In this document: positions 1 through 64,000 of the stretch, one piece after another
How positions within the stretch are numbered: position 1 is the first letter of the stretch
Layout of the letters: every line of letters starts with the position of its first letter
Source: an uncultured delta proteobacterium
GTDB lineage: Bacteria; Desulfobacterota; Binatia; DP-6
Direction of reading: 5' to 3'
Length of the DNA stretch: 64,000 nt
NCBI GenBank assembly: GCA_963815115.1
Contig: CAWFFN010000009.1
Span: 576,001 to 640,000, forward strand
Notes under the pieces: generated by a model
The model's database searches: none
Told to the model about the DNA's origin: nothing
What the model saw: only the letters and a program-made list of their open reading frames with translations
Made by a program: the position numbers and the translations under genes

Positions 1-490
1 CATCGACGTCGAGGAGCGCCGCGAGCATGCCGATGCCCGCGATCCCGTCCACGATGCAGTGATGCACCTTCACCAGGAACGCGAAGGCACCATCCGCCAG
101 GCCCTCGATGACCCACGCCTCCCAGAGAGGTCTCCTGCGGTCGAGCGGCCGCTCGAGAATCTCCGCGCAGCGTTGCTGCAGCTGCCTCGTCGAGCCGGGC
201 TTCGGCAGGCTGGCGTGGCGGACGTGGTGTGCGACGTCGAAACGCTCGTCGTCGATCCAGAGCGCGTCCCGCGTGACCGGCAGGTACTGGAGCCGCTGCC
301 GGAAGCGCGGCACGCCGGGCAGGCGCGCGGCCACGTGCTCCCGGATGGAGGCGATGTCGACGCCCCCGCCGCGGCGGGAGGACGGGCCGCGCTCGAAGAT
401 GCCGGTGGCCGCCACGTGCATGTGGGCGTTGGGCGTCTCGAAGCCGAGAAAGCATTCGTCCAGTCCGGAGAGCCGCTCGTAGTTTCCCAT
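1..490 (-). CDS. Wax ester synthase/diacylglycerol acyltransferase (WS/DGAT) family, 3' end runs off the window
   Basis: Manual translation from ATG 490: MGNYERLSGLDECFLGFETPNAHMHVAA...PLWEAWVIEGLADGAFAFLVKVHHCIVDGIAG, with the HHxxxDG motif. Not in the ORF track because it is truncated. Confidence 0.88.
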   Translation of the reverse strand, partial: MGNYERLSGLDECFLGFETPNAHMHVAATGIFERGPSSRRGGGVDIASIREHVAARLPGVPRFRQRLQYLPVTRDALWIDDERFDVAHHVRHASLPKPGSTRQLQQRCAEILERPLDRRRPLWEAWVIEGLADGAFAFLVKVHHCIVDGIAGIGMLAALLDVD

Positions 491-671
491 CGCGATCCCC
501 GGAGGTCAGAGCAACGGTCGTGCCGCCGGCGCCGGGTTCCGGGCGGGTCCCGGCCCGCGGAAGGGTCTCCGGGCGCGACGAAAACGGGCACCGACTGCCC
601 GATTTCCGGGCGTGCGCGCCTCCCCTGTTCTTGCGATCGACGGGCACGCATCCCGCGCCTATCTGGCAGTG

Positions 672-1064
672 ATGCGAACCATCACCGTTGCATTCGCCGT
701 TCTGATCCTGGCCGCCACCCGTGCCGCGGGTGCGCCGACGGTTTACCGCGGCCCGCTCGCCGATCCGTTCTTCCAGCGCGAGGGACGACTGACGGCGCGC
801 GTTCGGGTGAACGGCACGCAGCTCACCGCCGGGCTGCGCTGCCGGGGAGGAACGTGCCTCGTGCGCCGGGGCCGGATCACGGCCAGCTACGACGCTGCCG
901 CCTCCTCCGTGGTCGGCACGCTGCGGGACATCCCGCGGGGGCGTACGTGCGACTTCCGCGGGTCGCTCTACCTGCGTTTCTTCCAGGGCGACGTCGACTG
1001 CGCCCCCGGACAGCTCCCGCAGCGTCCCGGCACGGTCGGCACGTTCTATCTCGAGAAGCCCTGA
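672..1064 (+). CDS. Small secreted hypothetical protein
   Basis: Signal-peptide-like MRTITVAFAVLILAATRAAGA; paired Cys. Confidence 0.6.
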   Translation: MRTITVAFAVLILAATRAAGAPTVYRGPLADPFFQREGRLTARVRVNGTQLTAGLRCRGGTCLVRRGRITASYDAAASSVVGTLRDIPRGRTCDFRGSLYLRFFQGDVDCAPGQLPQRPGTVGTFYLEKP

Positions 1065-1199
1065 GCGTGCGGCGGTGGGAGCAGATCGCGAGGGTCCGCC
1101 CCGCTGCGGGATGGCCCCCGGCACGTCGGTGGTGCAGGGCGATGGCCCCCCGGGAAGGCGGAGGCAGGGCGCCGAGGTGAGGCCTTCGGTCGAATTTCA

Positions 1200-1229
1200 T
1201 TGACGCCGCCCCGATGCGGGACCTACTCT
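1200..1229 (+). promoter_or_regulatory. Sigma70-like promoter
   Basis: TTGACG (1200-1205)-N18-TACTCT (1224-1229), followed by SD-like AGGAGGGAGG and GTG at 1257. Confidence 0.5.
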
Positions 1230-1256
1230 CGGGCGTTCCTTCAGGAGGGAGGTCTC

Positions 1257-1532
1257 GTGGCCAGCGGCTCGGCCTCGCGTCGCGTCCGGTTCCTCGTTGA
1301 GCCCTTCGCGTTCCGACCCGTTTCGGCGCCCCAGGCCCGCGGCGTGTTCCGCGAGCCTGCCGCTGCGACCCGCACGATCTTCAGGGCTCGCGGGCTGTCC
1401 CCGAGCACGATCGTGCCGACGTGTCCCTCCCTGACGCTGACAGCGGGTTTGAAGGCCCTTGCCGCAAGGGGTGGCGGAACGCTGCATCGCCGCTGGTCAC
1501 CCTTGTCTCGCCTTCGGAAGGAGAGAGCATGA
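1257..1532 (+). CDS. Hypothetical 91-aa basic protein
   Basis: Promoter and strong SD upstream of GTG; no recognisable domain. Confidence 0.35.
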   Translation: MASGSASRRVRFLVEPFAFRPVSAPQARGVFREPAAATRTIFRARGLSPSTIVPTCPSLTLTAGLKALAARGGGTLHRRWSPLSRLRKERA

Positions 1533-1635
1533 GAGGTATCTGATCCTCGATGCCAGCGCACCGCCGGCGCCATCGTGACGCCGGCACGCAGTTAATCGAA
1601 GGACGCGTCACGCGCCCGAAGACAGGGGGGATCGC

Positions 1636-3807
1636 ATGAAAATTCTCCGCTTCGCCGTCGTCTTGCTTCTGGCAGCCCTGGTCCGCACCGCGGCTGCCCA
1701 ACCCATCCCGCCACCGCTGACCGCGACGATCGTCAACTTCGACGATATCGTCGGGGCGCCGGACAACGCGTTCGCGGTCGCTCCGGTGCTTCCGCCTGGC
1801 ATGTACGCCTCCCAGGGGGTCATCATCGCCGGCTTCGGGACGAACGGAGGGGCGGTGTTCAACCTGGCCACCAGCACCGGCGATGCGACGGCGTTCCTCT
1901 CGCCGCCCAACGCGCTGACGTTCGTCAGCATAACCGTCAACACCGCAGGGGGGCTGGTGCAGAGTCCGGAGACCCTGTCCTTCTACCCTGCGATCACGTC
2001 CTTCCAGTTCGACTCCTTCACGGCCGGCGTCGATTGCCAGGGGACCTCGATCGTGACCTCCCAGGGGTTCGATGCCGACGGCAACCTGCTCGGCACGGTC
2101 ACGCAGACGATCCCGGAGACGGGCACCACGGTGGCCCAGACCTTCCCGGCGCCCGGAGCCACGACGGTCGTCATCACGAGCAGCCATGCGTGCGGCTTCC
2201 CCCCCAGCCCCTTCGCCGGGCTCGAGCTCTTCACGATGGACAACATCGCCTTCGTGCCCGTGGGCACCGGCGCGCCGAGCAAGTGCGCGCAGGGCGAGAT
2301 CGACGCCGCCGGCAAGAAGGCCAAGGCCATCGCGAGCTGCTACTCCAAGGCACTCCAGAAGGGCCTCGAGGTCGATCAGAACTGCATCCAGAAGGCCGTC
2401 AACGCCTTCAACAGCGGCATCACCAAGTCGCAGGACAAGGGCGACTGCCTGGTCGGGGGCCGGCACGGTGACAACCAGGACGTCGGCGCGCTCGAGGCCG
2501 CCGTCGACAGCCTGATCGCGAGCAGCCTCCAGATCGTGACCGGCGGGCAGCCGGGACCCAGCATCTGCTTCGGTAAGAAGATGAGCTCGATCGGCAAGAA
2601 GGCCCAGGCCATCGCGAAGTGCTGGTCGAAGGCGGCGCAGAGCGGCGCGGGCTCCGACGAGGCGTGCGCCCAGAAGGCGGCCAGCTCGTTCAACGGGTCG
2701 CTCAAGACGTGCGGCACTCCGACCCAGCTCGCCCCGCTCGAGTTCCTGATCGACCAGTTCGGGACCGCCTTCTCCCGGAGCGTGACGGTGCCGACGACCA
2801 CCACGACCACGACGACCACGAGCACCACCACCACGACGGAGCCGCCGCCGCTCCCGACCCACCTGTCGTTCACCACGACGGTGGGCTCCGACTGCACCCA
2901 GGGCGGGGCGGGGCCGTTCTCCGGCCAGCTGTCCTCCGACACGGCCGGCACGATGCCGATCCTGTCCCTCGGTCTCGGCTGCCTCTATGTCGGCGCCGGC
3001 GCGTCGACGGAGCCGCCGTCCCTGATCCCCGAGAACGCCACCTCGATCCTCAACACGTCGGACGGCGTCAACCTCGTCGCCAGCCTCGGCACCAGCCGGG
3101 CGGATTGCACCACCGGCCCGCAGCCGACCCAGCACTGCGTCAACGACCCGTCGATCGAGTGCACGTCCGACGCCGACTGCGCCGGAGCCCCGGGCGGCTG
3201 CGCCCAGGATCCCACCTGCTTCTTCGGACCGCCCGTTCCGGTCAGCGGCTTCCCGACCACCTGCGTCGTCAACACGTTCGCGCAGGACGCGTCCGGCACG
3301 GTCGATCTCGCCACCGGCGACTCCTCCATCAGCATCAACCTCGGGTCGCGGGTCTTCCTGACTCTCGGGCAGCCGTCGGTGTGCCCGCAGTGCCAGGGCG
3401 GCTTCTGCAACTACGGCGACAACATCGGTCAGCCCTGCACCACGAGCAACGTGAACCAGACGAGCCTCGACTGCATGCCGGGTGCCGGAACCTTCGTGGC
3501 GACCTTGCCCGTCAACCTGACCCCGCTCATCAACGGCACCAACACCCAGACGGCCGCGGACGGGATCTTCTGTCCCGCCCAGGGCCAGACGAGTCCTGGT
3601 GCCTTCGGCCAGGCCGCCACGCAGGCGATCTCCCAGACGGGCGCGCCCGGTGGCGATCTCACGGATGGACTGCCGCATCCGTCCACCCTCGTGAGCATCT
3701 TCTGCATCCCGAAGACCAACAACCCGTCGGTCGACGGGATCGCGGATCTGCCCGGTCCGGGGACCATCAGCCTGCCCGGAAACGCGCAGTACGTCGTCGT
3801 TCCCTAG
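1636..3807 (+). CDS. Secreted Cys-rich protein with Thr-rich linker
   Basis: Signal peptide MKILRFAVVLLLAALV; Cys-paired helical repeats; poly-Thr linker; GC3-rich codon usage. Confidence 0.85.
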   Translation: MKILRFAVVLLLAALVRTAAAQPIPPPLTATIVNFDDIVGAPDNAFAVAPVLPPGMYASQGVIIAGFGTNGGAVFNLATSTGDATAFLSPPNALTFVSITVNTAGGLVQSPETLSFYPAITSFQFDSFTAGVDCQGTSIVTSQGFDADGNLLGTVTQTIPETGTTVAQTFPAPGATTVVITSSHACGFPPSPFAGLELFTMDNIAFVPVGTGAPSKCAQGEIDAAGKKAKAIASCYSKALQKGLEVDQNCIQKAVNAFNSGITKSQDKGDCLVGGRHGDNQDVGALEAAVDSLIASSLQIVTGGQPGPSICFGKKMSSIGKKAQAIAKCWSKAAQSGAGSDEACAQKAASSFNGSLKTCGTPTQLAPLEFLIDQFGTAFSRSVTVPTTTTTTTTTSTTTTTEPPPLPTHLSFTTTVGSDCTQGGAGPFSGQLSSDTAGTMPILSLGLGCLYVGAGASTEPPSLIPENATSILNTSDGVNLVASLGTSRADCTTGPQPTQHCVNDPSIECTSDADCAGAPGGCAQDPTCFFGPPVPVSGFPTTCVVNTFAQDASGTVDLATGDSSISINLGSRVFLTLGQPSVCPQCQGGFCNYGDNIGQPCTTSNVNQTSLDCMPGAGTFVATLPVNLTPLINGTNTQTAADGIFCPAQGQTSPGAFGQAATQAISQTGAPGGDLTDGLPHPSTLVSIFCIPKTNNPSVDGIADLPGPGTISLPGNAQYVVVP

Positions 3808-3829
3808 CCTAGTCCCGTAGTGCGGACCT

Positions 3830-3860
3830 GCCGGCGCCGGTCATCCCGATCGGCGCCGGC
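3830..3860. terminator. GC-rich hairpin between convergent genes
   Basis: GCCGGCGCCGGTC-ATCCC-GATCGGCGCCGGC. Confidence 0.4.
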
Positions 3861-3884
3861 GGGTTCGTGTAGCGTGCAGCGGTC

Positions 3885-4916
3885 CTACGCCGTTGCGATG
3901 CGGAGGACCGCACCGTCCGCCGTGCGCGCGGCATCCAGCACGAGAAAGCGGTCGTGCGTGCCGAGACAGCCCTCCCAGAGACCGCTCCACGCCGCGAACG
4001 TCGCCCCGGTCGCAGCAGGCACGTTCCGGAGAAGCCGCGGGTCGCTCCAGACCACGACGATCGAGTTGCCTTCCTGCGCCGTGGTCGCCGGAACGTCCTC
4101 GCCCGCCGCCATCGCCTCGAGGAAGCGCGCGAAACCGGTTGCGCCTTCCGCTGGCGTGGCGAGATCGCGCTGGACCTGGCGGTAGAGCTGGCGGCCGATG
4201 AGACGCGCGGCGAGCCGCGCCAGCGCCGCCCCCTCGTCGCCGAGATAGCGGAGCAGCTCCGTCAGGCCGTTGGCGAGGTAGTCCATGGCGTAGTTGCGAT
4301 GCGCGCGCGCCAGCCGCTCGGGAGTCCAGACGCTCGGGTCGAGGCGGGGGGCCCGCTCGGGATCGAAGCGAGCGGGGCGTTCGTCGGGACGGAAGCGCAG
4401 GCGCTCGTCGTCGCCGAGGTCGCGATGCTCCTCGATGAAGTAGCCGCTGAAGCCGTACTGCGCGGTCATGTCCTGGCTCGTGCACACGAACCCGAGACGC
4501 GGATTGCCGAGGCTCGGGCCGTTCTGCGCATACCAGCCGCGCAGGTAGCCGTGGCTGACGCTCTCCGGCACGCCGCACAACGCAGTGCCCTGGTAGATCC
4601 AGCGCGGATGCGGGAAGCGCACCCAGGCCTTGCGATCACTCTCCGGCATGTACTCGACCTCGACGCCGCCGATCCGGTTCGAGAGGTAGTGATAGCGGGC
4701 GCAGGCGACCGCGTGCGGCAGGTCGGCGAGACCGAGCTTCGCGAAGCTCGCGAGGAACTTGTCCTCGTGCTGGCGGCGGAAGGTCCGCCGCACCCATTCC
4801 CCGACGACGGTCTCGCCCTTGCGGCTCGCGACCATCAGGATCAGGCCGGTGAACCAGGCGTGGTACAGGCTCGCGACGGCGCCTCGGGCGCCGGCCGGCG
4901 CGGTCGGCTCGCTCAT
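3885..4916 (-). CDS. Conserved hypothetical protein
   Basis: 343-aa ORF with natural amino-acid composition; function not recognised. Confidence 0.75.
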   Translation of the reverse strand: MSEPTAPAGARGAVASLYHAWFTGLILMVASRKGETVVGEWVRRTFRRQHEDKFLASFAKLGLADLPHAVACARYHYLSNRIGGVEVEYMPESDRKAWVRFPHPRWIYQGTALCGVPESVSHGYLRGWYAQNGPSLGNPRLGFVCTSQDMTAQYGFSGYFIEEHRDLGDDERLRFRPDERPARFDPERAPRLDPSVWTPERLARAHRNYAMDYLANGLTELLRYLGDEGAALARLAARLIGRQLYRQVQRDLATPAEGATGFARFLEAMAAGEDVPATTAQEGNSIVVVWSDPRLLRNVPAATGATFAAWSGLWEGCLGTHDRFLVLDAARTADGAVLRIATA

Positions 4917-5093
4917 GCCCGAGGGTGGATCGGCCGGGCCGTCGTGCGCAAGTCGAAGATCGGGCGAGGGTGCACGTGGAGGCGCCGCGGCCCCCTGGCC
5001 CGGTCGAGCCTGGGTGCGCGAAGAGCCTTCCCAAACCTGCCCGATCGGTGATGGATATCAGGCCGAGTCATCGGCCCTGGAAAGGGGACCCAC

Positions 5094-5591
5094 ATGAGAG
5101 CGAAGGTGACGCTCCTGACGGCAACCTTGCTGTTCGCCGTCGCCGCCCACGCCGCGACCGACCCGGCCGACCGCTGTACCGCGGCGAAGATCAAGGCCGC
5201 AGGGAAGAAGACCGAAAGCAAACTCAAGTGCCAAGCGACCGCCGCGCAGCGCCACATGTCCGTCGACCAGGCGTGCCTCATGAAAGCCGAGGAGAAATTT
5301 CACGCCGCCTGGATGAAGGCCGAGGCGAAGGGAGGGTGCGTGCACACGCAGGACGAGGGTGCGGTCGAAGCCAGCGTCGACGCCTGCGTCGGCAACGTGC
5401 TGGCGGCCGTCAGTCCGTGCGGTGTGGGGCCGGGCGGCGTATGCGGGGGCAGCTGTCCCTTCCCGCTGCGTTGCTTCGCCATCGGCACCGGCTGCTTCGG
5501 AGAACCCGAACCCTGCCGATGCCACAGCTCGACGACGACATGTCCCACCTCCACTTCGACCAGCTCGACGACGTCCACCACCGTGCCGTGA
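5094..5591 (+). CDS. Small secreted Cys-rich protein with Thr/Ser tail
   Basis: Signal peptide; CTAAKIKAAGKK module resembling that in 1636..3807. Confidence 0.8.
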   Translation: MRAKVTLLTATLLFAVAAHAATDPADRCTAAKIKAAGKKTESKLKCQATAAQRHMSVDQACLMKAEEKFHAAWMKAEAKGGCVHTQDEGAVEASVDACVGNVLAAVSPCGVGPGGVCGGSCPFPLRCFAIGTGCFGEPEPCRCHSSTTTCPTSTSTSSTTSTTVP

Positions 5592-5655
5592 ACGGCGCGC
5601 GCGCACCGGCGGCCCGTTTGGCGACCGGGACGTTCCTCTGCCACCATGCCCCGGC

Positions 5656-6423
5656 ATGACGGCCACCGATCCGCAGCTCGCATACAAGGACGAAGCGTTC
5701 CTCGACGGTGCCGCAGCGCGTCCGCTTCGCATCCTCGCCGAGTATCTCCAGCCCCTGCACGCGTTCGAGCAGCAGTGCGTTCACGACACCATCGTGTTCT
5801 TCGGGTCCGCCCGGTTGCGCGCCGACGGACCCCTCGGGCGCTACTACACGGAGGCGCGCGAGCTGGCTCGCCTGGTGACCGAGTGGTCGCTCGGCATCCC
5901 GTCGCCGGCGCGCCGCTTCCTCGTCTGCACCGGCGGCGGAGGGAGCATCATGGAGGCCGCGAATCGCGGCGCGGTCGAGTCGGGCGGACGCACGATCGGG
6001 CTCAACATCGGCCTCCCGAACGAGCAGCGTCCGAACCCGTACATCACGCCCGGCCTCGGATTCGAGTTTCACTACTTCTTCATGCGCAAGCTCTGGTTCG
6101 CGCACCTCGCGCGCGCCATCGTCGTCTTCCCCGGCGGTTTCGGGACGCTCGACGAGCTGTTCGAGATCCTGACCCTCTGCCAGACCCGCAAGCTGGAGCG
6201 GCCGATCGTGACCCTGCTGTACGGGCCGGAGTACTGGCGCGAGATCGTGAATTTCCCGGCGCTCGTCCGCCACGGGATGATCTCGGAGGAGGACCTCGGC
6301 TTGCTCGACTTCGTCGACACGCCGGCGGAGGCGGTCGGCCGGCTTCGTGCCGCGCTGGGAAGCGAGGGCGCGACCGGGGCGCCGTCCTTCGCCCGCTCCC
6401 GGACCTGCGAGAGCGCGGGGTGA
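5656..6423 (+). CDS. LOG family (TIGR00730-like) nucleotide phosphoribohydrolase
   Basis: FGSAR, TGGGGSIMEAANRGA, FHYFFMRK and PGGFGTLDE motifs. Confidence 0.9.
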   Translation: MTATDPQLAYKDEAFLDGAAARPLRILAEYLQPLHAFEQQCVHDTIVFFGSARLRADGPLGRYYTEARELARLVTEWSLGIPSPARRFLVCTGGGGSIMEAANRGAVESGGRTIGLNIGLPNEQRPNPYITPGLGFEFHYFFMRKLWFAHLARAIVVFPGGFGTLDELFEILTLCQTRKLERPIVTLLYGPEYWREIVNFPALVRHGMISEEDLGLLDFVDTPAEAVGRLRAALGSEGATGAPSFARSRTCESAG

Positions 6424-7895
6424 AGGCGGCGTCCCGGGAATCCGAGCGCGCGCTGCTCCTGCGCGTTGCGCGACGGTCGATGATCGAGCACGGGCTGGAG
6501 CCCGACTTCCCGCCTGCCGCGCTGGCCGAGGCCGGGGCGCTGTCCGACGGCGCGGGCACCCGCGACGGCGCCGCTCGCGACCTGCGCAGCCTTCCCTGGT
6601 GCTCGATCGACAACGACGACTCCCGCGATCTGGACCAGCTCACCGTGGCGGACACCCCGTCCCGCGGCTGCACCACGATCCGCGTGGCGGTTGCCGACGT
6701 GAGCGCAACCGTGGCGCCGGGGTCGGCGCTCGACCGGCACGCCCGCACCAACACCACGTCGGTCTACACACCGCCCCGCAACTTCCCGATGCTACCCGAC
6801 CGGTTGAGCACCGACCTGACGTCGCTCAATCCAGCCGTGGACCGTCTCGCGGTGGTGGTGGAGATCGCGGTCGGCGACGACGGCGTCTGCGGTGATGCGC
6901 AGGTCTACCGCGCCCTCGTGCACAACCACGCGAAGCTCGCCTACCATGCCGTCGGGGCGTGGCTGGAGGGCGGTGGCGTCCTGCCGCCGGCGGTCGCGGC
7001 CGTTCCCGGTCTCGCGGAGAACCTGAAGCTCCAGGACGGGGTGGCGCAACGCCTGAAGGCACACCGGCACGATCACGGAGCGCTCGAGCTGGAGACCACG
7101 GAGGTGCGGGCGGAGTTCGAGGGCGACACCGTGAGCGGGCTCGCGGCCGAGAAGCCCAACCGCGCCAGGAATCTGATCGAGGACTTCATGATCGCGGCCA
7201 ACGGGAGCATCGCCCGCTTCCTCGAGGCGCAGCGGTTCCCCGTCCTGCGCCGGGTCGTGCGCTCGCCCCAGCGCTGGCAGCGCATCGTCGCCCTCGCGGG
7301 CGAGCTCGGCGAGCGGCTGCCGGGGGAGCCCGACGCGCCCGCGCTCGACGCGTTCCTCCTGAAGCGACGGGCGGCCGATCCGCTCCGCTTTCCCGATCTC
7401 TCGCTGACGATCATCAAGCTCCTCGGACGCGGCGAGTACATGGCGAGCTTCCCGGGCCAGGCCGTCGCCGGACACTTCGGCCTCGCCGTCAGCGAGTACA
7501 CGCACTCGACCGCCCCCAACCGGCGCTATCCGGATCTCGTGACCCAGCGTCTGGTCCGGGCGGTGCTCGCCCGGCAGCAGGTCCCGTACGGTCGGGACGA
7601 GCTCGGCGCCCTCGCCGCGGAGTGCACGACCAAGGAGGATGGCGCGCAGAAGGTGGAGCGCATGGTCAGGAAGGCCGCGGCCGCGTGTCTGCTGACCAGC
7701 CGGATCGGCCAGCAGTTCGACGGCGTCGTGACCGGCGCTTCGCCGAAGGGCACATGGGTTCGCGTCTTCGACCCGCCGGTGGAGGGTCGCGTCGAGCGCG
7801 GCGAGGAGGGGCTCGACGTGGGCGACCGCGTGCGCGTCCGGCTCGTGCACACGAATCCGGAGCGCGGCTTCATCGACTTCGTACGGGTCTTCTAG
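6420..7895 (+). CDS. RNB-domain exoribonuclease (RNase II/R-like) with C-terminal S1
   Basis: SIDNDDSRDLDQ, LIEDFMIAAN and YTHSTAPNRRYPDL motifs; GTG overlaps the LOG stop. Confidence 0.9.
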   Translation: MKAASRESERALLLRVARRSMIEHGLEPDFPPAALAEAGALSDGAGTRDGAARDLRSLPWCSIDNDDSRDLDQLTVADTPSRGCTTIRVAVADVSATVAPGSALDRHARTNTTSVYTPPRNFPMLPDRLSTDLTSLNPAVDRLAVVVEIAVGDDGVCGDAQVYRALVHNHAKLAYHAVGAWLEGGGVLPPAVAAVPGLAENLKLQDGVAQRLKAHRHDHGALELETTEVRAEFEGDTVSGLAAEKPNRARNLIEDFMIAANGSIARFLEAQRFPVLRRVVRSPQRWQRIVALAGELGERLPGEPDAPALDAFLLKRRAADPLRFPDLSLTIIKLLGRGEYMASFPGQAVAGHFGLAVSEYTHSTAPNRRYPDLVTQRLVRAVLARQQVPYGRDELGALAAECTTKEDGAQKVERMVRKAAAACLLTSRIGQQFDGVVTGASPKGTWVRVFDPPVEGRVERGEEGLDVGDRVRVRLVHTNPERGFIDFVRVF

Positions 7896-7906
7896 CTCGC
7901 CTCGCC

Positions 7907-10900
7907 TCACGCGTAGTTGTGCCCCACCGGCATCCGCTCCGGCGCTTCGAGCCTGCGCAGCCGGAGCGCGCGGACGTGCGTGACGCCGTCGCGGTGCTCG
8001 AGCAGGCCCTGCACCTCGAGCAGCGCGGAGGTGTTCAGCAGCACGCGCCAGCGCTCGTAGAGCGGCGGGGTGAGGCAGGCGTTGGCGGTGCCCGTCTCGT
8101 CCTCCAGCGTCAGGAAGCACATGCCCTTCGCGGTGCCCGGTCGCTGGCGGACGATGACGTGGCCGGCCACGCGCACCGCCGAGCCGTCGCGGACGCGCGC
8201 CAGGTCGGCCGCGGCGTGAACGCCGCGCGCGGTCAGCCCGGAGCGAAGGTAGGACATGACGTGCGGACCGACGGTGAGGCTCGTGGTGGTGTAGTCCGCC
8301 GCGGTCTCGTCGTACGGCGTCATGGACGGCAGCGGGCTCTTCACCACGGGCGGCAGCACGCGGGCGAGGAGGCTGGTGGCGTCGCGCTCGACGGCCGCCG
8401 CCTGCCAGAGAGCGTCGCGGCGCGCGAGGCCGAAAGCGGACAGAGCGCCGCAATGGGCGAGCGCTTCGAGCTCGTTCTTGCGCAGCATGCCGCGCTGCGC
8501 GACCTCGGCCACGGACGCGAGTGGCCGCGCGGCCACGAGGCGCTCGCCGCTCTCCTGTCGCAGTCCCATGACGTAGCGCAAGCCGATGCGCACCGCGCCG
8601 TCCTCGATGGTGCACTTCCACGCCGAGCGCGTGACGTCCACCGGCAGGAATCGCACACCGTGACGCTGGCCGTCCTTCACCAGCGTGGCGGGATGGTAGA
8701 ACCCCATCGGGTAGGCGTTGAGCAGCCCGCAGCAGAAGGCGGCGGGATGATGCGCCTTCAGGTACGCCGAGGCGTAGGCGATGAGCGCGAAGCTCGCGGC
8801 GTGGGAGTTGTGGACTACGAAGTCGTTGGCAAGGAAGTTGTGGTCGCCTTCGATCTGGAGGTCGTAGGTCTCGCGAATGCCGACGGGCTCGATGGCCACC
8901 ACCCGGTCCCAGTAAACATCCGACCGTGAGAGACGGGCCAGGTCCGGAGAGTCGAAGTATTCGGCCAGGCGCTCGATGACCCATCGGCGATATCCCCGCT
9001 TCGAGACGTCGGGGGAGGCAGCGGTTCGCGAGGCGAGCCCTGCACCGTGACCGACCTGCGTCCACGTCAAGCACCGGCTCCGGCGCTCGCGATCCACCAG
9101 CGCGTTCACCTCGACGGGGATGACGTCTCGTGAAGCACGAACCGACCCCATCGATGCCGCCAACGTTTCGATCATCCTGCGCTTCTGCGGGCTGAGGAAA
9201 TGGCATCCGACATGGTGATGGAACCGGCGGAGGTTTTCTCTGCCGGTGATCGTCACGGTGAAGGCGGTCACCGTTCGCTCGCGATACGGACGCGTGCGTT
9301 CGTACACACGCGACACGATGCCGAGTCGCAGCAGCGCGTGCTGCACGTCTTCGGCCAGCCGGCGTGATGCGGTGTCGTACGATGCATGGGCGGTGTTCGA
9401 GATATGACCATCGCCATCCCACAGCCTTGCGAGCAGCAGACCGAGACAGGCCACGTCGAGCTCGAACACCGCGTCGGGGAGATGCTTCGCGTGTGAATCG
9501 AGGCCCCACAGGCCGAGTCGTCTCACCCATTCCACCGCTCCAATCGGTCGCGAGGGATCCCGGCGACGGACGTGTACGCTGTAGCAGCTTCGATGGCGGC
9601 GGATGGTCGCTCGGGTGTTGTCGAATCGCTGGACGGCCCCGACGAACTCGTCGCGGTGCTGCACATCGGTCGTGTAGAAGTAAAACGTGCTGGGGTGGCA
9701 CAGGTTCCCTTCCGCGACGAGTCCGGCGAGCACGATCAGCTCATGCCGATGCCATCGCGTACGTCCCAACGGTGGCAGCGACCGTGCCGCGGCCACATGA
9801 TCGCCCGCGCCGAGCTCGCCGAGCTTGCGCCATCCCGTGACGGTGAGAAACGGGTGTTCGGCGGTGGCCGTGATCCGACGGCCGAGGCAGGTGCGCAGCC
9901 GGTAGACCATCTTGCATCCGCTGGCGATCGCCCTGACCACGCGGCGTCGTTGCAGGCGGAGGTCCGCGTCGCAGGCGAGCGTGGTGGCGACCGGCACGCG
10001 ACCCGTCGCGATGTCCTCGATCGCGACGGAGCGGCCGGTATCAGCGTCGATCACGCGTGTCTCGCCCCCGATGCACTCCGGGAAGCCGTAGAGCGCGAAG
10101 GAGGTGATCGACTGCACGATCTCGTCCTGCGCCGCGCCGGTGATGCCGCGGGCCGCCATGCCGTCGCGCAGGCGCTCCTCGATCTCGCGCATGCGCGCCA
10201 CCGAGCGCTTGAAGCCCATGGCGCGGCGCAGCTCCTCGGCCTCGCCGCCGGTGAAGCCGGCGACCGCCATCGCCATGCGCAGCAGCTGCTCCTGGAAGAG
10301 CGGCACGCCGAGCGTGCGCTGCAGGATCGGCTCGAGCTAGGGGTGCGCGTAGCTGACCGGCTCGCGGCCTCGTGCGCCGCCGGAGGTAGGGATGCACCAT
10401 CTGCCCGACGATCGGTCCGGGGCGGATGATCGCCACCTCGACGACGAGATCGTAGAAGCGCTCCGGCCGCATGCGCGGCAGGGTCGCCATCTGCGCGCGG
10501 CTCTCGACCTGGAAGACGCCGATGGTGTCGGCGGCGCGCAGCATGCCGTAGGTCGTGGGATCGTCGGGCGGCAGGTGCGCGAGGTCGAGCGCGACGCCCT
10601 CGTGCTCGCGTATCAGCGGGATGGCCTCCTCGAGCACCGCCATCATGCCGAGGCCGAGCAGGTCGACCTTGATGATGCCGAGATCGGCGCAGTCGTCCTT
10701 GTCCCACTGCACGACGACGCGCCCGGGCATCGCGGCGGGCTCGAGCGGCACCACCTCGTCGAGCCGGCCGGCGGCGATCACCATGCCGCCGGAGTGCTGG
10801 CCGAGGTGGCGCGGCAGGTTCTGGATCTGCTGCGACCAGATCGACCAGCAGCGCGACGCGCGGCGACCCGGGGTCGACGCCGCCGTTGCGCAGCTGCGCC

Positions 10901-12260
10901 GCGAGCTCGTCGTGGTCGTCGCGACCAGCCGATGCGCGCGCAGCAGCTTGGCGAGCCGGTCGACCTGCGCAAGCGAGAAGCCGAGCACCTTGCCGACCTC
11001 GCGCACGGCGCTGCGCGTGCGGTAGGTGATGACGTTGGCGGTCATCGCCGCGCCGCGCTCGCCGTAGCGCTGGTAGACGTACTGGATGACCTCCTCGCGC
11101 TGGTCGCCGCTCGGCAGGTCGATGTCGATGTCGGGCCACTCGCCGCGCTCCTCGGAGAGGAAGCGCTCGAAGAGCAGCTCCATGCCGACGGCGTCGACGG
11201 CGGTGATGCCGAGCGCGTAGCAGACCGGCGAGTTGGCGGCCGAGCCGCGGCCCTGGCAGAGGATGCCGCGCTCGCGCGCAGAAGCGCACGATGTCCCAGA
11301 CGATGAGGAAGTAGCCGGCGAGGTCGAGCTTGCCGATGAGCGCGAGCTCGTGCTCGAGCTGGGCGCGGATGCGCGGCGTGATCGTGCCGTAGCGCCCGCG
11401 CGCGCCGGCGTCGGTGAGGGCGCGCAGGAAGCCGTTCGGCGTCTCGCCCGGCGGCAGCGGGTAGTCGGGGAAGCGGTAGCCGAGGTCGGCGAGCGTGAAG
11501 GCGCAGCGCTCGGCGATGCGGCGGCTCGGTGCACGGCGGCCGGGCAGTCGCGGAACAGCGCCGCCATCTCGGCGGGCGACTTGAGATGGCGCTCGGCGTT
11601 GGCGAGCAGGCGCCGCCCGGCCGCGTCGAGCGTGGTGCCGTGGCGGATGCAGGTGAGCACGTCGAGCAGCGGCCGGCCGGCGGGCGTGGCGTGGCGCACG
11701 TCGTTGGTGGCGACGACGGGCACGCCGCGCGCGGCGGCGAGATCGGCGAGGCGGCGGGCGAGCCGCTCCCCGGCGCGCTCGAGATGGCGGTGCACGTCGA
11801 CGGCGAGACGATCGCGGAAGATGCCCTGCAGCCGATCGAGGTGGAGGGCCGCCTGCGCTCCCACCAGCGGCCCCTCCGCGCCGCCGGCGAGGCAGTGCAG
11901 CCCGGCGGCATGCTCCTCGAGCTGCTCCCAGGTCGCCAGGGCATCGCCCTTGGGACGGCCCGCCGCCGCGGCGGTGAGCAGGCGGCAGAGATTCGCGTAG
12001 CCGGTGCGGTCCTCGACCAAGAGGGCCAGGATGCCCGCATCCGCGACGATGACCTCCGCTCCCACCAGGGCGCGCACGCCGGCACGGCGCGCGGCGGTGA
12101 AGAAGCGCGGCGCTCCGTAGACGCCGTGACGATCGCTCAGGGCGAGGGCGTCGTGGCCGAGTGCCGCCGCCCGCTCGATCAGATCCTCCGGCAGGGAGGC
12201 GCCGCGCAGGAAGCTGAAGGCGCTCCGGCAGCGCAGCTCGACGTAGCCGGCGGAGGACAT
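7907..12260 (-). CDS. dnaE2: Error-prone DNA polymerase DnaE2 (ImuC), intein-containing; about 5 frameshifts and one in-frame TAG as assembled
   Basis: YVELRCRSAFSFLRGAS, GRGSAANS, PDIDIDL, PRHLGQHSGG, KVDLLGLG, YGFPE/SHAASF and RQRPGTAKG motifs spread over three frames. Shifts near 11525, 11275, 10925, 10832 and 10371; TAG at 10337-10339. Confidence 0.9.
8807..10075 (-). mobile_element. Intein (423 aa) with LAGLIDADG homing endonuclease in dnaE2
   Basis: Begins CIGGETRVIDADTG after YGFPE; block B TAEHPFLT; LAGLVAEG and LLARLWDGDG; ends YDLQIEGDHNFLANDFVVHN followed by +1 Ser. Confidence 0.95.
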
Positions 12261-12261
12261 C

Positions 12262-12278
12262 TTCGCCTTTGTTTCGCC
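12262..12278. promoter_or_regulatory. Candidate SOS-type operator (TTCGCC-N5-TTCGCC direct repeat) at the dnaE2 start
   Basis: TTCGCCTTTGTTTCGCC; near-identical motif at the imuA start; TTGACG -35 at 12299-12294 (-). Confidence 0.55.
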
Positions 12279-12319
12279 TCATGGCGACACTCACGTCAAG
12301 ACCCCGTCCCGTCCCCGCC

Positions 12320-12748
12320 TCAGCCCTGGGACCAGGCCGTCGTGACGTGCTCGATCCACCACGCCGGCGCGGCCGACAGCAGCGTGTCGATGTTGCTGTA
12401 GTCGCTCCAGCGCGCGATCTTCCCGCCGGCGATCTCCTGCACCGAGACGAACGGCAGCGCGACGACGTGGTCGTCCGCGAAGCACCAGTCCTCGGTGTGC
12501 TCGGTGACCACCGTCGTCTCGTCGGCGACCATGCGGTGGAGATGGTGCACGTGCCGCGGCACGCGCCCGAGGCCGATCTCGAGCTTGCGCACGATGGCTG
12601 CCGGGCCGGCGACCCGGGCCGCGGGAATGGGCACGTCGTCGTACACCGCGTTCTCGGTGAAGTAGGCCCCGAGCCTGGCGAACTCGTGGGCGTAGAGATC
12701 GTCCCAGAAGCGGCGGACGAGCGCGAGGTTGCTCTCGATGGCCGACAC
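12320..12748 (-). CDS. NTF2/SnoaL-like (limonene-1,2-epoxide hydrolase-like) protein
   Basis: NLALVRRFW...AVYDDVP...VVTEHTEDW...LPFVSVQEIAGGKIARWSDY. Confidence 0.8.
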   Translation of the reverse strand: MSAIESNLALVRRFWDDLYAHEFARLGAYFTENAVYDDVPIPAARVAGPAAIVRKLEIGLGRVPRHVHHLHRMVADETTVVTEHTEDWCFADDHVVALPFVSVQEIAGGKIARWSDYSNIDTLLSAAPAWWIEHVTTAWSQG

Positions 12749-12763
12749 GACGACGACCGTCGC

Positions 12764-13507
12764 TCAGATCAGCGCGAGCCGCGTGCCCGCGATCACCACC
12801 GCGTCCTCCGCGACGGGGAGGCCGCGGGAGCGCGCGGAGGCGAGCACGCGCGCCCGGTCCGCGACGCGCAGGTCGTAGCCGCGGACGTGCGCCGCGCGCT
12901 CGTCCGCACCGCGCACGAAGCGGAGCACGCCTGGTGCGAGCGCGATCTCGAGGCGCTCCGGCGACCGCCGCGTCACGGGAAGGTCGAGGACGCGCGACCA
13001 TCGCGCTGCCAGCGCCTCCGGATCGGGAGCGGCCAGCTCGACGCCGGCGACCGTCCGTGCGACCTCTTCGCGGACGTGCCGCTCCCACCCCGGGCCTGCC
13101 CAGCGCCACGACGCTGCGGGTCGGGCGTCGTCGATGGACAGGATGGCCCCGCCGACGTCGGCCGGATGCAGGTGCGTGCCGCGGATGTCGTCCAGGTCCG
13201 CCTTCCAGACGACACGGACCCCGAGCGCCTCCAGGCGCCGGCGGTCCTCGTCGAGCCGCTCGGACTGGAGGATGACCATGTAGCCGCCGTCGCCGTTGCG
13301 ATCGAGGAAGCGGCGCGCGGGCGCCGTGGCGGCGACGGGCGAGACCACCTCCAGGAAGGTGTCGCCGACGGGCATGACGGCGTTCACCAGCCCGAACTCC
13401 GCCACCGCGGGATCGCGGAACGAGACCTCGAGCCCGAACACGGCCGTGACATGCGCGACCGTCTCCTCGAGGTCGCGCGCGGCGATCACCACCTGACGGA
13501 GGCGCAT
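12764..13507 (-). CDS. VOC/glyoxalase-like protein
   Basis: MRLRQVVIAARDL...FGLVNAVMPVGDTFLEVVSP...GDGGYMVILQ. Confidence 0.8.
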   Translation of the reverse strand: MRLRQVVIAARDLEETVAHVTAVFGLEVSFRDPAVAEFGLVNAVMPVGDTFLEVVSPVAATAPARRFLDRNGDGGYMVILQSERLDEDRRRLEALGVRVVWKADLDDIRGTHLHPADVGGAILSIDDARPAASWRWAGPGWERHVREEVARTVAGVELAAPDPEALAARWSRVLDLPVTRRSPERLEIALAPGVLRFVRGADERAAHVRGYDLRVADRARVLASARSRGLPVAEDAVVIAGTRLALI

Positions 13508-13597
13508 GCGGGCGAAGTTCGACCGTCGCGCCGCCGGAGTCAAGCCGCCGCTCCTTGACGGTGGGAGGGGCGGGTCACTAATGGCTGGCGCGCCGGG

Positions 13598-15205
13598 ATG
13601 AACGATCGAGCGGAGCGCAGGCGGCTGCTCGCCGCGTGGGGCATCGTCGTGCTCGCGGGCATCGGCCACCGGGCGACCCTCTTCCTGCTGCACCGCGCCG
13701 ACCTCGATGCCCTCATCGACGCCAATGCGGCGTGGTACACGTTCCAGCACCTGCCCAGGGAGATGCTGCGCGATCATCTCTTCCGCTCGCTCCTGATCCT
13801 CCAGCAGACGCCGCCAGCTTCGAACCTGCTCCTGGGCATCGCCCTCAAGTGGTGCTCCTGGCCGGTCGGCGTCGCCTACGCGATGATCTGGCTGCAGACG
13901 ATCCTGACCATCCTCACGGCGGTGGTCCTCGTGCACGTCGTGTCGGTGCTCTACCCCGGACGGGTCGTGCTCTGGACCGCGATCGGTCTCCTCTTCGTGC
14001 TCGACACCGGCCTCGTCGTCCTCGAGTACACCAGCATGGGGCAGACCATCTACGGGCCGCTCGCGATGCTGCTCGTGCTCGCCACCGTGGACCGGCTCGT
14101 CGTCCTGCGGCGCTCGGACCGGGTGCGGGATGCCGTCGCAGCCGGCATCGCCACCGGGCTGCTGTCACTCTCGCGCGCCCCGTGGTCGCTCTTCCCGCTG
14201 CCGTGCCTGGTGCTGGTGTCGGTGCTGGCCCGGACGCGGAAGCTCCGGGCCACGCTCGCGTGTCTGCTCCCGATCGTGATCCTGCAGGGTGGCTGGGCGC
14301 TCAAGAACTACGAGGTGTATGGCACCTTCTCGCCGATGACGGGCACGTGGGGGGGCATGCACGCGGCCGTCGGTCTCGGCAGCGCGGGCCTCGGTGAGGA
14401 GTACGACCGGTTTCTCCAGCAGCGGGTGGCGGCGCACGACGGGCATCCGGAATGGGTGCTCGCCTTCCTGGCGGGCGATCCCGCCGTCCTGGATCGCCTG
14501 CCGCCGGAGATTCACCAGCGCGACCTGGCGGTCGAGCGTACGATCGGGCTGACGAACCCGACGTGGAACACGCTGGGGTTCCGGACCCTGTGGGCGGAGG
14601 GTGAGCGCCTCTTCCTGGTCTTCGCGTGGCAGCATCCGCGCGACATGCTGGCGAAGTGGATGCGCGCCTACGACATCTTCTGGCAGCCCATGGAGAACTA
14701 CGGGCGCCTGTTCGTCACGCTCTTCGCGGTCGGCAACCACGTCGGCAGCGGCTTCGATTTCGCCGGCATCGTTCGCCAGATCGGCGCCGGGACGCTGCCC
14801 GAGACGCAGTACGTCATGAGCGGGACGCATCGCTTCATGACGGAACGGAAGGCGCCTCGCCGCTTCACCCCGACCACGATGTTCACGCTGCGCTGGCTCG
14901 ATCCGTTCGTGCTGATGCTCAACGTGCTCGGCGTGCACGTGCTGCTGCCCCTGGTGGCAGCGGTCGCGCTCGCGCGCCGGGGGGAGCCCGCCACTCCCGG
15001 GTTCGATCCGCTCCGCATGGCGGCGCTGCTGGTCGCCGCGACCGTCTATGGGTATCTTGCCGTTCTCGTGAACCTCGTCGAGACCCTCGAGAACATGCGC
15101 TACCGCCAGGAGGTCGAGCCCGTCGTGTGGCTGATCACACTGATCTCGCTCACCACGCTGGGCGGGTTCGTGCGCGGAGTGGCCCGACGTCGTCTGGCGA
15201 CGTGA
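13598..15205 (+). CDS. Polytopic membrane protein, putative GT-C-type glycosyltransferase, paralog 1
   Basis: Many hydrophobic segments; LQQTPP and ENMRYR motifs shared with paralogs; adjacent to GT2. Confidence 0.7.
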   Translation: MNDRAERRRLLAAWGIVVLAGIGHRATLFLLHRADLDALIDANAAWYTFQHLPREMLRDHLFRSLLILQQTPPASNLLLGIALKWCSWPVGVAYAMIWLQTILTILTAVVLVHVVSVLYPGRVVLWTAIGLLFVLDTGLVVLEYTSMGQTIYGPLAMLLVLATVDRLVVLRRSDRVRDAVAAGIATGLLSLSRAPWSLFPLPCLVLVSVLARTRKLRATLACLLPIVILQGGWALKNYEVYGTFSPMTGTWGGMHAAVGLGSAGLGEEYDRFLQQRVAAHDGHPEWVLAFLAGDPAVLDRLPPEIHQRDLAVERTIGLTNPTWNTLGFRTLWAEGERLFLVFAWQHPRDMLAKWMRAYDIFWQPMENYGRLFVTLFAVGNHVGSGFDFAGIVRQIGAGTLPETQYVMSGTHRFMTERKAPRRFTPTTMFTLRWLDPFVLMLNVLGVHVLLPLVAAVALARRGEPATPGFDPLRMAALLVAATVYGYLAVLVNLVETLENMRYRQEVEPVVWLITLISLTTLGGFVRGVARRRLAT

Positions 15206-16809
15206 TGAGCGCCGGCGCCGAGCGCCGCCGGCTGCACGTCGCGTGGGCCGTCGTGGTGCTCGTGGCGCTGGCGCACCGCGCCGCGCTCTTCCTGCTCCAC
15301 CGCGCCGACCTCGCCGCGTTCGTCGACGCCAACGCGAGCTGGTACAGCTACCAGAACCTGCCGCGGGAGATGCTGCGCGACCACCTCCTGCGCTCGTTGC
15401 TCTACCTGCAGCAGACCCCCCCCGCCTCGAACCTCTCCATGGGGCTCGCGCTCAAGTGGTTCTCGTGGCCCGTGGGCGTCGCCCACGCCCTCATCTGCCT
15501 GCAGACCGCGGTGTGCATCCTGGGGGCGGTGGTCCTGATGCACGTGCTGGCCTTGCTCTATCCGGGGCGCGCGATCCTGTGGACGGCCGTCGGCCTCCTC
15601 TTCCTGCTCAACACCGACCTGGTGGTGCTCGAGTACAACAGCATGGGGCAGACCCTGTACGGGCCGCTCGCGATGCTGCTGCTGCTCGTCATCCTCGACC
15701 GCCTCCTGGTCCTGCGACTCGCGGGTCGGCTGCGCGACGCGGCGGCCGCCGGTCTGGCGATGGGATTGCTCGTGCTGACGCGCGCGACCTGGGCGTTCTT
15801 CTCCGTCGTGTGTCTGCTCCTGGTGGCCGCGTTCGCGCCCAGACTGCGCGGCCGCGCCGCGTTCGCCTGTCTGCTGCCGATCGCCCTTCTTCAGGGCGGC
15901 TGGGCGGTCAAGAACTGGCAGGTGTGGGGCGCCTTCTCGCTCACCCCCACCACCTGGGGCGGCATGCACGCCATGGTCGGGCTGAAGAACGGCGGCGTCT
16001 GGAACGAGTTCGAGAGCTACCAGCGCGAGCACGTCACGCTGGAGCGGGGCTACCCCGCCTGGAAGGTCGCCGCTGCGCTCGGCGATCCGCTCGCGATGTT
16101 CGCCTTCCCGCGCGAGATCTCGGAACGCGACGCGGCCATCACGCAGGCGATGGGGATGGACAATCCGCTCACCAACAGCCTCGCCTTCCGGACCACTTGC
16201 GCCGAGGATCAGCGTGCCTTCCTCGACTTCGTGCGGGCGAATCCCGGCACCATGGCCCGCAAGTGGCTGCGCGCCTACGTCGTCTTCTGGCAGCCGATGG
16301 CGAACTACGGACAGGCGTTCGTCGACCTGTTCGCGGTCGGCAACCATCTGCGCGACAGCTTCGACCTGCGCGGCGTCGTGGCGCAGCTCCGCGCCGGGAC
16401 CCTGCCCGACACGCAGTACGTCGCGAGCGGATCGCGCGGCGTGGCGGTCGAGCGCAAGGGGAAATTCACCCTGACGCCGACCACGCTCTACACCTTCCGC
16501 TGGCTCGAGCCGTTCGTGCTCGTGCTCAACCTGGTCGCGATTCACCTGCTCCTGCCGCTCGTCGCGCTGCTCTGGCTGGCGCGGCGCGCGCGTTCCGCCT
16601 TCGATCCTCTCCGCATGAGCGCGCTCCTGGTCGCGGCGACCTGCTATGCCTACCTCGCCGCGCTGGTGAACTTCGTCGAGACGCTGGAGAACATGCGGTA
16701 CCGTCTCGAGGTCGAGCCCCTGGTCTGGCTCATCACGCTGATCTGCGTGACCGAGCTGGCGTCCCTGGTCCGCCCGCGGACCGCGGCCGTCAGCGTGTCC
16801 GCTCGATGA
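15205..16809 (+). CDS. Polytopic membrane protein, putative GT-C-type glycosyltransferase, paralog 2
   Basis: ATG overlaps the paralog 1 stop (TGATG); colinear similarity with paralog 1. Confidence 0.7.
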   Translation: MSAGAERRRLHVAWAVVVLVALAHRAALFLLHRADLAAFVDANASWYSYQNLPREMLRDHLLRSLLYLQQTPPASNLSMGLALKWFSWPVGVAHALICLQTAVCILGAVVLMHVLALLYPGRAILWTAVGLLFLLNTDLVVLEYNSMGQTLYGPLAMLLLLVILDRLLVLRLAGRLRDAAAAGLAMGLLVLTRATWAFFSVVCLLLVAAFAPRLRGRAAFACLLPIALLQGGWAVKNWQVWGAFSLTPTTWGGMHAMVGLKNGGVWNEFESYQREHVTLERGYPAWKVAAALGDPLAMFAFPREISERDAAITQAMGMDNPLTNSLAFRTTCAEDQRAFLDFVRANPGTMARKWLRAYVVFWQPMANYGQAFVDLFAVGNHLRDSFDLRGVVAQLRAGTLPDTQYVASGSRGVAVERKGKFTLTPTTLYTFRWLEPFVLVLNLVAIHLLLPLVALLWLARRARSAFDPLRMSALLVAATCYAYLAALVNFVETLENMRYRLEVEPLVWLITLICVTELASLVRPRTAAVSVSAR

Positions 16810-17536
16810 CGAGCACGCAGCGCAGCGCGGTCAGACGCGGCGCCGCCGAGAGCAGGCGGTCGAGGCGTTCCGCGGCGGGAAGCAACGATCCCGGCAGCAG
16901 CCCGGCAGGCTGAAACCCACCGCTGAGCAGCCAGGGCAGCGCGGCGAACGGCTCGCGCCGCACCACGCGCAGCGGAAGGCCGAGGCGATCGAGCACCCCG
17001 CGCGCTCCGAAGTAGAGAAAGGGAAGCGCGGCGTTGCCCTCCATGGCCCCCTTGCGATCCTCGCCCCACGGCATGCGCGGATCGACGCCCAGGTCGCAGT
17101 CCTCGTGGTGGATCCAGCGGTAGAAGAGCCGGCCCGCGAGTCCGACCCACGGCTCGATCATCACCACGCGCCCGCCCGGACGCAGCACGCGTGCCGCCTC
17201 TGCCAGGAACGCCTCCGGTCGGGGCAGATGGTGGAAGACGTCGAGGAGCACGATGCTGCCCACGCGTGCCGCGCCGAACGGCAGCGCGGCGGCTTCGACG
17301 ACCGCGTCCGCGTGCGGGTTGGCGATCGCATCGGTCGCGATCACGTCGGGGTGGCGCTCCTTGAAGAACCCCGGGCCGCAGCCCAGCTCCACGATCGGAG
17401 GCGAGCTCGCGCAGGCTGCGTGGAGCGCTCCGAACCAGCGATCGTACACGCCGCGCAGGGCCGGCTTGCGCGCCCAGGCCGCGCGATGGGCGGCGATCCA
17501 GTCGTCGGACGGCGCCGTCGGACGCACCGCGCTCAC
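16790..17536 (-). CDS. Class I SAM-dependent methyltransferase
   Basis: VELGCGPG, DVFHHL and RVLRPGG motifs; GTG overlaps the upstream stop. Confidence 0.8.
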   Translation of the reverse strand: MSAVRPTAPSDDWIAAHRAAWARKPALRGVYDRWFGALHAACASSPPIVELGCGPGFFKERHPDVIATDAIANPHADAVVEAAALPFGAARVGSIVLLDVFHHLPRPEAFLAEAARVLRPGGRVVMIEPWVGLAGRLFYRWIHHEDCDLGVDPRMPWGEDRKGAMEGNAALPFLYFGARGVLDRLGLPLRVVRREPFAALPWLLSGGFQPAGLLPGSLLPAAERLDRLLSAAPRLTALRCVLVIERTR

Positions 17537-19029
17537 GCCAGCTTCAGCCGGCGCAGCGCCAGCCAGCACATGCGGAGCATGACCAGGCCGTTGCGCAGGC
17601 GCTTCCCCATCTTGCTCTCGCCGGCCACCCGCTCCACGTAGTGCACGGGGATCTCGACGATCTTGAGGTTGCACTTCGCGGCGCCGAAGATCCAGTCGTA
17701 GTCCCCCCAGCGGTCGACGTCGCCGAACAGGGTCCGCGCCTCGAGGAGACGGGCGTAGTTCCTGCGCAGCACCACCTTCGTGCCGCACAGCGTGTCGGTG
17801 ATGCGCTGCTCGAGCAGGAACGTGAACGCCCAGGCGAAGAGCTTGTTGCCGAGGATGTTCGCGGTCCGCATCGCCTCGGCGCCCAGCGGATAGACCAGCC
17901 GCGTGCCCATCACCAGCTCGCCCTTGTTCGCCGTGATGGCCTCGAAGAAGGCGGGCAGATCCTCCGGCATCACGGTCATGTCCGCGTCGAGGATCATCAG
18001 GACGTCGCCGCTCGCCGCCGCCAGCCCGGCACGCACCGCCGCGCCCTTGCCACGACCCGGCCCCTCGACGAGCTTGATGCGGCGATCCGGGTGAGCGGCG
18101 ATCGCCTCCCGCACGCGCGCGGCGGTGTCGTCGTCGCTGCGGTCGTCCACGAAGACGATCTCCGTGAAGGCACCCATCTCCGGGACGCGGCCCGGGATGG
18201 CGGGGACGTTGGCTTCCTCGTTCTTGCACGGCACGACCACCGTCGCCGAGTAGTCCGCCGGCGGACGCGAGAGCGGCCTGCTCGGACGCGCCACGACGAA
18301 GCGCACGAAGCCGAGCTGCTGGATCAGCGGCAGGCGGCCGAGGACGTCGTTCATCAGCTCGGCCACGCCCGGCACGTACTTCGGACACGGCATCCGCATG
18401 CCGCTCTTCACCACCTCGAAGCCTCCGAGGTGCAGCAGGCCGCGCAGGTCGCCCGGTGAGAGCCAGTTCTGCGTCGGGTTGTCCAGCTTGAGGCCGAGCC
18501 GGGCGGCGGGCCCGACCAGCGGCTCCCAGAGATGGTTGTAGTAGACGATCACCAGCCGCGAGTCGGCGTGTACCAGCGGACGCAGGCGCTTCAAGGCGAC
18601 GAGCACGTCGGCGAGCTCGCCGACGACGTTCACCATGAGGACGAAGTCGAAGCCGCCGGCCTCGCCGCGCACCTCGTGCTCCGGCAGGTGCAGCTCCTCC
18701 GCCGCCTGGCGGTGGAGGGCGAGGCCCGGGTGCTTGCCGCGCGCCAGGTCGATCATGCCCTGGCTCAGGTCGACGCCGACCCCGGGCGACGGCGACAGAG
18801 CCGCGAGCTGGTCCGCGTTGCCGCAGCCGACGTCGAGGACGCGCCGTCCGGGGGGAACGATGAAGCGCAGCAGGTCCGTGAGGGCGGCGTAGTAGTAGCT
18901 GCTACGCGCGATCCACTGCTCGCGGCCGGGCCCCAGGTCGTCGTAGAACCTGCGGACGCGATCCAGGGTGCCCTGGATGAGGTCGTGATGGGCCCCTTCG
19001 GCGGTCTCGATCGCGGTCTCCACCGCCAT
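17533..19029 (-). CDS. Bifunctional methyltransferase-like / GT2 glycosyltransferase
   Basis: N-terminal VLDVGCG; C-terminal VVVPCKNE, FVDDRSDD, ILDAD and TDTLCGTK. Confidence 0.88.
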   Translation of the reverse strand: MAVETAIETAEGAHHDLIQGTLDRVRRFYDDLGPGREQWIARSSYYYAALTDLLRFIVPPGRRVLDVGCGNADQLAALSPSPGVGVDLSQGMIDLARGKHPGLALHRQAAEELHLPEHEVRGEAGGFDFVLMVNVVGELADVLVALKRLRPLVHADSRLVIVYYNHLWEPLVGPAARLGLKLDNPTQNWLSPGDLRGLLHLGGFEVVKSGMRMPCPKYVPGVAELMNDVLGRLPLIQQLGFVRFVVARPSRPLSRPPADYSATVVVPCKNEEANVPAIPGRVPEMGAFTEIVFVDDRSDDDTAARVREAIAAHPDRRIKLVEGPGRGKGAAVRAGLAAASGDVLMILDADMTVMPEDLPAFFEAITANKGELVMGTRLVYPLGAEAMRTANILGNKLFAWAFTFLLEQRITDTLCGTKVVLRRNYARLLEARTLFGDVDRWGDYDWIFGAAKCNLKIVEIPVHYVERVAGESKMGKRLRNGLVMLRMCWLALRRLKLA

Positions 19030-19126
19030 TCGTGACGGAGTCGTAGCACAACCGCCGATCGATCGCAGAGAGCACGCAGAGAGCGCGGCCTTGACGGTCG
19101 GAACGCGGGTTCGCTATCGCCGCAGG

Positions 19127-20767
19127 ATGCTCGAGCGCGCGGAGCGCCGGAGGCGCGCGGCGGCCTATGGCATCGTCTTCGTCGTGGCGCTCGCGCACCG
19201 GGTGGCGCTCTTCCTCCTGCATCGAGCCGATCTCGACGCCTACATCGACGCGAACGAGAGCTGGTACACGTTCCAGCACCTGCCGCAGGAGCTGCTGCGC
19301 GACCACCTCTTCCGGTCGCTGCTCCTCCTCCAGCAGACGCCGCCCGCGTCGAACCTCTTGGTCGGTCTCGCGCTCAAGGGGTTCTCGTGGCCGGTCGGCG
19401 TCGCCTACGCGCTCATCTGGATGCAGACGACCGTCTCCATCCTGACGGCGCTCGTGCTCGTCCACCTGCTCGCCACGCTGTACCAGGGGCGCGTCGTCCT
19501 GTGGATCGCGATCGGCGTGATGTTCGCGCTGAACAACGACCTGGTCGTGCTCGAGTACACCAGCATGGGCCAGCTCATCTACGGGCCGCTCGCCATGCTC
19601 TTCGCGCTCGTGGTGGTCGACCGCCTGGCGGCCTTGTGGCGCAGCGGACGGCCGCGCGAGGCTGCCGCCGCCGGCATCGCCACCGGTCTGCTCGCGCTGT
19701 CGCGTGCCACCTGGGGCTACTTCGCGCTGCCCTGCCTCGCGCTCGTCGCGGCCCTCGCCGGTCCGCGGCGGCTGCGCGTGGTCGTCGCCTGTCTCATCCC
19801 GATCGTCGTCCTGCAGGGAGGCTGGGCGCTCAAGAACTGGGCGCTCTACGGCGTGCTCTCACCCTCGACCTCGGCGTGGGGCGGCTTTCACGCCGTCACC
19901 GGGCTGAACTTCGCCGGCTTCCGGGGCGACTACCTGCGCTTCTTCGAGGACCAGGCGACGGCCGAGAACGGCGCCCCGGAGTGGGCGATCCAGCTCGCGC
20001 ACGGCGATCCCCGGGGACTCGAACGCCTGAAGGAGGAGACCAGCGAGCGCGACCGGTGGGTGGAACGCACGATCGGCCTGACGAACCCGATGCTCAACAC
20101 GCTCTACTTCCGGAAGTTCTGCGCCGAGGGGGAGCGCGTGTGGTTCAAGTTCGCCTGGCACAATCCCCGCACCATGCTCGCCAAGTGGTGGACCGCCTAC
20201 CACTACTTCTGGCAGCCGATCGCGAACTACGGGCACCTGCTGGTGGCGCTCTTCTCGGGCGAGAACCGCATCCAGGACGGACTCGATCTACCCGGCATCG
20301 TCCGCCAGCTGCGCGCCGGGACGCTGCCCGAGCGCTACTTCGTGGTGAGTGGCTCGAACTTCCTGATGAAGGAGCAGAAGGCGCCCCCGAACACGACGCC
20401 GACCAGGCTCTACACCCTGGGCTTTCTCGAGCCCGTGGTGCTGATGCTGAACGTGGTCGGCGTCCATCTCCTCCTGCCGCTGGTGCTCGTGGCGTGGGTG
20501 GTGCTCTGGATGCTCGGGCGGGCGGTGTTCGATCCGCTGCGCATGGCGGTCCTGGTGACCGCGGCGACCGTCTACGCGTACCTCGCCGGGGTCGCGAACT
20601 TCGTCGAGACGGCGGAGAACATGCGCTACCGTCTCGAGGTGGAACCGGTGATCTGGGTGATCACGCTGATCTGCCTGAGCGAGCTCGGCCGTCTGATCGG
20701 CGCCGGGCTCCGCCGTCAATCGTACATCCCGTCGACGAACCACGAGCCGGTCGCGAACTCGCGATAG
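19127..20767 (+). CDS. Polytopic membrane protein, putative GT-C-type glycosyltransferase, paralog 3
   Basis: Same motifs as paralogs 1 and 2; 3' end overlaps the imuB 3' end by 52 bp. Confidence 0.7.
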   Translation: MLERAERRRRAAAYGIVFVVALAHRVALFLLHRADLDAYIDANESWYTFQHLPQELLRDHLFRSLLLLQQTPPASNLLVGLALKGFSWPVGVAYALIWMQTTVSILTALVLVHLLATLYQGRVVLWIAIGVMFALNNDLVVLEYTSMGQLIYGPLAMLFALVVVDRLAALWRSGRPREAAAAGIATGLLALSRATWGYFALPCLALVAALAGPRRLRVVVACLIPIVVLQGGWALKNWALYGVLSPSTSAWGGFHAVTGLNFAGFRGDYLRFFEDQATAENGAPEWAIQLAHGDPRGLERLKEETSERDRWVERTIGLTNPMLNTLYFRKFCAEGERVWFKFAWHNPRTMLAKWWTAYHYFWQPIANYGHLLVALFSGENRIQDGLDLPGIVRQLRAGTLPERYFVVSGSNFLMKEQKAPPNTTPTRLYTLGFLEPVVLMLNVVGVHLLLPLVLVAWVVLWMLGRAVFDPLRMAVLVTAATVYAYLAGVANFVETAENMRYRLEVEPVIWVITLICLSELGRLIGAGLRRQSYIPSTNHEPVANSR

Positions 20768-22200
20768 CAGCGGTAGAGCCCGCCATCGGTGAGCTCCAGA
20801 TCGTAGTAGTCGCGCCCGCACGGCCGCTCGCTCCACCATTCCGCCGCGATCCGCCACGGGCCGGCGACGGCGACCACGCGTCCGCCGAGCCCGTTCCCGC
20901 GCACGAAGCAGGGGACGTCGCGCTCCGAGAAGACCTCGAGCGGGCGTGGTGGGCGGAGCACGCGCACGACCAGGCGGCAGGGTGGGGGCGGTGATGCGGG
21001 CTCGAGAAGCGCCGTGGCCGGGGGCAGGAAGGCGCCGACGTCGGCAGCGCCCGGACGGTGGGTGTCGACGACCACGGGCGCGCCGATGCGGCCCGGTCCG
21101 CAGAGCGCACCCAGGCGGGCGAGGGTGGCGGCGAGCCGTTCGGGTGCGGGGCCAGGCGGCACGAAGAGCCCGAGCTGCGCGGCGCGGACGCGCTCGGGCA
21201 CGGCGGTGACCGCCACGGTCACGACGGCGGCACGCGGCGTCCGGCTCTCCAGCGCGACGCGCAGGCAGCCGAGGAGCGTCTTCGGGTCGCGCGTCGGAGC
21301 GGCGAGGTCGAGCGCGCGCACGTCGCGGCCGCGGTCGTCGAGCCCGAGGACCAGACCGATACGGGCGCAGCCGATGCCGTCGAGTCCGAGCCGCGCGATG
21401 GCACGCTCGACGAGCCCGCGCAGCACGAACAGCAACGGCTCCAGCGTGTCGAGGGCGTACTCGAGGGTCGCCGCCTCTTCCACCTCGGCGGGCGGTGGGG
21501 TCGAGGCGAGGGGGCGCGCGTCCTCGCCGCGTGCCGCGCGGGCGAGCGCGACGCCGTCGGGTCCGAGGCGGACCGCGACATCGGCGACGGGCAGGCGTGC
21601 GAGATCGCCGAGCCGATGCACGCCCCAGCGTGCGAGCGTGCCGGCGATGTCCGGCGGAGGTGCCAGGCAGGCGATCGGCAGCGGAGCGAGGAATCCCAGC
21701 TCGGTGCCGGCCGCCACCACCTCGCAGCCGTCTCCGTGCAGGGCGGCGAGCCGGGCGACGGTCATGCTCGGGCCGACGCCCACCCGCGCCTCGAGCCCGA
21801 CGCGTGCGGCACGCGCCACCAGCGCGCTCGCGAGCCCGCGCTCGCTGACGGTGAGGTGTACGGCACCCGTGGCATCGAGATAGACACTCCCGTCGTCGGA
21901 GCACTCGAGCCGGCTGGCGAGCGCCGCGGCGACGTCGGCGAGCGCACGACTCGCGGATGCCTCCGCGGCCAGGTCGCGCCGGCGCATCACGAGGTCGGCG
22001 TCGATGGCCCGCGCCTGGGCGGCGCTGTGCACTCCGGGTCGCACGCCGCGAGCACGCGCGGCGGCCGACGCCGCGGCGACGCGCGCGTGCGCGCCGTCAC
22101 CCTCGGTGAGGACGAGGGGCCGACCCACCAGCGCCGGGTCGGCGCGGCACGACGCGGCGACGGGCAGATCGGGAACGAGCAGGCAGGCGATGCGCGGCAT
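20716..22200 (-). CDS. imuB: ImuB, inactive Y-family polymerase mutasome subunit
   Basis: MPRIACLLVPDLP...AARARGVRPG...VYLDATG...QLGLF clamp motif...GPWRIAAEWW...RDYYD. Confidence 0.9.
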   Translation of the reverse strand: MPRIACLLVPDLPVAASCRADPALVGRPLVLTEGDGAHARVAAASAAARARGVRPGVHSAAQARAIDADLVMRRRDLAAEASASRALADVAAALASRLECSDDGSVYLDATGAVHLTVSERGLASALVARAARVGLEARVGVGPSMTVARLAALHGDGCEVVAAGTELGFLAPLPIACLAPPPDIAGTLARWGVHRLGDLARLPVADVAVRLGPDGVALARAARGEDARPLASTPPPAEVEEAATLEYALDTLEPLLFVLRGLVERAIARLGLDGIGCARIGLVLGLDDRGRDVRALDLAAPTRDPKTLLGCLRVALESRTPRAAVVTVAVTAVPERVRAAQLGLFVPPGPAPERLAATLARLGALCGPGRIGAPVVVDTHRPGAADVGAFLPPATALLEPASPPPPCRLVVRVLRPPRPLEVFSERDVPCFVRGNGLGGRVVAVAGPWRIAAEWWSERPCGRDYYDLELTDGGLYRCYREFATGSWFVDGMYD

Positions 22201-22334
22201 CAGGAGAGCGACCCGAGACTTCGTCTCGGGTCGAAGACGAAGGCGAGCATGTGACGTTCGGTGATCAGATGAACGCCGTGCCGCGGCCGGCAAAGCCGGC
22301 GCGGCATGGGTTCGCACTGTTCATCGAGTCTCAT
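22200..22334 (-). CDS. Putative 44-aa ORF coupled to both imuA and imuB
   Basis: ATG overlaps the imuA TGA (ATGA); its TGA overlaps the imuB ATG (TGATG). Confidence 0.3.
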   Translation of the reverse strand: MRLDEQCEPMPRRLCRPRHGVHLITERHMLAFVFDPRRSLGSLS

Positions 22335-22378
22335 TCTCGCTCTCCGTCCCGACCCGAGACGAAGTCCCGGGTCGCACT
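22205..22378. repeat. Inverted pair of ~25-bp palindromes (REP/MITE-like)
   Basis: CGACCCGAGAC-TTC-GTCTCGGGTCG (22209-22233) and CGACCCGAGAC-GAA-GTCCCGGGTCG (22350-22374). Confidence 0.75.
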
Positions 22379-23038
22379 CACCGCCAGGGCACGACCCACG
22401 CCGCCGCTGCGGCTGCGTGTGACCGCGAGGCGGGAGGTGATGCCGTCCAGCAGGACGAGTCGTCCGGGCCCGCGGCTCCAGTGAACCCGTCGCCCGAGGA
22501 TCTCGAGCCCGAGCGCCACGGAAGGCCCTGCCTGGGGAGTCGAGGTGAGGACGAGCAGCGTCGATCCCGTGCGTTCCGCGGCGCGCGCGAGTCGTATCCA
22601 CGAGACGGCGCGTCCGGGCGGCGCGACGGGGGCGTCCTGATCGAGCACGACCAGTCCGAAGCCGCCCGCGCCGAGAAGGATCTCGGTGGCGCGCAGCGTG
22701 TCGCCGGGGTTGCGTGGCCGCACCCACAGCGTTCGCGCGAGCGCCACCCCCGCGGCGTCCGCAGCGGAGGGGTCGAGGACGTCCTGGGGATCGACCCAGG
22801 CGATGGTCTCCGCCGCCTTCGTGGCGCTGGCGGCGATCCGGCAGGCGAGTGCCGTACGGCCGGCACTGCGGGCGCCGGCGAGCTCCGTCACGCGTCCGCG
22901 CGGGAGGCCACCAGCGAGCGCCCCGTCGAGCGCGGCAAGCCCGGTGGGGAGCCGTGGCGGAGCGGGAGCGGACGTTCCGAGGCGGACGGAGCCGGGTCGC
23001 CCCAGTCGATCCAGCAGGGCGGCAGCAGCTTCGGGCAC
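22331..23038 (-). CDS. imuA: ImuA, RecA-like mutasome protein
   Basis: LPTGLAALDGALAGGLPRGRVTELAG..SAGRT (degenerate Walker A), AWVDP, LWVRP and GLVVLD; upstream of imuB. Confidence 0.85.
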   Translation of the reverse strand: MPEAAAALLDRLGRPGSVRLGTSAPAPPRLPTGLAALDGALAGGLPRGRVTELAGARSAGRTALACRIAASATKAAETIAWVDPQDVLDPSAADAAGVALARTLWVRPRNPGDTLRATEILLGAGGFGLVVLDQDAPVAPPGRAVSWIRLARAAERTGSTLLVLTSTPQAGPSVALGLEILGRRVHWSRGPGRLVLLDGITSRLAVTRSRSGGVGRALAVSATRDFVSGRDGERE

Positions 23039-23047
23039 GGGACATGT

Positions 23048-23064
23048 TTCGTCTTTTCTTCGCC
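23048..23064. promoter_or_regulatory. Candidate SOS-type operator (TTCGTC-N5-TTCGCC) in the imuA promoter
   Basis: TTCGTCTTTTCTTCGCC between TTGACA (23074-23069, -) and GTG 23038. Confidence 0.55.
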
Positions 23065-23350
23065 CTCGTGTCAATGAGGAAATTCTGCCGAACCCGCACC
23101 GCGATCGGCGGAACCCGCACCTGGCCACGATCGGTCGAAGTGAGGGTGGGGGGCGCCCCGTCGATTACTCGACGGGGCGCCTCGGAGGGGCAGAGTCCAC
23201 CGCTGCTAGGAGCGGTGGAGGCGGGATGGGGTGGGGGGGCGAACCGCTCGGCCGCCGAACGGCTCCGAGCGATGAGAAAGACATTCCTGCAAACCGTCCT
23301 GACCGTCCGTACGACGACCATCCGGACGAAGCGCGGTAGATGTCGGGCAC

Positions 23351-23434
23351 TTATCTGCTGCCAGTCGCATGCGCCGCAAAGGCGATGACGCCGAGTGCGA
23401 TGATGATGTGGAGCAGGACGTGATCCACTGCCAT
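23351..23434 (-). CDS. 27-aa hydrophobic small protein
   Basis: MAVDHVLLHIIIALGVIAFAAHATGSR*; GGAGGG SD 9 nt upstream. Confidence 0.5.
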   Translation of the reverse strand: MAVDHVLLHIIIALGVIAFAAHATGSR

Positions 23435-23771
23435 GTTGTCGTGCCCTCCGATCTCAGGGTCGAAACCCCGCTCTCGATAGCAGCCACCATGCCACTCGGC
23501 TCTGCCCATCCAGACGCGCGGTTCGTTGGCCTCGTGTCGCATACGCCTGACAGGTGCCAAACGGTTTCCGAGGCACCTGCGGTTCCCCCCTCCCCCCGGC
23601 TTCGGCTACACTCGCCGATGGCGGCGCCCCGGGGTCTGGCGCCGCGCGAGGAAGGTGGCTCGTCACGCTTGAGGCGCTACAGATCGTCCCGTGGTTTGCC
23701 GTCTCTCCGGCCGGACGCCGCATCGCGCGCGCTTCGGTGCCGGGGGTCCAGCCGGGACCGTGTCTGGCTTC

Positions 23772-26336
23772 ATGAGAGCGAGACGGACTGCGGCCGTGCT
23801 CATCGCGCTCGGCGTGCTGGGGTGGGGCGCGCTCGCCCGTGCTGGGACCGGGCATGACGCTCGAAGCTGCTACCGATTCTCGGATTCGGTCCCTCCACTC
23901 GCTCCTGATGCCCCGGCATTCGCCTTCATCGACCTGGCGCAGAGCGGCGGGACGGCTCTCGCGCTCGACGACGAGGAGGAGCACCTTCAGGCGCTCCCGC
24001 TCGGGTTCACGTTCCAGTTCTACGGACGGCCCTACACCGCCGCGTCCGTGTCCCCGAACGGCTTCGTGACCTTCCTCTCCGATGCCGACAGCGGCTGCTG
24101 CGGGCAGCGCCTGCCCGACGGCACGGCGCCGAACGGCCTCGTCGCCGGGCTCTGGAAGGACCTCGACCCGAGCCTGTCGGCGCCCCCGGGCGGGGTCTAC
24201 TACCAGACGCGCGGAACGGCACCGAACCGGCAGTTCGTGGTCGACTTCAAGGATGTTCCCGAGCACCTCGATCCCTCGGTCTCGAACACGTTCGAGATCA
24301 TCCTGTTCGAGACCAGCAACGAGATCGTGGTCCAGTACGCGGACGGGAGGAGCCCCAACAAGCCAGCGACCGCCGGTCTCGAGGACGAAGTCGGCATGGG
24401 TGGCCTGACGTGGCGATTCGGTACCTTCTCGGTCGCCAACGCGGCGGTACGCTACATGCCGCTGGCGCTGGACACGGACGGAGACGGCGTCCTCGACTGC
24501 GTCGACAACTGCCGGCGCGTGCCCAATGCCGACCAGCGTGACGGCGACGGCGACGGCACCGGCGACGCGTGCGACGTGGACGGTCCGCCGTTCCCGGTCA
24601 GCGTCGACCCGGTGGATGCGACCGCGGCGCCGTCGGCCGGAAGCGATGCGGTCGGCGGTGCGGTGGTGGTGTGGGACGGCGCTTCGGCCCTCGACGATCA
24701 CGGGATCGTGGCTCGGCGCTACGATCGCCAGGCGGCCGCCGTCGGTCCACCGTTCCAGGTGAACACGACCGTGCCCGGCACGCAGCGCGCGCCTCGGGTC
24801 GCCTCCAGGCCGGCCGGAGGGTTCACCGTGGCCTGGAGCAGCCTCGAGCCAGGTCCCACGGTTCGCCTGCGCGGCTTCGACGTCACCGCGGCGGAGGGTA
24901 ACGACGTCGTGATCTCCTCGCCCCCGGCCGAGGCTCCGGCACTCGCGCCAGCTCCCGACGGCTCCGTGGTGGTCGTGTGGGACGCGGAAGACGTGATCTC
25001 CGGTCGCCGCTTCGCCAGCGCGGGAAACCCGCTGAGCGACCTCTTCTTCGCCAGCCAGGCGACCAAGAACGAGCTGCCCGACGTGGCTCTGGGGCCCGAC
25101 GGCGAGGGCTTCGTGGCCTGGCGAGGTGTGCGAGGGGGGACGCTTCCGACCAGCTACGTCCTCGCGCGCTGGGTCGCCGGCGTCCCGATCGACTCGATCG
25201 ACTCGGAGCTGGACGTGGACCCCGTCGTGTTCGACGTGCAGCGCGGCCCGCGGGTGGCCGCGACCGGCGGCAGCGGATTCGTCGTGACCTGGGCCGGGTA
25301 CGACGAGGTCGACGACCAGTCGGTGTCGCGCATCTTCGGCGCCCTGTACCAGGGGGTGACCAGCCGGGGGTTCCAGCTCGACACCCCGCTGGCCAGCCAG
25401 GTGCTCGATCCGGCGGTGGCCGCCGACACGGATGGCAACTTCGTGCTGGTCTGGGAGCAGGACGGTCACATCCGTGGTCAGCGGTTCTGGAGCGATGGGC
25501 GCCTTCAGGGTCCCTCGTTTCCGGTGAGCGACACCGCGGCGGCGGGCGTCGAGGATGCTGCGCCGGCGGTGAGCGTCGCCGGGACCGGCGACGTGGTGGT
25601 CGCGTGGCGGCAGTCCCGGGCGGCCGGCGGCAGCGCGGTGCTCGCGCGGCAGGTCCGGTGGTGTGGCAACGGCAACCTCGATCCGGGCGAGGAGTGCGAC
25701 GATGGCAACGGCAACGGTGGGGACTGCTGCTCGGCGGGTTGCCGCCTCGAGCCCGACGGTCAGCCGTGCAGCGGTGGGAACGCCTGCACGACGTCGCAGA
25801 CCTGCTCTGGCGGCGTCTGTGGTGGCGGAGCGGCCGTGACCTGCGACGACGGGGATCCGTGCACGGCCGATGCCTGTGATCCAGCCGCTGGCTGTGTCTT
25901 TGCTGCCGCGGGTGCCGACGGGGTGGCGTGCGACGACGGGGATGCCTGCACGGAGAGCGATGCCTGCGGCGCCGGAGCATGCAGCGGCAAGCGGGTGTGC
26001 GGTGTCGATCCCGCCTCGGAGGCCCGGGTCAATCGCCAGGGTCGGGTCCGGGTCAAGTGTCTGGGCGCCAAGGGAGCCACGTGCGCCGTCAATCTCCTCT
26101 GGGGCTCCGGCGAGATCAGCCACCCCCGGCCCGCCCGCAAGATCAAGCGCGCCGGTTTCGCGATGCTATGGCTGAAGCTCACCCGCGACGGCCGGACGGG
26201 GCTCCGTGCCGCCCCCGGGCGCCGCCTCGGGGTGCTGGCCCAGGCGACGGTGATCCAGCCCGGTGAGCGGGCCCGGGTCTCGACGGTGCCGCTGACGCTT
26301 CATCGTGGCTCGCCGTCCTCCACCGGTGGCAGGTAA
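23772..26336 (+). CDS. Large secreted Cys-rich protein (thrombospondin type-3, myxobacterial Cys-rich and CDDG..CT repeats)
   Basis: Signal peptide; [30 protein letters not shown]; [16 protein letters not shown]; [12 protein letters not shown]. Confidence 0.85.
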
Positions 26337-26371
26337 GATACCCTGCACGACGTGAGTTCCACGCTGAACGA

Positions 26372-29185
26372 ATGATGCGCGCTGTCATCACGCTGCTCCT
26401 CGTAGGATCGCTCGCCGGGGCGGCCGTGGCCGCGACCGGCCGCGACCTGCGCGGATGCTATAGCTTCTCGGATACGTTTGCGCCGTTCGCGAACGACGCG
26501 CCGGTCATCGACTTCGTGGACATCTCGACCACGGGGACACGGCTCACGCTGAGCGACGACCAGGTGAGCGCGCCCATCCCGATCGGCTTCCCGTTCGAGT
26601 TCTTCGGGCGGGGGCAGTCCCAGGTGTCGGTGTCGGCCAACGGCTTCCTCACCTTCGCCGATGTGCCGCCACCCAGCAGCGGCTGCCTCTGCCAGCCCCG
26701 GAGCCTCCCCGATGCGCGCGTGCCGAACGGCCTGGTCGCCGGCCTGTGGAAGGACCTGAACCCGGGCCTCAGCGGCTCGGTCCTCTACCAGACGGTCGGC
26801 ACCGCGCCGAATCGGCGTTTCATCGTCGAGTTCAGCGTCGTCCCGGATTTCCTCAACCCCGCCGTGCTCAGCACGTTCGAGATCATCCTGTCCGAGACCA
26901 GTAACGACATCCTGGTCCAGTATCCGCAGGGGATAGCGGACCCGACCGCCGCCGAGGGGCTGGAAGACACGAGTGGGAGCTTCGGCCTTGCCTGGCCGCC
27001 CGCGAGCTTCGCGTCGGGACCTGCGGCCGTCAGGTACGCCGCGGTGCTCACCGACACCGATCAGGACGGCGTCGTCGACTGCATCGACAACTGCCGCCTC
27101 GAGCCCAACCCCGACCAGAGCGACGACGACGGTGACGGAACGGGCGATGTCTGCGACCTCGACGGCCCGGCCTTCACGGTCAGCCCGGGCGTCGACGGTA
27201 GCGCACCCGACGTCGCGTTCGACACGGCGGGTAACTCGGTCGTGGTCTGGGACGGCCCCATCGACGGCGACGACGTCGGCGTCGCGGCCCGCTGGTTCGA
27301 CCCTCAGGCTGCCCCGCTCGGCACCATCTTCCAGGTCAACACCAGAACCGACCGCGATCAGACCGGGCCCCGTGTGGCCACGAACCCCGCCGGCGGCTTC
27401 GTCGTGGCGTGGGGCAGCACCGATGCCGGCAAGAACCTCTCGAGCGTCCGGCTGCAGCTCTTCGCTCCCGGTGGCACGGCCCTCGGCCCCGAGCTGTTGG
27501 CTGGCGAGAGCACGTTCGCGGCCACGTTCCCCGCGCTCGCCGTGGCTCCGGATTCGTCGATCGCCGTCGCCTGGGGCGCGCGCGTGGAGGTGCCGCGGCG
27601 TTATCCCGTGGTTCTCCAGCGCTACGACGCCGCGGGCCAGGTGCTGGGACCGCCGCTCACGCCCAGCCAGGTGGACGACTTCGGCAACGACGAGCCCGAC
27701 GTCGCCTTCGGCCCGGCGAGAGACTTCCTGGTCGTCTGGCGCGGTGACGACGGCAACGAGCTGTCGATCCAGGCGCGGCGCTACGACGCAGGCGGCAACG
27801 TGATCGGCCCGCCCGTTCTCGTGTCCCCGCTCGACCTCGGCAACGGGCTCCCGCGCGGGCCGCGGCTGGCGGCGAGCGGCAGCAGCTTCGTCGCGACCTG
27901 GTCGGGTCAGGGCCGGCGCGGGACCGGTACCGGGAAACCCCGGGTGTTCCTGCAGCGCATCATCTCCGGCGTCCCCACGCTGCCCGACGACTTCGCGCTC
28001 GAGACGCCGCTCGCCAGCACCGTCACGGATCCCGACATCGCCGACGCCGGCTCGGGCACGCTGCTCGTCGTCTGGGAGCAGGACGGCCGGATACTCGCGC
28101 AACGCGTCACCGCCGACGGCCGCGCCCTGCAGCCGTCCTTTGCCATCAGCAGCTCCGGCGATGCCACCGCCGAGCACGCAGCCCCGGCCGTCGCGGCCAC
28201 ACCGGAGGGTGACGCGGTCGTGGTCTGGCGCGACACGCATACCGTCTTCGACGGGCCGAAGCCCGGACCGGCGACCGACATCAGGGCCCGCGCGCTGCGC
28301 CTGTGCGGCAACGGCAACGTCGATCCGGGAGAACAGTGCGACGACGGCAACCGCGATGCGGGCGATTGCTGCTCGCCGTCCTGCCAGTTCGAGCCCACCG
28401 GGCAGGCGTGCGACGATGGCCGCTTCTGCTCCGTCGGCAGCGTGTGCGACCAGGGTACCTGCGCCGGCGGCGTGCCGCGCGACTGCAGCGATGGGAACGC
28501 GTGCACGGCCGACCGGTGCGACGAATCGACGGCGCAATGCGTGAACGACGGGTCGCTGCTGAACGGCCGATCATGCGACGACGGCAACGCGTGCACGAGC
28601 CAGGACGCGTGCAGCGCGGGGAGCTGTCTGGGCACGGCGGTCACCTGCGACGACGGCAATCCCTGCACCACGGATGCGTGCGATCGGGTCGCGGGGTGCA
28701 CGTCGGCGTTCGCCGATGGAGCCGCATGCGACGACGGCGATCAGTGCACGGACGCCGACGCGTGTCGGCAGGGCGCGTGTGCCGGAACACGCGTCTGCGG
28801 CGCCGACGTGCCCGGAGTGACGGGAGCGGGCGGGGGCGTGCTCACGGTGACCCGCAAGGGCGTCGTCAAGGTCTCGTGCCTCGGCCCGCAGCAGGCGAAG
28901 TGCCGGGGGATACTGCTCGCGACCGACGCGCTGGCCGGCGTGAGCGGCAGCAAGCCGGTCGCCGGCGGCCCGCTCTCCAAGGCGCGGCAGGCGCGCATCG
29001 GCCGCCGCGGCGCGACCGTCCTGAAGCTCAAGCTCACCCGCGCGGGCCGCTCGGCGCTCGCCGCGTCGCCTGTCGGTCGGCTCCCGGTGCTGGTGGACAC
29101 GACGGTGATCGATCGCGGCGGTGGCACTCGCGAGGCGACGGTCCAGGCGGTGCTCGTGGGTGCCCCGAAGCGTGGCGGCCGCTAG
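26372..29185 (+). CDS. Large secreted Cys-rich protein, tandem paralog of 23772..26336
   Basis: Same domain order with extra CDDG..CT repeats. Confidence 0.85.
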   Translation: MMRAVITLLLVGSLAGAAVAATGRDLRGCYSFSDTFAPFANDAPVIDFVDISTTGTRLTLSDDQVSAPIPIGFPFEFFGRGQSQVSVSANGFLTFADVPPPSSGCLCQPRSLPDARVPNGLVAGLWKDLNPGLSGSVLYQTVGTAPNRRFIVEFSVVPDFLNPAVLSTFEIILSETSNDILVQYPQGIADPTAAEGLEDTSGSFGLAWPPASFASGPAAVRYAAVLTDTDQDGVVDCIDNCRLEPNPDQSDDDGDGTGDVCDLDGPAFTVSPGVDGSAPDVAFDTAGNSVVVWDGPIDGDDVGVAARWFDPQAAPLGTIFQVNTRTDRDQTGPRVATNPAGGFVVAWGSTDAGKNLSSVRLQLFAPGGTALGPELLAGESTFAATFPALAVAPDSSIAVAWGARVEVPRRYPVVLQRYDAAGQVLGPPLTPSQVDDFGNDEPDVAFGPARDFLVVWRGDDGNELSIQARRYDAGGNVIGPPVLVSPLDLGNGLPRGPRLAASGSSFVATWSGQGRRGTGTGKPRVFLQRIISGVPTLPDDFALETPLASTVTDPDIADAGSGTLLVVWEQDGRILAQRVTADGRALQPSFAISSSGDATAEHAAPAVAATPEGDAVVVWRDTHTVFDGPKPGPATDIRARALRLCGNGNVDPGEQCDDGNRDAGDCCSPSCQFEPTGQACDDGRFCSVGSVCDQGTCAGGVPRDCSDGNACTADRCDESTAQCVNDGSLLNGRSCDDGNACTSQDACSAGSCLGTAVTCDDGNPCTTDACDRVAGCTSAFADGAACDDGDQCTDADACRQGACAGTRVCGADVPGVTGAGGGVLTVTRKGVVKVSCLGPQQAKCRGILLATDALAGVSGSKPVAGGPLSKARQARIGRRGATVLKLKLTRAGRSALAASPVGRLPVLVDTTVIDRGGGTREATVQAVLVGAPKRGGR

Positions 29186-29218
29186 GAATCGGCCCGAGAA
29201 TCCGTCTCGGGCGCTCGC

Positions 29219-29404
29219 CTAACGTCCGGCGAGCTTCTTCAGCTCGAAGTCGAACAGCTCGAGCGTGCCGCCGTCGTCGAGCATCACGCCGTACTTGCAG
29301 GCACCGTTCGAGGCGACGAGCCGTTCGGTGACGACGCGTCCGTGACGCCCGTCCGGTACGGTCACGACGTCGCCCACCGCGATGCGGCCTGCCGGGGGCT
29401 CCAC
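29219..29404 (-). CDS. Small beta-barrel (SH3/KOW-like) hypothetical protein
   Basis: IAVGDVVTVPDGRHGRVV; SD-like GGGAG upstream. Confidence 0.55.
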   Translation of the reverse strand: MEPPAGRIAVGDVVTVPDGRHGRVVTERLVASNGACKYGVMLDDGGTLELFDFELKKLAGR

Positions 29405-29424
29405 GATCTACTCCCGCGCCGGCT

Positions 29425-30258
29425 TCAGGATGCGACCTCCGCCGCCGCGCCCGTCAGCACGGCCTCGCCGCGCTCGGTCTTGGCGGTGAGGACGATCTTG
29501 CCGGGCTCCACCTGCCACATGTCGGTGGTGATGGTCTCGCCGGGGAAGACCACGCCCGAGAAGCGTACCTCGAAGGACCTGAGGCGCTCCGGATCGTCGT
29601 CGCACCATGCCGAGAGGACCGCGCGGCCGGCGTACCCGTACGTGCACAGCCCGTGCAGGATGGGCCGGTCGAAGCCACCCATGGCGGCGAACTGGGGATC
29701 GGCATGCAGCGGGTTCATGTCGCCCGACAGGCGGTACAACAGGGCCTGCTGGGGCAGCGTCTTGTAGGCGATCGACTTGTCCGGCTTGCGATCGGGCGGG
29801 ACGTTCTTCGCTCCGCTCGGCCCGCGATCGCCGCCGAACCCGCCCTCGCCGCGCACGAAGATCGACGAGGTGGCGCGGAAGAGCAGCCTGCCCTTCTCGT
29901 CCACCGACTCGGTCCCGACGACCACGACGGCGCCCTTGACCTTGTCGTAGACCGCCTTGATGCTCGGCGTGGTGACCACGGTGCCCTCGGTGGGAATCGG
30001 GCCGGGCACCTCGATGGCCTGCTCGCCGTGCAGCACCATCGCGGGATTCACCTGCATGGCGCCTCCCAGGTTGAGCATCGCGGGGAACGACGGAATGACG
30101 GCGAACGTGGGCAGGACCTTCAGGTCACGCTCGTAGGTGAACCGGAGCTCGTCGGTGCCGCAGCCCACGCCGAGGGCGTAGAGCATGACATCGCGCTGGG
30201 TGTAGCTGTGCGTGACGGAGCCGAGCTTCTTGCCGACGGCGCTGAGATCGATGGGCAT
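29425..30258 (-). CDS. MaoC-type (double hot-dog) enoyl-CoA hydratase 2
   Basis: DVMLYALGVG, VLHGEQ and YRLSGDMNPLHADP..A..GGFDRPILHGLCTYG. Confidence 0.92.
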   Translation of the reverse strand: MPIDLSAVGKKLGSVTHSYTQRDVMLYALGVGCGTDELRFTYERDLKVLPTFAVIPSFPAMLNLGGAMQVNPAMVLHGEQAIEVPGPIPTEGTVVTTPSIKAVYDKVKGAVVVVGTESVDEKGRLLFRATSSIFVRGEGGFGGDRGPSGAKNVPPDRKPDKSIAYKTLPQQALLYRLSGDMNPLHADPQFAAMGGFDRPILHGLCTYGYAGRAVLSAWCDDDPERLRSFEVRFSGVVFPGETITTDMWQVEPGKIVLTAKTERGEAVLTGAAAEVAS

Positions 30259-30319
30259 CGCGGTCCTCCTCGAAGGGCGCGAAGGTCACCCCATTTGACG
30301 GCTCAGGTCAAGGGGACCT

Positions 30320-31087
30320 ATGGGGACCGACGTGTCGATCGAGCTGCGCGGGAAGAGCGTCGTCGTGACCGGCGCCTCGAGCGGAATCGGCGTTGCGACG
30401 GCGCGAGCGTTCGGTGCGGCGGGTGCGCGCGTCGTGCTCGCCGCACGACGCGCCGACCGGCTGCGCGCGCTGGCGGAAGAGCTCGGCGCCTCCGGAGTCG
30501 AGGCGGCGGTGGTGGCCACCGACATGCGCGTCGAGGAGCAGGTCCTCGCGCTGTTCGCGCATGCCCGCGAGCGCTTCGGCGGCGTCGACGTCCTGGTCAA
30601 CAACGCCGGGCTGGGCCGCGGAGCGCCGCTGTCCTCGGGATCGACCGCGCAGTGGCGCGAGATGCTCGAGGTGAACGTGCTGGGGCTCTCCATCGCGACG
30701 CGCGAAGCCGTGCGCGACATGGAGCGCCGCGGCGCCGCCGGGCACGTCGTGCACCTGTCCTCGATGGCCGGGCACCGCATCCCGGGCGCCGGATCTGCCA
30801 TGTACGCGGCCACGAAGTTCGCGGTGCGTGCGCTCACCGAAGGACTCCGCCGCGAGCTGCGCGAGCGGCAGAGCCCGATCCGCGTGAGCTGCGTGTCGCC
30901 CGGCTACGTCGACACCGAGTTCGCGGCGGTCTTCTCGGGCTCGGCGGACGCGCCCGCCGAGCTCACCCGCCGGCTGAAGGTGCTGGAGCCGGATGACGTC
31001 GCCGCGACGATCCTGTGGCTGGTCGAGCGTCCGGCGCACGTCGAGGTGCACGACGTGCTCGTGCGTCCGACGGCGCAGAAGAACTGA
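30320..31087 (+). CDS. Short-chain dehydrogenase/reductase
   Basis: TGASSGIG, NNAG and YAATK motifs; the true start may be GTG 30332. Confidence 0.92.
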   Translation: MGTDVSIELRGKSVVVTGASSGIGVATARAFGAAGARVVLAARRADRLRALAEELGASGVEAAVVATDMRVEEQVLALFAHARERFGGVDVLVNNAGLGRGAPLSSGSTAQWREMLEVNVLGLSIATREAVRDMERRGAAGHVVHLSSMAGHRIPGAGSAMYAATKFAVRALTEGLRRELRERQSPIRVSCVSPGYVDTEFAAVFSGSADAPAELTRRLKVLEPDDVAATILWLVERPAHVEVHDVLVRPTAQKN

Positions 31088-31091
31088 GCGC

Positions 31092-31812
31092 GTGGACCTG
31101 CGCGCTCTCCTGCGCGACGCTCCGCCCTTCCACCTGGACGAGGGGCTGCGCCCCCGTTCGCTGCAGGCATCCGACGAGGTGCTGGAGACCATTGCCGCGG
31201 CGGTGCAGCCGGGCTGGCGGACGCTGGAGACCGGCGCAGGGTTGAGCACGGTCGTCTTCGCGCTGCGCGAGGCCCAGCACGTCTGCATCACGCCGGCAGC
31301 GTCCGAGGTCGAGAAGATCCGCGACTACTGCGGATCGCGGGGCATCGCTCTGGACCGGGTGACGTTTCACGTCGAGCGCTCCGAGCTGGTGCTGCCCCGC
31401 CTGGCGCTTCCCGAGCTCGACCTGATGCTCATCGACGGTGGCCACGGCTTCCCGACGCCGTTCCTCGACTGGTTTCACGGCGCCGGGCGGCTGCGCGTCG
31501 GGGGCCTGCTCGCTCGTCGACGACATCCAGCTGTGGACGGGGCGCGTGCTGCGCGACTTCCTCGTCGAGGAGCCAGGCTGGATGTTGCGCGACGAGTTCG
31601 CGATGCGGGCGGCGGTGTTCGAGAAGACGGCGCGCTCCCCCGCCCTGCCGGAGTGGTTCGCTCAGCCGTTCGTGCGACGCCGGAGCCATCCCGCCGGTAC
31701 GCTGAGGCACGCGATGCTGAAGGCCTGGCGGACCGTCCGGCGCGGCAAGCGTGGAGGACGGACGGCGGCTGCTCTCACGAATCGCGGCGGTCGCGCCGAC
31801 CGACACGATTGA
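31092..31812 (+). CDS. Class I SAM methyltransferase (Methyltransf_24-like), frameshifted near 31513
   Basis: TLETGAGLST, LIDGGH and LRVGGLL, then VDDIQLWTG in another frame. Confidence 0.65.
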
Positions 31813-31973
31813 CGGGTGTCCACGCCGGGGGGTCGCTCGCGGGGAACGACTCCTCCGATGCTTCCTCGACCTCGTCCCCGGCGGGTGGGTCCGGAGGACG
31901 TGCGGGCGGCTCGCGCTCCATGCCCCGAGCATCCGCTCGGAGCGAGCGGCGTCAATCCCGTGCTGCGGGCGTC

Positions 31974-32294
31974 TCAGGCGGCGAGCCGGCGCCGCTCTCG
32001 CTGGCGCCGCAGCGCGGCTCGTACCGCGGTGCGGTCGAGCCCGAGGGCATCACACAGATTGACGAAGGAGTACGGCCAGCTGCGGTCGTCCTCCTGGATC
32101 CAGGCCTCGGCCTCGGGAACGAGCTGCGGGACGCGGACGTAGAGCCCGACCGCGTCCTCGAGCACGGCGAGCATGAGCCGTTTCTCGGGTTGCAACGATC
32201 CCCGTGTCTGCACGCTGAAGAACTGGGACGGGAGGACGGTCTCGAACTCGTACCAGCTCCGTTCTTCGGTCTTTCGTGTTCGCCTGCGCGGCAT
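31974..32294 (-). CDS. Conserved small hypothetical protein (PEKRLMLAVLEDA / WPYSFVNLCDALG type)
   Basis: Recognised sequence pattern; function unknown. Confidence 0.75.
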   Translation of the reverse strand: MPRRRTRKTEERSWYEFETVLPSQFFSVQTRGSLQPEKRLMLAVLEDAVGLYVRVPQLVPEAEAWIQEDDRSWPYSFVNLCDALGLDRTAVRAALRRQRERRRLAA

Positions 32295-32436
32295 GCTGCA
32301 CCGCGGTGCAAGAGGCCTGCCAGGTGAGCACGGCGCTGGAAATGTGGCCGGTCGGCTGCGCTCGATGCCCGCGGTCGCCTGTCGCGCGTGCAGGGCTGCC
32401 TCTCGATCGGGCAGTCGCGCTCGGAGAAGGCCGTCG

Positions 32437-35016
32437 TCACCGGTCGTCGAGCTGCTGAGGGGCGGAGGTCGCCCCGCGCGAACGCCGTCTTGGCTTCACT
32501 CCGGGTATCGGGCTGTCCTCCGCGCGCAGCCTGGGGCGGGAGGTGCGGGTGGAGGTGCGGGAGGAAGTGCGGGCGGAAGTGCGGGCGACGTCCCGCCGGC
32601 CACCAGAGGGCACTGCCGACCCGGGCTTCACCGTGACGTAGGGATCGGAAAGCGAGCCGCTCACCTCGAAGTCGACGGCCCGGACACCGCTGCTCTTGAC
32701 GTCCGTGACCGTGGGGCTGCCGAGCGCCGGCACGTTCTTGGTCAGGCGGTCCAGCGCCTGGTAGCTCGGGACGAGCGTGCCGTTGAGCGAGAGATCGTCC
32801 TTCATCCGATCGACCGTCCCGCGCACCGCCATCGCCACGGCGGGACCGGTCAGCGTGCCGTCGCTGATGACGATGACACCGGCACGGTGCGTGAGGGTGG
32901 CGGTGAGCTGGGAGAACGGAATCCCGTCGCCCCGGAGCGCGTCCACGACTCCGGAGATCGATCCCAGCGCCGCGATCTTGGCGACCATCGGCGAGCGCGT
33001 GAGGGTGAAGCGGTCCACGCGCACGGTGCCTGCCAGCGGAAGGCCGGGAACGCCCAGGCGGCCCTCGCCGGTGAAACGCAACCGCCCTCCGCTGGCGTCC
33101 GCGTACGCGTCGATGGCGCGCAGCAGATCTCCCGCGTCGTCGGAGGTCACCGTCACCTGGCTTTGCGTTCCAGCGGGGCGGGCGGCGAAGGTGACATGGC
33201 CCGGGTGACCGCCCTCGGCGCGCGGAGCGATCTCGGCATGGGCCTCGACGGTGCGCCAGCTCTCGTCCGGGCCGAAGGTCGCCTGCCCGGCGAGCAGGGA
33301 GCCGCTGGCCTGCAGGCGGAAGTCGTCGACGCTGCGCACCTGGCCGTCGGCGAGAGCGAGCCGTGCCTGCGACGACGCGGCGACGCCGGCCTCCTTCACC
33401 ATGTTGAGGAGCGGAAGATCGAGGGAGGCAGGAGCGAGATCGAGGCGAAGGTCGAAATCGGACGTGGCCTGCCCCTGGGGAGCCAGACGTGCCTGGAAGC
33501 CGACGGGTCCGTCGAGCCACGGAGCAAGATCGAAGCCCAGCGCGTGCCGCGCCTCGACGTCGAGCCGGCCTTTCAGATCGATCGCGCGCCGTCCGCGCGC
33601 CGCGCCGGCCACCGTCTGTCGCCAGCGCAGCTCGGCCGCCGCGCGGCCGACGTGAACCGGGCCACGCAACACGAGCTGCCCGCCATCGAGATCGAAGCGC
33701 ATGCGCGGTGCCGTGACGGTACGCCCGCGGAAGGCGCGGCGCATGGCGACGCTGCGCAGGTCGCCGTTCGCGCGCACGACGAGCCCGGCCCGGTCCGGAG
33801 CCGCATCGAGAGGAACGTCGGTCTGCACTCGTGCCGTCAGCCCGCCCGAGATCTCACCGGCATGGAAGGGAATCGCCGCTCCCGCGTGCGCCGGCAAGCG
33901 CGCGAGCAGCGCGATGCCACGTGACAGGGGACCGTGCACGACCGCGTCGACGCGGAGCCCGGAGCCGGCGTCGCCGAGTCTCTCGGGCGTGATTGCCGTC
34001 CGCACGATGTCGACGCCCTCGACCTCGCCGCGTGCCACCCGCACCTGCCAGCGACGATCCCGGGAGAGGATCGCGGTGCCGCCGACTCCGGTCACCGGCG
34101 GCATCCCCTCGAGCCAGCGTACGGTCTGGCCGTCGAACTGCATCTTGCCCTCGACCGGTCCGAGGGTGAAGCCGGGCGAGGTCGTGCCGGTCAGTGTGCC
34201 CGCGAGCGTCATCTGGAGCGTGCGGATGCTGCCGCCGGTGACGCTGGCCAGCGTCCAGCGGCGGAAAGCAGGCGCCATGGTCGCGGGCCAGTAGCTCGCC
34301 AGCGATGCGGTGGGAAGGCCGCGCACGGTGGCGCGCAGGTCGACCTGGCCGCGCTCCGCGAGCCGGCCGCTGGCGACGACCCGCAACGGCGCGAGATCGA
34401 AGGACAGGTCGTCGACGGCGACCGCGCCCGGCTCGCGCCGCAGCGAGAGGGAGACGGCCGTCGCATGCCAGGTCGCGCCGGTCGCGCGATCTTCCAGGGA
34501 GACGTCGGCTTCCCGCACGCGGATCCGCTTCGGACCGGCGCCGGAGCGCGCCGCGCCGAACAGTCCGCCGGCAAGGAGATCCGTCGTGGCCGGGCCGGGC
34601 GCGGCGCCGATTCCGACGTCGATGCGCCCGTCGCGTTCACGCACCAGCTCGATGCGCGGCGCGATCGCCCGCACCGACCGCGGCATGACCGCGCCGCGCA
34701 GCAGCGCTCCGGGCGCGACGCCGACCGCCAGCACCGGCAGCCTGGCGAGCACGTCGCCTCCGGCGCCGCGCATCTCGACGTCGCGCGCGCGGACGTCGAG
34801 GTCGCGATGGGAGGGGTCCCACTCGAGCGCGGTCGAGGCGATCTGGACGGTGCTCGAGCCGTCCGGAGCGGCGAGCGCCGCCTGGAGACGCGGCGTCAGG
34901 AAGTCGAGCTCGATCGGTCCCCTGGACAGCCGCCAGGCGAGGCCGCCGGCGAGCAGCACCGCGCCCGCCACCAGCAGAGACACCGCGGTCACGACCGTCC
35001 CTGCCACCCTCCTCAT
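32437..35016 (-). CDS. AsmA-like/YhdP (DUF3971-like) envelope protein
   Basis: N-terminal TM then LSRGPIELDFLTP; C-terminal GIPFSQL...GTLVP...V.GSLSDP.VTV. Confidence 0.8.
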   Translation of the reverse strand: MRRVAGTVVTAVSLLVAGAVLLAGGLAWRLSRGPIELDFLTPRLQAALAAPDGSSTVQIASTALEWDPSHRDLDVRARDVEMRGAGGDVLARLPVLAVGVAPGALLRGAVMPRSVRAIAPRIELVRERDGRIDVGIGAAPGPATTDLLAGGLFGAARSGAGPKRIRVREADVSLEDRATGATWHATAVSLSLRREPGAVAVDDLSFDLAPLRVVASGRLAERGQVDLRATVRGLPTASLASYWPATMAPAFRRWTLASVTGGSIRTLQMTLAGTLTGTTSPGFTLGPVEGKMQFDGQTVRWLEGMPPVTGVGGTAILSRDRRWQVRVARGEVEGVDIVRTAITPERLGDAGSGLRVDAVVHGPLSRGIALLARLPAHAGAAIPFHAGEISGGLTARVQTDVPLDAAPDRAGLVVRANGDLRSVAMRRAFRGRTVTAPRMRFDLDGGQLVLRGPVHVGRAAAELRWRQTVAGAARGRRAIDLKGRLDVEARHALGFDLAPWLDGPVGFQARLAPQGQATSDFDLRLDLAPASLDLPLLNMVKEAGVAASSQARLALADGQVRSVDDFRLQASGSLLAGQATFGPDESWRTVEAHAEIAPRAEGGHPGHVTFAARPAGTQSQVTVTSDDAGDLLRAIDAYADASGGRLRFTGEGRLGVPGLPLAGTVRVDRFTLTRSPMVAKIAALGSISGVVDALRGDGIPFSQLTATLTHRAGVIVISDGTLTGPAVAMAVRGTVDRMKDDLSLNGTLVPSYQALDRLTKNVPALGSPTVTDVKSSGVRAVDFEVSGSLSDPYVTVKPGSAVPSGGRRDVARTSARTSSRTSTRTSRPRLRAEDSPIPGVKPRRRSRGATSAPQQLDDR

Positions 35017-35136
35017 ATCCTCGACTCCTCGACGGATTCTGCTCCTCCGCGCCCGACGTGTCAGCCGGGGCGGCGCAGCAATTCACAACTCGCCCGAGGA
35101 TGGAGGCGCGCGAGAGCCGCCGCGCGGTCGCTCGCG

Positions 35137-36273
35137 TCAGAAACCGTCGAGCTGCGCAACCCGCTCGCGGTGGAACGCCGGATCGCCGAAGGCGACCTCG
35201 TTGGCGTGTGCCCGCTTGAACCAGAGCTGCAGGTCGAACTCCCAGGTGAAGCCGATGCCGCCGTGCATCTCCACGGACCGCCGCGCCGTGCGGCTGTAGA
35301 CGTCGCCGAGGCTCGCCTTCGCCATGGCGGCGGCGCGTGCCGCCTCGCGCGGACGATGGTCGAAGGCGTGGGCGGCGTACCACACCAGCGAGCGTGTCGG
35401 CTCGACGTCGGCGACCATCTCGGCCGCGATGTGCTTGAGGGCCTGGAACGAGCCGATCGTACGGCCGAACTGCTGGCGCACCTTCGAGTACTCCACTGCC
35501 ATCTCGAGGGTGCGCTGAGCGCCGCCGAGGCTGTCCGCGGCGATGCCGATGGCGCCGAGATCGAGCATTCGCGCCAGAACCGGCCAGCCCTGGCCCTCGA
35601 CGCCCACCAGCGCCGTCTTCGCCACCGCGACCTCCTTCAGCACGAGCTCGCCGAAGCGCCGGGTGAGGTCGATGTGCCGCTGGGGCTTCGAGCGGACACC
35701 CTTCGCGCCGCGCTCCACCAGGAAGAGCGAGACGCCGGCGGCACCGCGTCCCGCCTTCGTGCGCGCGGCGACGAGGAACACGTCGGCGGCCGCCGCCTCG
35801 GGCACGAAGAGCTTCGTTCCCGACAGCACGAACCCGTCGCGCGTCCTGCGCGCGCGCGTCTGGATGCCCTCCGGATCGTGCCGGTCGCTCTCCTCGAGAT
35901 GAGCCAGGGTGGCGAAGGCCGCGCCGTCGAGCAGACGGGGCAGCCAGGCCGCGCGCTGCGCCGCGGTGCCGGCGCGCAGCAACCCCGCGATCACGAGCTG
36001 GGTGGCGAGGAACGGGCCCGGCGCGGCGACGCGTCCCAGCTCCTCGATCACCAGCGCGAGATCGAGCGCGCCCAGCCCGAGGCCGCCGTCCTTCTCGGGC
36101 ACGATGAGCCCCATCCAGCCGAGGTCGGCCATCTTCCGGTAGAGATCGCGGGGCACGCCGTCGTCGGTCTTGGCGGTCTCGCGCACCAGCACGGGCGGAC
36201 ATTCCCGGGCCAGAAATTCACGCGCCGAGCGCTGCAGCGCCTCCTGCTCCTCGGAGAGGCCGAAATCGATCAT
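35137..36273 (-). CDS. Acyl-CoA dehydrogenase family protein
   Basis: MIDFGLSEEQ, RQQFGRTIGSFQALKH and MHGGIGFTWE. Confidence 0.92.
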   Translation of the reverse strand: MIDFGLSEEQEALQRSAREFLARECPPVLVRETAKTDDGVPRDLYRKMADLGWMGLIVPEKDGGLGLGALDLALVIEELGRVAAPGPFLATQLVIAGLLRAGTAAQRAAWLPRLLDGAAFATLAHLEESDRHDPEGIQTRARRTRDGFVLSGTKLFVPEAAAADVFLVAARTKAGRGAAGVSLFLVERGAKGVRSKPQRHIDLTRRFGELVLKEVAVAKTALVGVEGQGWPVLARMLDLGAIGIAADSLGGAQRTLEMAVEYSKVRQQFGRTIGSFQALKHIAAEMVADVEPTRSLVWYAAHAFDHRPREAARAAAMAKASLGDVYSRTARRSVEMHGGIGFTWEFDLQLWFKRAHANEVAFGDPAFHRERVAQLDGF

Positions 36274-36355
36274 GGGTCGCGGACGTAGCACGCGCCGACC
36301 CCGCTCGTCACGCACTTGCTTGACGCCGGACGAACCCCGGGAGTATCGCCCTGGC

Positions 36356-37993
36356 ATGTCATCGCGTGCGTTGCGCGCGTCGTCCGCGGTGCTCCTCGTC
36401 GCCCTCGCCTCTCGCGCCCGGCCGGCGACCTACTGCGTCGACCTGAGCGACAGCAGCTGTGACGTGAACTACACCGGATCGGCCGGCCTCACGTCGGCAC
36501 TGGACGCAGCGGCGCTCACGGCGGACGACGACACCGTCAAGATCGCGGCGGGCACCTATCTCGGACCGTTCACCTACGCACCGTCGGCCGATGCCGGCAC
36601 GCTGGCGATCATCGGCTCGGGGAGCGATCAGACGACGCTCAGCGTCCAGGTGCCCGGTTCATTCGGATCCGTTCTCGCGCTGGCCCGCGACACCGTCGGA
36701 CATCCGGCCAACGTGTCGCAGCTCGCGATCGTCATTCCGCCAAGCGCGGTAAGCGGCATCGCAACGGACGGGCTGGTCGAGGACGCGCGCATCACGTCGA
36801 CGCCCGCGACCGGGGGCGGGTTCGGTGTGTTTCTTCGCGGCACCGGCTCGGGGATCCGTCGCTGCCAGATCGAGATGAACAACGTGCCCAACGCCATCGG
36901 CGTGGAGACGGACCCCGGTACGACCTTCAGCCCCGACCCGTCGCCCGCCTTCATCGAGGACTCCAGCGTGCTCGACGGCCTGGTGACCATCGAGGCATTC
37001 GCACCGCTGCGGATCACGCGCTGTCGCGTGTCGGCCAAGGGAAATTCCGCGATCAACGCGCGGGGCACGGCCGTCACCGTCGAGGACTCCCTCGTCCTCG
37101 CGGAGACCGCGAGCGCCCTCGAGGCAAGTGGGGAAGCGGGACCCAGGTCTGGCAGCCTCCTCGTCCGCCAGGTGACCGCCGTGTCGGTCGGCGCGACGCC
37201 CGCCTTCGCCGGCATCGACGTCGACGCATCCGGTGCGGACGTGTCGGCCGACGTGCGCCACTCCGTCATCCGCGGCTTCCAGAACTCGACGTTCCGGCGG
37301 GCGGCGATGAACCTCGCGGCGACGGTGTCGATCAGCGCGTCCGACTATCCGTTCGGCGCGCATCTGGTGGAGGGCGCCGGGACGACGACCCTCACCGAGC
37401 CGGAGCCGAACATCGACGCCGATCCATTGTTCGTCGACGCGCTCGCCGGGAACTACGCGCTCCGCGACGGCTCGCCCGCGATCGACGCGGCGTACTCCCC
37501 GCCGCTCGCGCCGGGCGAGTCGCCGACCGATCTCCAGGGCGCACCGCGCATCCAGGACGGCAACGGCGACGGGATCGCGGCGCGCGACATGGGCGCGTTC
37601 GAGCACGCCGCGGTGGCGAAGCCGACGACGACCACGACCACCCTGCTCGCGACGACCACGACGACACCGCCCCCGACGACCACCACGACGCTGCCCTGCA
37701 CCACGCCGCGCTGCGTGTTCGACGCCGCGCTCCACGGGCCCGCGTGCGCGGGCGCGAACGTGCCGAGGGGGATCGTCGCGAAGATCGACGGGGCCGTGGC
37801 GCTCTCCGAGCGCGCCGGCACGAGCACGGGCAAGAAGCAGCGACGCCTGCTCGTCCGGACGCGGCAGACTCTGGGTGCGATCGGACGGGCGGCGGCCCAT
37901 GCGGCCAAGGGGAAGAAGCCCCGCCTCTCGGCGGAATGCGCGACCGCCATCGGCGGCGCCGCGAGCGCCGTTCGCGGCGAGCTCGGCCCGTAG
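36356..37993 (+). CDS. Secreted beta-helix / choice-of-anchor-Q-like protein with Thr linker
   Basis: Signal peptide; DPLFVD..GNYALRDGSPAIDA..DLQGAPR..DMGAFE. Confidence 0.8.
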   Translation: MSSRALRASSAVLLVALASRARPATYCVDLSDSSCDVNYTGSAGLTSALDAAALTADDDTVKIAAGTYLGPFTYAPSADAGTLAIIGSGSDQTTLSVQVPGSFGSVLALARDTVGHPANVSQLAIVIPPSAVSGIATDGLVEDARITSTPATGGGFGVFLRGTGSGIRRCQIEMNNVPNAIGVETDPGTTFSPDPSPAFIEDSSVLDGLVTIEAFAPLRITRCRVSAKGNSAINARGTAVTVEDSLVLAETASALEASGEAGPRSGSLLVRQVTAVSVGATPAFAGIDVDASGADVSADVRHSVIRGFQNSTFRRAAMNLAATVSISASDYPFGAHLVEGAGTTTLTEPEPNIDADPLFVDALAGNYALRDGSPAIDAAYSPPLAPGESPTDLQGAPRIQDGNGDGIAARDMGAFEHAAVAKPTTTTTTLLATTTTTPPPTTTTTLPCTTPRCVFDAALHGPACAGANVPRGIVAKIDGAVALSERAGTSTGKKQRRLLVRTRQTLGAIGRAAAHAAKGKKPRLSAECATAIGGAASAVRGELGP

Positions 37994-38037
37994 CGCGTTC
38001 AGGTCACACCCTCCGGCTCGTCACGTTCGGGCGGCCG

Positions 38038-38742
38038 TCAGAGCACGAGGTCCGTCCCCGAGGATCCGTGCTCCAGGATGCGCCGGCAGAGGCCCGCGAT
38101 GGTCGCGCCGGCTTCCGCGGGATCGAGCCCGGCCGGCCGGATGTTCGAGATGCACTTGCGATCGGCGTCGGTGCTCTGCGGGCCGGCGTGGAGCGTGACG
38201 TAGCAGCCCAGGCTGTCCGGTGACGCGAGTCCCGGTCGCTCGCCGATCAGGTGTACCACGAGACGCGCGCCCACGGCGGCCGCGATGGCGTCGGCCACGG
38301 CGACGCGCCCGTTGCGGACGGCGACCGGCGTGCCGAGCGCTCCGAGCGGTGCCAGCCGGTCGCACAGCGCGGGCCAGAGCCGCTCGAGGTGCGTTTGGGC
38401 CGCTCGCGCCGAGAGCCCGTCGGAGACCACGAGCTGGATGGCGGGGTCGCGCGGACTCGCGGCGCGGATGCGGTCGAGGTCGTCCGCGGCGAGACGTCGT
38501 CCGAGCGGCGGCTCGCGGATGTAGGCCAGCCGGTCGGGCGCTGCCGAGGCGGCCAGCAGGAAGCCGCGCGCGCGCAGGCGATCGAGGAAGGCGGGACTCC
38601 ACTCGCTCCACACCGCGTCGCGCGCGGCGGCGTGATCGGCCTGGAACGCGAGCCACGCGGCCGTCGGCGGCCGTGCGCCCACGCGGCCGACGCCGAGCCG
38701 CGCCGGCGTGGTGCGGCGGGCGCGCTCGAGGTCGAAGGTCAT
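38038..38742 (-). CDS. eutC: Ethanolamine ammonia-lyase small subunit
   Basis: TPARLGVGRVG, DHAAARDAV, VVSDGLSA, LIGERPGL and DADRKCISNI; in frame with eutB as assembled. Confidence 0.9.
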   Translation of the reverse strand: MTFDLERARRTTPARLGVGRVGARPPTAAWLAFQADHAAARDAVWSEWSPAFLDRLRARGFLLAASAAPDRLAYIREPPLGRRLAADDLDRIRAASPRDPAIQLVVSDGLSARAAQTHLERLWPALCDRLAPLGALGTPVAVRNGRVAVADAIAAAVGARLVVHLIGERPGLASPDSLGCYVTLHAGPQSTDADRKCISNIRPAGLDPAEAGATIAGLCRRILEHGSSGTDLVL

Positions 38743-40083
38743 GCGAGCGCGCGCGGGGTCGCCGGCAAGCGGCGTCAGGCGTCCGTCCTCCATCAGCCCG
38801 CGGGCCTCGAGCCAGGCTTCGAACTCGGACGCCGGGCGCAGGTCGAGCAGCTCGCGCAGCGCGGGCGCGTCGTGGAAGGACGTCGTCTGATAGCCCAGCA
38901 TGCAGTCGTCACCCATGGGCACCGCCATGAAGTAGTTGCAGCCGGCGGCGGCGAGCAGCACGGCGAGGCTCTCGAGATCGTTCTGATCCGCCGCCATGTG
39001 GTTCGTGTAGCAGACGTCCACCCCCATCGGGACGCCGAGCAGCTTGCCCATCAGGTGATCCTCGAGGCCCGCGCGCAGGACCTGGCGGGCGTCGTAGAGG
39101 TACTCGGGACCGATGAAGCCGACGACCGTGTTCACCAGCAGCGGGCGGTACCGCCGCGCGACCCCGTAGCAGCGCGCCTCCAGCGTCACCTGGTCGAGTC
39201 CCGCATGCGTCCCGCTGGACAGCTCGGAGCCCTGGCCGGTCTCGAAGTACCAGCGATGCGGGCCGTCGAGACGGCCGCGCGCCCGGATGGCGGCGTCGGC
39301 CTCGTCGAGGAGCGCGAGATCGATGCCGAAGGCGCGATTCGCCGCGGCCGTCCCGCCGACCGACTGGAAGATCAGGTCGAGCGGCGCGCCGGCCTCGAGC
39401 GCGCGCACCTGCGTCGTCACGTGGGCGAGGACCGACACCTGGGTGGGCGTGCCCAGGCGCTCGCGCAGCGCCTGGAGCCCGCCGGCCAGCCGCTCGACGA
39501 CCTCGACCCGATCGTCGGCGGGATTCACGCCGAGGACCGCGTCGCCGCAGCCGTAGCTGAGGCCCTCGAGGGTGGACGCGAGCACGCCGTCCAGGCCGTC
39601 GCGCGGATGGTTCGGCTGGATGCGGGTGGCGAGGCGGCCGCGCTCGCCGAGCGTGGTGCGGCCGGCGACCACGACCGCGAGCTTGCGCGCGCCGAGCATG
39701 AGGTCGAGGTTCGACATCAGCTTCGCGGCGCCCGCCGCCATCTCGGGCAGCAGGCCGGGACGCAGGGCGGCCAGCGACGAAGGAGCGTCGGCGAGCAGGT
39801 GCTCGCGCAACTCTCCGACGGTCCAGCCGGCGATGCGGCCGTAGACCTCACCGTCGAGCGCGTCGAGAAACGCGCGCGTCAGCTCGTCGCGCTCCGGCGG
39901 CAGGAGCGGCTCCTCGACGAACGTGCGGAGCGGCAGGTCCGCGAGGACGGCTTTCGCCGCGACGCGCTCCCGCGCGTCGGCGGCCGCCACCCCCGCCAGC
40001 CGGTCGCCCGACTTCTCCTCGTTCGCCTTCGCCATGACCTCGGCGAGGGAACCGAAGACGTGGCCGTGCGCGGCGAGCCGCAT
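38739..40083 (-). CDS. eutB: Ethanolamine ammonia-lyase large subunit
   Basis: VMAKANEEKSGD, RIQPNHP, YFETGQGSELS, VNTVVGFIGPEY and DVCYTNH. Confidence 0.92.
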
Positions 40084-40264
40084 GTGCGAGCCGACGATAG
40101 GGAGCGACGCGCGGCGGGGTCAAACGGGCATCCGAGATCGGCGCGTCTTCTTGCCGCGGGGATGTCGTTCTCGGGACGTGCTGACCTCACAACCGTCAAC
40201 GAGGACGGGCGGCGCCGACGTCCGACGAGCCGCACGAGAGTGACCGCGAAGGCTTCTGCCTTTC

Positions 40265-41347
40265 TTGCCCCTGCGTATTGTCTTGCTCGAGCCAGCGGGC
40301 CTCCGCGTACGGCACTACAGCCGCCGGACCGAGCGGGCCTACGTCGGATGGATCCGCCGCTACGTCCTGTTTCACGGCAAGCGCCACCCGGCCGAGATGG
40401 GGGCCCAAGAGGTGTCGCGGTTCCTGTCGTGGCTAGCCGTCGAGGGAAGGGTTAGCGCGTCGACACAGAATCAGGCGCTGGCGGCGCTGCTGTTTCTCTA
40501 CGGGCCGGTGCTCGGCGTGGAGCTGCCGTGGCTGGACGAGCTGGCCCGGGCCGCGTGCTCGCCGCGGCTGCCGGTTGTCCTGTCGCGCGACGAGGTGCGC
40601 GCCGTCCTGCTCGCGATGCACGGGATCCCGCGCCTGATGGGCGTGCTGCTCTACGGCGCCGGACTTCGCCTGCTCGAGTGCGCGCGGCTCCGCATCAAGG
40701 ACGTGGACTTCTCGGCCAACCAGATCGTGGTCCGGAGCGGGAAGGGGGACCGCGATCGCGTCACGCTCCTTCCCGGCGTGGCCCGGTCCGCGCTGGAGCG
40801 CCACCTCGAGCAGGTGCGAGCGCAGCACGCCCGCGACCTGGCAGCAGGAGCCGGCTGGGTGGAGCTGCCGCACGCCCTGTCGCGGAAGTACCCCAACGCC
40901 GGCCGCGAGTGGCCATGGCAGTGGGTGTTCCCGGCGACGCGGACCTACGTCGAGCCTACGACCGGCCAACGCCGGCGCCATCACCGGCACGAGACCGTGG
41001 TGCAACGCGCAGCGCACCGGGCGGTGCGCGAGGCAGGGTTGACCAAGGCAGCCTCGTGCCACACGTTCCGGCACTCGTTCGCGACGCACCTGCTGGGGGA
41101 CGGCTACGACATCAGAACGGTCCAGGAGCTGCTGGGGCACCGGGACGTGCGGACGACCATGATCTACACGCACGTGCTCAACCGGGGGCCGGTGGCGGTG
41201 CGGCCGCCGGTCGAGGGTTTGGTGGAGGCGGGGGCGATGGCGCGCGTTCCCCGTCTGCCGGAGGAGGCCGCGCGTTACACCGCGGGGCCACGCAGTGTAA
41301 CGCGCGTGGGATGGGTCCCGTTCGGGGGGCGGAAGGAGCGGAAATGA
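40265..41347 (+). CDS. intI: Integron integrase (tyrosine recombinase)
   Basis: RHYSRRTE, STQNQALAALLFLY, GLRLLE, GKGDRDR, IntI-specific ALSRKYPNAGREWPWQWVFPA, HTFRHSFATHLL and LGH..V.TTMIYTH. N-terminus short, start uncertain. Confidence 0.95.
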   Translation: MPLRIVLLEPAGLRVRHYSRRTERAYVGWIRRYVLFHGKRHPAEMGAQEVSRFLSWLAVEGRVSASTQNQALAALLFLYGPVLGVELPWLDELARAACSPRLPVVLSRDEVRAVLLAMHGIPRLMGVLLYGAGLRLLECARLRIKDVDFSANQIVVRSGKGDRDRVTLLPGVARSALERHLEQVRAQHARDLAAGAGWVELPHALSRKYPNAGREWPWQWVFPATRTYVEPTTGQRRRHHRHETVVQRAAHRAVREAGLTKAASCHTFRHSFATHLLGDGYDIRTVQELLGHRDVRTTMIYTHVLNRGPVAVRPPVEGLVEAGAMARVPRLPEEAARYTAGPRSVTRVGWVPFGGRKERK

Positions 41348-41414
41348 CGGTGGAATGTCGAGCAGCGGAAGGCCCGTGGGTGAGTGATGGCCCGCAAGGC
41401 CGGCCAGCCTTTGG

Positions 41415-41447
41415 GCGTTACACGGAACCGTCCAAGTCTCGTTAGGC
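41415..41447 (+). other. Putative attI site
   Basis: GTTAGGC core at 41441-41447 preceding the first cassette; GCGTTACAC copy at 41415-41423; no attC hairpin upstream. Confidence 0.6.
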
Positions 41448-41464
41448 CGACAAGAGGTAACGGA

Positions 41465-42092
41465 ATGGCACCGCGAGCGACAATCTCGCCGGAGGTGATC
41501 GCTGACGTCCTCGCGATGTCGAGGCGGCGATGCTGCGTCTGCTTCAGCCTTTCAAGCGACACGGAAGAGAAGAAGGGCCAAGTCGCACACATCGACCGCG
41601 ATTCCTCAAACAGCGCCCGCGACAATCTTGTCTTCCTGTGCTTAGACCACCACGACCGGTACGATTCCCGCACGAGCCAGTCCAAGGGTCTCACCGTCGA
41701 GGAGGTCAGGGGATATCGAGCCCAGTTGGAACGCTTCGTCGCTCAATCCCTACCCCTCTCGGACATGGACGTCGCCCGCGCGCTCCTTGCTGGACTCGAC
41801 CGGCCTGCGTTCCGCACCCCGTTTCGCGAGGAGAGCTCGTTACCACGGTTCCGGAGAGCAATCGCTGAGACGATATCGGCGATCAACACTGGAAGGACGC
41901 CGAGCGGGACCCAACTCCCATCAAAGGCCGATGTCCGAGATCCGTCCGTGTGGCTGCCAGGATCCGGACTGCCCCGTCCACATGCTCAGCGACCGAGCAT
42001 ACCGCGAAATGGATCGACGCCGGCATGAACTGCTGGTCGCAGCCCAGGCGGTCGACCCCGCATTCCCGGTGAGTTTTTATGACATGGCGTGA
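41465..42092 (+). CDS. Cassette 1: HNH-like zinc-binding nuclease-domain protein, frameshift or deletion near 41950
   Basis: RRRCCVC...QVAHID..SSN..NLVFLCLDHHD; alternative-frame C-terminus ends just before attC. Confidence 0.65.
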
Positions 42093-42096
42093 TGCG

Positions 42097-42158
42097 GCCC
42101 AACAAGCCGATGCAGCGGACGGCACTTCGCGCCGCCGCTGATCGCCAGGACGTTATGC
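42097..42158 (+). other. attC site 1
   Basis: R'' GCCCAAC, internal palindrome CAGCGG(A)CGGC..GCCGCCGCTG, R' GTTATGC. Confidence 0.9.
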
Positions 42159-42172
42159 GACAGAGGTGAGCC

Positions 42173-42640
42173 GTGCATCAAACGTTTGACCTCATCGCGG
42201 CATTGGTGACGGCGCTCCTCACCGGCAGCGAATTGGCGATCGGCGTTTTCGTCCATCCCGTACTCTCAAAACTCCAGGAGGCCGCTCACGCTGAGGCGGC
42301 CAAGCCGCTGGCTCGACTGTTGGGGAAGGTCATGCCGTTTTGGTACGCGGCCGCATTGCTCTTGGTCGTCGTTGCGTTGCTCACTCGCGCGGTCGGCACT
42401 TGGTCTTGGTGGGCGTGTCTATCGTCCGCCGCTTTACTTGCCGTTACTGTACCATTCTCGCTGATCTGCCTGGTCCCGATTAACAACCGCGTGGTCGCTT
42501 GGGATTTGAACGCGCTTCCTGGCGACTGGAAAAATGACCGCAGAAGATGGGACCAATACCACTCCATCCGAATCGTGATTCTAGTGCTGGCATCTGTTGC
42601 GATAATGGTTGCGGTCTTGTGGAAGTCCGGTGTCGCATAA
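42173..42640 (+). CDS. Cassette 2: DUF1772 (anthrone oxygenase-like) membrane protein
   Basis: Four TM segments; VPINNR..W...RRRWDQYHSIR; stop lies inside R''. Confidence 0.8.
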   Translation: MHQTFDLIAALVTALLTGSELAIGVFVHPVLSKLQEAAHAEAAKPLARLLGKVMPFWYAAALLLVVVALLTRAVGTWSWWACLSSAALLAVTVPFSLICLVPINNRVVAWDLNALPGDWKNDRRRWDQYHSIRIVILVLASVAIMVAVLWKSGVA

Positions 42641-42734
42641 CCAGCTGTTGCAGCGGACCGGGCGGGCGTTGCGGTCCTCGTGATTGGATAGTCGGTCGGT
42701 GCCCGCCCGGCCGCTGAACGTCAATCCGTTGGCC
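42635..42734 (+). other. attC site 2
   Basis: R'' GCATAAC (GTCGCATAAC is the perfect complement of the cassette start GTTATGCGAC); R' GTTGGCC. Confidence 0.9.
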
Positions 42735-42740
42735 TACCCA

Positions 42741-43541
42741 ATGAGCGCGCCGAACCCGAGCCCACCGACTCCCTTTGCCGGTACCGCGACTTACTACGCT
42801 CGACACCGTCCGCCGTATCCGGATGAGTTCTTGTCCGAACTGCGATCTCGCGCCAGGACCACTGGGTATGGTTCGCTGCTCGATCTCGCTTGCGGACCGG
42901 GCCGCGTGGCGATCCCGATGGCGCCGTACTTCAAGCGCGTATTGGCTGTTGATGTCGAAGCCGAGATGATTGCAGGCGGCCAGCAGGAAGCCAGCAGATG
43001 CGGCGTTACGAAGATCGCGTGGGCTGTGGGGCGAGCAGAGGATCTGCAACTCCCGGCCGCCTCGCTCGAACTCATCACCATCGGCGAAGCGTTCCACCGG
43101 TTCGATCAGGAGCGCATCTTGAAGCGTGCCGTGGGATGGCTTCAACGTCGAGGGTCGCTGGCCACGCTCGGCGCCGAGCCTGTGTGGCGCGGCCCGGAGG
43201 AGTGGAAGCGAGTACTCGTGGAGGTCGTGAACAAGTGGACGGGACAGTCGTTGGGTGACCCCAACGAGCATGCGTGGGGCGGTCCCATCGACGAACTCCG
43301 CACGGCAGGTCTGGAGGTGGAAGAGCGCGAGTCGATCGTTGAGCGGATATGGACGTGCGATTCGATCATCGGCTTCATGTTCTCTACATCCATCGCTTCA
43401 CGCCGGGTTCTGGGGGACCAGGCGAGTACCTTCGAAGCGGACTTACGCGGGGCGCTCCTCGAGGCGGAGCCGAGTGACCGGTTCGCTTCGATGCAGAGGT
43501 TCGGTTTCACCTTGGGCATGAAGGATGGCGGCGATGGGTGA
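42741..43541 (+). CDS. Cassette 3: class I SAM-dependent methyltransferase
   Basis: FAGTATYYARHRPPYP, LLDLACGPG and IGEAFH. Confidence 0.85.
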   Translation: MSAPNPSPPTPFAGTATYYARHRPPYPDEFLSELRSRARTTGYGSLLDLACGPGRVAIPMAPYFKRVLAVDVEAEMIAGGQQEASRCGVTKIAWAVGRAEDLQLPAASLELITIGEAFHRFDQERILKRAVGWLQRRGSLATLGAEPVWRGPEEWKRVLVEVVNKWTGQSLGDPNEHAWGGPIDELRTAGLEVEERESIVERIWTCDSIIGFMFSTSIASRRVLGDQASTFEADLRGALLEAEPSDRFASMQRFGFTLGMKDGGDG

Positions 43542-43577
43542 CGTATCGTTCCTTCGGGTGAACCTCCATCAGCGGCG

Positions 43578-43693
43578 GCCCAACAAGCCGCTGAAGCTGA
43601 CGGCCGCGGGCTTCTGCCACGCGGATGGCTTCGGATGACACGAGTCGTGGCACCTTTCACCCGCGGCCGCAGCTTAGCGGCCATCCGTTAGAT
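43578..43693 (+). other. attC site 3, R' core interrupted by IS110
   Basis: R'' GCCCAAC; AAGCTG(A)CGGCCGCGGG..CCCGCGGCCGCAGCTT; R' now GTTAGAT, reconstructed pre-insertion GTTAGGC. Confidence 0.9.
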
Positions 43694-43706
43694 ACTCTCT
43701 CCTTCG

Positions 43707-44699
43707 TCAAGCAGCCGTGTGGAACTTCTCCGCTACGAATGCCGTCCGGGTCGTGAGCATCCCGTAGATCGCGTGCAGGAGCTTGCGCATGACGGCGACG
43801 TAAGCTTGCAGCGGGGTCTTGCCGCGCGCGACGAGCTTCTCGTGGAATGCGCGCACGTGGCGATTGTGTTGGACGGCGACGAGCGCCGGCATGTACAGCG
43901 CCCGCCGGATGTGGGCGTTGCCCACCTTCGAGATGCGCGCGGGCTTGTCGACGGACGTGCCCGATTGATGGGCGCGGGGATCGAGACCGGCATGGGCCAC
44001 CCACTGCCGCACCGTCATGGACTCGGGCAGCACGAGCAGCTCGGGGAGCAGCTGGACGGCGCTGTGGGTCGCGATCCCGGGCACGGACACCAGGAGGTCG
44101 AAGGCCGTCTGCAGCGCTGCGTGCTTGCCGATGAGCGTGACGGCTTGGGCCGAGAGGAGCTCCATGCGGCGCTCGAGGTGGCGGACGTTCACGTCGATAT
44201 CGCGGCACACCACGGGGGACGCGGCTGCCGTGGCCTGCAGAGCGTGCAGGCGATTGCGTTCGCGCGTCCGCTCGACGACCAGCGCGGCGATCCGGCGCGC
44301 GATGGCGCGCAGCTCCAGCACGTGCGCCGCCGGCGGCTCCCAGGCCACGAACGGCATCCGGATGACGAAGTCCCGCAGCGCGACGGCGGCCGTCAGGTCC
44401 GTCTTGGAGCGCTGCATGAGCGCCCCCGTGAACTGCTTGATGGCCCGGGGGTTGGCCACCATCACCGCCACCCCCCGTGTGCGCTGCAACGCCAGCGCGA
44501 CGTCGAGACTGTACGTCCCCGTCGACTCCAGGACCACCCGCACCGTGCGCCCGCCCTTCGTCAGCCGCCGGACCAAGCGCTGGTGGCCGGCGGCGTCATT
44601 GTCGAAGCGCGCCATCTCGAGCCGGCGTTCATCCCGTCGCACCGCGACGTCGAGCACGGCTTTGCTGACATCGATTCCCGCCTCCGTCACCTTGCGCAT
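43707..44699 (-). CDS. IS110 DEDD recombinase/transposase
   Basis: GIDVSK (D10), VLESTG.Y (E58), KTDLTAA (D101; 4th Asp position is Ala104), SVPGI, AGLDP..HQSGTS and AVMRKL. Confidence 0.95.
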   Translation of the reverse strand: MRKVTEAGIDVSKAVLDVAVRRDERRLEMARFDNDAAGHQRLVRRLTKGGRTVRVVLESTGTYSLDVALALQRTRGVAVMVANPRAIKQFTGALMQRSKTDLTAAVALRDFVIRMPFVAWEPPAAHVLELRAIARRIAALVVERTRERNRLHALQATAAASPVVCRDIDVNVRHLERRMELLSAQAVTLIGKHAALQTAFDLLVSVPGIATHSAVQLLPELLVLPESMTVRQWVAHAGLDPRAHQSGTSVDKPARISKVGNAHIRRALYMPALVAVQHNRHVRAFHEKLVARGKTPLQAYVAVMRKLLHAIYGMLTTRTAFVAEKFHTAA

Positions 44700-44754
44700 C
44701 CTCCACCTCCAGTCCTAGTCTCGCGCTCCGGGCCCCCCGACCCTGCACCTTGCG

Positions 44755-44890
44755 CCTACCGCTCTTGTGGATGCAGGCTGCCGGCCTCGGATACTCCACG
44801 GCATAGGCGAAGAGGGCGGGGGGCCGATCTAACGAACAAGCTCACGGCTTCTAGGCAGTCCGGCCTTCCCGGAGCGCCCTCCTCGCCTAC
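44755..44890 (-). ncRNA. Predicted IS110 bridge RNA (target-binding loop plus donor-binding loop)
   Basis: Manual fold. TBL: GGCCG-GACUGCCUAG-AAGC(CGUGA)GCUU-GUUCGUUAGAU-CGGCC. DBL: CCG-UGGAGUAUCCG-AGGC(CGGCA)GCCU-GCAUCCACAAGAG-CGG. Loop segments match target and donor. Transcript ends are approximate. Confidence 0.85.
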
Positions 44891-44981
44891 ACCGTGAGAG
44901 TCCGCAGCTGAAATCCGAGATACAAGGCGGCGACGAAAGGTTCGTGGTTCAACAGTCCTTGTGTTGCAAAGGAGGTGTTCC

Positions 44982-45240
44982 GTGGACGACACCCTTCTGG
45001 TGTTCCTGGAGAAGCTGGCGAGGATTGGAGAGGATAACGACGCTCGCGAGACCGCGCGTCCCAAACGCATGCTCAACATCACGCGCGACACGGGTCGCCT
45101 CCTCTGGATCCTTATCAGGGCCATGGGCGCCACCCGGATACTGGAGATCGGTACCTCCAACGCATTCTCCACAATCTGGCTGGCCGATGCCGCACGCTCG
45201 ACCGGCGGCCGCGTCACAACGCTTGAGCTCAACCCCTTAT
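44982..45240 (+). pseudogene. Cassette 4: 3'-truncated O-methyltransferase
   Basis: SD GGAGGT; ILEIGTSNAFSTIWLADAA..GGRVTTLELNP, then homology breaks off into an attC 3' remnant. Confidence 0.75.
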
Positions 45241-45270
45241 GCAGGCTGTTAGGCGCTTGGTGGTGCTTTC

Positions 45271-45792
45271 GTGCTCGTGAACATCGCAACGATTGAGACG
45301 GAGCGGTTGAGGCTGCGGGCATTTGACGGCGGCGATCTACAGCCTTATGCCGAGATGTACGCGGACGACCTGTTCGTTCGTTATCTCGGTGGGAAGACGC
45401 TGACCAAAGAGCAAGCTTGGGAGAATATGGCCATCATACTGGGGCACTGGTCTCTGCTTGGATACGGCATCTGGGCAATTGAACGCCTAGGAACCGGTGA
45501 GCTTGTTGGAAGAGCTGGTCTATTGAATCTTCCTGGCTGGCCCGATGTGGAGGTCTGCTGGGCATTGTCCCCAAGCTTCTGGGGTAACGGATACGCTACC
45601 GAGGCGTCAAAGGCCGCTATCAATTGGGCATTCCGTGAGGCGGGCATGCGTCGCCTCATCAGCCTGATTCACCCCACAAACCAACGCTCTGAAGCGGTCG
45701 CGCTTCGTCTGGGCGAACGGTTTCGCGAACAAATCACCTTCGAAGCGAAGCCAACCAATGTATACGAAATCCTCAATGCACAACGCGCCTAA
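45271..45792 (+). CDS. Cassette 5: GNAT acetyltransferase (RimJ/RimL-like)
   Basis: IETERLRLR, FWGNGYATEA and IHPTNQRSEAVALRLG; lower GC; preceded by GTTAGGC at 45248-45254. Confidence 0.88.
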   Translation: MLVNIATIETERLRLRAFDGGDLQPYAEMYADDLFVRYLGGKTLTKEQAWENMAIILGHWSLLGYGIWAIERLGTGELVGRAGLLNLPGWPDVEVCWALSPSFWGNGYATEASKAAINWAFREAGMRRLISLIHPTNQRSEAVALRLGERFREQITFEAKPTNVYEILNAQRA

Positions 45793-45852
45793 CAAGCAGT
45801 TGCAGGTGACGCTACGCCTGTGGCGCAGCGCACCTGAACTGCGGCGTTAGGC
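45787..45852 (+). other. attC site of cassette 5
   Basis: R'' GCCTAAC; CAGGTG(A)CGCT..AGCGCACCTG; R' GTTAGGC. Confidence 0.92.
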
Positions 45853-45870
45853 GAGTCCGCCGCTCGCCCC

Positions 45871-46901
45871 ATGAAAACCAAGCTGACACACCTCGCGCTG
45901 GCAGCAACGCTGGCCCTGATCCCGACCATCGACTGTCAGGCTCAGACCGTGCCCGTTACCGTGGACAACTTCATCCGCGCCGAGTCCGACTTGTATCTCG
46001 GCGGCATTCTCAAGGACAGCGGCGGAGCCCTCGGCGAGTTCAACCATCGCCGCGAACCTGCGGACATCGGCAACCAGACGGTCATCCGCTTGAACCGCGA
46101 CACGCTCTATTCGTCGGTCGTGTTCGACCTCGATGCCGGACCGGTGACCATCACGCTGCCCGATGCGGGCCCGCGCTTCCGCTCCATGCAGGTCATCAAT
46201 CAGGATCACTACGTGCCGGCGGTGATCTACCAGGCCGGTGCCCATACGCTCGACAAAGCCCTGGTCGGCACGCGCTATGTGGCGGTGGCGGTCCGCACCT
46301 TGGTCGATCCCGCGAACCCCGAAGACGTCACGCAGGTCCACGCGCTGCAGGACGCGATCAAGGTCGAGCAGCCGGGCGGCCCCGGCAAATTCGAGATACC
46401 GGAGTGGGACGCCGCCAGCCAGAAGAAGGTGCGCGACGCGCTGCTCGTGCTCGCCACGACGATGCCCGACTTCAGGCAATGCTTCGGCACGAGAGAGCAG
46501 GTCGATCCCGTTCGTCATCTCGTCGGCAGCGCCGCCGCGTGGGGCGGCAATCCCGACAAGGATGCGACGTATCTCAACTTCACCCCGGCCAAGAACGACG
46601 GCACAACCGTCTACCGGCTCGTGGTCAAAGACGTGCCCGTGGAGCGTTCTGGTCGATCAGCGTCTACAACGCCAAAGGTTACTTCGAGCCGAACAAGGAA
46701 AGCGCCTACTCGGTGAACAACCTCACCGCGAAAAAGAGCGCGGATGGTTCGGTCGCCATCCAGTTCGGTGGCGCCGCTGATGGCGCGCCGAATTACCTGC
46801 CGATCACCCCCGGTTGGAACTACACCGTGCGCCTCTATCGCCCGAGGAAGGAAATCCTCGACGGCACTTGGAAATTTCCCGAGCCGCAGCCGGTGAAGTG
46901 A
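45871..46901 (+). CDS. Cassette 6: secreted DUF1254/DUF1214 protein, frameshifted near 46645
   Basis: [23 protein letters not shown], then [20 protein letters not shown] in another frame. Confidence 0.8.
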
Positions 46902-46938
46902 ACTCTCCCGTCATGCCGGGTTCCAGTATGAACACATC

Positions 46939-47028
46939 GGCTAACCCGCTGCAGCGAAGCCGGCGTGAGCGTCGTGGTTGGAATCCCCGCATCCCGTGCG
47001 CCGGGTCGCTGAGCTTGGGTCGGTAGGC
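46939..47028 (+). other. Degenerate attC site of cassette 6
   Basis: R'' GGCTAAC; CAGCGA..CCGGCG..CGCCGGGTCGCTG; R' mutated to GGTAGGC. Confidence 0.65.
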
Positions 47029-47037
47029 GCGCGGGAG

Positions 47038-47574
47038 ATGGCCGTGCCTGAATCAGGGTCTCGAGTGCCGACTCTGTACATTTTTTCCGGACTTCCCGGG
47101 AGCGGTAAGTCCACGCTCTCGCAATTGCTCGCGCGGCAACTCTCGGCGGTCTATTTGCGAATCGATACGATCGAGCAAGGACTACGGGAGCTTTGCTCGT
47201 TCGACGTGCAGGGAGAGGGCTACGGTCTCGCCTACAGAATTGCGTCTGACGATCTTCGCCTAGGACTGAGCGTCGTCGCGGATTCGTGTAACCCGATCGA
47301 ACTCACTCGGCGCGAGTGGGAACAGGTGGCACGCGATGCGCATGCTGACTACATCAACATCGAGGTCATCTGCTCCGACGCTCGTGAGCATCGCCGAAGA
47401 GCGGAGGTACGGGTTGCAGAAGTGTCTGGGTTGAAGCTCCCGACGTGGAGCGAGATCGAGAATCGTGAGTACCATGGCTGGACGGTCGACCGAGTGATTG
47501 TCGACACTGCGGGTAGGTCGAAGACGGAGTGTGCAAGTGACCTTCTCTCGAAAGTATCTCGGCGGCGCGCCTAG
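47038..47574 (+). CDS. Cassette 7: AAA_33-like P-loop kinase
   Basis: FSGLPGSGKST, YLRIDTIEQ and VVADSCNP. Confidence 0.85.
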   Translation: MAVPESGSRVPTLYIFSGLPGSGKSTLSQLLARQLSAVYLRIDTIEQGLRELCSFDVQGEGYGLAYRIASDDLRLGLSVVADSCNPIELTRREWEQVARDAHADYINIEVICSDAREHRRRAEVRVAEVSGLKLPTWSEIENREYHGWTVDRVIVDTAGRSKTECASDLLSKVSRRRA

Positions 47575-47667
47575 CCATTCGTTGGAGCGGACCCAACGAG
47601 GCGTCACGTCGTTTGCATGCACAAACGCTGCGCCACCTCGTCGGGCCGCTCTACTCAACTGCAGAAC
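47569..47667 (+). other. Degenerate terminal attC
   Basis: R'' GCCTAGC (mutated); GAGCGG(A)CCCAACGAGG..CCTCGTCGGGCCGCTC hairpin; no R' GTT. Confidence 0.55.
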
Positions 47668-47679
47668 GAGGGGACTCCC

Positions 47680-49095
47680 GTGAATCGAGACGACCTGTGC
47701 TACGAGGCCACGGCCTCCCTGGCGCGCCGGATCCGCACCGGGGAGGTGTCGCCGCTTCAAGCGGTCGACGCCTATCTCGAGCGCATCGAGCGTGTCGATC
47801 CACGGGTCCACAGCTACCTCCACGTGGCCGCCGACCACGCCCGCGAGGCGGCACGGCGGGCGGAGCGGGCGCTCGCGGCGGGCGGTGAGCTCGGCGCGCT
47901 GCACGGCGTTCCCCTGGCGGTGAAAGACCTGTTCGACACCGCGGGCATGCCGACGACCTGCGGATCGCCGCGCATCCTCGGCGGCAACGTGCCGACGCGC
48001 ACTGCGACCGCCGTCGAACGGCTCGAGCAGGCGGGAGCGGTGCTCCTCGGCAAGCTCCACATGACCGAGTTCGCCTTCATTGCCCACCATCCCGACACGC
48101 AGGCCGCGCGGAATCCGTGGGCGCTGGACCGCTCGCCTGGCGGCTCGTCCAGCGGCTCGGCAGTCGCGGCGGCGTGTGGGCTGGCGAGCGCGACGCTCGG
48201 GACCGACACGGCGGCGTCGATCCGGCTTCCGGCCGCGTGGTGCGGCGCCGTCGGGCTCAAGCCCACATGGGGGCGGGTGTCGCGCGACGGCGTCTTCCCG
48301 CTGGCGGCGTCATTCGACCAGGTGGGTCCGATGGCGCGGAACGTCGCGGACGCGGCGCTCCTGCTGCACTGTATCGCCGGTCCCGATCCCCGCGACCCGT
48401 CCACGCGACGACAGGAAGCGCCGCCTGCCGAGCCGGCGGCACGAGACGACTTCAAGGGTGTGCGCATCGGGTGGGATGAAGACTATGCGACGATGGGCGT
48501 TTTCCCCGATGTCGTCGCGGCCGTGCGGGCGGCACGAGGTCGCATGGAGGCGCTCGGGGCGACGATCGTCCCGGTCGAGTTGCCGGACCTGGAGACCACG
48601 GTGACGACCTTCACCAGCGTGTTCGACGTCGAGATGCGGGCCGCGCACGCGGGGCTCTACCCGGAGCGCGCTCCGGACTACGGCCCGCTCGTGCGCCACG
48701 CGCTCGCCCACTTCTCGACTCGCGACCCGCTCGTACACGTCGGGGGCGCGATCGAAGCACGCGCGTTTCGGCAGCGGATCGATCAGCTGTTCGACGCGAC
48801 CGACGTGCTGCTCTGTCCCGTGTCCTCCATCACCGCACCGCCGCGGGTCGACGAGGGGACGATCGTCGCGATCTTCGCGGACGACCATCGCAACATCATC
48901 CGCCTGACGCGCTTGACCTCTTTCTGGGACCTGGCCGCGACGCCCGCCATCTCGCTGCCGTGGGGCTTCGATCGCGATGGACTGCCGCTCGCCGTGCAGC
49001 TCGTGACCCGGGTCGGGACCGACGAAGCGCTCCTCTCGATTGCCGCGCGCCTCGAGGTGGAGGCGCCGGATCGCGGACGGCGTCCACCACTCTGA
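47680..49095 (+). CDS. Amidase signature family protein
   Basis: LHGVPLAVKD, PGGSSSGSA, LGTDTAASIRLPA and GLKPTWGRVS. Confidence 0.92.
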   Translation: MNRDDLCYEATASLARRIRTGEVSPLQAVDAYLERIERVDPRVHSYLHVAADHAREAARRAERALAAGGELGALHGVPLAVKDLFDTAGMPTTCGSPRILGGNVPTRTATAVERLEQAGAVLLGKLHMTEFAFIAHHPDTQAARNPWALDRSPGGSSSGSAVAAACGLASATLGTDTAASIRLPAAWCGAVGLKPTWGRVSRDGVFPLAASFDQVGPMARNVADAALLLHCIAGPDPRDPSTRRQEAPPAEPAARDDFKGVRIGWDEDYATMGVFPDVVAAVRAARGRMEALGATIVPVELPDLETTVTTFTSVFDVEMRAAHAGLYPERAPDYGPLVRHALAHFSTRDPLVHVGGAIEARAFRQRIDQLFDATDVLLCPVSSITAPPRVDEGTIVAIFADDHRNIIRLTRLTSFWDLAATPAISLPWGFDRDGLPLAVQLVTRVGTDEALLSIAARLEVEAPDRGRRPPL

Positions 49096-49110
49096 CCATC
49101 ACGCGGCGCC

Positions 49111-49767
49111 TCACGACGACGAACGCCACTCCGGCGCGAGACCGTCGAGCATCGCGGGCACCTCGCGCAGGTCGCGGACGACGCGAGCGCTCGAGGTATG
49201 CTCGCCCACGGCGATGAAGTGCACGCCTGCCGACCGGGCGGCGGCCGCGTCGCTCTCGGCGTCGCCGACGTAGACGGCGGCGGCGGGCGGCACGGCGAGC
49301 CTCGCGAGGCACTCCAGGATGACGTCCGGGTGCGGCTTGGGGCGTGGCACGTCGAGAACGCCGACGGCTGCGTCGAGCCAGACGTCGAGCCCGAAGCGGC
49401 GCACGACCTCGGGCACCGTGCTGCCGCGATTGGTGGCCATGCCGAGGCGCCACGAAGGCCGCAGGGTCGCCAGCACGTCGAAGAGTCCGGAGGCCGGCAC
49501 CATCAGCTCGTAGAATGGCTCGTAGTCGATGAGGCGGGCGACGCGTAGCGCCTCCTCGAGTGTCGCCGGATCTGGCCCGAACATCTCCTCCAGGACGCTG
49601 GACGCGGCCAGGAAGTGCGCCCGGCGCTCCCACTCCGCGTCCATCGGTGGGAGCCCGAGCCTCGCCCGGATCGCGTTGTAGTAGGCGACGTTTGCGTGCC
49701 AGGAATCGAACAGCACGCCGTCGCAGTCGAAGATGACCGCGCGCGCGGTCGCGGGCACGGGGCTCAC
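49111..49767 (-). CDS. HAD-superfamily hydrolase (phosphoglycolate phosphatase-like)
   Basis: IFDCDGVL, ATNR, KPHPD and YVGDAESD. Confidence 0.88.
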   Translation of the reverse strand: MSPVPATARAVIFDCDGVLFDSWHANVAYYNAIRARLGLPPMDAEWERRAHFLAASSVLEEMFGPDPATLEEALRVARLIDYEPFYELMVPASGLFDVLATLRPSWRLGMATNRGSTVPEVVRRFGLDVWLDAAVGVLDVPRPKPHPDVILECLARLAVPPAAAVYVGDAESDAAAARSAGVHFIAVGEHTSSARVVRDLREVPAMLDGLAPEWRSSS

Positions 49768-50771
49768 AGGTGGGCGATCACCGCGTCGGCGAACTCGTCG
49801 GTGCCGGCCGTCCCTCCGAGGTCGCGCGTGCGCACGGCGCCTTCCTCGAGGACGGCGTTGTAGGCCTTCTTGATGCGTTCCCCGAGCGCTTCCTCGTGCA
49901 GGTGGTTGAGCATCATCACGCCGCTCATGAGGCAGGCGAGCGGATTCGCGACGCCCCTGCCGGCGATGTCGGGCGCCGACCCGTGCACGGCCTCGAACAC
50001 CGAGGCGTCGTCCCCGATGTTCGCGCCCGGCACCACGCCGAGCCCGCCCACCAGCCCTGCGCACAGATCGCTCACCAGGTCGCCGTAGAGGTTCTCCATC
50101 AGGAGGACGTCGAAGCCGGCGGGCTTCTGCACCAGCCGCATGCAGCCCGCGTCGATGATCATCTCCTCGTACTCGATGTTGGGGTACTCCTCCTCCTGGA
50201 TCTTGCGGGCGCAGGTCAGGAAGAGGCCGTCGGTGAGCTTCATGATGTTGGCCTTGTGGAACACGGTGATCTTCTGCCGGTGCCGGCGTGTGGCGTAGCG
50301 GAACGCCCAGCGCGCGATCCGCGTGCAGCCCTTCTCGGTGGCGACCTTCAGCGACGTGACCACGCCGGGCGCCACGGCGTTCTCGATGCCGCTGTAGAGA
50401 CCCTCCGTGTTCTCCCGGACGATCACCAAGTCGACGCCGTCGAAGCGCGTCGGCACGCCGGGGAGGTTGCGCACCGGACGTACCGCCGCGTAGAGGTCGA
50501 GCGCCTGCCGCAGCTGCACGTTGACGCTGCGGAACCCCTTGCCGACGGGCGTCGTGACGGGCCCCTTCAGCGCCACCTTGTGGCCGCGGATCGCGGCGAG
50601 CGTCTCCGGGGGAAGGACGTCGCTGTAACCCTGTTCGACGGCCGTCGCGCCCGCCGGAAACTCGACCCACTGCACGTCGAGCCCCGCCGCTTCGAGGACG
50701 CGGCGCGTGGCGCCGGTCACCTCCGGCCCGATGCCGTCGCCGGGGATGAGCACGATGGTGTGCTTCGCCAT
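49764..50771 (-). CDS. Isocitrate/isopropylmalate dehydrogenase family (NAD-IDH-like)
   Basis: IPGDGIGPEV, RENTEGLYSG, HKANIMK, NLYGDLVSDL and EAVHGSAPDIAG. Confidence 0.92.
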   Translation of the reverse strand: MAKHTIVLIPGDGIGPEVTGATRRVLEAAGLDVQWVEFPAGATAVEQGYSDVLPPETLAAIRGHKVALKGPVTTPVGKGFRSVNVQLRQALDLYAAVRPVRNLPGVPTRFDGVDLVIVRENTEGLYSGIENAVAPGVVTSLKVATEKGCTRIARWAFRYATRRHRQKITVFHKANIMKLTDGLFLTCARKIQEEEYPNIEYEEMIIDAGCMRLVQKPAGFDVLLMENLYGDLVSDLCAGLVGGLGVVPGANIGDDASVFEAVHGSAPDIAGRGVANPLACLMSGVMMLNHLHEEALGERIKKAYNAVLEEGAVRTRDLGGTAGTDEFADAVIAHL

Positions 50772-50781
50772 GATCCGTCTC

Positions 50782-51192
50782 TCAGCCGAGGAGCCGGCGG
50801 TGCTCGACCATCAGACAGCGATCCTGCACCACCGCGATGCCGGCGTCCTCGAAGGTGCGAGCGGCCGCGTCGTTGCGGATGCCCGACTGGAGCCAGACGA
50901 GTGCTGGCCGCAGCGCCAGGATGTCGTCCACGTGCTCGGCCACCTGCTCGCTGCGCCGGAAGACGTCCACGACGTCCACCGGCTCCCCGATCTCGAGCAG
51001 CGACGCGCGTACCGGCTCGCCCCACAGCACCTGGCCCGCGTACACCGGGTTGGCGGGGAGGATGCGATAGCCTCGCCGGTGGAGGTAGCCGGGAACGTAG
51101 TGGGCTGGCTTCGCCGGGTCGGGATGGGCACCCAGCACGGCGATGCGACGGGCGCCGGTGAGGAGGACACGCAGGTCGTCGTCGGTGCGCAT
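50782..51192 (-). CDS. CoA-binding protein (YccU-like)
   Basis: IAVLGA, VDVVDVFRRSE, WLQSGI and VVQDRC. Confidence 0.9.
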   Translation of the reverse strand: MRTDDDLRVLLTGARRIAVLGAHPDPAKPAHYVPGYLHRRGYRILPANPVYAGQVLWGEPVRASLLEIGEPVDVVDVFRRSEQVAEHVDDILALRPALVWLQSGIRNDAAARTFEDAGIAVVQDRCLMVEHRRLLG

Positions 51193-51333
51193 CGGCTCCC
51201 ACTGGCCTACTAGATCGGGTGTACCACGGCCAGCGCCCGGGCATCACCGCCGGGCGGACGCGTCACACGACGTCGGCTCAACCGTGCTCGATGCGGACGT
51301 ACACCTGGGAGTCAGCGCGCTTACTGGACGACC

Positions 51334-51380
51334 TTGCCACGCTGCATCTCGTGCGTCATAGTGATGCATATGCTGCATCA
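51334..51380 (+). promoter_or_regulatory. TA operon promoter with palindromic operator
   Basis: TTGCCA-N17-CATAGT (51334-51362); TGATGCA-N5-TGCATCA (51362-51380). Confidence 0.7.
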
Positions 51381-51395
51381 ACGAGAGGACGGAAC

Positions 51396-51656
51396 ATGAA
51401 GACCATCACCGTGCGCAACATGCCGCGCGAGCTGGCGAAGGAGATCGACCGCCGGGCGCGGGCTGGACGGACGAGCTTGAGCAAGACGGTCGTCGTGCTT
51501 CTCGAGGAGGCGACCGGCGTCGGCCACCGAAAACCGGAGCGGACCCTGCACGATGACCTCGATGATCTGGCGGGGTCCTGGAGTCGGGAGGAAGCGGATG
51601 CGTTCGACCGGGTACTCGCCGAGCAGCGTACGATAGACCCCGAGCTCTGGAAGTGA
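51396..51656 (+). CDS. Antitoxin, FitA/VapB-like ribbon-helix-helix
   Basis: MKTITVRNMP..RA....SL; DLDDLAGSWS; overlaps the PIN gene. Confidence 0.85.
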   Translation: MKTITVRNMPRELAKEIDRRARAGRTSLSKTVVVLLEEATGVGHRKPERTLHDDLDDLAGSWSREEADAFDRVLAEQRTIDPELWK

Positions 51657-52054
51657 CGCGACTGATTGTCGACACTTCCGCGTATTCAGCTCTCATGCGG
51701 GGACACGACGGTGTCATGGCGGCTCTCCGTGAGGCTGTATCCATCGCTGTGAATCCCATCATCCTGGGGGAGCTGCGCGCCGGTTTCCTCCGAGGCGTTC
51801 ACCGGCGGAAGAACGAGGGCGAGCTACGCCGGTTCCTCGCCTCGGCGCGCGTGTTCGTGGTCGCAATCGATGTGGAGACGGCGGAACGCTACGCCGTGAT
51901 CGTCGACTCGTTGCGCGCCGCAGGCACGCCCATCCCGACGAACGACGTCTGGATCGCCGCCAGCGCGATGCAGCATGGCCTCGGTGTGCTGACGACCGAC
52001 CGGCACTTCCATCGAATCCCCCAGGTGGCCGTAGAGCACCTTGCGCCCGCCTGA
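51653..52054 (+). CDS. vapC: VapC/PIN-domain toxin
   Basis: VDTSAY, GEL, PIPTNDVWIAA and TTDRHF. Confidence 0.92.
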   Translation: MTRLIVDTSAYSALMRGHDGVMAALREAVSIAVNPIILGELRAGFLRGVHRRKNEGELRRFLASARVFVVAIDVETAERYAVIVDSLRAAGTPIPTNDVWIAASAMQHGLGVLTTDRHFHRIPQVAVEHLAPA

Positions 52055-52121
52055 GGTTCCGGCCTCCGGGACAAGTGTCCCGTCGACGTCTCTGCAGGAA
52101 CGCACGCGCTCCCGGCAGAGC

Positions 52122-52197
52122 TCGCGCAAGCGCAACGGCCGCGCGGCCACCGACGACCCGCTCGTGCGCCGGCGCTTCGCCGATCTCGTCATTCGCG
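52122..52197 (+). repeat. Diverged inverted copy of an internal acyl-CoA dehydrogenase segment (53447-53522)
   Basis: 76 bp with about 9 mismatches by manual alignment; encodes SRKRNGRAATDDPLVR. Confidence 0.8.
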
Positions 52198-52203
52198 GTG
52201 GCC

Positions 52204-53072
52204 TCACGGAAGCACGCTTCCGCCTCCGCCTCGCCCGGGAACTCGGACGCCCGTGGCCTGCTGGCACAGCTCGCCCGACGGTTCCGAGCTCGGGCGGTTG
52301 GCAAACGGATAGTAGGCCGTACCCCCGAAGGCGAGGATGCCGATCCGGGCGCGCATGACGATCGGCTCGCCGACGTGCCCCGCGACGTCCTTCGACAGTG
52401 CGAAGCCGCAGCCGGTGTGGATGGTACCGTGGACGACGTCGGTGTGCGCGAACAGGGAGTCGAAGTACCCCAGTCGCGGATTCTGCGTGAAGCCGTCCTG
52501 GGTGAAGAACTGGGCCGAGATGGTGGTGTCGATGAGATGGCTGCCGACGGCAGTCGCCTCGGCGCAGTGCATCGTGAGCGTGACCTCAACGGTCGTCGGA
52601 TCGCCGGAGTTCTTCGCCGTGGAGGTCGGCGGCGGCGTAATGACGTCGACGAAGCTCACGGCGCCCTCGTGCTGGGCGAATTCGTCGTCCGGTTGTTGCC
52701 GGCCACGAATCCCGCTCCGTAGAAGAACGGGCTGATGAGCGTGCCCGCCGATGCGTAGGCCCGGACGTAGCCCGGTCCGACCTCGCCGAACCCGTGGACG
52801 CCGGCGAACCCGCCGAAGTTCTGCGAGCCGCCCGGCCCCCAGAGGAAGCCGTCGTCGAGGAGGCACCCGTAGTCGTCGGCCTTGATGCCGTTTCCGCGGT
52901 CGACCAGACTCGCGAGCGTTGCCCGTGTGGTATCGGACGGCTGGAGCGTGTCGACCGCGAGCGCACACTCGGAGCCGTCGAACATGACGTCGACGCGGGG
53001 CTGGACCGTCGCCCGTCCGGCAGAGACCCTCGCCAGGATGATGACGGCGACCGTCAGCGCTCGCTTCGGCAT
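52204..53072 (-). CDS. Secreted hypothetical protein, frameshifted near 52715
   Basis: Signal-like MPKRALTVAVIILA; natural-looking sequence continues in a second frame. Confidence 0.5.
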
Positions 53073-53132
53073 GCCGGGAGGACTACCGCCGGCGGTCGCG
53101 ATGCAGGCAAGGGATTCTCGGCCAGGACCGGG

Positions 53133-54332
53133 TCAGCTCGGGCGCGGCTCGCGCGGCATGCCGAGGCCGCGCTCGGCGATGATGTTCTTCTGCACCTGCG
53201 CGGTGCCGCCCCCGATGATGAGCCCGAGCGCGAACATGTAGTCGTTCGGCCACGTGCCGTCGTCGGCGACCCGGGCGTCCTTCTTTCCGAGCCAGCCGTA
53301 GTCGCCGAGGATCTCGAGCGCGGAGCGCGCGAGCTGGTGGTTCAGCTCGCAGGTGACGAGCTTGTTCACCGAGGCGTTGATGCCCGGGGGACGCTTGCGC
53401 AACGTGTCCGTGAGCTGGCGGAACGCCTCCAGCTTCATGGTCTCGACGCGGATGGCGAGATCGGCGAGCCGCTGCCGTACGAGCGGGTCGTCGGTGGCGG
53501 CACGGCCGTTGCGCTTGCGCGAACGTGCCAGCCGCAGGAGGTTCTGGAACAGCTGCTGGCTGCGGGTGGTGGACGCCAGCATGTTGCGCTCGTGGAAGAG
53601 CGTCGCGTTCGCCACCGTCCAGCCGTCGTGCAGCTGGCCGACCAGGTTCGCGCGCGGCACGCGCACGTCCTCGAAGAAGACCTCGTTGAAGCCGGGATCG
53701 CCGGTCATCTGCACGAGCGGGCGCACCGTGATGCCGGGCGACTTCATGTCGATCAGGATGTAGGAGATGCCGCGATGCTTGGGCGCCTCGGGGTCGGTGC
53801 GCACCAGGCAGAACATCCGGTCGGCGTACTGCGCGCCCGAGGTCCAGATCTTCTGGCCGTTGACGACGAACTCGTCGCCGACGATCTCGGCGCGCGTGCG
53901 CAGCGACGCCAGGTCGGAGCCCGAGCCCGGCTCCGAGTAGCCCTGACACCAGATCTCCTCGGCTTCGAGTATGCGGGGCAGATACTGGCGCCGCTGCTCC
54001 TCCGTTCCGTGCGCGATGAGCGTCGGTCCGACCATCTGGATCCCCATCATGCCGATGAGACCCGGCGCCCGGGCCCGCACCATCTCCTCGTTCACGATGG
54101 TCTGCCGCATGACGTCGGCACCCTGGCCGCCGTACTCGGTGGGCCACCCCAGGGCGAGGTAGCCCGCCGCATGCACCTTGCGCTGCCATGCCTTGGCGCG
54201 CGTGATGCGCTCCTTGTCGGGAGCACCCTCCAGCGGATTGTCGCGCCGATCGTGCTTCGGAACGTTCCGCTTGAGCCAGGCGCGGACCTCGCGCTGGAAG
54301 GCGAGCTCGTCGGGTGAGTAGGACAGATCCAT
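53133..54332 (-). CDS. Acyl-CoA dehydrogenase family protein
   Basis: WCQGYSEPGSGSDLA, NGQKIWTS, FNEVFF and IGGGTAQVQKNII. Confidence 0.93.
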   Translation of the reverse strand: MDLSYSPDELAFQREVRAWLKRNVPKHDRRDNPLEGAPDKERITRAKAWQRKVHAAGYLALGWPTEYGGQGADVMRQTIVNEEMVRARAPGLIGMMGIQMVGPTLIAHGTEEQRRQYLPRILEAEEIWCQGYSEPGSGSDLASLRTRAEIVGDEFVVNGQKIWTSGAQYADRMFCLVRTDPEAPKHRGISYILIDMKSPGITVRPLVQMTGDPGFNEVFFEDVRVPRANLVGQLHDGWTVANATLFHERNMLASTTRSQQLFQNLLRLARSRKRNGRAATDDPLVRQRLADLAIRVETMKLEAFRQLTDTLRKRPPGINASVNKLVTCELNHQLARSALEILGDYGWLGKKDARVADDGTWPNDYMFALGLIIGGGTAQVQKNIIAERGLGMPREPRPS

Positions 54333-54388
54333 CGCGGCGATGGGTAGCACGGGCCGCGGTGCCGCCGCCACCGCCGCGCCGCCGATCC

Positions 54389-55402
54389 TCACGCGGTCGC
54401 CTGGAACGCGTAGAAGCTCTCCATGGGGATCAGACGGCGGGAGTGGACCGCGGTGAAGCCCGCGCCGCGCAGCTGGGCGGTCAGCTCGTCGCGTCCCGGA
54501 AGCCGGCCGCAGCCCGCCGTGAGGGCCCCCCAGAGGTTCAGGAGCTGCGTGGTCGGGCTGCCACCCTGGCAGGCGGTGGTCAGCAGCAGACATCCACGCG
54601 GCCGGAGAAAGCTGCGTACGTGCGCGAGCAGCGGCGCGCGCCGGTCGACCGGGAAGTAGTAGACGTTGTTGTGGAGCGTGGCGAGGTCGAAGTCGCCGCC
54701 GGCCGGTCGTTGCAGGACGTCGCCCTGCTCGATCCGCACCCGGTCCGCCAGACCCCAGGCATGGACGTTCTCCCGCGCCAGCGCCACCACGTCCGCCGCG
54801 AGGTCGATGCCGACGGCAGTGAGCTCCGGGTTGCGCTCGGCGGCCGATCGGATGTGGATCGCGCTGCCGCACCCGATCTCGAAGAGACGGACCGCGCCGC
54901 GCGTAGGCACGACGTCCTCGACCGCATCGCCGACGAACGCCTCGAGGGTACGGGAAGAGCGCGCGATCAGGTCGCCGCGGAGGTCGTCGAGCGAGAGCCG
55001 GTGCGACTCGCGGAGGCGCTGCGGCGCCTCCGTGACCCAGCGCTGGTGAAGGGTCGCTGCCTCCTCGACGAGCGCAGCCGCCGGGTCGTGGTCGGGCTGG
55101 GCGAGGGCGCGCGCGAGCCGACCGCGCAGCGCATAGCCCGCGGGCGAGCGGCGCAGCTCCCCCAGGGACACGCCGAGATCGAGCCAGGCCTCGAGGCCGT
55201 CGCGCTCGTCGGGAGCGACCGCGAGCTCCGCCGCGAGCCGCTCGAGCGCCACCGGACCGCCGGCGAGACGCCGAAGCAAGCCCGATCCCGCCGCGGCGCC
55301 GAGGAAGCAGACCCGGTAGTAGGGCTTCAGCAGCCGTTGCAGGGAGAGGAGCACGCCCGCCTGGCCGGAGCGCAGGAGGGCCACGGCCGTGCGGAGCTTC
55401 AT
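54389..55402 (-). CDS. Class I SAM methyltransferase with N-terminal dimerisation-type domain
   Basis: LFEIGCGS, GDV and HNNVYYF..LRPRG; SD GGAGG. Confidence 0.8.
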   Translation of the reverse strand: MKLRTAVALLRSGQAGVLLSLQRLLKPYYRVCFLGAAAGSGLLRRLAGGPVALERLAAELAVAPDERDGLEAWLDLGVSLGELRRSPAGYALRGRLARALAQPDHDPAAALVEEAATLHQRWVTEAPQRLRESHRLSLDDLRGDLIARSSRTLEAFVGDAVEDVVPTRGAVRLFEIGCGSAIHIRSAAERNPELTAVGIDLAADVVALARENVHAWGLADRVRIEQGDVLQRPAGGDFDLATLHNNVYYFPVDRRAPLLAHVRSFLRPRGCLLLTTACQGGSPTTQLLNLWGALTAGCGRLPGRDELTAQLRGAGFTAVHSRRLIPMESFYAFQATA

Positions 55403-55540
55403 CTCGCCTCCAGTCGCCGGCTCGTACATCCGCGCGAACGCCGCCGTCAACGTCGTCCCGACCGGCAGTCGCCGCGTTGACGGCGCCGAGCGGGCTGGGG
55501 TAGGCCGAACCAGATCCAGCACCACACGAAGGGGGGCACC

Positions 55541-57037
55541 ATGCAGGAGTATCGCCTCTACATCGACGGCGAGTTTTGTGCCGCTGCATCGGGCAAGACG
55601 GCCGACTCCACCAACCCGGCGACCGAGGAGCCCTGGGCACGCGTCGCGCGCGCCGGTCGCGAGGACACGCAGCGCGCCGTCCGGGCTGCGCGCCAGGCCT
55701 TCGACGCCGGGCCCTGGCCGCGCATGAGCCAGGCGGACCGCGGCAAGATACTGAATCAGATCGCCGACGGACTGCAGGAGCGCGCCCAGGAGATCGCGGT
55801 CATCGAGACGCAGGACTCGGGCGGCACCATCCGCAAGACCGGCGGCGATCTCATGCTCGCGAACGCCCAGCTGCGCTACTTCGCAGAGGCGGCGGAGCAG
55901 GTACCCCTGCTGTCGCAGATCCAGGTGCCGCAGTTCCCCGCCCAGTCGACGAACTGGGTCCAGCGCGAGCCGTTCGGCGTCTGCGGGCAGATCATCCCCT
56001 GGAACTTCCCCCTCATGATGGCGGTGTGGAAGATCGGACCCGCGCTCGCCACCGGCAACACGGTGGTGCTGAAGCCGGCCACCGACACGCCATGCTCGGC
56101 GTTCGAGCTGGCCGCGATCATCGACAAGACGGATCTGCCGAAGGGCGTGGTCAACGTGATCCACGGCTCGGGGGCGGAGTGCGGCGAGGAGCTGTGCACC
56201 AGCTCGCTGGTCGACAAGATCGCCTTCACCGGCTCGACCGCCGTCGGCAGCCGCATCATGCAGCTCGCCGCCGGGACGGTGAAGAAGGTGACTCTCGAGC
56301 TGGGCGGCAAGTCGGCCAACATCATCCTCGACGACGCCGACCTCGACATGGCCATCGACGGATCGCTCTTCGGCTGCTTCTTCCACCAGGGCCAGGCGTG
56401 CGAGTCGGGGACGCGGCTGCTGGTGTCGGAGGCCAAGCACGACGAGGTCGTGGCACGGCTGGTCGAGCGGACGAAGCTGATCAACTGCGGCGACCCGCTC
56501 GACATGATGAGCGCCCAGGGACCGCTCATCTCGGCGCGCCAGCGCGGAACGGTGGAGGGCTACATCAAGAAGGGCGTCGAGGAAGGCGCCAAGGTGGCCG
56601 TCGGCGGCGGCCGTCCTGCCGGCCTCTCGAAGGGGTACTACGTCGAGCCGACCATCCTGACCGACGTCAAGAACTCGATGACGGTGGCCCAGGAGGAGAT
56701 CTTCGGACCGGTGCTCGCGGTCATCCGGTACAAGGACATCGACGACGCCATCAAGATCGCGAACGACTCCATCTACGGGCTCGGCGGCGCCGTCTGGTCG
56801 CGCGACGACGACAAGGCGATGGAGGTCGCGAAGCGCGTCCGCACCGGCACGATGTGGATCAACGAGTACCACATGCTGTCGGCGGCGGCGCCTTTCGGAG
56901 GCTACAAGCAGAGCGGCATCGGCCGCGAGTTCGGCATGGAAGGCATCCTCGAGTACATGCAGATCAAGCACATCCACCGGGACGAGGTACGGAACCGCGC
57001 CGGCAAGTTCTGGTACGGGGCGCTCTTCGGCGCGTGA
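55541..57037 (+). CDS. Aldehyde dehydrogenase
   Basis: IIPWNFP, FTGST, LELGGKS, GQACESG, EEIFGPV and PFGGYKQSG. Confidence 0.95.
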   Translation: MQEYRLYIDGEFCAAASGKTADSTNPATEEPWARVARAGREDTQRAVRAARQAFDAGPWPRMSQADRGKILNQIADGLQERAQEIAVIETQDSGGTIRKTGGDLMLANAQLRYFAEAAEQVPLLSQIQVPQFPAQSTNWVQREPFGVCGQIIPWNFPLMMAVWKIGPALATGNTVVLKPATDTPCSAFELAAIIDKTDLPKGVVNVIHGSGAECGEELCTSSLVDKIAFTGSTAVGSRIMQLAAGTVKKVTLELGGKSANIILDDADLDMAIDGSLFGCFFHQGQACESGTRLLVSEAKHDEVVARLVERTKLINCGDPLDMMSAQGPLISARQRGTVEGYIKKGVEEGAKVAVGGGRPAGLSKGYYVEPTILTDVKNSMTVAQEEIFGPVLAVIRYKDIDDAIKIANDSIYGLGGAVWSRDDDKAMEVAKRVRTGTMWINEYHMLSAAAPFGGYKQSGIGREFGMEGILEYMQIKHIHRDEVRNRAGKFWYGALFGA

Positions 57038-57351
57038 CGGTCGACTTCAGCGGGACGGCGCTCCGGGTCGTGCGCGCGGTACAGGCCGCCCGACCCGGGG
57101 CGCCGCTCGTGTTCGTCTTCGGCGAGGGTTGCTGCGAGGGAACGGCGCCGCACCTGTTCGCCGATCACGTCGTCGGGCCCGACGAGCGCGCGGTGGGCCG
57201 CGCCGAGGAGGTTCCCGTGCTCGCGGGCGCACGCATGCGCGAGCTCTACGCCGGCCGTCGCGTGCTGATCGACGCGGAGGAGGACGCGCTCGCGGACGGG
57301 TTCTCCGCCGAGATCGAGCTCGGCTGGCGGTTCGTGCTGCGGACGTCCTGA
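57034..57351 (+). CDS. DUF779-like protein
   Basis: GEGCCEGTAP and GFSAEIELG.RF; GTG overlaps the ALDH stop, the usual ALDH-DUF779 pairing. Confidence 0.7.
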   Translation: MTVDFSGTALRVVRAVQAARPGAPLVFVFGEGCCEGTAPHLFADHVVGPDERAVGRAEEVPVLAGARMRELYAGRRVLIDAEEDALADGFSAEIELGWRFVLRTS

Positions 57352-57440
57352 GGATCCGCTTGGCCTTCTCGGCCGAACGCTCTTGCGCTCGCGCCAATGG
57401 CGTGTAAGACATTCAGTGAGAAGTGTCATACGGAGGTCTC

Positions 57441-57641
57441 ATGAAGACCGACAAGGTGCTCACCGTGCGAGTCGCAGGACGTCGGCTGCGCAGGATCATG
57501 CGCGCACGCGGGATCAAGCGGCAATCCGACCTGATCACCCGGCTGCTCGAGGAGGAGGAGGAGCGTCTGGAATCACTGGCCGTCCTGCGCCAGACCGCCG
57601 GAACCGCCCGGCGATCCGACTTCGATGATCGCCTTCTTTGA
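57441..57641 (+). CDS. Putative RHH antitoxin
   Basis: MKTDKVLTVRV...SDLITRLL; SD GGAGG; overlaps the PIN gene; imperfect IR GTAAGACA/TGTCATAC at 57404-57431. Confidence 0.7.
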   Translation: MKTDKVLTVRVAGRRLRRIMRARGIKRQSDLITRLLEEEEERLESLAVLRQTAGTARRSDFDDRLL

Positions 57642-58032
57642 CACGAGCATCCACGTCGACGTGCTCTCGCGCCGTCTCTCTCTCGAGGATGCCATCCAGG
57701 CGGCGGGTGGCGGCCCCGTGCGCCTGTCGCCGGTGGTGGCCAGCGAACTCCTGCGAGGCGCTACCGGGTCGGCCGTCGCACGCGTCGAGGAGCTCGTGAA
57801 GCGGTTGGTTCCGATCGAGCCCCCGTCGTGGCGACGGTGCTGGGTCGAGGTAGGCCGACTCCTCCCCAAGGTGTACCCGCACCACGAGGACGTCGGCCTC
57901 GCGCGGCTGCAGAATGATGCGTTTCTCGCGCTGACCGCCCGGCATACGGGAACCCTCTTCCTCACCCGGGATGCGCACTTCGAGACGCTCCGGACCCACG
58001 TGCCGTTCGCCCTGAGGCTCGTGAGTGCGTGA
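57625..58032 (+). CDS. PIN-domain (VapC-like) toxin
   Basis: FFDTSI, VVASELLRG, NDAFLALTA and LTRDAHF. Confidence 0.82.
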   Translation: MIAFFDTSIHVDVLSRRLSLEDAIQAAGGGPVRLSPVVASELLRGATGSAVARVEELVKRLVPIEPPSWRRCWVEVGRLLPKVYPHHEDVGLARLQNDAFLALTARHTGTLFLTRDAHFETLRTHVPFALRLVSA

Positions 58033-58095
58033 GTGGCCGGAGGGTCGGCGCCTTCTCGCCTGCCGGTGTCACACCGGGCGCAGCTCGACCCGCTC

Positions 58096-58944
58096 CTACC
58101 GAAACAACGCCTTCGCCAGCTCACCGCGATAGCGGTCCGTCAGCGGGTGGTCCGAGCCGAGCACCGCGAACAGGTCGACCATCGCCTTGCGGGCGCCGTC
58201 GTCGGCGAAGTGGCGGTCGCGCCGCACGACGTCGAGCAGCTCCGCCAGCGCGTCCTCGTGCCGGCCGAGCGCGGCGAGCGTGCGGCCGAGGCCGAGGCGG
58301 GCCTCGAGGTCGCCGGGATCGGCGGCGATCCGGGCGCGCAGCGCTGCCTGGTCGCCGGCGCCGTCGGCCCGCGTGCGCAGCTCGGCCGCGAGCCGCTCGG
58401 CCTCGCCGACCAGCGGTGACGGTGGCGAAACGCGCTCGAGGAGCTGGAGCGCCTCGGCCGTCTCGCCGCGCGCCGCGAGCATCCTGGCCAGCGCGAGCAG
58501 CGCTCGCGCGTGCCGCGGCTCGGTTGCGAGCGCCTCGCGCAGGGCCGCCTCGGCCGCGTCGGGGGCGAGCGCCGCCGCCTCCGCGACCAGCCGGTCGGTG
58601 GCCGACGGCAGCACCATCTCGAGCAGCTTCCGCACGGCCGGCTCGGGCTGCGCTCCGACGAACTCCGCCACCAGCGTCCCGTCGCGGAATCCCTTCACCG
58701 CCGGGATGCTCTGGATGCCGAACGCCTGCGCCACCGCCGGCGCCTCGTCGACGTTCACCTTGGCGAGGACGAACGCCCCCTGGTGCTCCTCCGCCAGCCG
58801 CTCCAGCAAGGGCCCGAGGGCCCGGCAGGGCCCGCACCAGGGCGCCCAGAAGTCGACGACCACGGGCGTGACCTCGGACCGTTCGAGGACCGCGGTCTCG
58901 AAGTCGGCATCCCCGACGTCGATGGTCCACGCGTTATCGCTCAT
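58096..58944 (-). CDS. Thioredoxin-TPR chaperedoxin (CnoX/YbbN-like)
   Basis: VDFWAPWCGPC and QSIPAV, with C-terminal TPRs. Confidence 0.9.
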   Translation of the reverse strand: MSDNAWTIDVGDADFETAVLERSEVTPVVVDFWAPWCGPCRALGPLLERLAEEHQGAFVLAKVNVDEAPAVAQAFGIQSIPAVKGFRDGTLVAEFVGAQPEPAVRKLLEMVLPSATDRLVAEAAALAPDAAEAALREALATEPRHARALLALARMLAARGETAEALQLLERVSPPSPLVGEAERLAAELRTRADGAGDQAALRARIAADPGDLEARLGLGRTLAALGRHEDALAELLDVVRRDRHFADDGARKAMVDLFAVLGSDHPLTDRYRGELAKALFR

Positions 58945-59085
58945 GGAGACAACCCTGCGCACGGTCGGGCGCGAAGACAAGCCCGGCCTCCCCGCGTGGA
59001 AGGCCGGGGAGTAACGCATCTGCCTGGAAAAAGTAGCTTGCCGGCCTGGACCACCGGTGCTAGTCGAGCGACCCGGACACAGAAA

Positions 59086-61263
59086 ATGAGCATCGAAACC
59101 AGCTTTCGCATGAGAAATGGCGCGACGTTCGACGGTGGCACTGCCCGCGCCGGCCTCCCGGGCGGCGCGCTGCGTCGCCTTCCCTGCCTTTTCGTCCCTC
59201 TGCTCGCGGTCGTGCTGGTGGGCGCCCGGCCGGTGCATGGAGCCGACCTGTGCGCGGGTGTGGTCTGCGTCTCGTCCGGCGACTGCAGCCTCCCCGGCAC
59301 CTGCGATCCCGCGACCGGCACCTGCATCCCCGGCGCTCCGAAGCCGGCGGGAATCAGGTGCAGCGAGCGGAAGACCTGCACGGTCAATGCCCGCTGCGAC
59401 GGGGCTGGGCAGTGCGTGGGTGATCCGAAGCCGGCGGGTGCGAGGTGCAGCGATCGGAACGGTTGCACCGGCAATGACCGCTGCGACGAGGCGGGCCAGT
59501 GCGTCGGTGAAGCGAAGGCGGCGGGCTCGCGCTGCAACGATGGGAACGCCTGCACGGCCCATGATCGCTGCGACGGCGCAGGCGCCTGCGTGGGAGGCGA
59601 GCCGCGATCCGAGGGCCACCGGTGCTCAACCGATGACCGCTGCGGCGATCAGAAGACCTGCCAGGCCGGCGTCTGCACACCGGCCACGGTGGTGACCTGT
59701 GCCCCTCTCGACGGCTGCCACGTTGCCGCGTGCGACCCGACGACGGGCGGGTGCTTGAACCGCGCCACGACCGACGGGACGCCGTGCGGCGACGGCACCC
59801 CGTCGACGGCACGCGATTTCTGCGTTGCCGGAGCATGTGAGACGTTGCCGCCGCCGCTGAGCTCCCTCACGGTCTCGCCCCTCGCGTTGCGTCCGGCGTT
59901 CTCGCCGTCGATTCACGACTACGCCGTCCTGTGCGACGCCGGCACCAACAGCCTCGCGCTCGGGCTCACCGCGGCGCCGGGAGCGTCCGTCTCCCTGGCC
60001 GCCCCCCTCGCCACCATGGCGGGCGGGTCGACGACGGTGATGGTCTCGCTCCAGGAGGACCAGGCCGCGGTGGTGGAGGCGACGGATGCGAGCGGAGCCG
60101 TCGAGCGCTACTGGGTTCGCTGCCTGCCTCACGACTTCCCCGTCCTCGCTGCCACGCCGCACCCCGAGGCGGGGACCCCGACCCCCGGCTGGTACCTGAT
60201 GGGCAACGCCTTCGTCGCCATCGGATCCGGGAGCTTCGCCATGGTCGTCGACGCGCAGGGCACGCCGGTGTGGTACCACCGCTCGCCGGGAGGCGCCGTC
60301 GCGGTCGAGCCCTTCCCCGACTCGACGATCGCGGTCTCCCCGCTGCTGGGGCCGGGCTTCGGCGCCGACCCGAATCGCGGGATCACGCTCTACCACCTCG
60401 ACCCCTGGACGACGGAGCCCGTGCTCGCGGTCGGGATACCCACCGATCTCCACGAGATCCGCTCGCTGCCCAACGGCAACCGGATGGTCCTGTCGTATCC
60501 GCTGAAAGCCGGCGTGGATCTCACCGGGCTGCCGGGCCTCGGACCGAACGAGACCATCGCCGACTGCGCCGTCCAGGAGCTCACGCCCGCGGGCGATCTG
60601 GTGTGGGAGTGGAGGATGACCGATCACACCGATCCGGTGAAGGAGTCGGTAGCTCCCGCCCCGACCCCCTTGGGCGCACTGACGGTCATCGACGTGTACC
60701 ACTGCAACTCGATCGACGTGAACGAGGCGGGCGACGTGCTGGTGTCCGCGCGTGAGACGGACGCCGCGTTCCTGATCTCGCGGGCGACCGGCAAGATCGT
60801 GTGGAAGCTCGGAGGCACGCCCTTCAACGCCGACGGCGCCCAGCTCATCACGATCGCGGACGATCCGGAGACCGCGTTCTTCCGGCAGCACGACGCGCGG
60901 TTCCAGCCGAACGGGAACATCTCGCTGTTCGACGATCACGGCGCGGGCTCCGGCCCGGCCCGGGGCGTCGAGTACGAGCTCGATCTCGACGCGGGCACGG
61001 CCCGGGTGGCGTGGCAGTATCAGGGCGACGCCAGCAGCTTCGCGATGGGAAGCTTCCGCCGCTACGCGGACGGCGGCAGCGTGATCGGGTGGGGTGCCTC
61101 GAACGGCGCGGAGAGCCTCGCGTTCACCGAGGTCGATGCGTCCGGCCGCAACCTCCTCGATCTCTCGTTCGTGACGTATGGCAACTGGGCGTACCGCGCC
61201 GTGAAGGTCCCTCTCGAGACCTTCGACCGCGACGTGCTGCGGAACACGGCCGGGCTGCCCTGA
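59086..61263 (+). CDS. Secreted arylsulfotransferase-like (ASST) protein with N-terminal Cys-rich repeats
   Basis: DLHE, DVYHCNSI, IVWKLGG, F.RQHDARF and SLFDD; ~29-aa Cys repeats; start uncertain. Confidence 0.8.
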   Translation: MSIETSFRMRNGATFDGGTARAGLPGGALRRLPCLFVPLLAVVLVGARPVHGADLCAGVVCVSSGDCSLPGTCDPATGTCIPGAPKPAGIRCSERKTCTVNARCDGAGQCVGDPKPAGARCSDRNGCTGNDRCDEAGQCVGEAKAAGSRCNDGNACTAHDRCDGAGACVGGEPRSEGHRCSTDDRCGDQKTCQAGVCTPATVVTCAPLDGCHVAACDPTTGGCLNRATTDGTPCGDGTPSTARDFCVAGACETLPPPLSSLTVSPLALRPAFSPSIHDYAVLCDAGTNSLALGLTAAPGASVSLAAPLATMAGGSTTVMVSLQEDQAAVVEATDASGAVERYWVRCLPHDFPVLAATPHPEAGTPTPGWYLMGNAFVAIGSGSFAMVVDAQGTPVWYHRSPGGAVAVEPFPDSTIAVSPLLGPGFGADPNRGITLYHLDPWTTEPVLAVGIPTDLHEIRSLPNGNRMVLSYPLKAGVDLTGLPGLGPNETIADCAVQELTPAGDLVWEWRMTDHTDPVKESVAPAPTPLGALTVIDVYHCNSIDVNEAGDVLVSARETDAAFLISRATGKIVWKLGGTPFNADGAQLITIADDPETAFFRQHDARFQPNGNISLFDDHGAGSGPARGVEYELDLDAGTARVAWQYQGDASSFAMGSFRRYADGGSVIGWGASNGAESLAFTEVDASGRNLLDLSFVTYGNWAYRAVKVPLETFDRDVLRNTAGLP

Positions 61264-61307
61264 GATCGTCCTGACGCCCTGAGACGCGAGCGGCCGCCCG
61301 GCCGCGG

Positions 61308-62768
61308 TCAGAACCAGGGCCGCCCCTTGGCGAGATCGCTCGACGACGGCAGCTCGCCGGCACTCCATCCGCCTCCGAGCGCGGCCACCAGCTGTACGCT
61401 GGCCGCCATCCGGCGGCCCTGGATGTTCACGGCCTGCTGCTCGTCGGTGAGCGCCGCGGCGTTCACCACGACGACGTTCAGGTAGCTCACGATGCCGCCC
61501 TCGTACTGGTTGGTCGTGAGCCGGACCGAATCCCGGGCCGCCTTGACCGCGCGGTCCTGCACTTCCGCTTCCTCCTCGAGGATGCGGAGCGCGGCCAGCT
61601 GATCCTCCACCTGCTGGAAGGCGGTGAGCACGGTCTGGCGGTAGGTGTCCACGGTCTCGTCGTAGAACGCGCGCGCCTGCTCGGTCTGCGCGGAGCGCCG
61701 GCCCGCGTCGTAGATGGTCTCGGAGACCGAAGGCCCGACCGACCAGAAGCGGCTCGGCCACATCAGCCACTTGGCGACGTCTCCGGATTCGAAGCCGCCC
61801 GAGCCGCTGATCGTGACCGTGGGGTACCAGGCGGACTTGGCGACGCCGATCTGGGCGTTGGCCGAGGCCATGTTGCGCTCGGCGGTGGCGACGTCGGGTC
61901 TGCGCTCGAGGAGATCGGACGGCACGCCGGCGGGGACCGGCGGCGGGCTGGCCGCCAGGTCGGCCGGCGGCAGCGAGAAGTCGGCGGGCGGCTTCCCGAT
62001 GAGCACGGCGATGGCGTGCTCGAGCGCCGCGCGCTGCACCCCGACGTCCACTGCCTGGGCCCGCGTGCCCTCGAGCTGGGTGAGCGCCTGTGCGACGTCG
62101 GCCCCGGACGCGATGCCGTTCTCGTGGCGGTTCTGCGTCAGCTGGACCGAGCGCTCGAAGGTCTTCGCCGTGTCCTCGAGGAGCTGCTTCTCGGCGTCGA
62201 GCGCGCGCAGCTGGAAGTAGTCCACCGCCAGCTCGGTCTGGAGGCTCAGCTGCGTGTTCGCCAGGTCGGCCGCGCTCGCCTGCGCGCCCGCCTCGTTCGA
62301 CTCCACCTGGCGGCGGATCTTGCCCCACAGATCGAGCTCCCACGAGATGCTGCCCGGGAGCGTGTAGTCCGAGGAGACGCTTCCCACGCCGAAGCCCTGT
62401 CCGCCGCGCAGCGTGCTCGACACGCGGGAGCGGGCGAACGACACGCCCACGACGGCCGTCGGGTACCAGTTGCTGCGCGCCTGCCAGACCAGGGTCCGGG
62501 CCTGCCGGAAGCGCGCTTCGGCCGCGGCGAGGTTCTGGTTGGCCCCCGGGACCTGCTCGACCAGGCCGCTCAGGACCGGATCGTCGTACAGCTCCCACCA
62601 CGCGCTGCGGAGCACGTCGTCGCGCGGCACCGCGGTCCGCCACCCCTCGACCTCCTTGAAGCCCTCGGACGTCGGCGCTTCGGGCCGCACGTAGTTCGGG
62701 CCGACGCTGCACCCGCCAGCGAGGAGCGTCACGGCCGTCAGCAGAGAGAGGACGAGAGATCGGTTCAC
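61308..62768 (-). CDS. RND efflux outer-membrane lipoprotein (NodT/OprM family)
   Basis: Lipobox LAGGC; SWELDLWG, LLERRPDV, AFQQVED and ALGGGW. Confidence 0.93.
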   Translation of the reverse strand: MNRSLVLSLLTAVTLLAGGCSVGPNYVRPEAPTSEGFKEVEGWRTAVPRDDVLRSAWWELYDDPVLSGLVEQVPGANQNLAAAEARFRQARTLVWQARSNWYPTAVVGVSFARSRVSSTLRGGQGFGVGSVSSDYTLPGSISWELDLWGKIRRQVESNEAGAQASAADLANTQLSLQTELAVDYFQLRALDAEKQLLEDTAKTFERSVQLTQNRHENGIASGADVAQALTQLEGTRAQAVDVGVQRAALEHAIAVLIGKPPADFSLPPADLAASPPPVPAGVPSDLLERRPDVATAERNMASANAQIGVAKSAWYPTVTISGSGGFESGDVAKWLMWPSRFWSVGPSVSETIYDAGRRSAQTEQARAFYDETVDTYRQTVLTAFQQVEDQLAALRILEEEAEVQDRAVKAARDSVRLTTNQYEGGIVSYLNVVVVNAAALTDEQQAVNIQGRRMAASVQLVAALGGGWSAGELPSSSDLAKGRPWF

Positions 62769-64000
62769 GGGATTCGCGCCTCCGTGGGAGCAGGGGCCCC
62801 GGGCCTGGGAGTACCCGTCAGCCGGCGCCGCACGTTGCCGCGCGCTTGCACCGTCCAGGCCCGCAGGCGGTCGAGGTAGAGATAGACGACGGGCGTGGTG
62901 AAGAGCGTGAGGGCCTGGCTGACGATGAGCCCGCCCACGATCGCGATGCCGAGCGGCCGGCGCAGCTCCGCGCCCACGCCCCGGCTGAGCGCCAGGGGCA
63001 GCGCGCCGAACATCGCCGCCAGCGTGGTCATCATGATCGGCCGGAAGCGGAGCAGGCAGGCCTCGTAGATCGCTTCCTTCGGGCCGATGTTCCGGCTGCG
63101 CTCCGCCTCGAGGGCGAAGTCGATCATCATGATCGCGTTCTTCTTGACGATGCCGATCAGCAGGATGATGCCGATCAGGCCCATCACGTTCAGCTCGATG
63201 CCGGTCAGGAGGAGCGCCAGCAGCGCGCCGACGCCGGCCGACGGCAGGGTGGAGAGGATGGTGATGGGGTGGATGTAGCTCTCGTAGAGGACGCCGAGCA
63301 CGAGGTAGACGGTGAGGAGCGCGGCCAGGATGAGGACGGGCTCGCTGCTGAGCGACGCCTGGAAGGCCTGTGCGGCGCCCTGGAAGCTGCCGTGGACGCT
63401 CTGTGGCAAGCCCAGGTCGCGCATGGCGGCGTCGATCGCGGTCACCGCGTCGCCCAGCGCCACGCCTGGCGCGAGGTTGAACGACAGGGTCACCGCCGGG
63501 AACTGGCCCTGATGGTTCACCGCCAGGTTCGTCGGGCGGGGCTCGAAGTGGGTGAAGGCGCTGAGCGGGACCTGCGTGCCGTCGGCCGAGCGTACGTACA
63601 GGTCGCGCAGGATATCCGGGTTCTGCCAGTAGCGCGGCGCCACCTCCATCACGACGTGGTACTGGTTGAGCGACGTGTACGTGATCGACACCTGACGCTG
63701 GCCGAAGGCGTCGTACAGCGTGTCGTCGAGCAGCTTCGCCGAGATGCCGAGGCGCGACGCCGTGTCCCGGTCGACCACCAGCGACGCCTCGAGCCCGCGG
63801 TCCTGCTGATCGGTGCTCACGTCGACCAGCTCCGGCATGCTGCGGAACTTGGCGAGGACCTTGTTGCCCGCCGCCGCCAGCTCCTCCACGCTTCCGGCCT
63901 GCAGCGTGTACTGGTACTGCGCGTTGCCCGGGCGTCCGCCGATGCGCAGGTCCTGCACCGCCTGAAGGAAGGTGGGCGCGCCGGGGATGCTGGCCAGCGG
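62765..64000 (-). CDS. RND efflux permease (MdtB/MdtC-like), 5' part outside the window
   Basis: LYESYIHPITILSTLPSAG, GIVKKNAIMMIDFA and RFRPIMMTT. Confidence 0.93.
   Translation of the reverse strand, partial: PLASIPGAPTFLQAVQDLRIGGRPGNAQYQYTLQAGSVEELAAAGNKVLAKFRSMPELVDVSTDQQDRGLEASLVVDRDTASRLGISAKLLDDTLYDAFGQRQVSITYTSLNQYHVVMEVAPRYWQNPDILRDLYVRSADGTQVPLSAFTHFEPRPTNLAVNHQGQFPAVTLSFNLAPGVALGDAVTAIDAAMRDLGLPQSVHGSFQGAAQAFQASLSSEPVLILAALLTVYLVLGVLYESYIHPITILSTLPSAGVGALLALLLTGIELNVMGLIGIILLIGIVKKNAIMMIDFALEAERSRNIGPKEAIYEACLLRFRPIMMTTLAAMFGALPLALSRGVGAELRRPLGIAIVGGLIVSQALTLFTTPVVYLYLDRLRAWTVQARGNVRRRLTGTPRPGAPAPTEARIP

What the first reader, a model, noticed from the sequence alone, without database searches (positions are those of the whole stretch)
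43686..44932. IS110 bridge-recombinase element whose RNA guide is programmed against the integron attC crossover core
Seen: removing 43692-44926 rejoins CCATCC-GTTAG|GCGGCG, which restores a perfect GTTAGGC R' core for attC3. The dinucleotide AG (CT on the element strand) is present at both junctions. On the element strand the target is CGCCGC-CT-AACGG and the circle junction is AGAGTAT-CT-TGTAT. The 225-nt left end folds into two internal loops. Loop 1 carries CUGCCU (44858-44853, left target plus core, one U-G wobble) and UUCGUUAG (44836-44829, complementary to CTAACGGA, one wobble). Loop 2 carries GAGUAUC (44796-44790, left donor) and ACAAG (44768-44764, complementary to CTTGT). Established: this is the IS621-type bridge RNA layout, and the junction closely resembles the IS621 donor as I recall it (ACAGTATCTTGTAT). 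attC-targeting is known for the IS1111-attC subgroup and group IIC-attC introns. Inference: this is a left-end-bridge-RNA IS110 retargeted to the GTTRRRY core itself. I am not aware of a described case but cannot search.
Basis: partly seen in the sequence, partly recalled or inferred. Interest (0 to 1): 0.95.

Follow-up and report, generated by a model that had tools for sequence, protein, structure and literature searches.

The report
Bridge-RNA insertion sequence targeting integron attC
A 1.2-kb jumping gene of the RNA-guided IS110/IS621 type sits exactly in the recombination core of an integron gene-cassette site, and about sixty environmental relatives sit at the same spot, so this is a whole family of mobile elements whose RNA guide is aimed at integron cassette sites.

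Summary
Window 43692-44926 (- strand) is a 1235-bp IS110-group element: a 330-aa DEDD/Tnp recombinase, a 225-nt upstream non-coding left end, and CT (AG on +) at both junctions. It splits the R' core GTTAG|GC of attC3 in a four-cassette chromosomal integron.

Evidence for targeting:
- Of 72 unique right-end junctions in the window plus 84 related loci, 59 read core+AACG. That includes a 53-62%-identity sister clade.
- The target-binding loop changes in step with the flanks in lineages that sit elsewhere.
- The non-coding end has a conserved fold with two internal loops: 13 pairs changed on both sides, against 4.6±1.1 in shuffles.
- The donor ends match a real IS621 copy (AGTAT-CT-TGTAT).

So this is a large environmental family in which attC targeting looks ancestral, not a single retargeted element.

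Ala104 is not a lesion. It is fixed throughout the ≥66%-identity clade, which is under purifying selection (median dN/dS 0.165) and has moved and retargeted since.

The attC-targeting ISs in the papers I could read are IS1111-group: their RNA lies downstream and they insert near the 5' end of attC. This family inserts at the 3' end and leaves GTTAGAT, still a consensus R'. I rate it a new variant of a known kind. No experiment, empty site or circle junction was available.

The parts
43692..44926 (-). IS110-group insertion sequence, 1235 bp counting one copy of the CT core. Single copy in the 6.9-Mb genome.
   Evidence: Junctions read. Ends conserved in relatives. Soil and cave metagenome contigs match only from 43686/43690 to 44897 and run on into unlike sequence at the RE boundary. 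Only one full match in the own genome.
43690..43691 (.). Core dinucleotide AG (CT on the element strand) at the RE junction. The second copy lies at 44925-44926.
   Evidence: CT is at the RE junction in 72 of the 74 junctions read with at least 8 nt of flank (TT in L073 and L089).
43707..44699 (-). Recombinase gene, 330 aa (P0001). D10, E58, D101 and S246-G247 are present. Ala104 stands where IS621 has D105.
   Evidence: Pfam, NCBIfam. 36% identity to IS621, and the PDB 8wt6 alignment 'sktdltaav' against 'nktdtvdar'. Invariant columns.
43705..43710 (-). TTGACG, overlapping the stop codon. Candidate -35 box of a promoter formed only when the two ends are joined in a circle.
   Evidence: TTGAC at this fixed distance from the RE end in 71 of 74 junctions. 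The spacer to TATCTC across the joined ends would be 17 nt (sequence). Junction promoters are described for IS621 (PMC11208160). Not tested.
44917..44922 (-). TATCTC in the left end. Candidate -10 box of the junction promoter.
   Evidence: The same position reads TATCTT, TATATC, TATCTC or TACCTC in relatives. Inference only.
44726..44874 (-). Structured core of the bridge RNA: closing helix P1 (44874-44869 with 44731-44726), target-binding stem-loop, helix P2, donor-binding stem-loop.
   Evidence: RNAalifold on 59 non-coding ends. 34 pairs, 96.7% of cells paired, 13 pairs changed on both sides against 4.6±1.1 in shuffles (0 of 500), slid controls 2-6. Coordinates mapped.
44853..44858 (-). Left target guide CUGCCU, in the 5' side of the target loop (loop 44861-44851). 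Same sense as the left flank CCGC-CT.
   Evidence: LTG against left flank over 22 unique attC-type sites: 75 matches against 60.3±3.8 in permutations, p = 5e-5.
44829..44836 (-). Right target guide UUCGUUAG, in the 3' side of the target loop (loop 44837-44826). Complementary to CT-AACGGA with one G-U.
   Evidence: The RTG changes with the right flank in L012 (UUGGACAG / CTGTCCAG) and in L035, L040, L043 and L044 (UUUGAUAG / CTATCA...).
44790..44796 (-). Left donor guide GAGUAUC (loop 44800-44788). Same sense as the RE end GAGTAT-C.
   Evidence: AGUAUCC in 30 of the 31 close-clade non-coding ends read (L050 has AGCAUCC).
44764..44768 (-). Right donor guide ACAAG (loop 44774-44760). Complementary to the LE CT-TGT.
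   Evidence: CACAAG is the same in all 31 close-clade non-coding ends read.
43578..43691 (+). attC3 up to the insertion point: R'' GCCCAAC at 43578-84, L''/L' imperfect palindrome, R' GTTAG. Its last two bases, GC, now lie at 44927-44928. With the IS in place the R' reads GTTAGAT.
40265..41347 (+). Integron integrase intI, in the same direction as the cassettes.
   Evidence: TIGR02249 431.7 bits, over the cut-off. Pfam Phage_integrase and SAM-like domains.
41441..41447 (+). GTTAGGC of the likely attI crossover site.
   Evidence: Read. The role is inferred from its position between intI and the first cassette.
42097..42158 (+). attC1 (R'' GCCCAAC, R' GTTATGC).
   Evidence: Read by eye. It fell below my script's score threshold.
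42635..42734 (+). attC2 (R'' GCATAAC, R' GTTGGCC).
   Evidence: score 30.
45787..45852 (+). attC4 (R'' GCCTAAC, R' GTTAGGC). It shows that the cassette array continues beyond the IS.

Best explanation
Window 43692-44926 is an intact-looking insertion sequence of the IS110 group proper. Its recombinase is IS621/IS492-like and the long non-coding end lies upstream of the gene.

By homology with IS621, it would work as follows:
- The element excises as a circle.
- Joining RE to LE builds a promoter (-35 TTGACG in the RE, -10 TATCTC in the LE).
- That promoter transcribes a bridge RNA of about 150 nt from the left end.
- The donor loop of the RNA (GAGUAUC / ACAAG) holds the joined ends GAGTAT-CT-TGT.
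- The target loop (CUGCCU / UUCGUUAG) holds GC-CT-AACG. This is the bottom-strand reading of the attC R' core CGTT-AG-GC.
- The recombinase exchanges strands at the CT core.

The element therefore lands in one fixed orientation, antisense to the cassettes, 4-5 nt 3' of the IntI crossover point (G|TTAG^GC).

Shown here: family membership, the ends, the target, the RNA fold by comparison, and guide-flank covariation.
Inferred from IS621: the circle, the promoter, RNA dependence and the chemistry.

The element belongs to a large, mostly soil and sediment family in which this attC site is the usual target. The right guide is aimed at the conserved CT-AACG. The left guide drifts with the variable start of the next cassette.
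For: Protein:
- Pfam PF01548 and PF02371.
- NF033542, 172 bits against a cut-off of 140.
- Full-length 36% identity to IS621 and HMMER E-values of about 1e-41 to 1e-44 to the solved IS621 and ISCro4 structures.

Ends:
- A real IS621 copy has RE ACAGTAT-CT and LE CT-TGTAT. The window has GAGAGTAT-CT and CT-TGTATC.

RNA:
- Consensus fold of 59 non-coding ends: 34 pairs, 96.7% paired, 13 pairs changed on both sides against 4.6±1.1 in shuffles (0 of 500), slid controls 2-6.
- The guides sit on the 5' and 3' sides of two internal loops, in the order the IS621 paper describes (PMC11208160).

Target:
- 59 of 72 unique RE junctions read core+AACG: 23 of 31 in the close clade and 36 of 41 in the sister clade.
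- 22 of 43 such flanks of at least 100 nt pass a crude attC test (arm palindrome plus GTT). None of 10 non-AACG flanks and none of 860 shuffles pass.

Covariation:
- RTG UUGGACAG pairs with flank CTGTCCAG, and UUUGAUAG with CTATCA.
- LTG against left flank: 103 matches against 70.2±4.8 over 29 sites, 0 of 20000 permutations as high. Within attC-type sites, 75 against 60.3, p = 5e-5.

Promoter:
- TTGAC at a fixed distance from the RE end in 71 of 74 junctions.

Selection:
- Median dN/dS 0.165 over 350 pairs.

Independent copies:
- Soil and cave contigs match the IS only and leave it at 43686-43691. One of them has a ...GGGT+TAG flank.
Against: - There is no experiment.
- No empty-site allele was found in 30 relatives, 4 of them in the same genus.
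- No excision or circle joint was seen in the 4 runs laid. These were contigs only, which cannot show rare forms.
- The window's LTG matches only 3 of 6 non-core positions.
- Alone, the RNA core folds no better than 20 of 200 shuffles. The MFE of the whole left end prefers a long alternative stem that competes with the donor-loop stem.
- Only 22 of 43 AACG flanks pass my crude attC test.
- No Rfam family matches the region.
- The window copy carries T29M, W45R and F286H where 38, 38 and 35 of 38 relatives agree. It is also single-copy, so this particular copy may be inactive.
- The permutation tests ignore relatedness among elements.
Confidence: 0.85

Rival explanations
1. It is a member of the already described IS1111-attC group (ISPa21, ISPst6, ISKpn4), so nothing is new.
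For: - It belongs to the same superfamily (PF01548/PF02371).
- The habitat is the same, attC sites.
- The orientation is the same, antisense to the cassettes (PMC3001079, Discussion passage read).
Against: - The long non-coding region is upstream of the gene (225 nt), with only 15 nt downstream. IS1111-family elements have it downstream (PMC11187229 and PMC11208160).
- No sub-terminal inverted repeat longer than 6 nt lies in the terminal 60 nt.
- The donor ends equal those of IS621.
- IS1111-attC elements are reported 'near the 5'-end' of attC (PMC3001079). This element sits in the 3' R' core.
- I could not align it against an ISKpn4 or ISPst6 sequence, because none was reachable.
Confidence: 0.03
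2. The recombinase finds attC by recognising the folded attC hairpin or the protein-bound site. The complementarity of the loops is incidental.
For: - The left guide is a poor match in many attC-type insertions, 1-5 of 6 non-core positions.
- The targets are structured palindromes, as they are for REP-targeting relatives.
- Only about 6-8 bp of RTG pairing is constant.
Against: - Lineages that left attC changed exactly the guide bases that match their new flanks.
- Core variants covary: TT cores go with GAGTGT donors in L073 and L089, and an AT core occurs in the Salinibacter copy.
- RNA dependence has been shown experimentally for IS621 and ISEc21 (PMC11208160, PMC11187229).
Confidence: 0.07
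3. The family is active, but the copy in this window is a stranded, inactive relic.
For: - It is single-copy in the genome.
- It has three private substitutions at positions that are otherwise conserved in 38, 38 and 35 of 38 relatives.
- Only 2 CGTTAGRCNGC sites are left in the genome.
- No circle or empty-site signal was seen.
Against: - The ORF is open and full length.
- Both ends and all four guide segments are intact.
- It is 96% identical to L015 with dN/dS 0.09.
- Contigs cannot show rare excision.
Confidence: 0.3

Closest known systems
IS621 (E. coli) and ISCro4: IS110-group bridge recombinases with solved structures
   Same: - Same domain order, with 36% identity over the full length.
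- The bridge RNA is encoded in the left end, upstream of the gene.
- CT core.
- Near-identical donor ends, AGTAT-CT-TGTAT.
- Guide order LTG, RTG, LDG, RDG.
- The RTG is followed by AGAU in both.
- TTGAC in the RE fits a circle-junction promoter.
   Different: - The target is the integron attC R' core rather than REP sequences.
- The RNA has an outer closing helix (P1) and a helix enclosing the donor loop. The published layout is a 5' stem-loop plus two stem-loops.
- The close clade has Ala where IS621 has the essential D105 (PMC11208158).
IS1111-attC group (ISPa21, ISPst6, ISKpn4, ISPa25)
   Same: - DEDD recombinase superfamily.
- RNA-guided (seekRNA shown for ISKpn4 and ISPst6; PMC11187229).
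- Site- and orientation-specific insertion into attC, antisense to the cassettes.
   Different: - Their guide RNA is downstream of the gene, and they have longer sub-terminal inverted repeats (PMC11187229, PMC11208160).
- They are reported near the 5' end of attC (PMC3001079). The present family cuts the 3' R' core, 4-5 nt past the IntI crossover.
- Their exact published insertion point could not be read: Tetu & Holmes 2008 is not held and supplements are closed.
Group IIC-attC introns (e.g. S.ma.I2)
   Same: Another RNA-guided mobile element that specialises in attC, inserts into the bottom strand, and lies antisense to the cassettes (PMC3001079).
   Different: It is a retroelement with a ribozyme and a reverse transcriptase. 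It inserts between the gene and its attC (5' side), not in R'.

Membership tests
IS110 group (IS621-type bridge-RNA elements) | Recombinase with an N-terminal RuvC-like DEDD domain and a C-terminal Tnp domain carrying the catalytic Ser-Gly | tested here: met
   PF01548 at residues 7-154 and PF02371 at 202-286. NF033542 over its cut-off. S246-G247 is invariant and aligns with IS621 S241-G242.
IS110 group (IS621-type bridge-RNA elements) | Complete DEDD tetrad (IS621 D11, E60, D102, D105, each essential) | tested here: not met
   D10, E58 and D101 are present, but position 104 is Ala. It aligns with IS621 D105. Ala is fixed in 39 of 39 aligned homologues and in all 40 sequences of ≥66% identity. 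The sister clade keeps Asp.
IS110 group (IS621-type bridge-RNA elements) | Long non-coding left end upstream of the gene, short right end | tested here: met
   225 nt upstream and 15 nt downstream of the CDS.
IS110 group (IS621-type bridge-RNA elements) | Left end folds into stem-loops with two internal loops, supported by covariation | tested here: met
   13 pairs with changes on both sides, 0 of 500 shuffles as high. The single-sequence fold is not exceptional.
IS110 group (IS621-type bridge-RNA elements) | Loop 1 matches the target flanks and loop 2 matches the element ends, each including the core dinucleotide | tested here: met
   The RTG changes with the flank in retargeted lineages. LDG and RDG match the RE and LE.
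IS110 group (IS621-type bridge-RNA elements) | Same core dinucleotide on both sides, no other target duplication | tested here: met
   CT at both junctions in the window. CT at the LE junction in 30 of the 31 close-clade left-end junctions read (TT in L012), and at all of that table's right-end junctions that were read.
IS110 group (IS621-type bridge-RNA elements) | RNA is transcribed, binds the recombinase and is required for recombination; there is a circular intermediate | not testable with these tools
   The only hints are the conserved TTGAC spacing and metatranscriptome contigs over parts of relatives, which may be DNA.
IS1111-attC group | Long non-coding region (seekRNA) downstream of the transposase gene | tested here: not met
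   Only 15 nt lie between the stop codon and the RE end.
IS1111-attC group | Sub-terminal inverted repeats of 7-17 bp | tested here: not met
   The longest exact inverted match within the terminal 60 nt is 6 nt.
IS1111-attC group | Insertion near the 5' end of attC | tested here: not met
   The insertion is in the 3' R' core, GTTAG|GC. The 5'-end statement is taken from PMC3001079.
IS1111-attC group | Transposase falls inside the monophyletic ISPa21/ISPst6 clade | not tested
Integron (context) | IntI integrase with adjacent attI and an array of cassettes ending in attC sites | tested here: met
   TIGR02249 over its cut-off. Four attC sites and cassette ORFs on the + strand. IntegronFinder's attC model was not available.

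The most novel reading that the evidence does not exclude
The family may use the integron as a vehicle rather than merely damaging it.

- The RE always ends ...TAT-CT, so insertion rebuilds a consensus R' box (GTTAG+AT = GTTAGAT) on the upstream attC.
- The IS ends up as the first 1.2 kb of the next cassette, just past the G|TT crossover.
- IntI could therefore still excise and re-insert 'IS + cassette' as one unit, giving the IS a second, integrase-driven route of spread.
- By homology with IS621, the recombinase would cut the attC bottom strand at CT|AAC. That is 2 nt from where IntI cuts the same strand (AA|C).
- The close clade does all this with a DED-A active site that lacks an Asp which is essential in IS621.
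Probability: 0.2. Interest if true: 0.8.

Novelty: new variant of a known kind. Interest (0 to 1): 0.6.

Why it matters
Integrons are the main gene-capture system behind multi-resistance and much environmental adaptation. Elements that home to attC reshape cassette arrays.

So far the attC-homing elements in the papers I could read are IS1111-group ISs and group IIC introns, both on the 5' side of attC. This is a second, independent lineage of RNA-guided recombinases that homes to the other end of attC, right beside the integrase crossover. It is close kin to IS621, the prototype used for bridge editing.

What it offers:
- A natural series of guide/target pairs, including several natural retargetings.
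- A testable question: does the interrupted attC stay recombinogenic?
- A natural clade that has replaced a catalytic Asp shown to be essential in IS621 yet has plainly kept moving. This bears on how the composite RuvC-Tnp active site works.

Tried and rejected
Tried without result:
- Rfam at E≤1 over 38000-52000 gave no family.
- My first strict attC regex scan found nothing. A fold-closure test was too strict. I replaced both with an arm-alignment test, which is crude and misses attC1.
- Genome contigs gave only 4 loci.
- The phylum scan found 2 of 400 other genomes with a relative at E≤1e-80. G076 carries two copies at a non-attC repeat.
- Empty site: the cassette downstream of the IS was not found in 30 relatives.
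- Sequencing runs: soil and cave contigs cover only the IS and the 5' part of attC3, and show no joints. Contigs from RNA run X19 over 43839-43989, 44042-44192 and parts of 44783-44844 may be DNA or relatives. I draw no expression claim from them.
- IntI hitch-hiking: I looked for pairs of loci with the same left flank but different right flanks and found none. The 15 informative pairs all share the right flank (related attCs), and wherever both left flanks could be read they differ.
- Protein names: none are attached to the close homologues.
- The careful tree search did not finish, so only the quick IQ-TREE (SH-aLRT, midpoint root) was used.
- No structure prediction, complex prediction, Atlas search or covariance model was run. 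They would not have changed the verdict.

Rejected:
- Ala104 as a lesion.
- Membership of the IS1111-attC group.

Literature limits:
- Tetu & Holmes 2008 (PMC2447020) and Partridge 2018 (PMC6148190) are not held.
- Post & Hall 2009 was seen only as a citation.
- Supplements are closed. Durrant's orthologue tables and Siddiquee's Supplementary Fig. 7 could bear on novelty and on the exact IS1111-attC insertion point.
- ISfinder cannot be searched here.
- 'Not in print' rests on searches of the held library only.
Full report
WHAT IS THERE

The + strand reads ...GGCCATCCGTTAG|ATACTCTC... at 43691|43692 and ...GAGATACAAG|GCGGCGACG... at 44926|44927. The 1235 bp in between carry one ORF on the - strand, 43707-44699, 330 aa (P0001). 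It matches:
- Pfam DEDD_Tnp_IS110 (E 8.8e-22) and Transposase_20 (E 2.1e-18);
- NCBIfam NF033542, 'IS110 family RNA-guided transposase', 172 bits against a cut-off of 140;
- the solved structures of ISCro4 and IS621 (E 4.5e-44 and 5.4e-41, full length). By tblastn it is 36% identical to IS621.

On the element strand the left junction is CGTCGCCGC-CT-TGTATCTCGG and the right junction is GAGAGAGTAT-CT-AACGGATGG. CT therefore flanks both ends, and removing the element restores CCGTT-AG-GCGGCG. The non-coding stretch is 225 nt upstream of the ATG and 15 nt downstream of the stop. The element is single-copy in the 6.9-Mb genome.

CONTEXT

An integron integrase lies at 40265-41347 on the + strand (TIGR02249, 431.7 bits, cut-off 265). 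It is followed by:
- GTTAGGC at 41441-41447, the likely attI crossover;
- attC1, 42097-42158;
- attC2, 42635-42734;
- attC3, 43578-43691 plus 44927-28;
- attC4, 45787-45852.

The cassette ORFs are all on the + strand: an unknown protein, an anthrone-oxygenase-like protein, a SAM methyltransferase, then the IS, then an O-methyltransferase fragment and a GNAT acetyltransferase. The IS lies inside the array, antisense to the cassettes, in the R' core of attC3. With the IS in place the upstream attC reads GTTAGAT, which still fits GTTRRRY.

RELATIVES

A protein search listed 120 homologues of 75-100% identity, mostly on metagenome contigs of 1-3 kb. I aligned 39 of the 120 (A1).
- Genome contigs: 79 stretches matched and 4 loci were confirmed.

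This gave 84 related loci plus the window, 85 in all. Of these, 74 had a readable right-end junction with at least 8 nt of flank, and 72 were unique by their first 30 flank bases.
- 59 of the 72 read core+AACG.
- 1 reads AAC followed by C.
- 12 read something else.

The 4-mer AACG has frequency 0.0048 in the same flanks. The count is 23 of 31 in the close clade (≥66% identity) and 36 of 41 in a sister clade of 53-62% identity.

The left flanks of attC-type sites end in GC-CT or GT-CT. The uninterrupted site is therefore CGTT-AG-RC, an attC R' core.

A crude attC test asked for an arm palindrome scoring at least 21 with GTT next to it. It was passed by 22 of 43 AACG flanks of at least 100 nt, by 0 of 10 non-AACG flanks and by 0 of 860 shuffles. 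By eye several further flanks are attC-like. The test is conservative and is no substitute for IntegronFinder.

Laying soil and cave metagenome contigs on the window gave independent copies. They match only the IS (43686/43690 to 44897) and leave it at the RE boundary. One of them has the flank ...GCGCGGGT+TAG.

THE RNA

I aligned 59 distinct non-coding ends (A2; L013 was left out for a long insert). RNAalifold gave 34 pairs in six helices:
- an outer helix P1 (window 44874-44869 with 44731-44726);
- a target stem-loop, base 44865-62 with 44825-22 and tip 44850-47 with 44841-38;
- a helix P2 (44821-13 with 44744-35);
- a donor stem-loop, base 44810-01 with 44759-51 and tip 44787-84 with 44778-75.

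Counting on A2:
- 96.7% of cells are paired, against 93.3±0.3 in shuffles.
- 13 pairs have changes on both sides, against 4.6±1.1 (0 of 500 shuffles as high).
- Slid controls give 2-6 such pairs and 16-60% pairing.

The structure was predicted on the same alignment, which favours it.

The unpaired sides of the two internal loops hold the four guide segments. They come in the order the IS621 paper gives: LTG (bottom strand of the left target), RTG (top strand of the right target), LDG, RDG, each including the core (PMC11208160, passages read).

Alone, the window's 149-nt core folds with z = -1.22. The MFE of the whole left end prefers a long alternative stem. The support is therefore comparative, not thermodynamic.

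GUIDES FOLLOW TARGETS

RTG against right flank:
- UUCGUUAG (or CCGUUAG in the sister clade) goes with CT-AACG.
- UUGGACAG goes with CT-GTCCAG (L012; L050 has the same guide).
- UUUGAUAG goes with CT-ATCAA/C (L035, L040, L043, L044).
- GUAGUUAG goes with CT-AACCAC, with one mismatch (L047).

LTG against left flank:
- L043 and L044: AAAUGACU with ...ATGA-CT.
- L012: UUCCUUCU with CTCCTTC-TT.
- L023: GGACCCCU with GACCC-CT.

Permutation tests:
- Over 29 unique sites, LTG and left flank agree at 103 of 174 non-core positions, against 70.2±4.8 when flanks are permuted (0 of 20000 as high).
- Within the 22 attC-type sites the count is 75, against 60.3±3.8 (p = 5e-5).

Relatedness of the elements is not controlled in these tests. 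In attC-type elements the RTG is nearly constant and the LTG is only a partial match, 1-5 of 6 positions and 3 of 6 in the window. This fits a target whose right half (the attC side) is conserved and whose left half (the start of the next cassette) varies.

PHYLOGENY

I used a quick IQ-TREE of 78 rows with SH-aLRT support and a midpoint root. The careful search did not finish.
- The close clade is a 36-row group with support 99.
- Inside it, the ATCA-targeting lineage (L035, L040, L043, L044; support 98) is nested among attC-targeters.
- L045, L012 and L050 together, and L047, branch near its base.
- Both deeper groups are almost all attC-type.

attC targeting is thus most simply ancestral, with several natural retargetings. 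Other relatives also sit elsewhere:
- two copies in genome G076 at GCGCGTCC-CT-CCGRCGG;
- a Salinibacter ruber plasmid copy with an AT core at CGGGAC-AT-AACGGGCC.

Ala104

IS621's active site is D11, E60, D102, D105 plus S241. Mutating any one of them abolished recombination (PMC11208158, passages read). P0001 has D10, E58, D101 and S246-G247, but Ala at 104, opposite D105. This is not decay:
- T103-A104-A105 is invariant in 39 of 39 aligned homologues.
- All 40 sequences of ≥66% identity read K-T-D-x-x-A-A, including the retargeted lineages.
- 42 of the 44 sister-group loci read K-[TS]-D-x-x-D-A. The exceptions are L014, which lacks the region, and L063, which gave no motif hit.
- L093 is partial and reads otherwise.
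- Among 27 full-length close-clade genes the median dN/dS is 0.165 over 350 pairs. The window against the others gives 0.09-0.23, apart from 0.92 against L042.

The clade has evidently moved and been retargeted after losing this Asp.

The window copy itself has T29M and W45R, where 38 of 38 others agree, and F286H, where 35 of 38 have F. Whether this copy is still active cannot be told.

PROMOTER

TTGAC overlaps the stop codon at a fixed distance from the RE end in 71 of 74 junctions. Across joined ends it would stand 17 nt from TATCTC in the LE. This fits the circle-junction promoter described for IS621. It is an inference.

COMPARISON WITH WHAT IS KNOWN

The held literature describes attC-homing by IS1111-family elements (ISPa21, ISPst6, ISKpn4, ISPa25). 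Their NCR/seekRNA is downstream of the gene (PMC11187229, passages read; PMC11208160). According to PMC3001079 (Discussion passage) they insert, like group IIC-attC introns, 'near the 5'-end' of attC and antisense to the cassettes.

The present family shares the antisense orientation. It differs in three ways:
- the RNA is upstream;
- there is no sub-terminal inverted repeat longer than 6 nt;
- it sits in the 3' R' core.

Seven searches of the held library found no paper describing an IS110-type element with an upstream RNA at attC. The following were out of reach: ISfinder, Tetu & Holmes 2008, Post & Hall 2009 and all supplements. I therefore call it a new variant of a known kind, not categorically new.

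CONSEQUENCES (INFERENCE)

- The insertion lies 4-5 nt 3' of the IntI crossover (G|TTAG^GC), so the IS is formally the first part of the next cassette.
- The upstream attC keeps a consensus R' (GTTAGAT).
- By homology with IS621, which cuts the top strand right after CT, the recombinase would cut the attC bottom strand at CT|AAC.
- The IntI cleavage position used in this comparison is recalled, not taken from a call.

Whether IntI can still use the site and carry the IS along is open. A look for shared left flanks behind different attCs found none.

VERDICT

Interest is moderate to high for the integron and bridge-recombinase fields.

Noticed in passing
window 40265-41347 and 41441-45852: intI lies upstream of the cassette array and in the same direction as it. 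In the usual integron layout it is divergent.
   Followed up: partly
window 45248-45254: An extra GTTAGGC follows directly after an O-methyltransferase fragment (Pfam Methyltransf_3 positions 21-82 of 204) with no attC palindrome before it. It looks like a truncated cassette fused to the GNAT cassette.
   Followed up: no
P0001 residue 104 (window about 44388-44390); loci L011-L051: The whole ≥66%-identity clade has Ala where IS621 has the essential D105 (K-T-D-x-T-A-A). The sister clade keeps K-T-D-x-x-D-A. The Ala clade is under purifying selection and has been retargeted since.
   Followed up: yes
L056, L058, L061, L068, L070, L076, L079 (left-end junctions): Sister-clade elements whose LTG ends ...GUAU or ...GCAU carry AT instead of CT at the LE-side core, while the RE side keeps CT. 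The two copies of the 'core' differ in a way that follows the guide.
   Followed up: partly
P0001 residues 29, 45, 286: The window copy alone has T29M and W45R, where 38 of 38 aligned relatives agree, and F286H, where 35 of 38 have F.
   Followed up: partly
own genome G000: Only 2 CGTTAGRCNGC sites occur in 6.9 Mb, against 20 and 26 for the reversed control pattern. A second integron integrase lies at C5:519851-520699 (389 bits).
   Followed up: no
L098 and L100 (genome G076); L095 (Salinibacter ruber plasmid pSR118): G076 has two 54%-identity copies at the same non-attC sequence, GCGCGTCC-CT-CCGRCGG. The Salinibacter copy (50.7% identity) uses an AT core at CGGGAC-AT-AACGGGCC, with matching guides.
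   Followed up: partly
window 44874-44900 against 44797-44820: In the close clade a 5' segment (CACGGUGUAGGCGAGGAGGGCG) can pair with the 5' strand of the donor-loop stem. In the sister clade the equivalent segment instead complements the LDG/RE-end sequence. This could be an alternative, perhaps regulatory, fold.
   Followed up: no
window 43578-43618: The 5' part of attC3 is matched at 90-99% by short contigs in all three metagenome runs that carried it, two DNA and one RNA. This attC type is therefore widespread in soil and cave samples.
   Followed up: no
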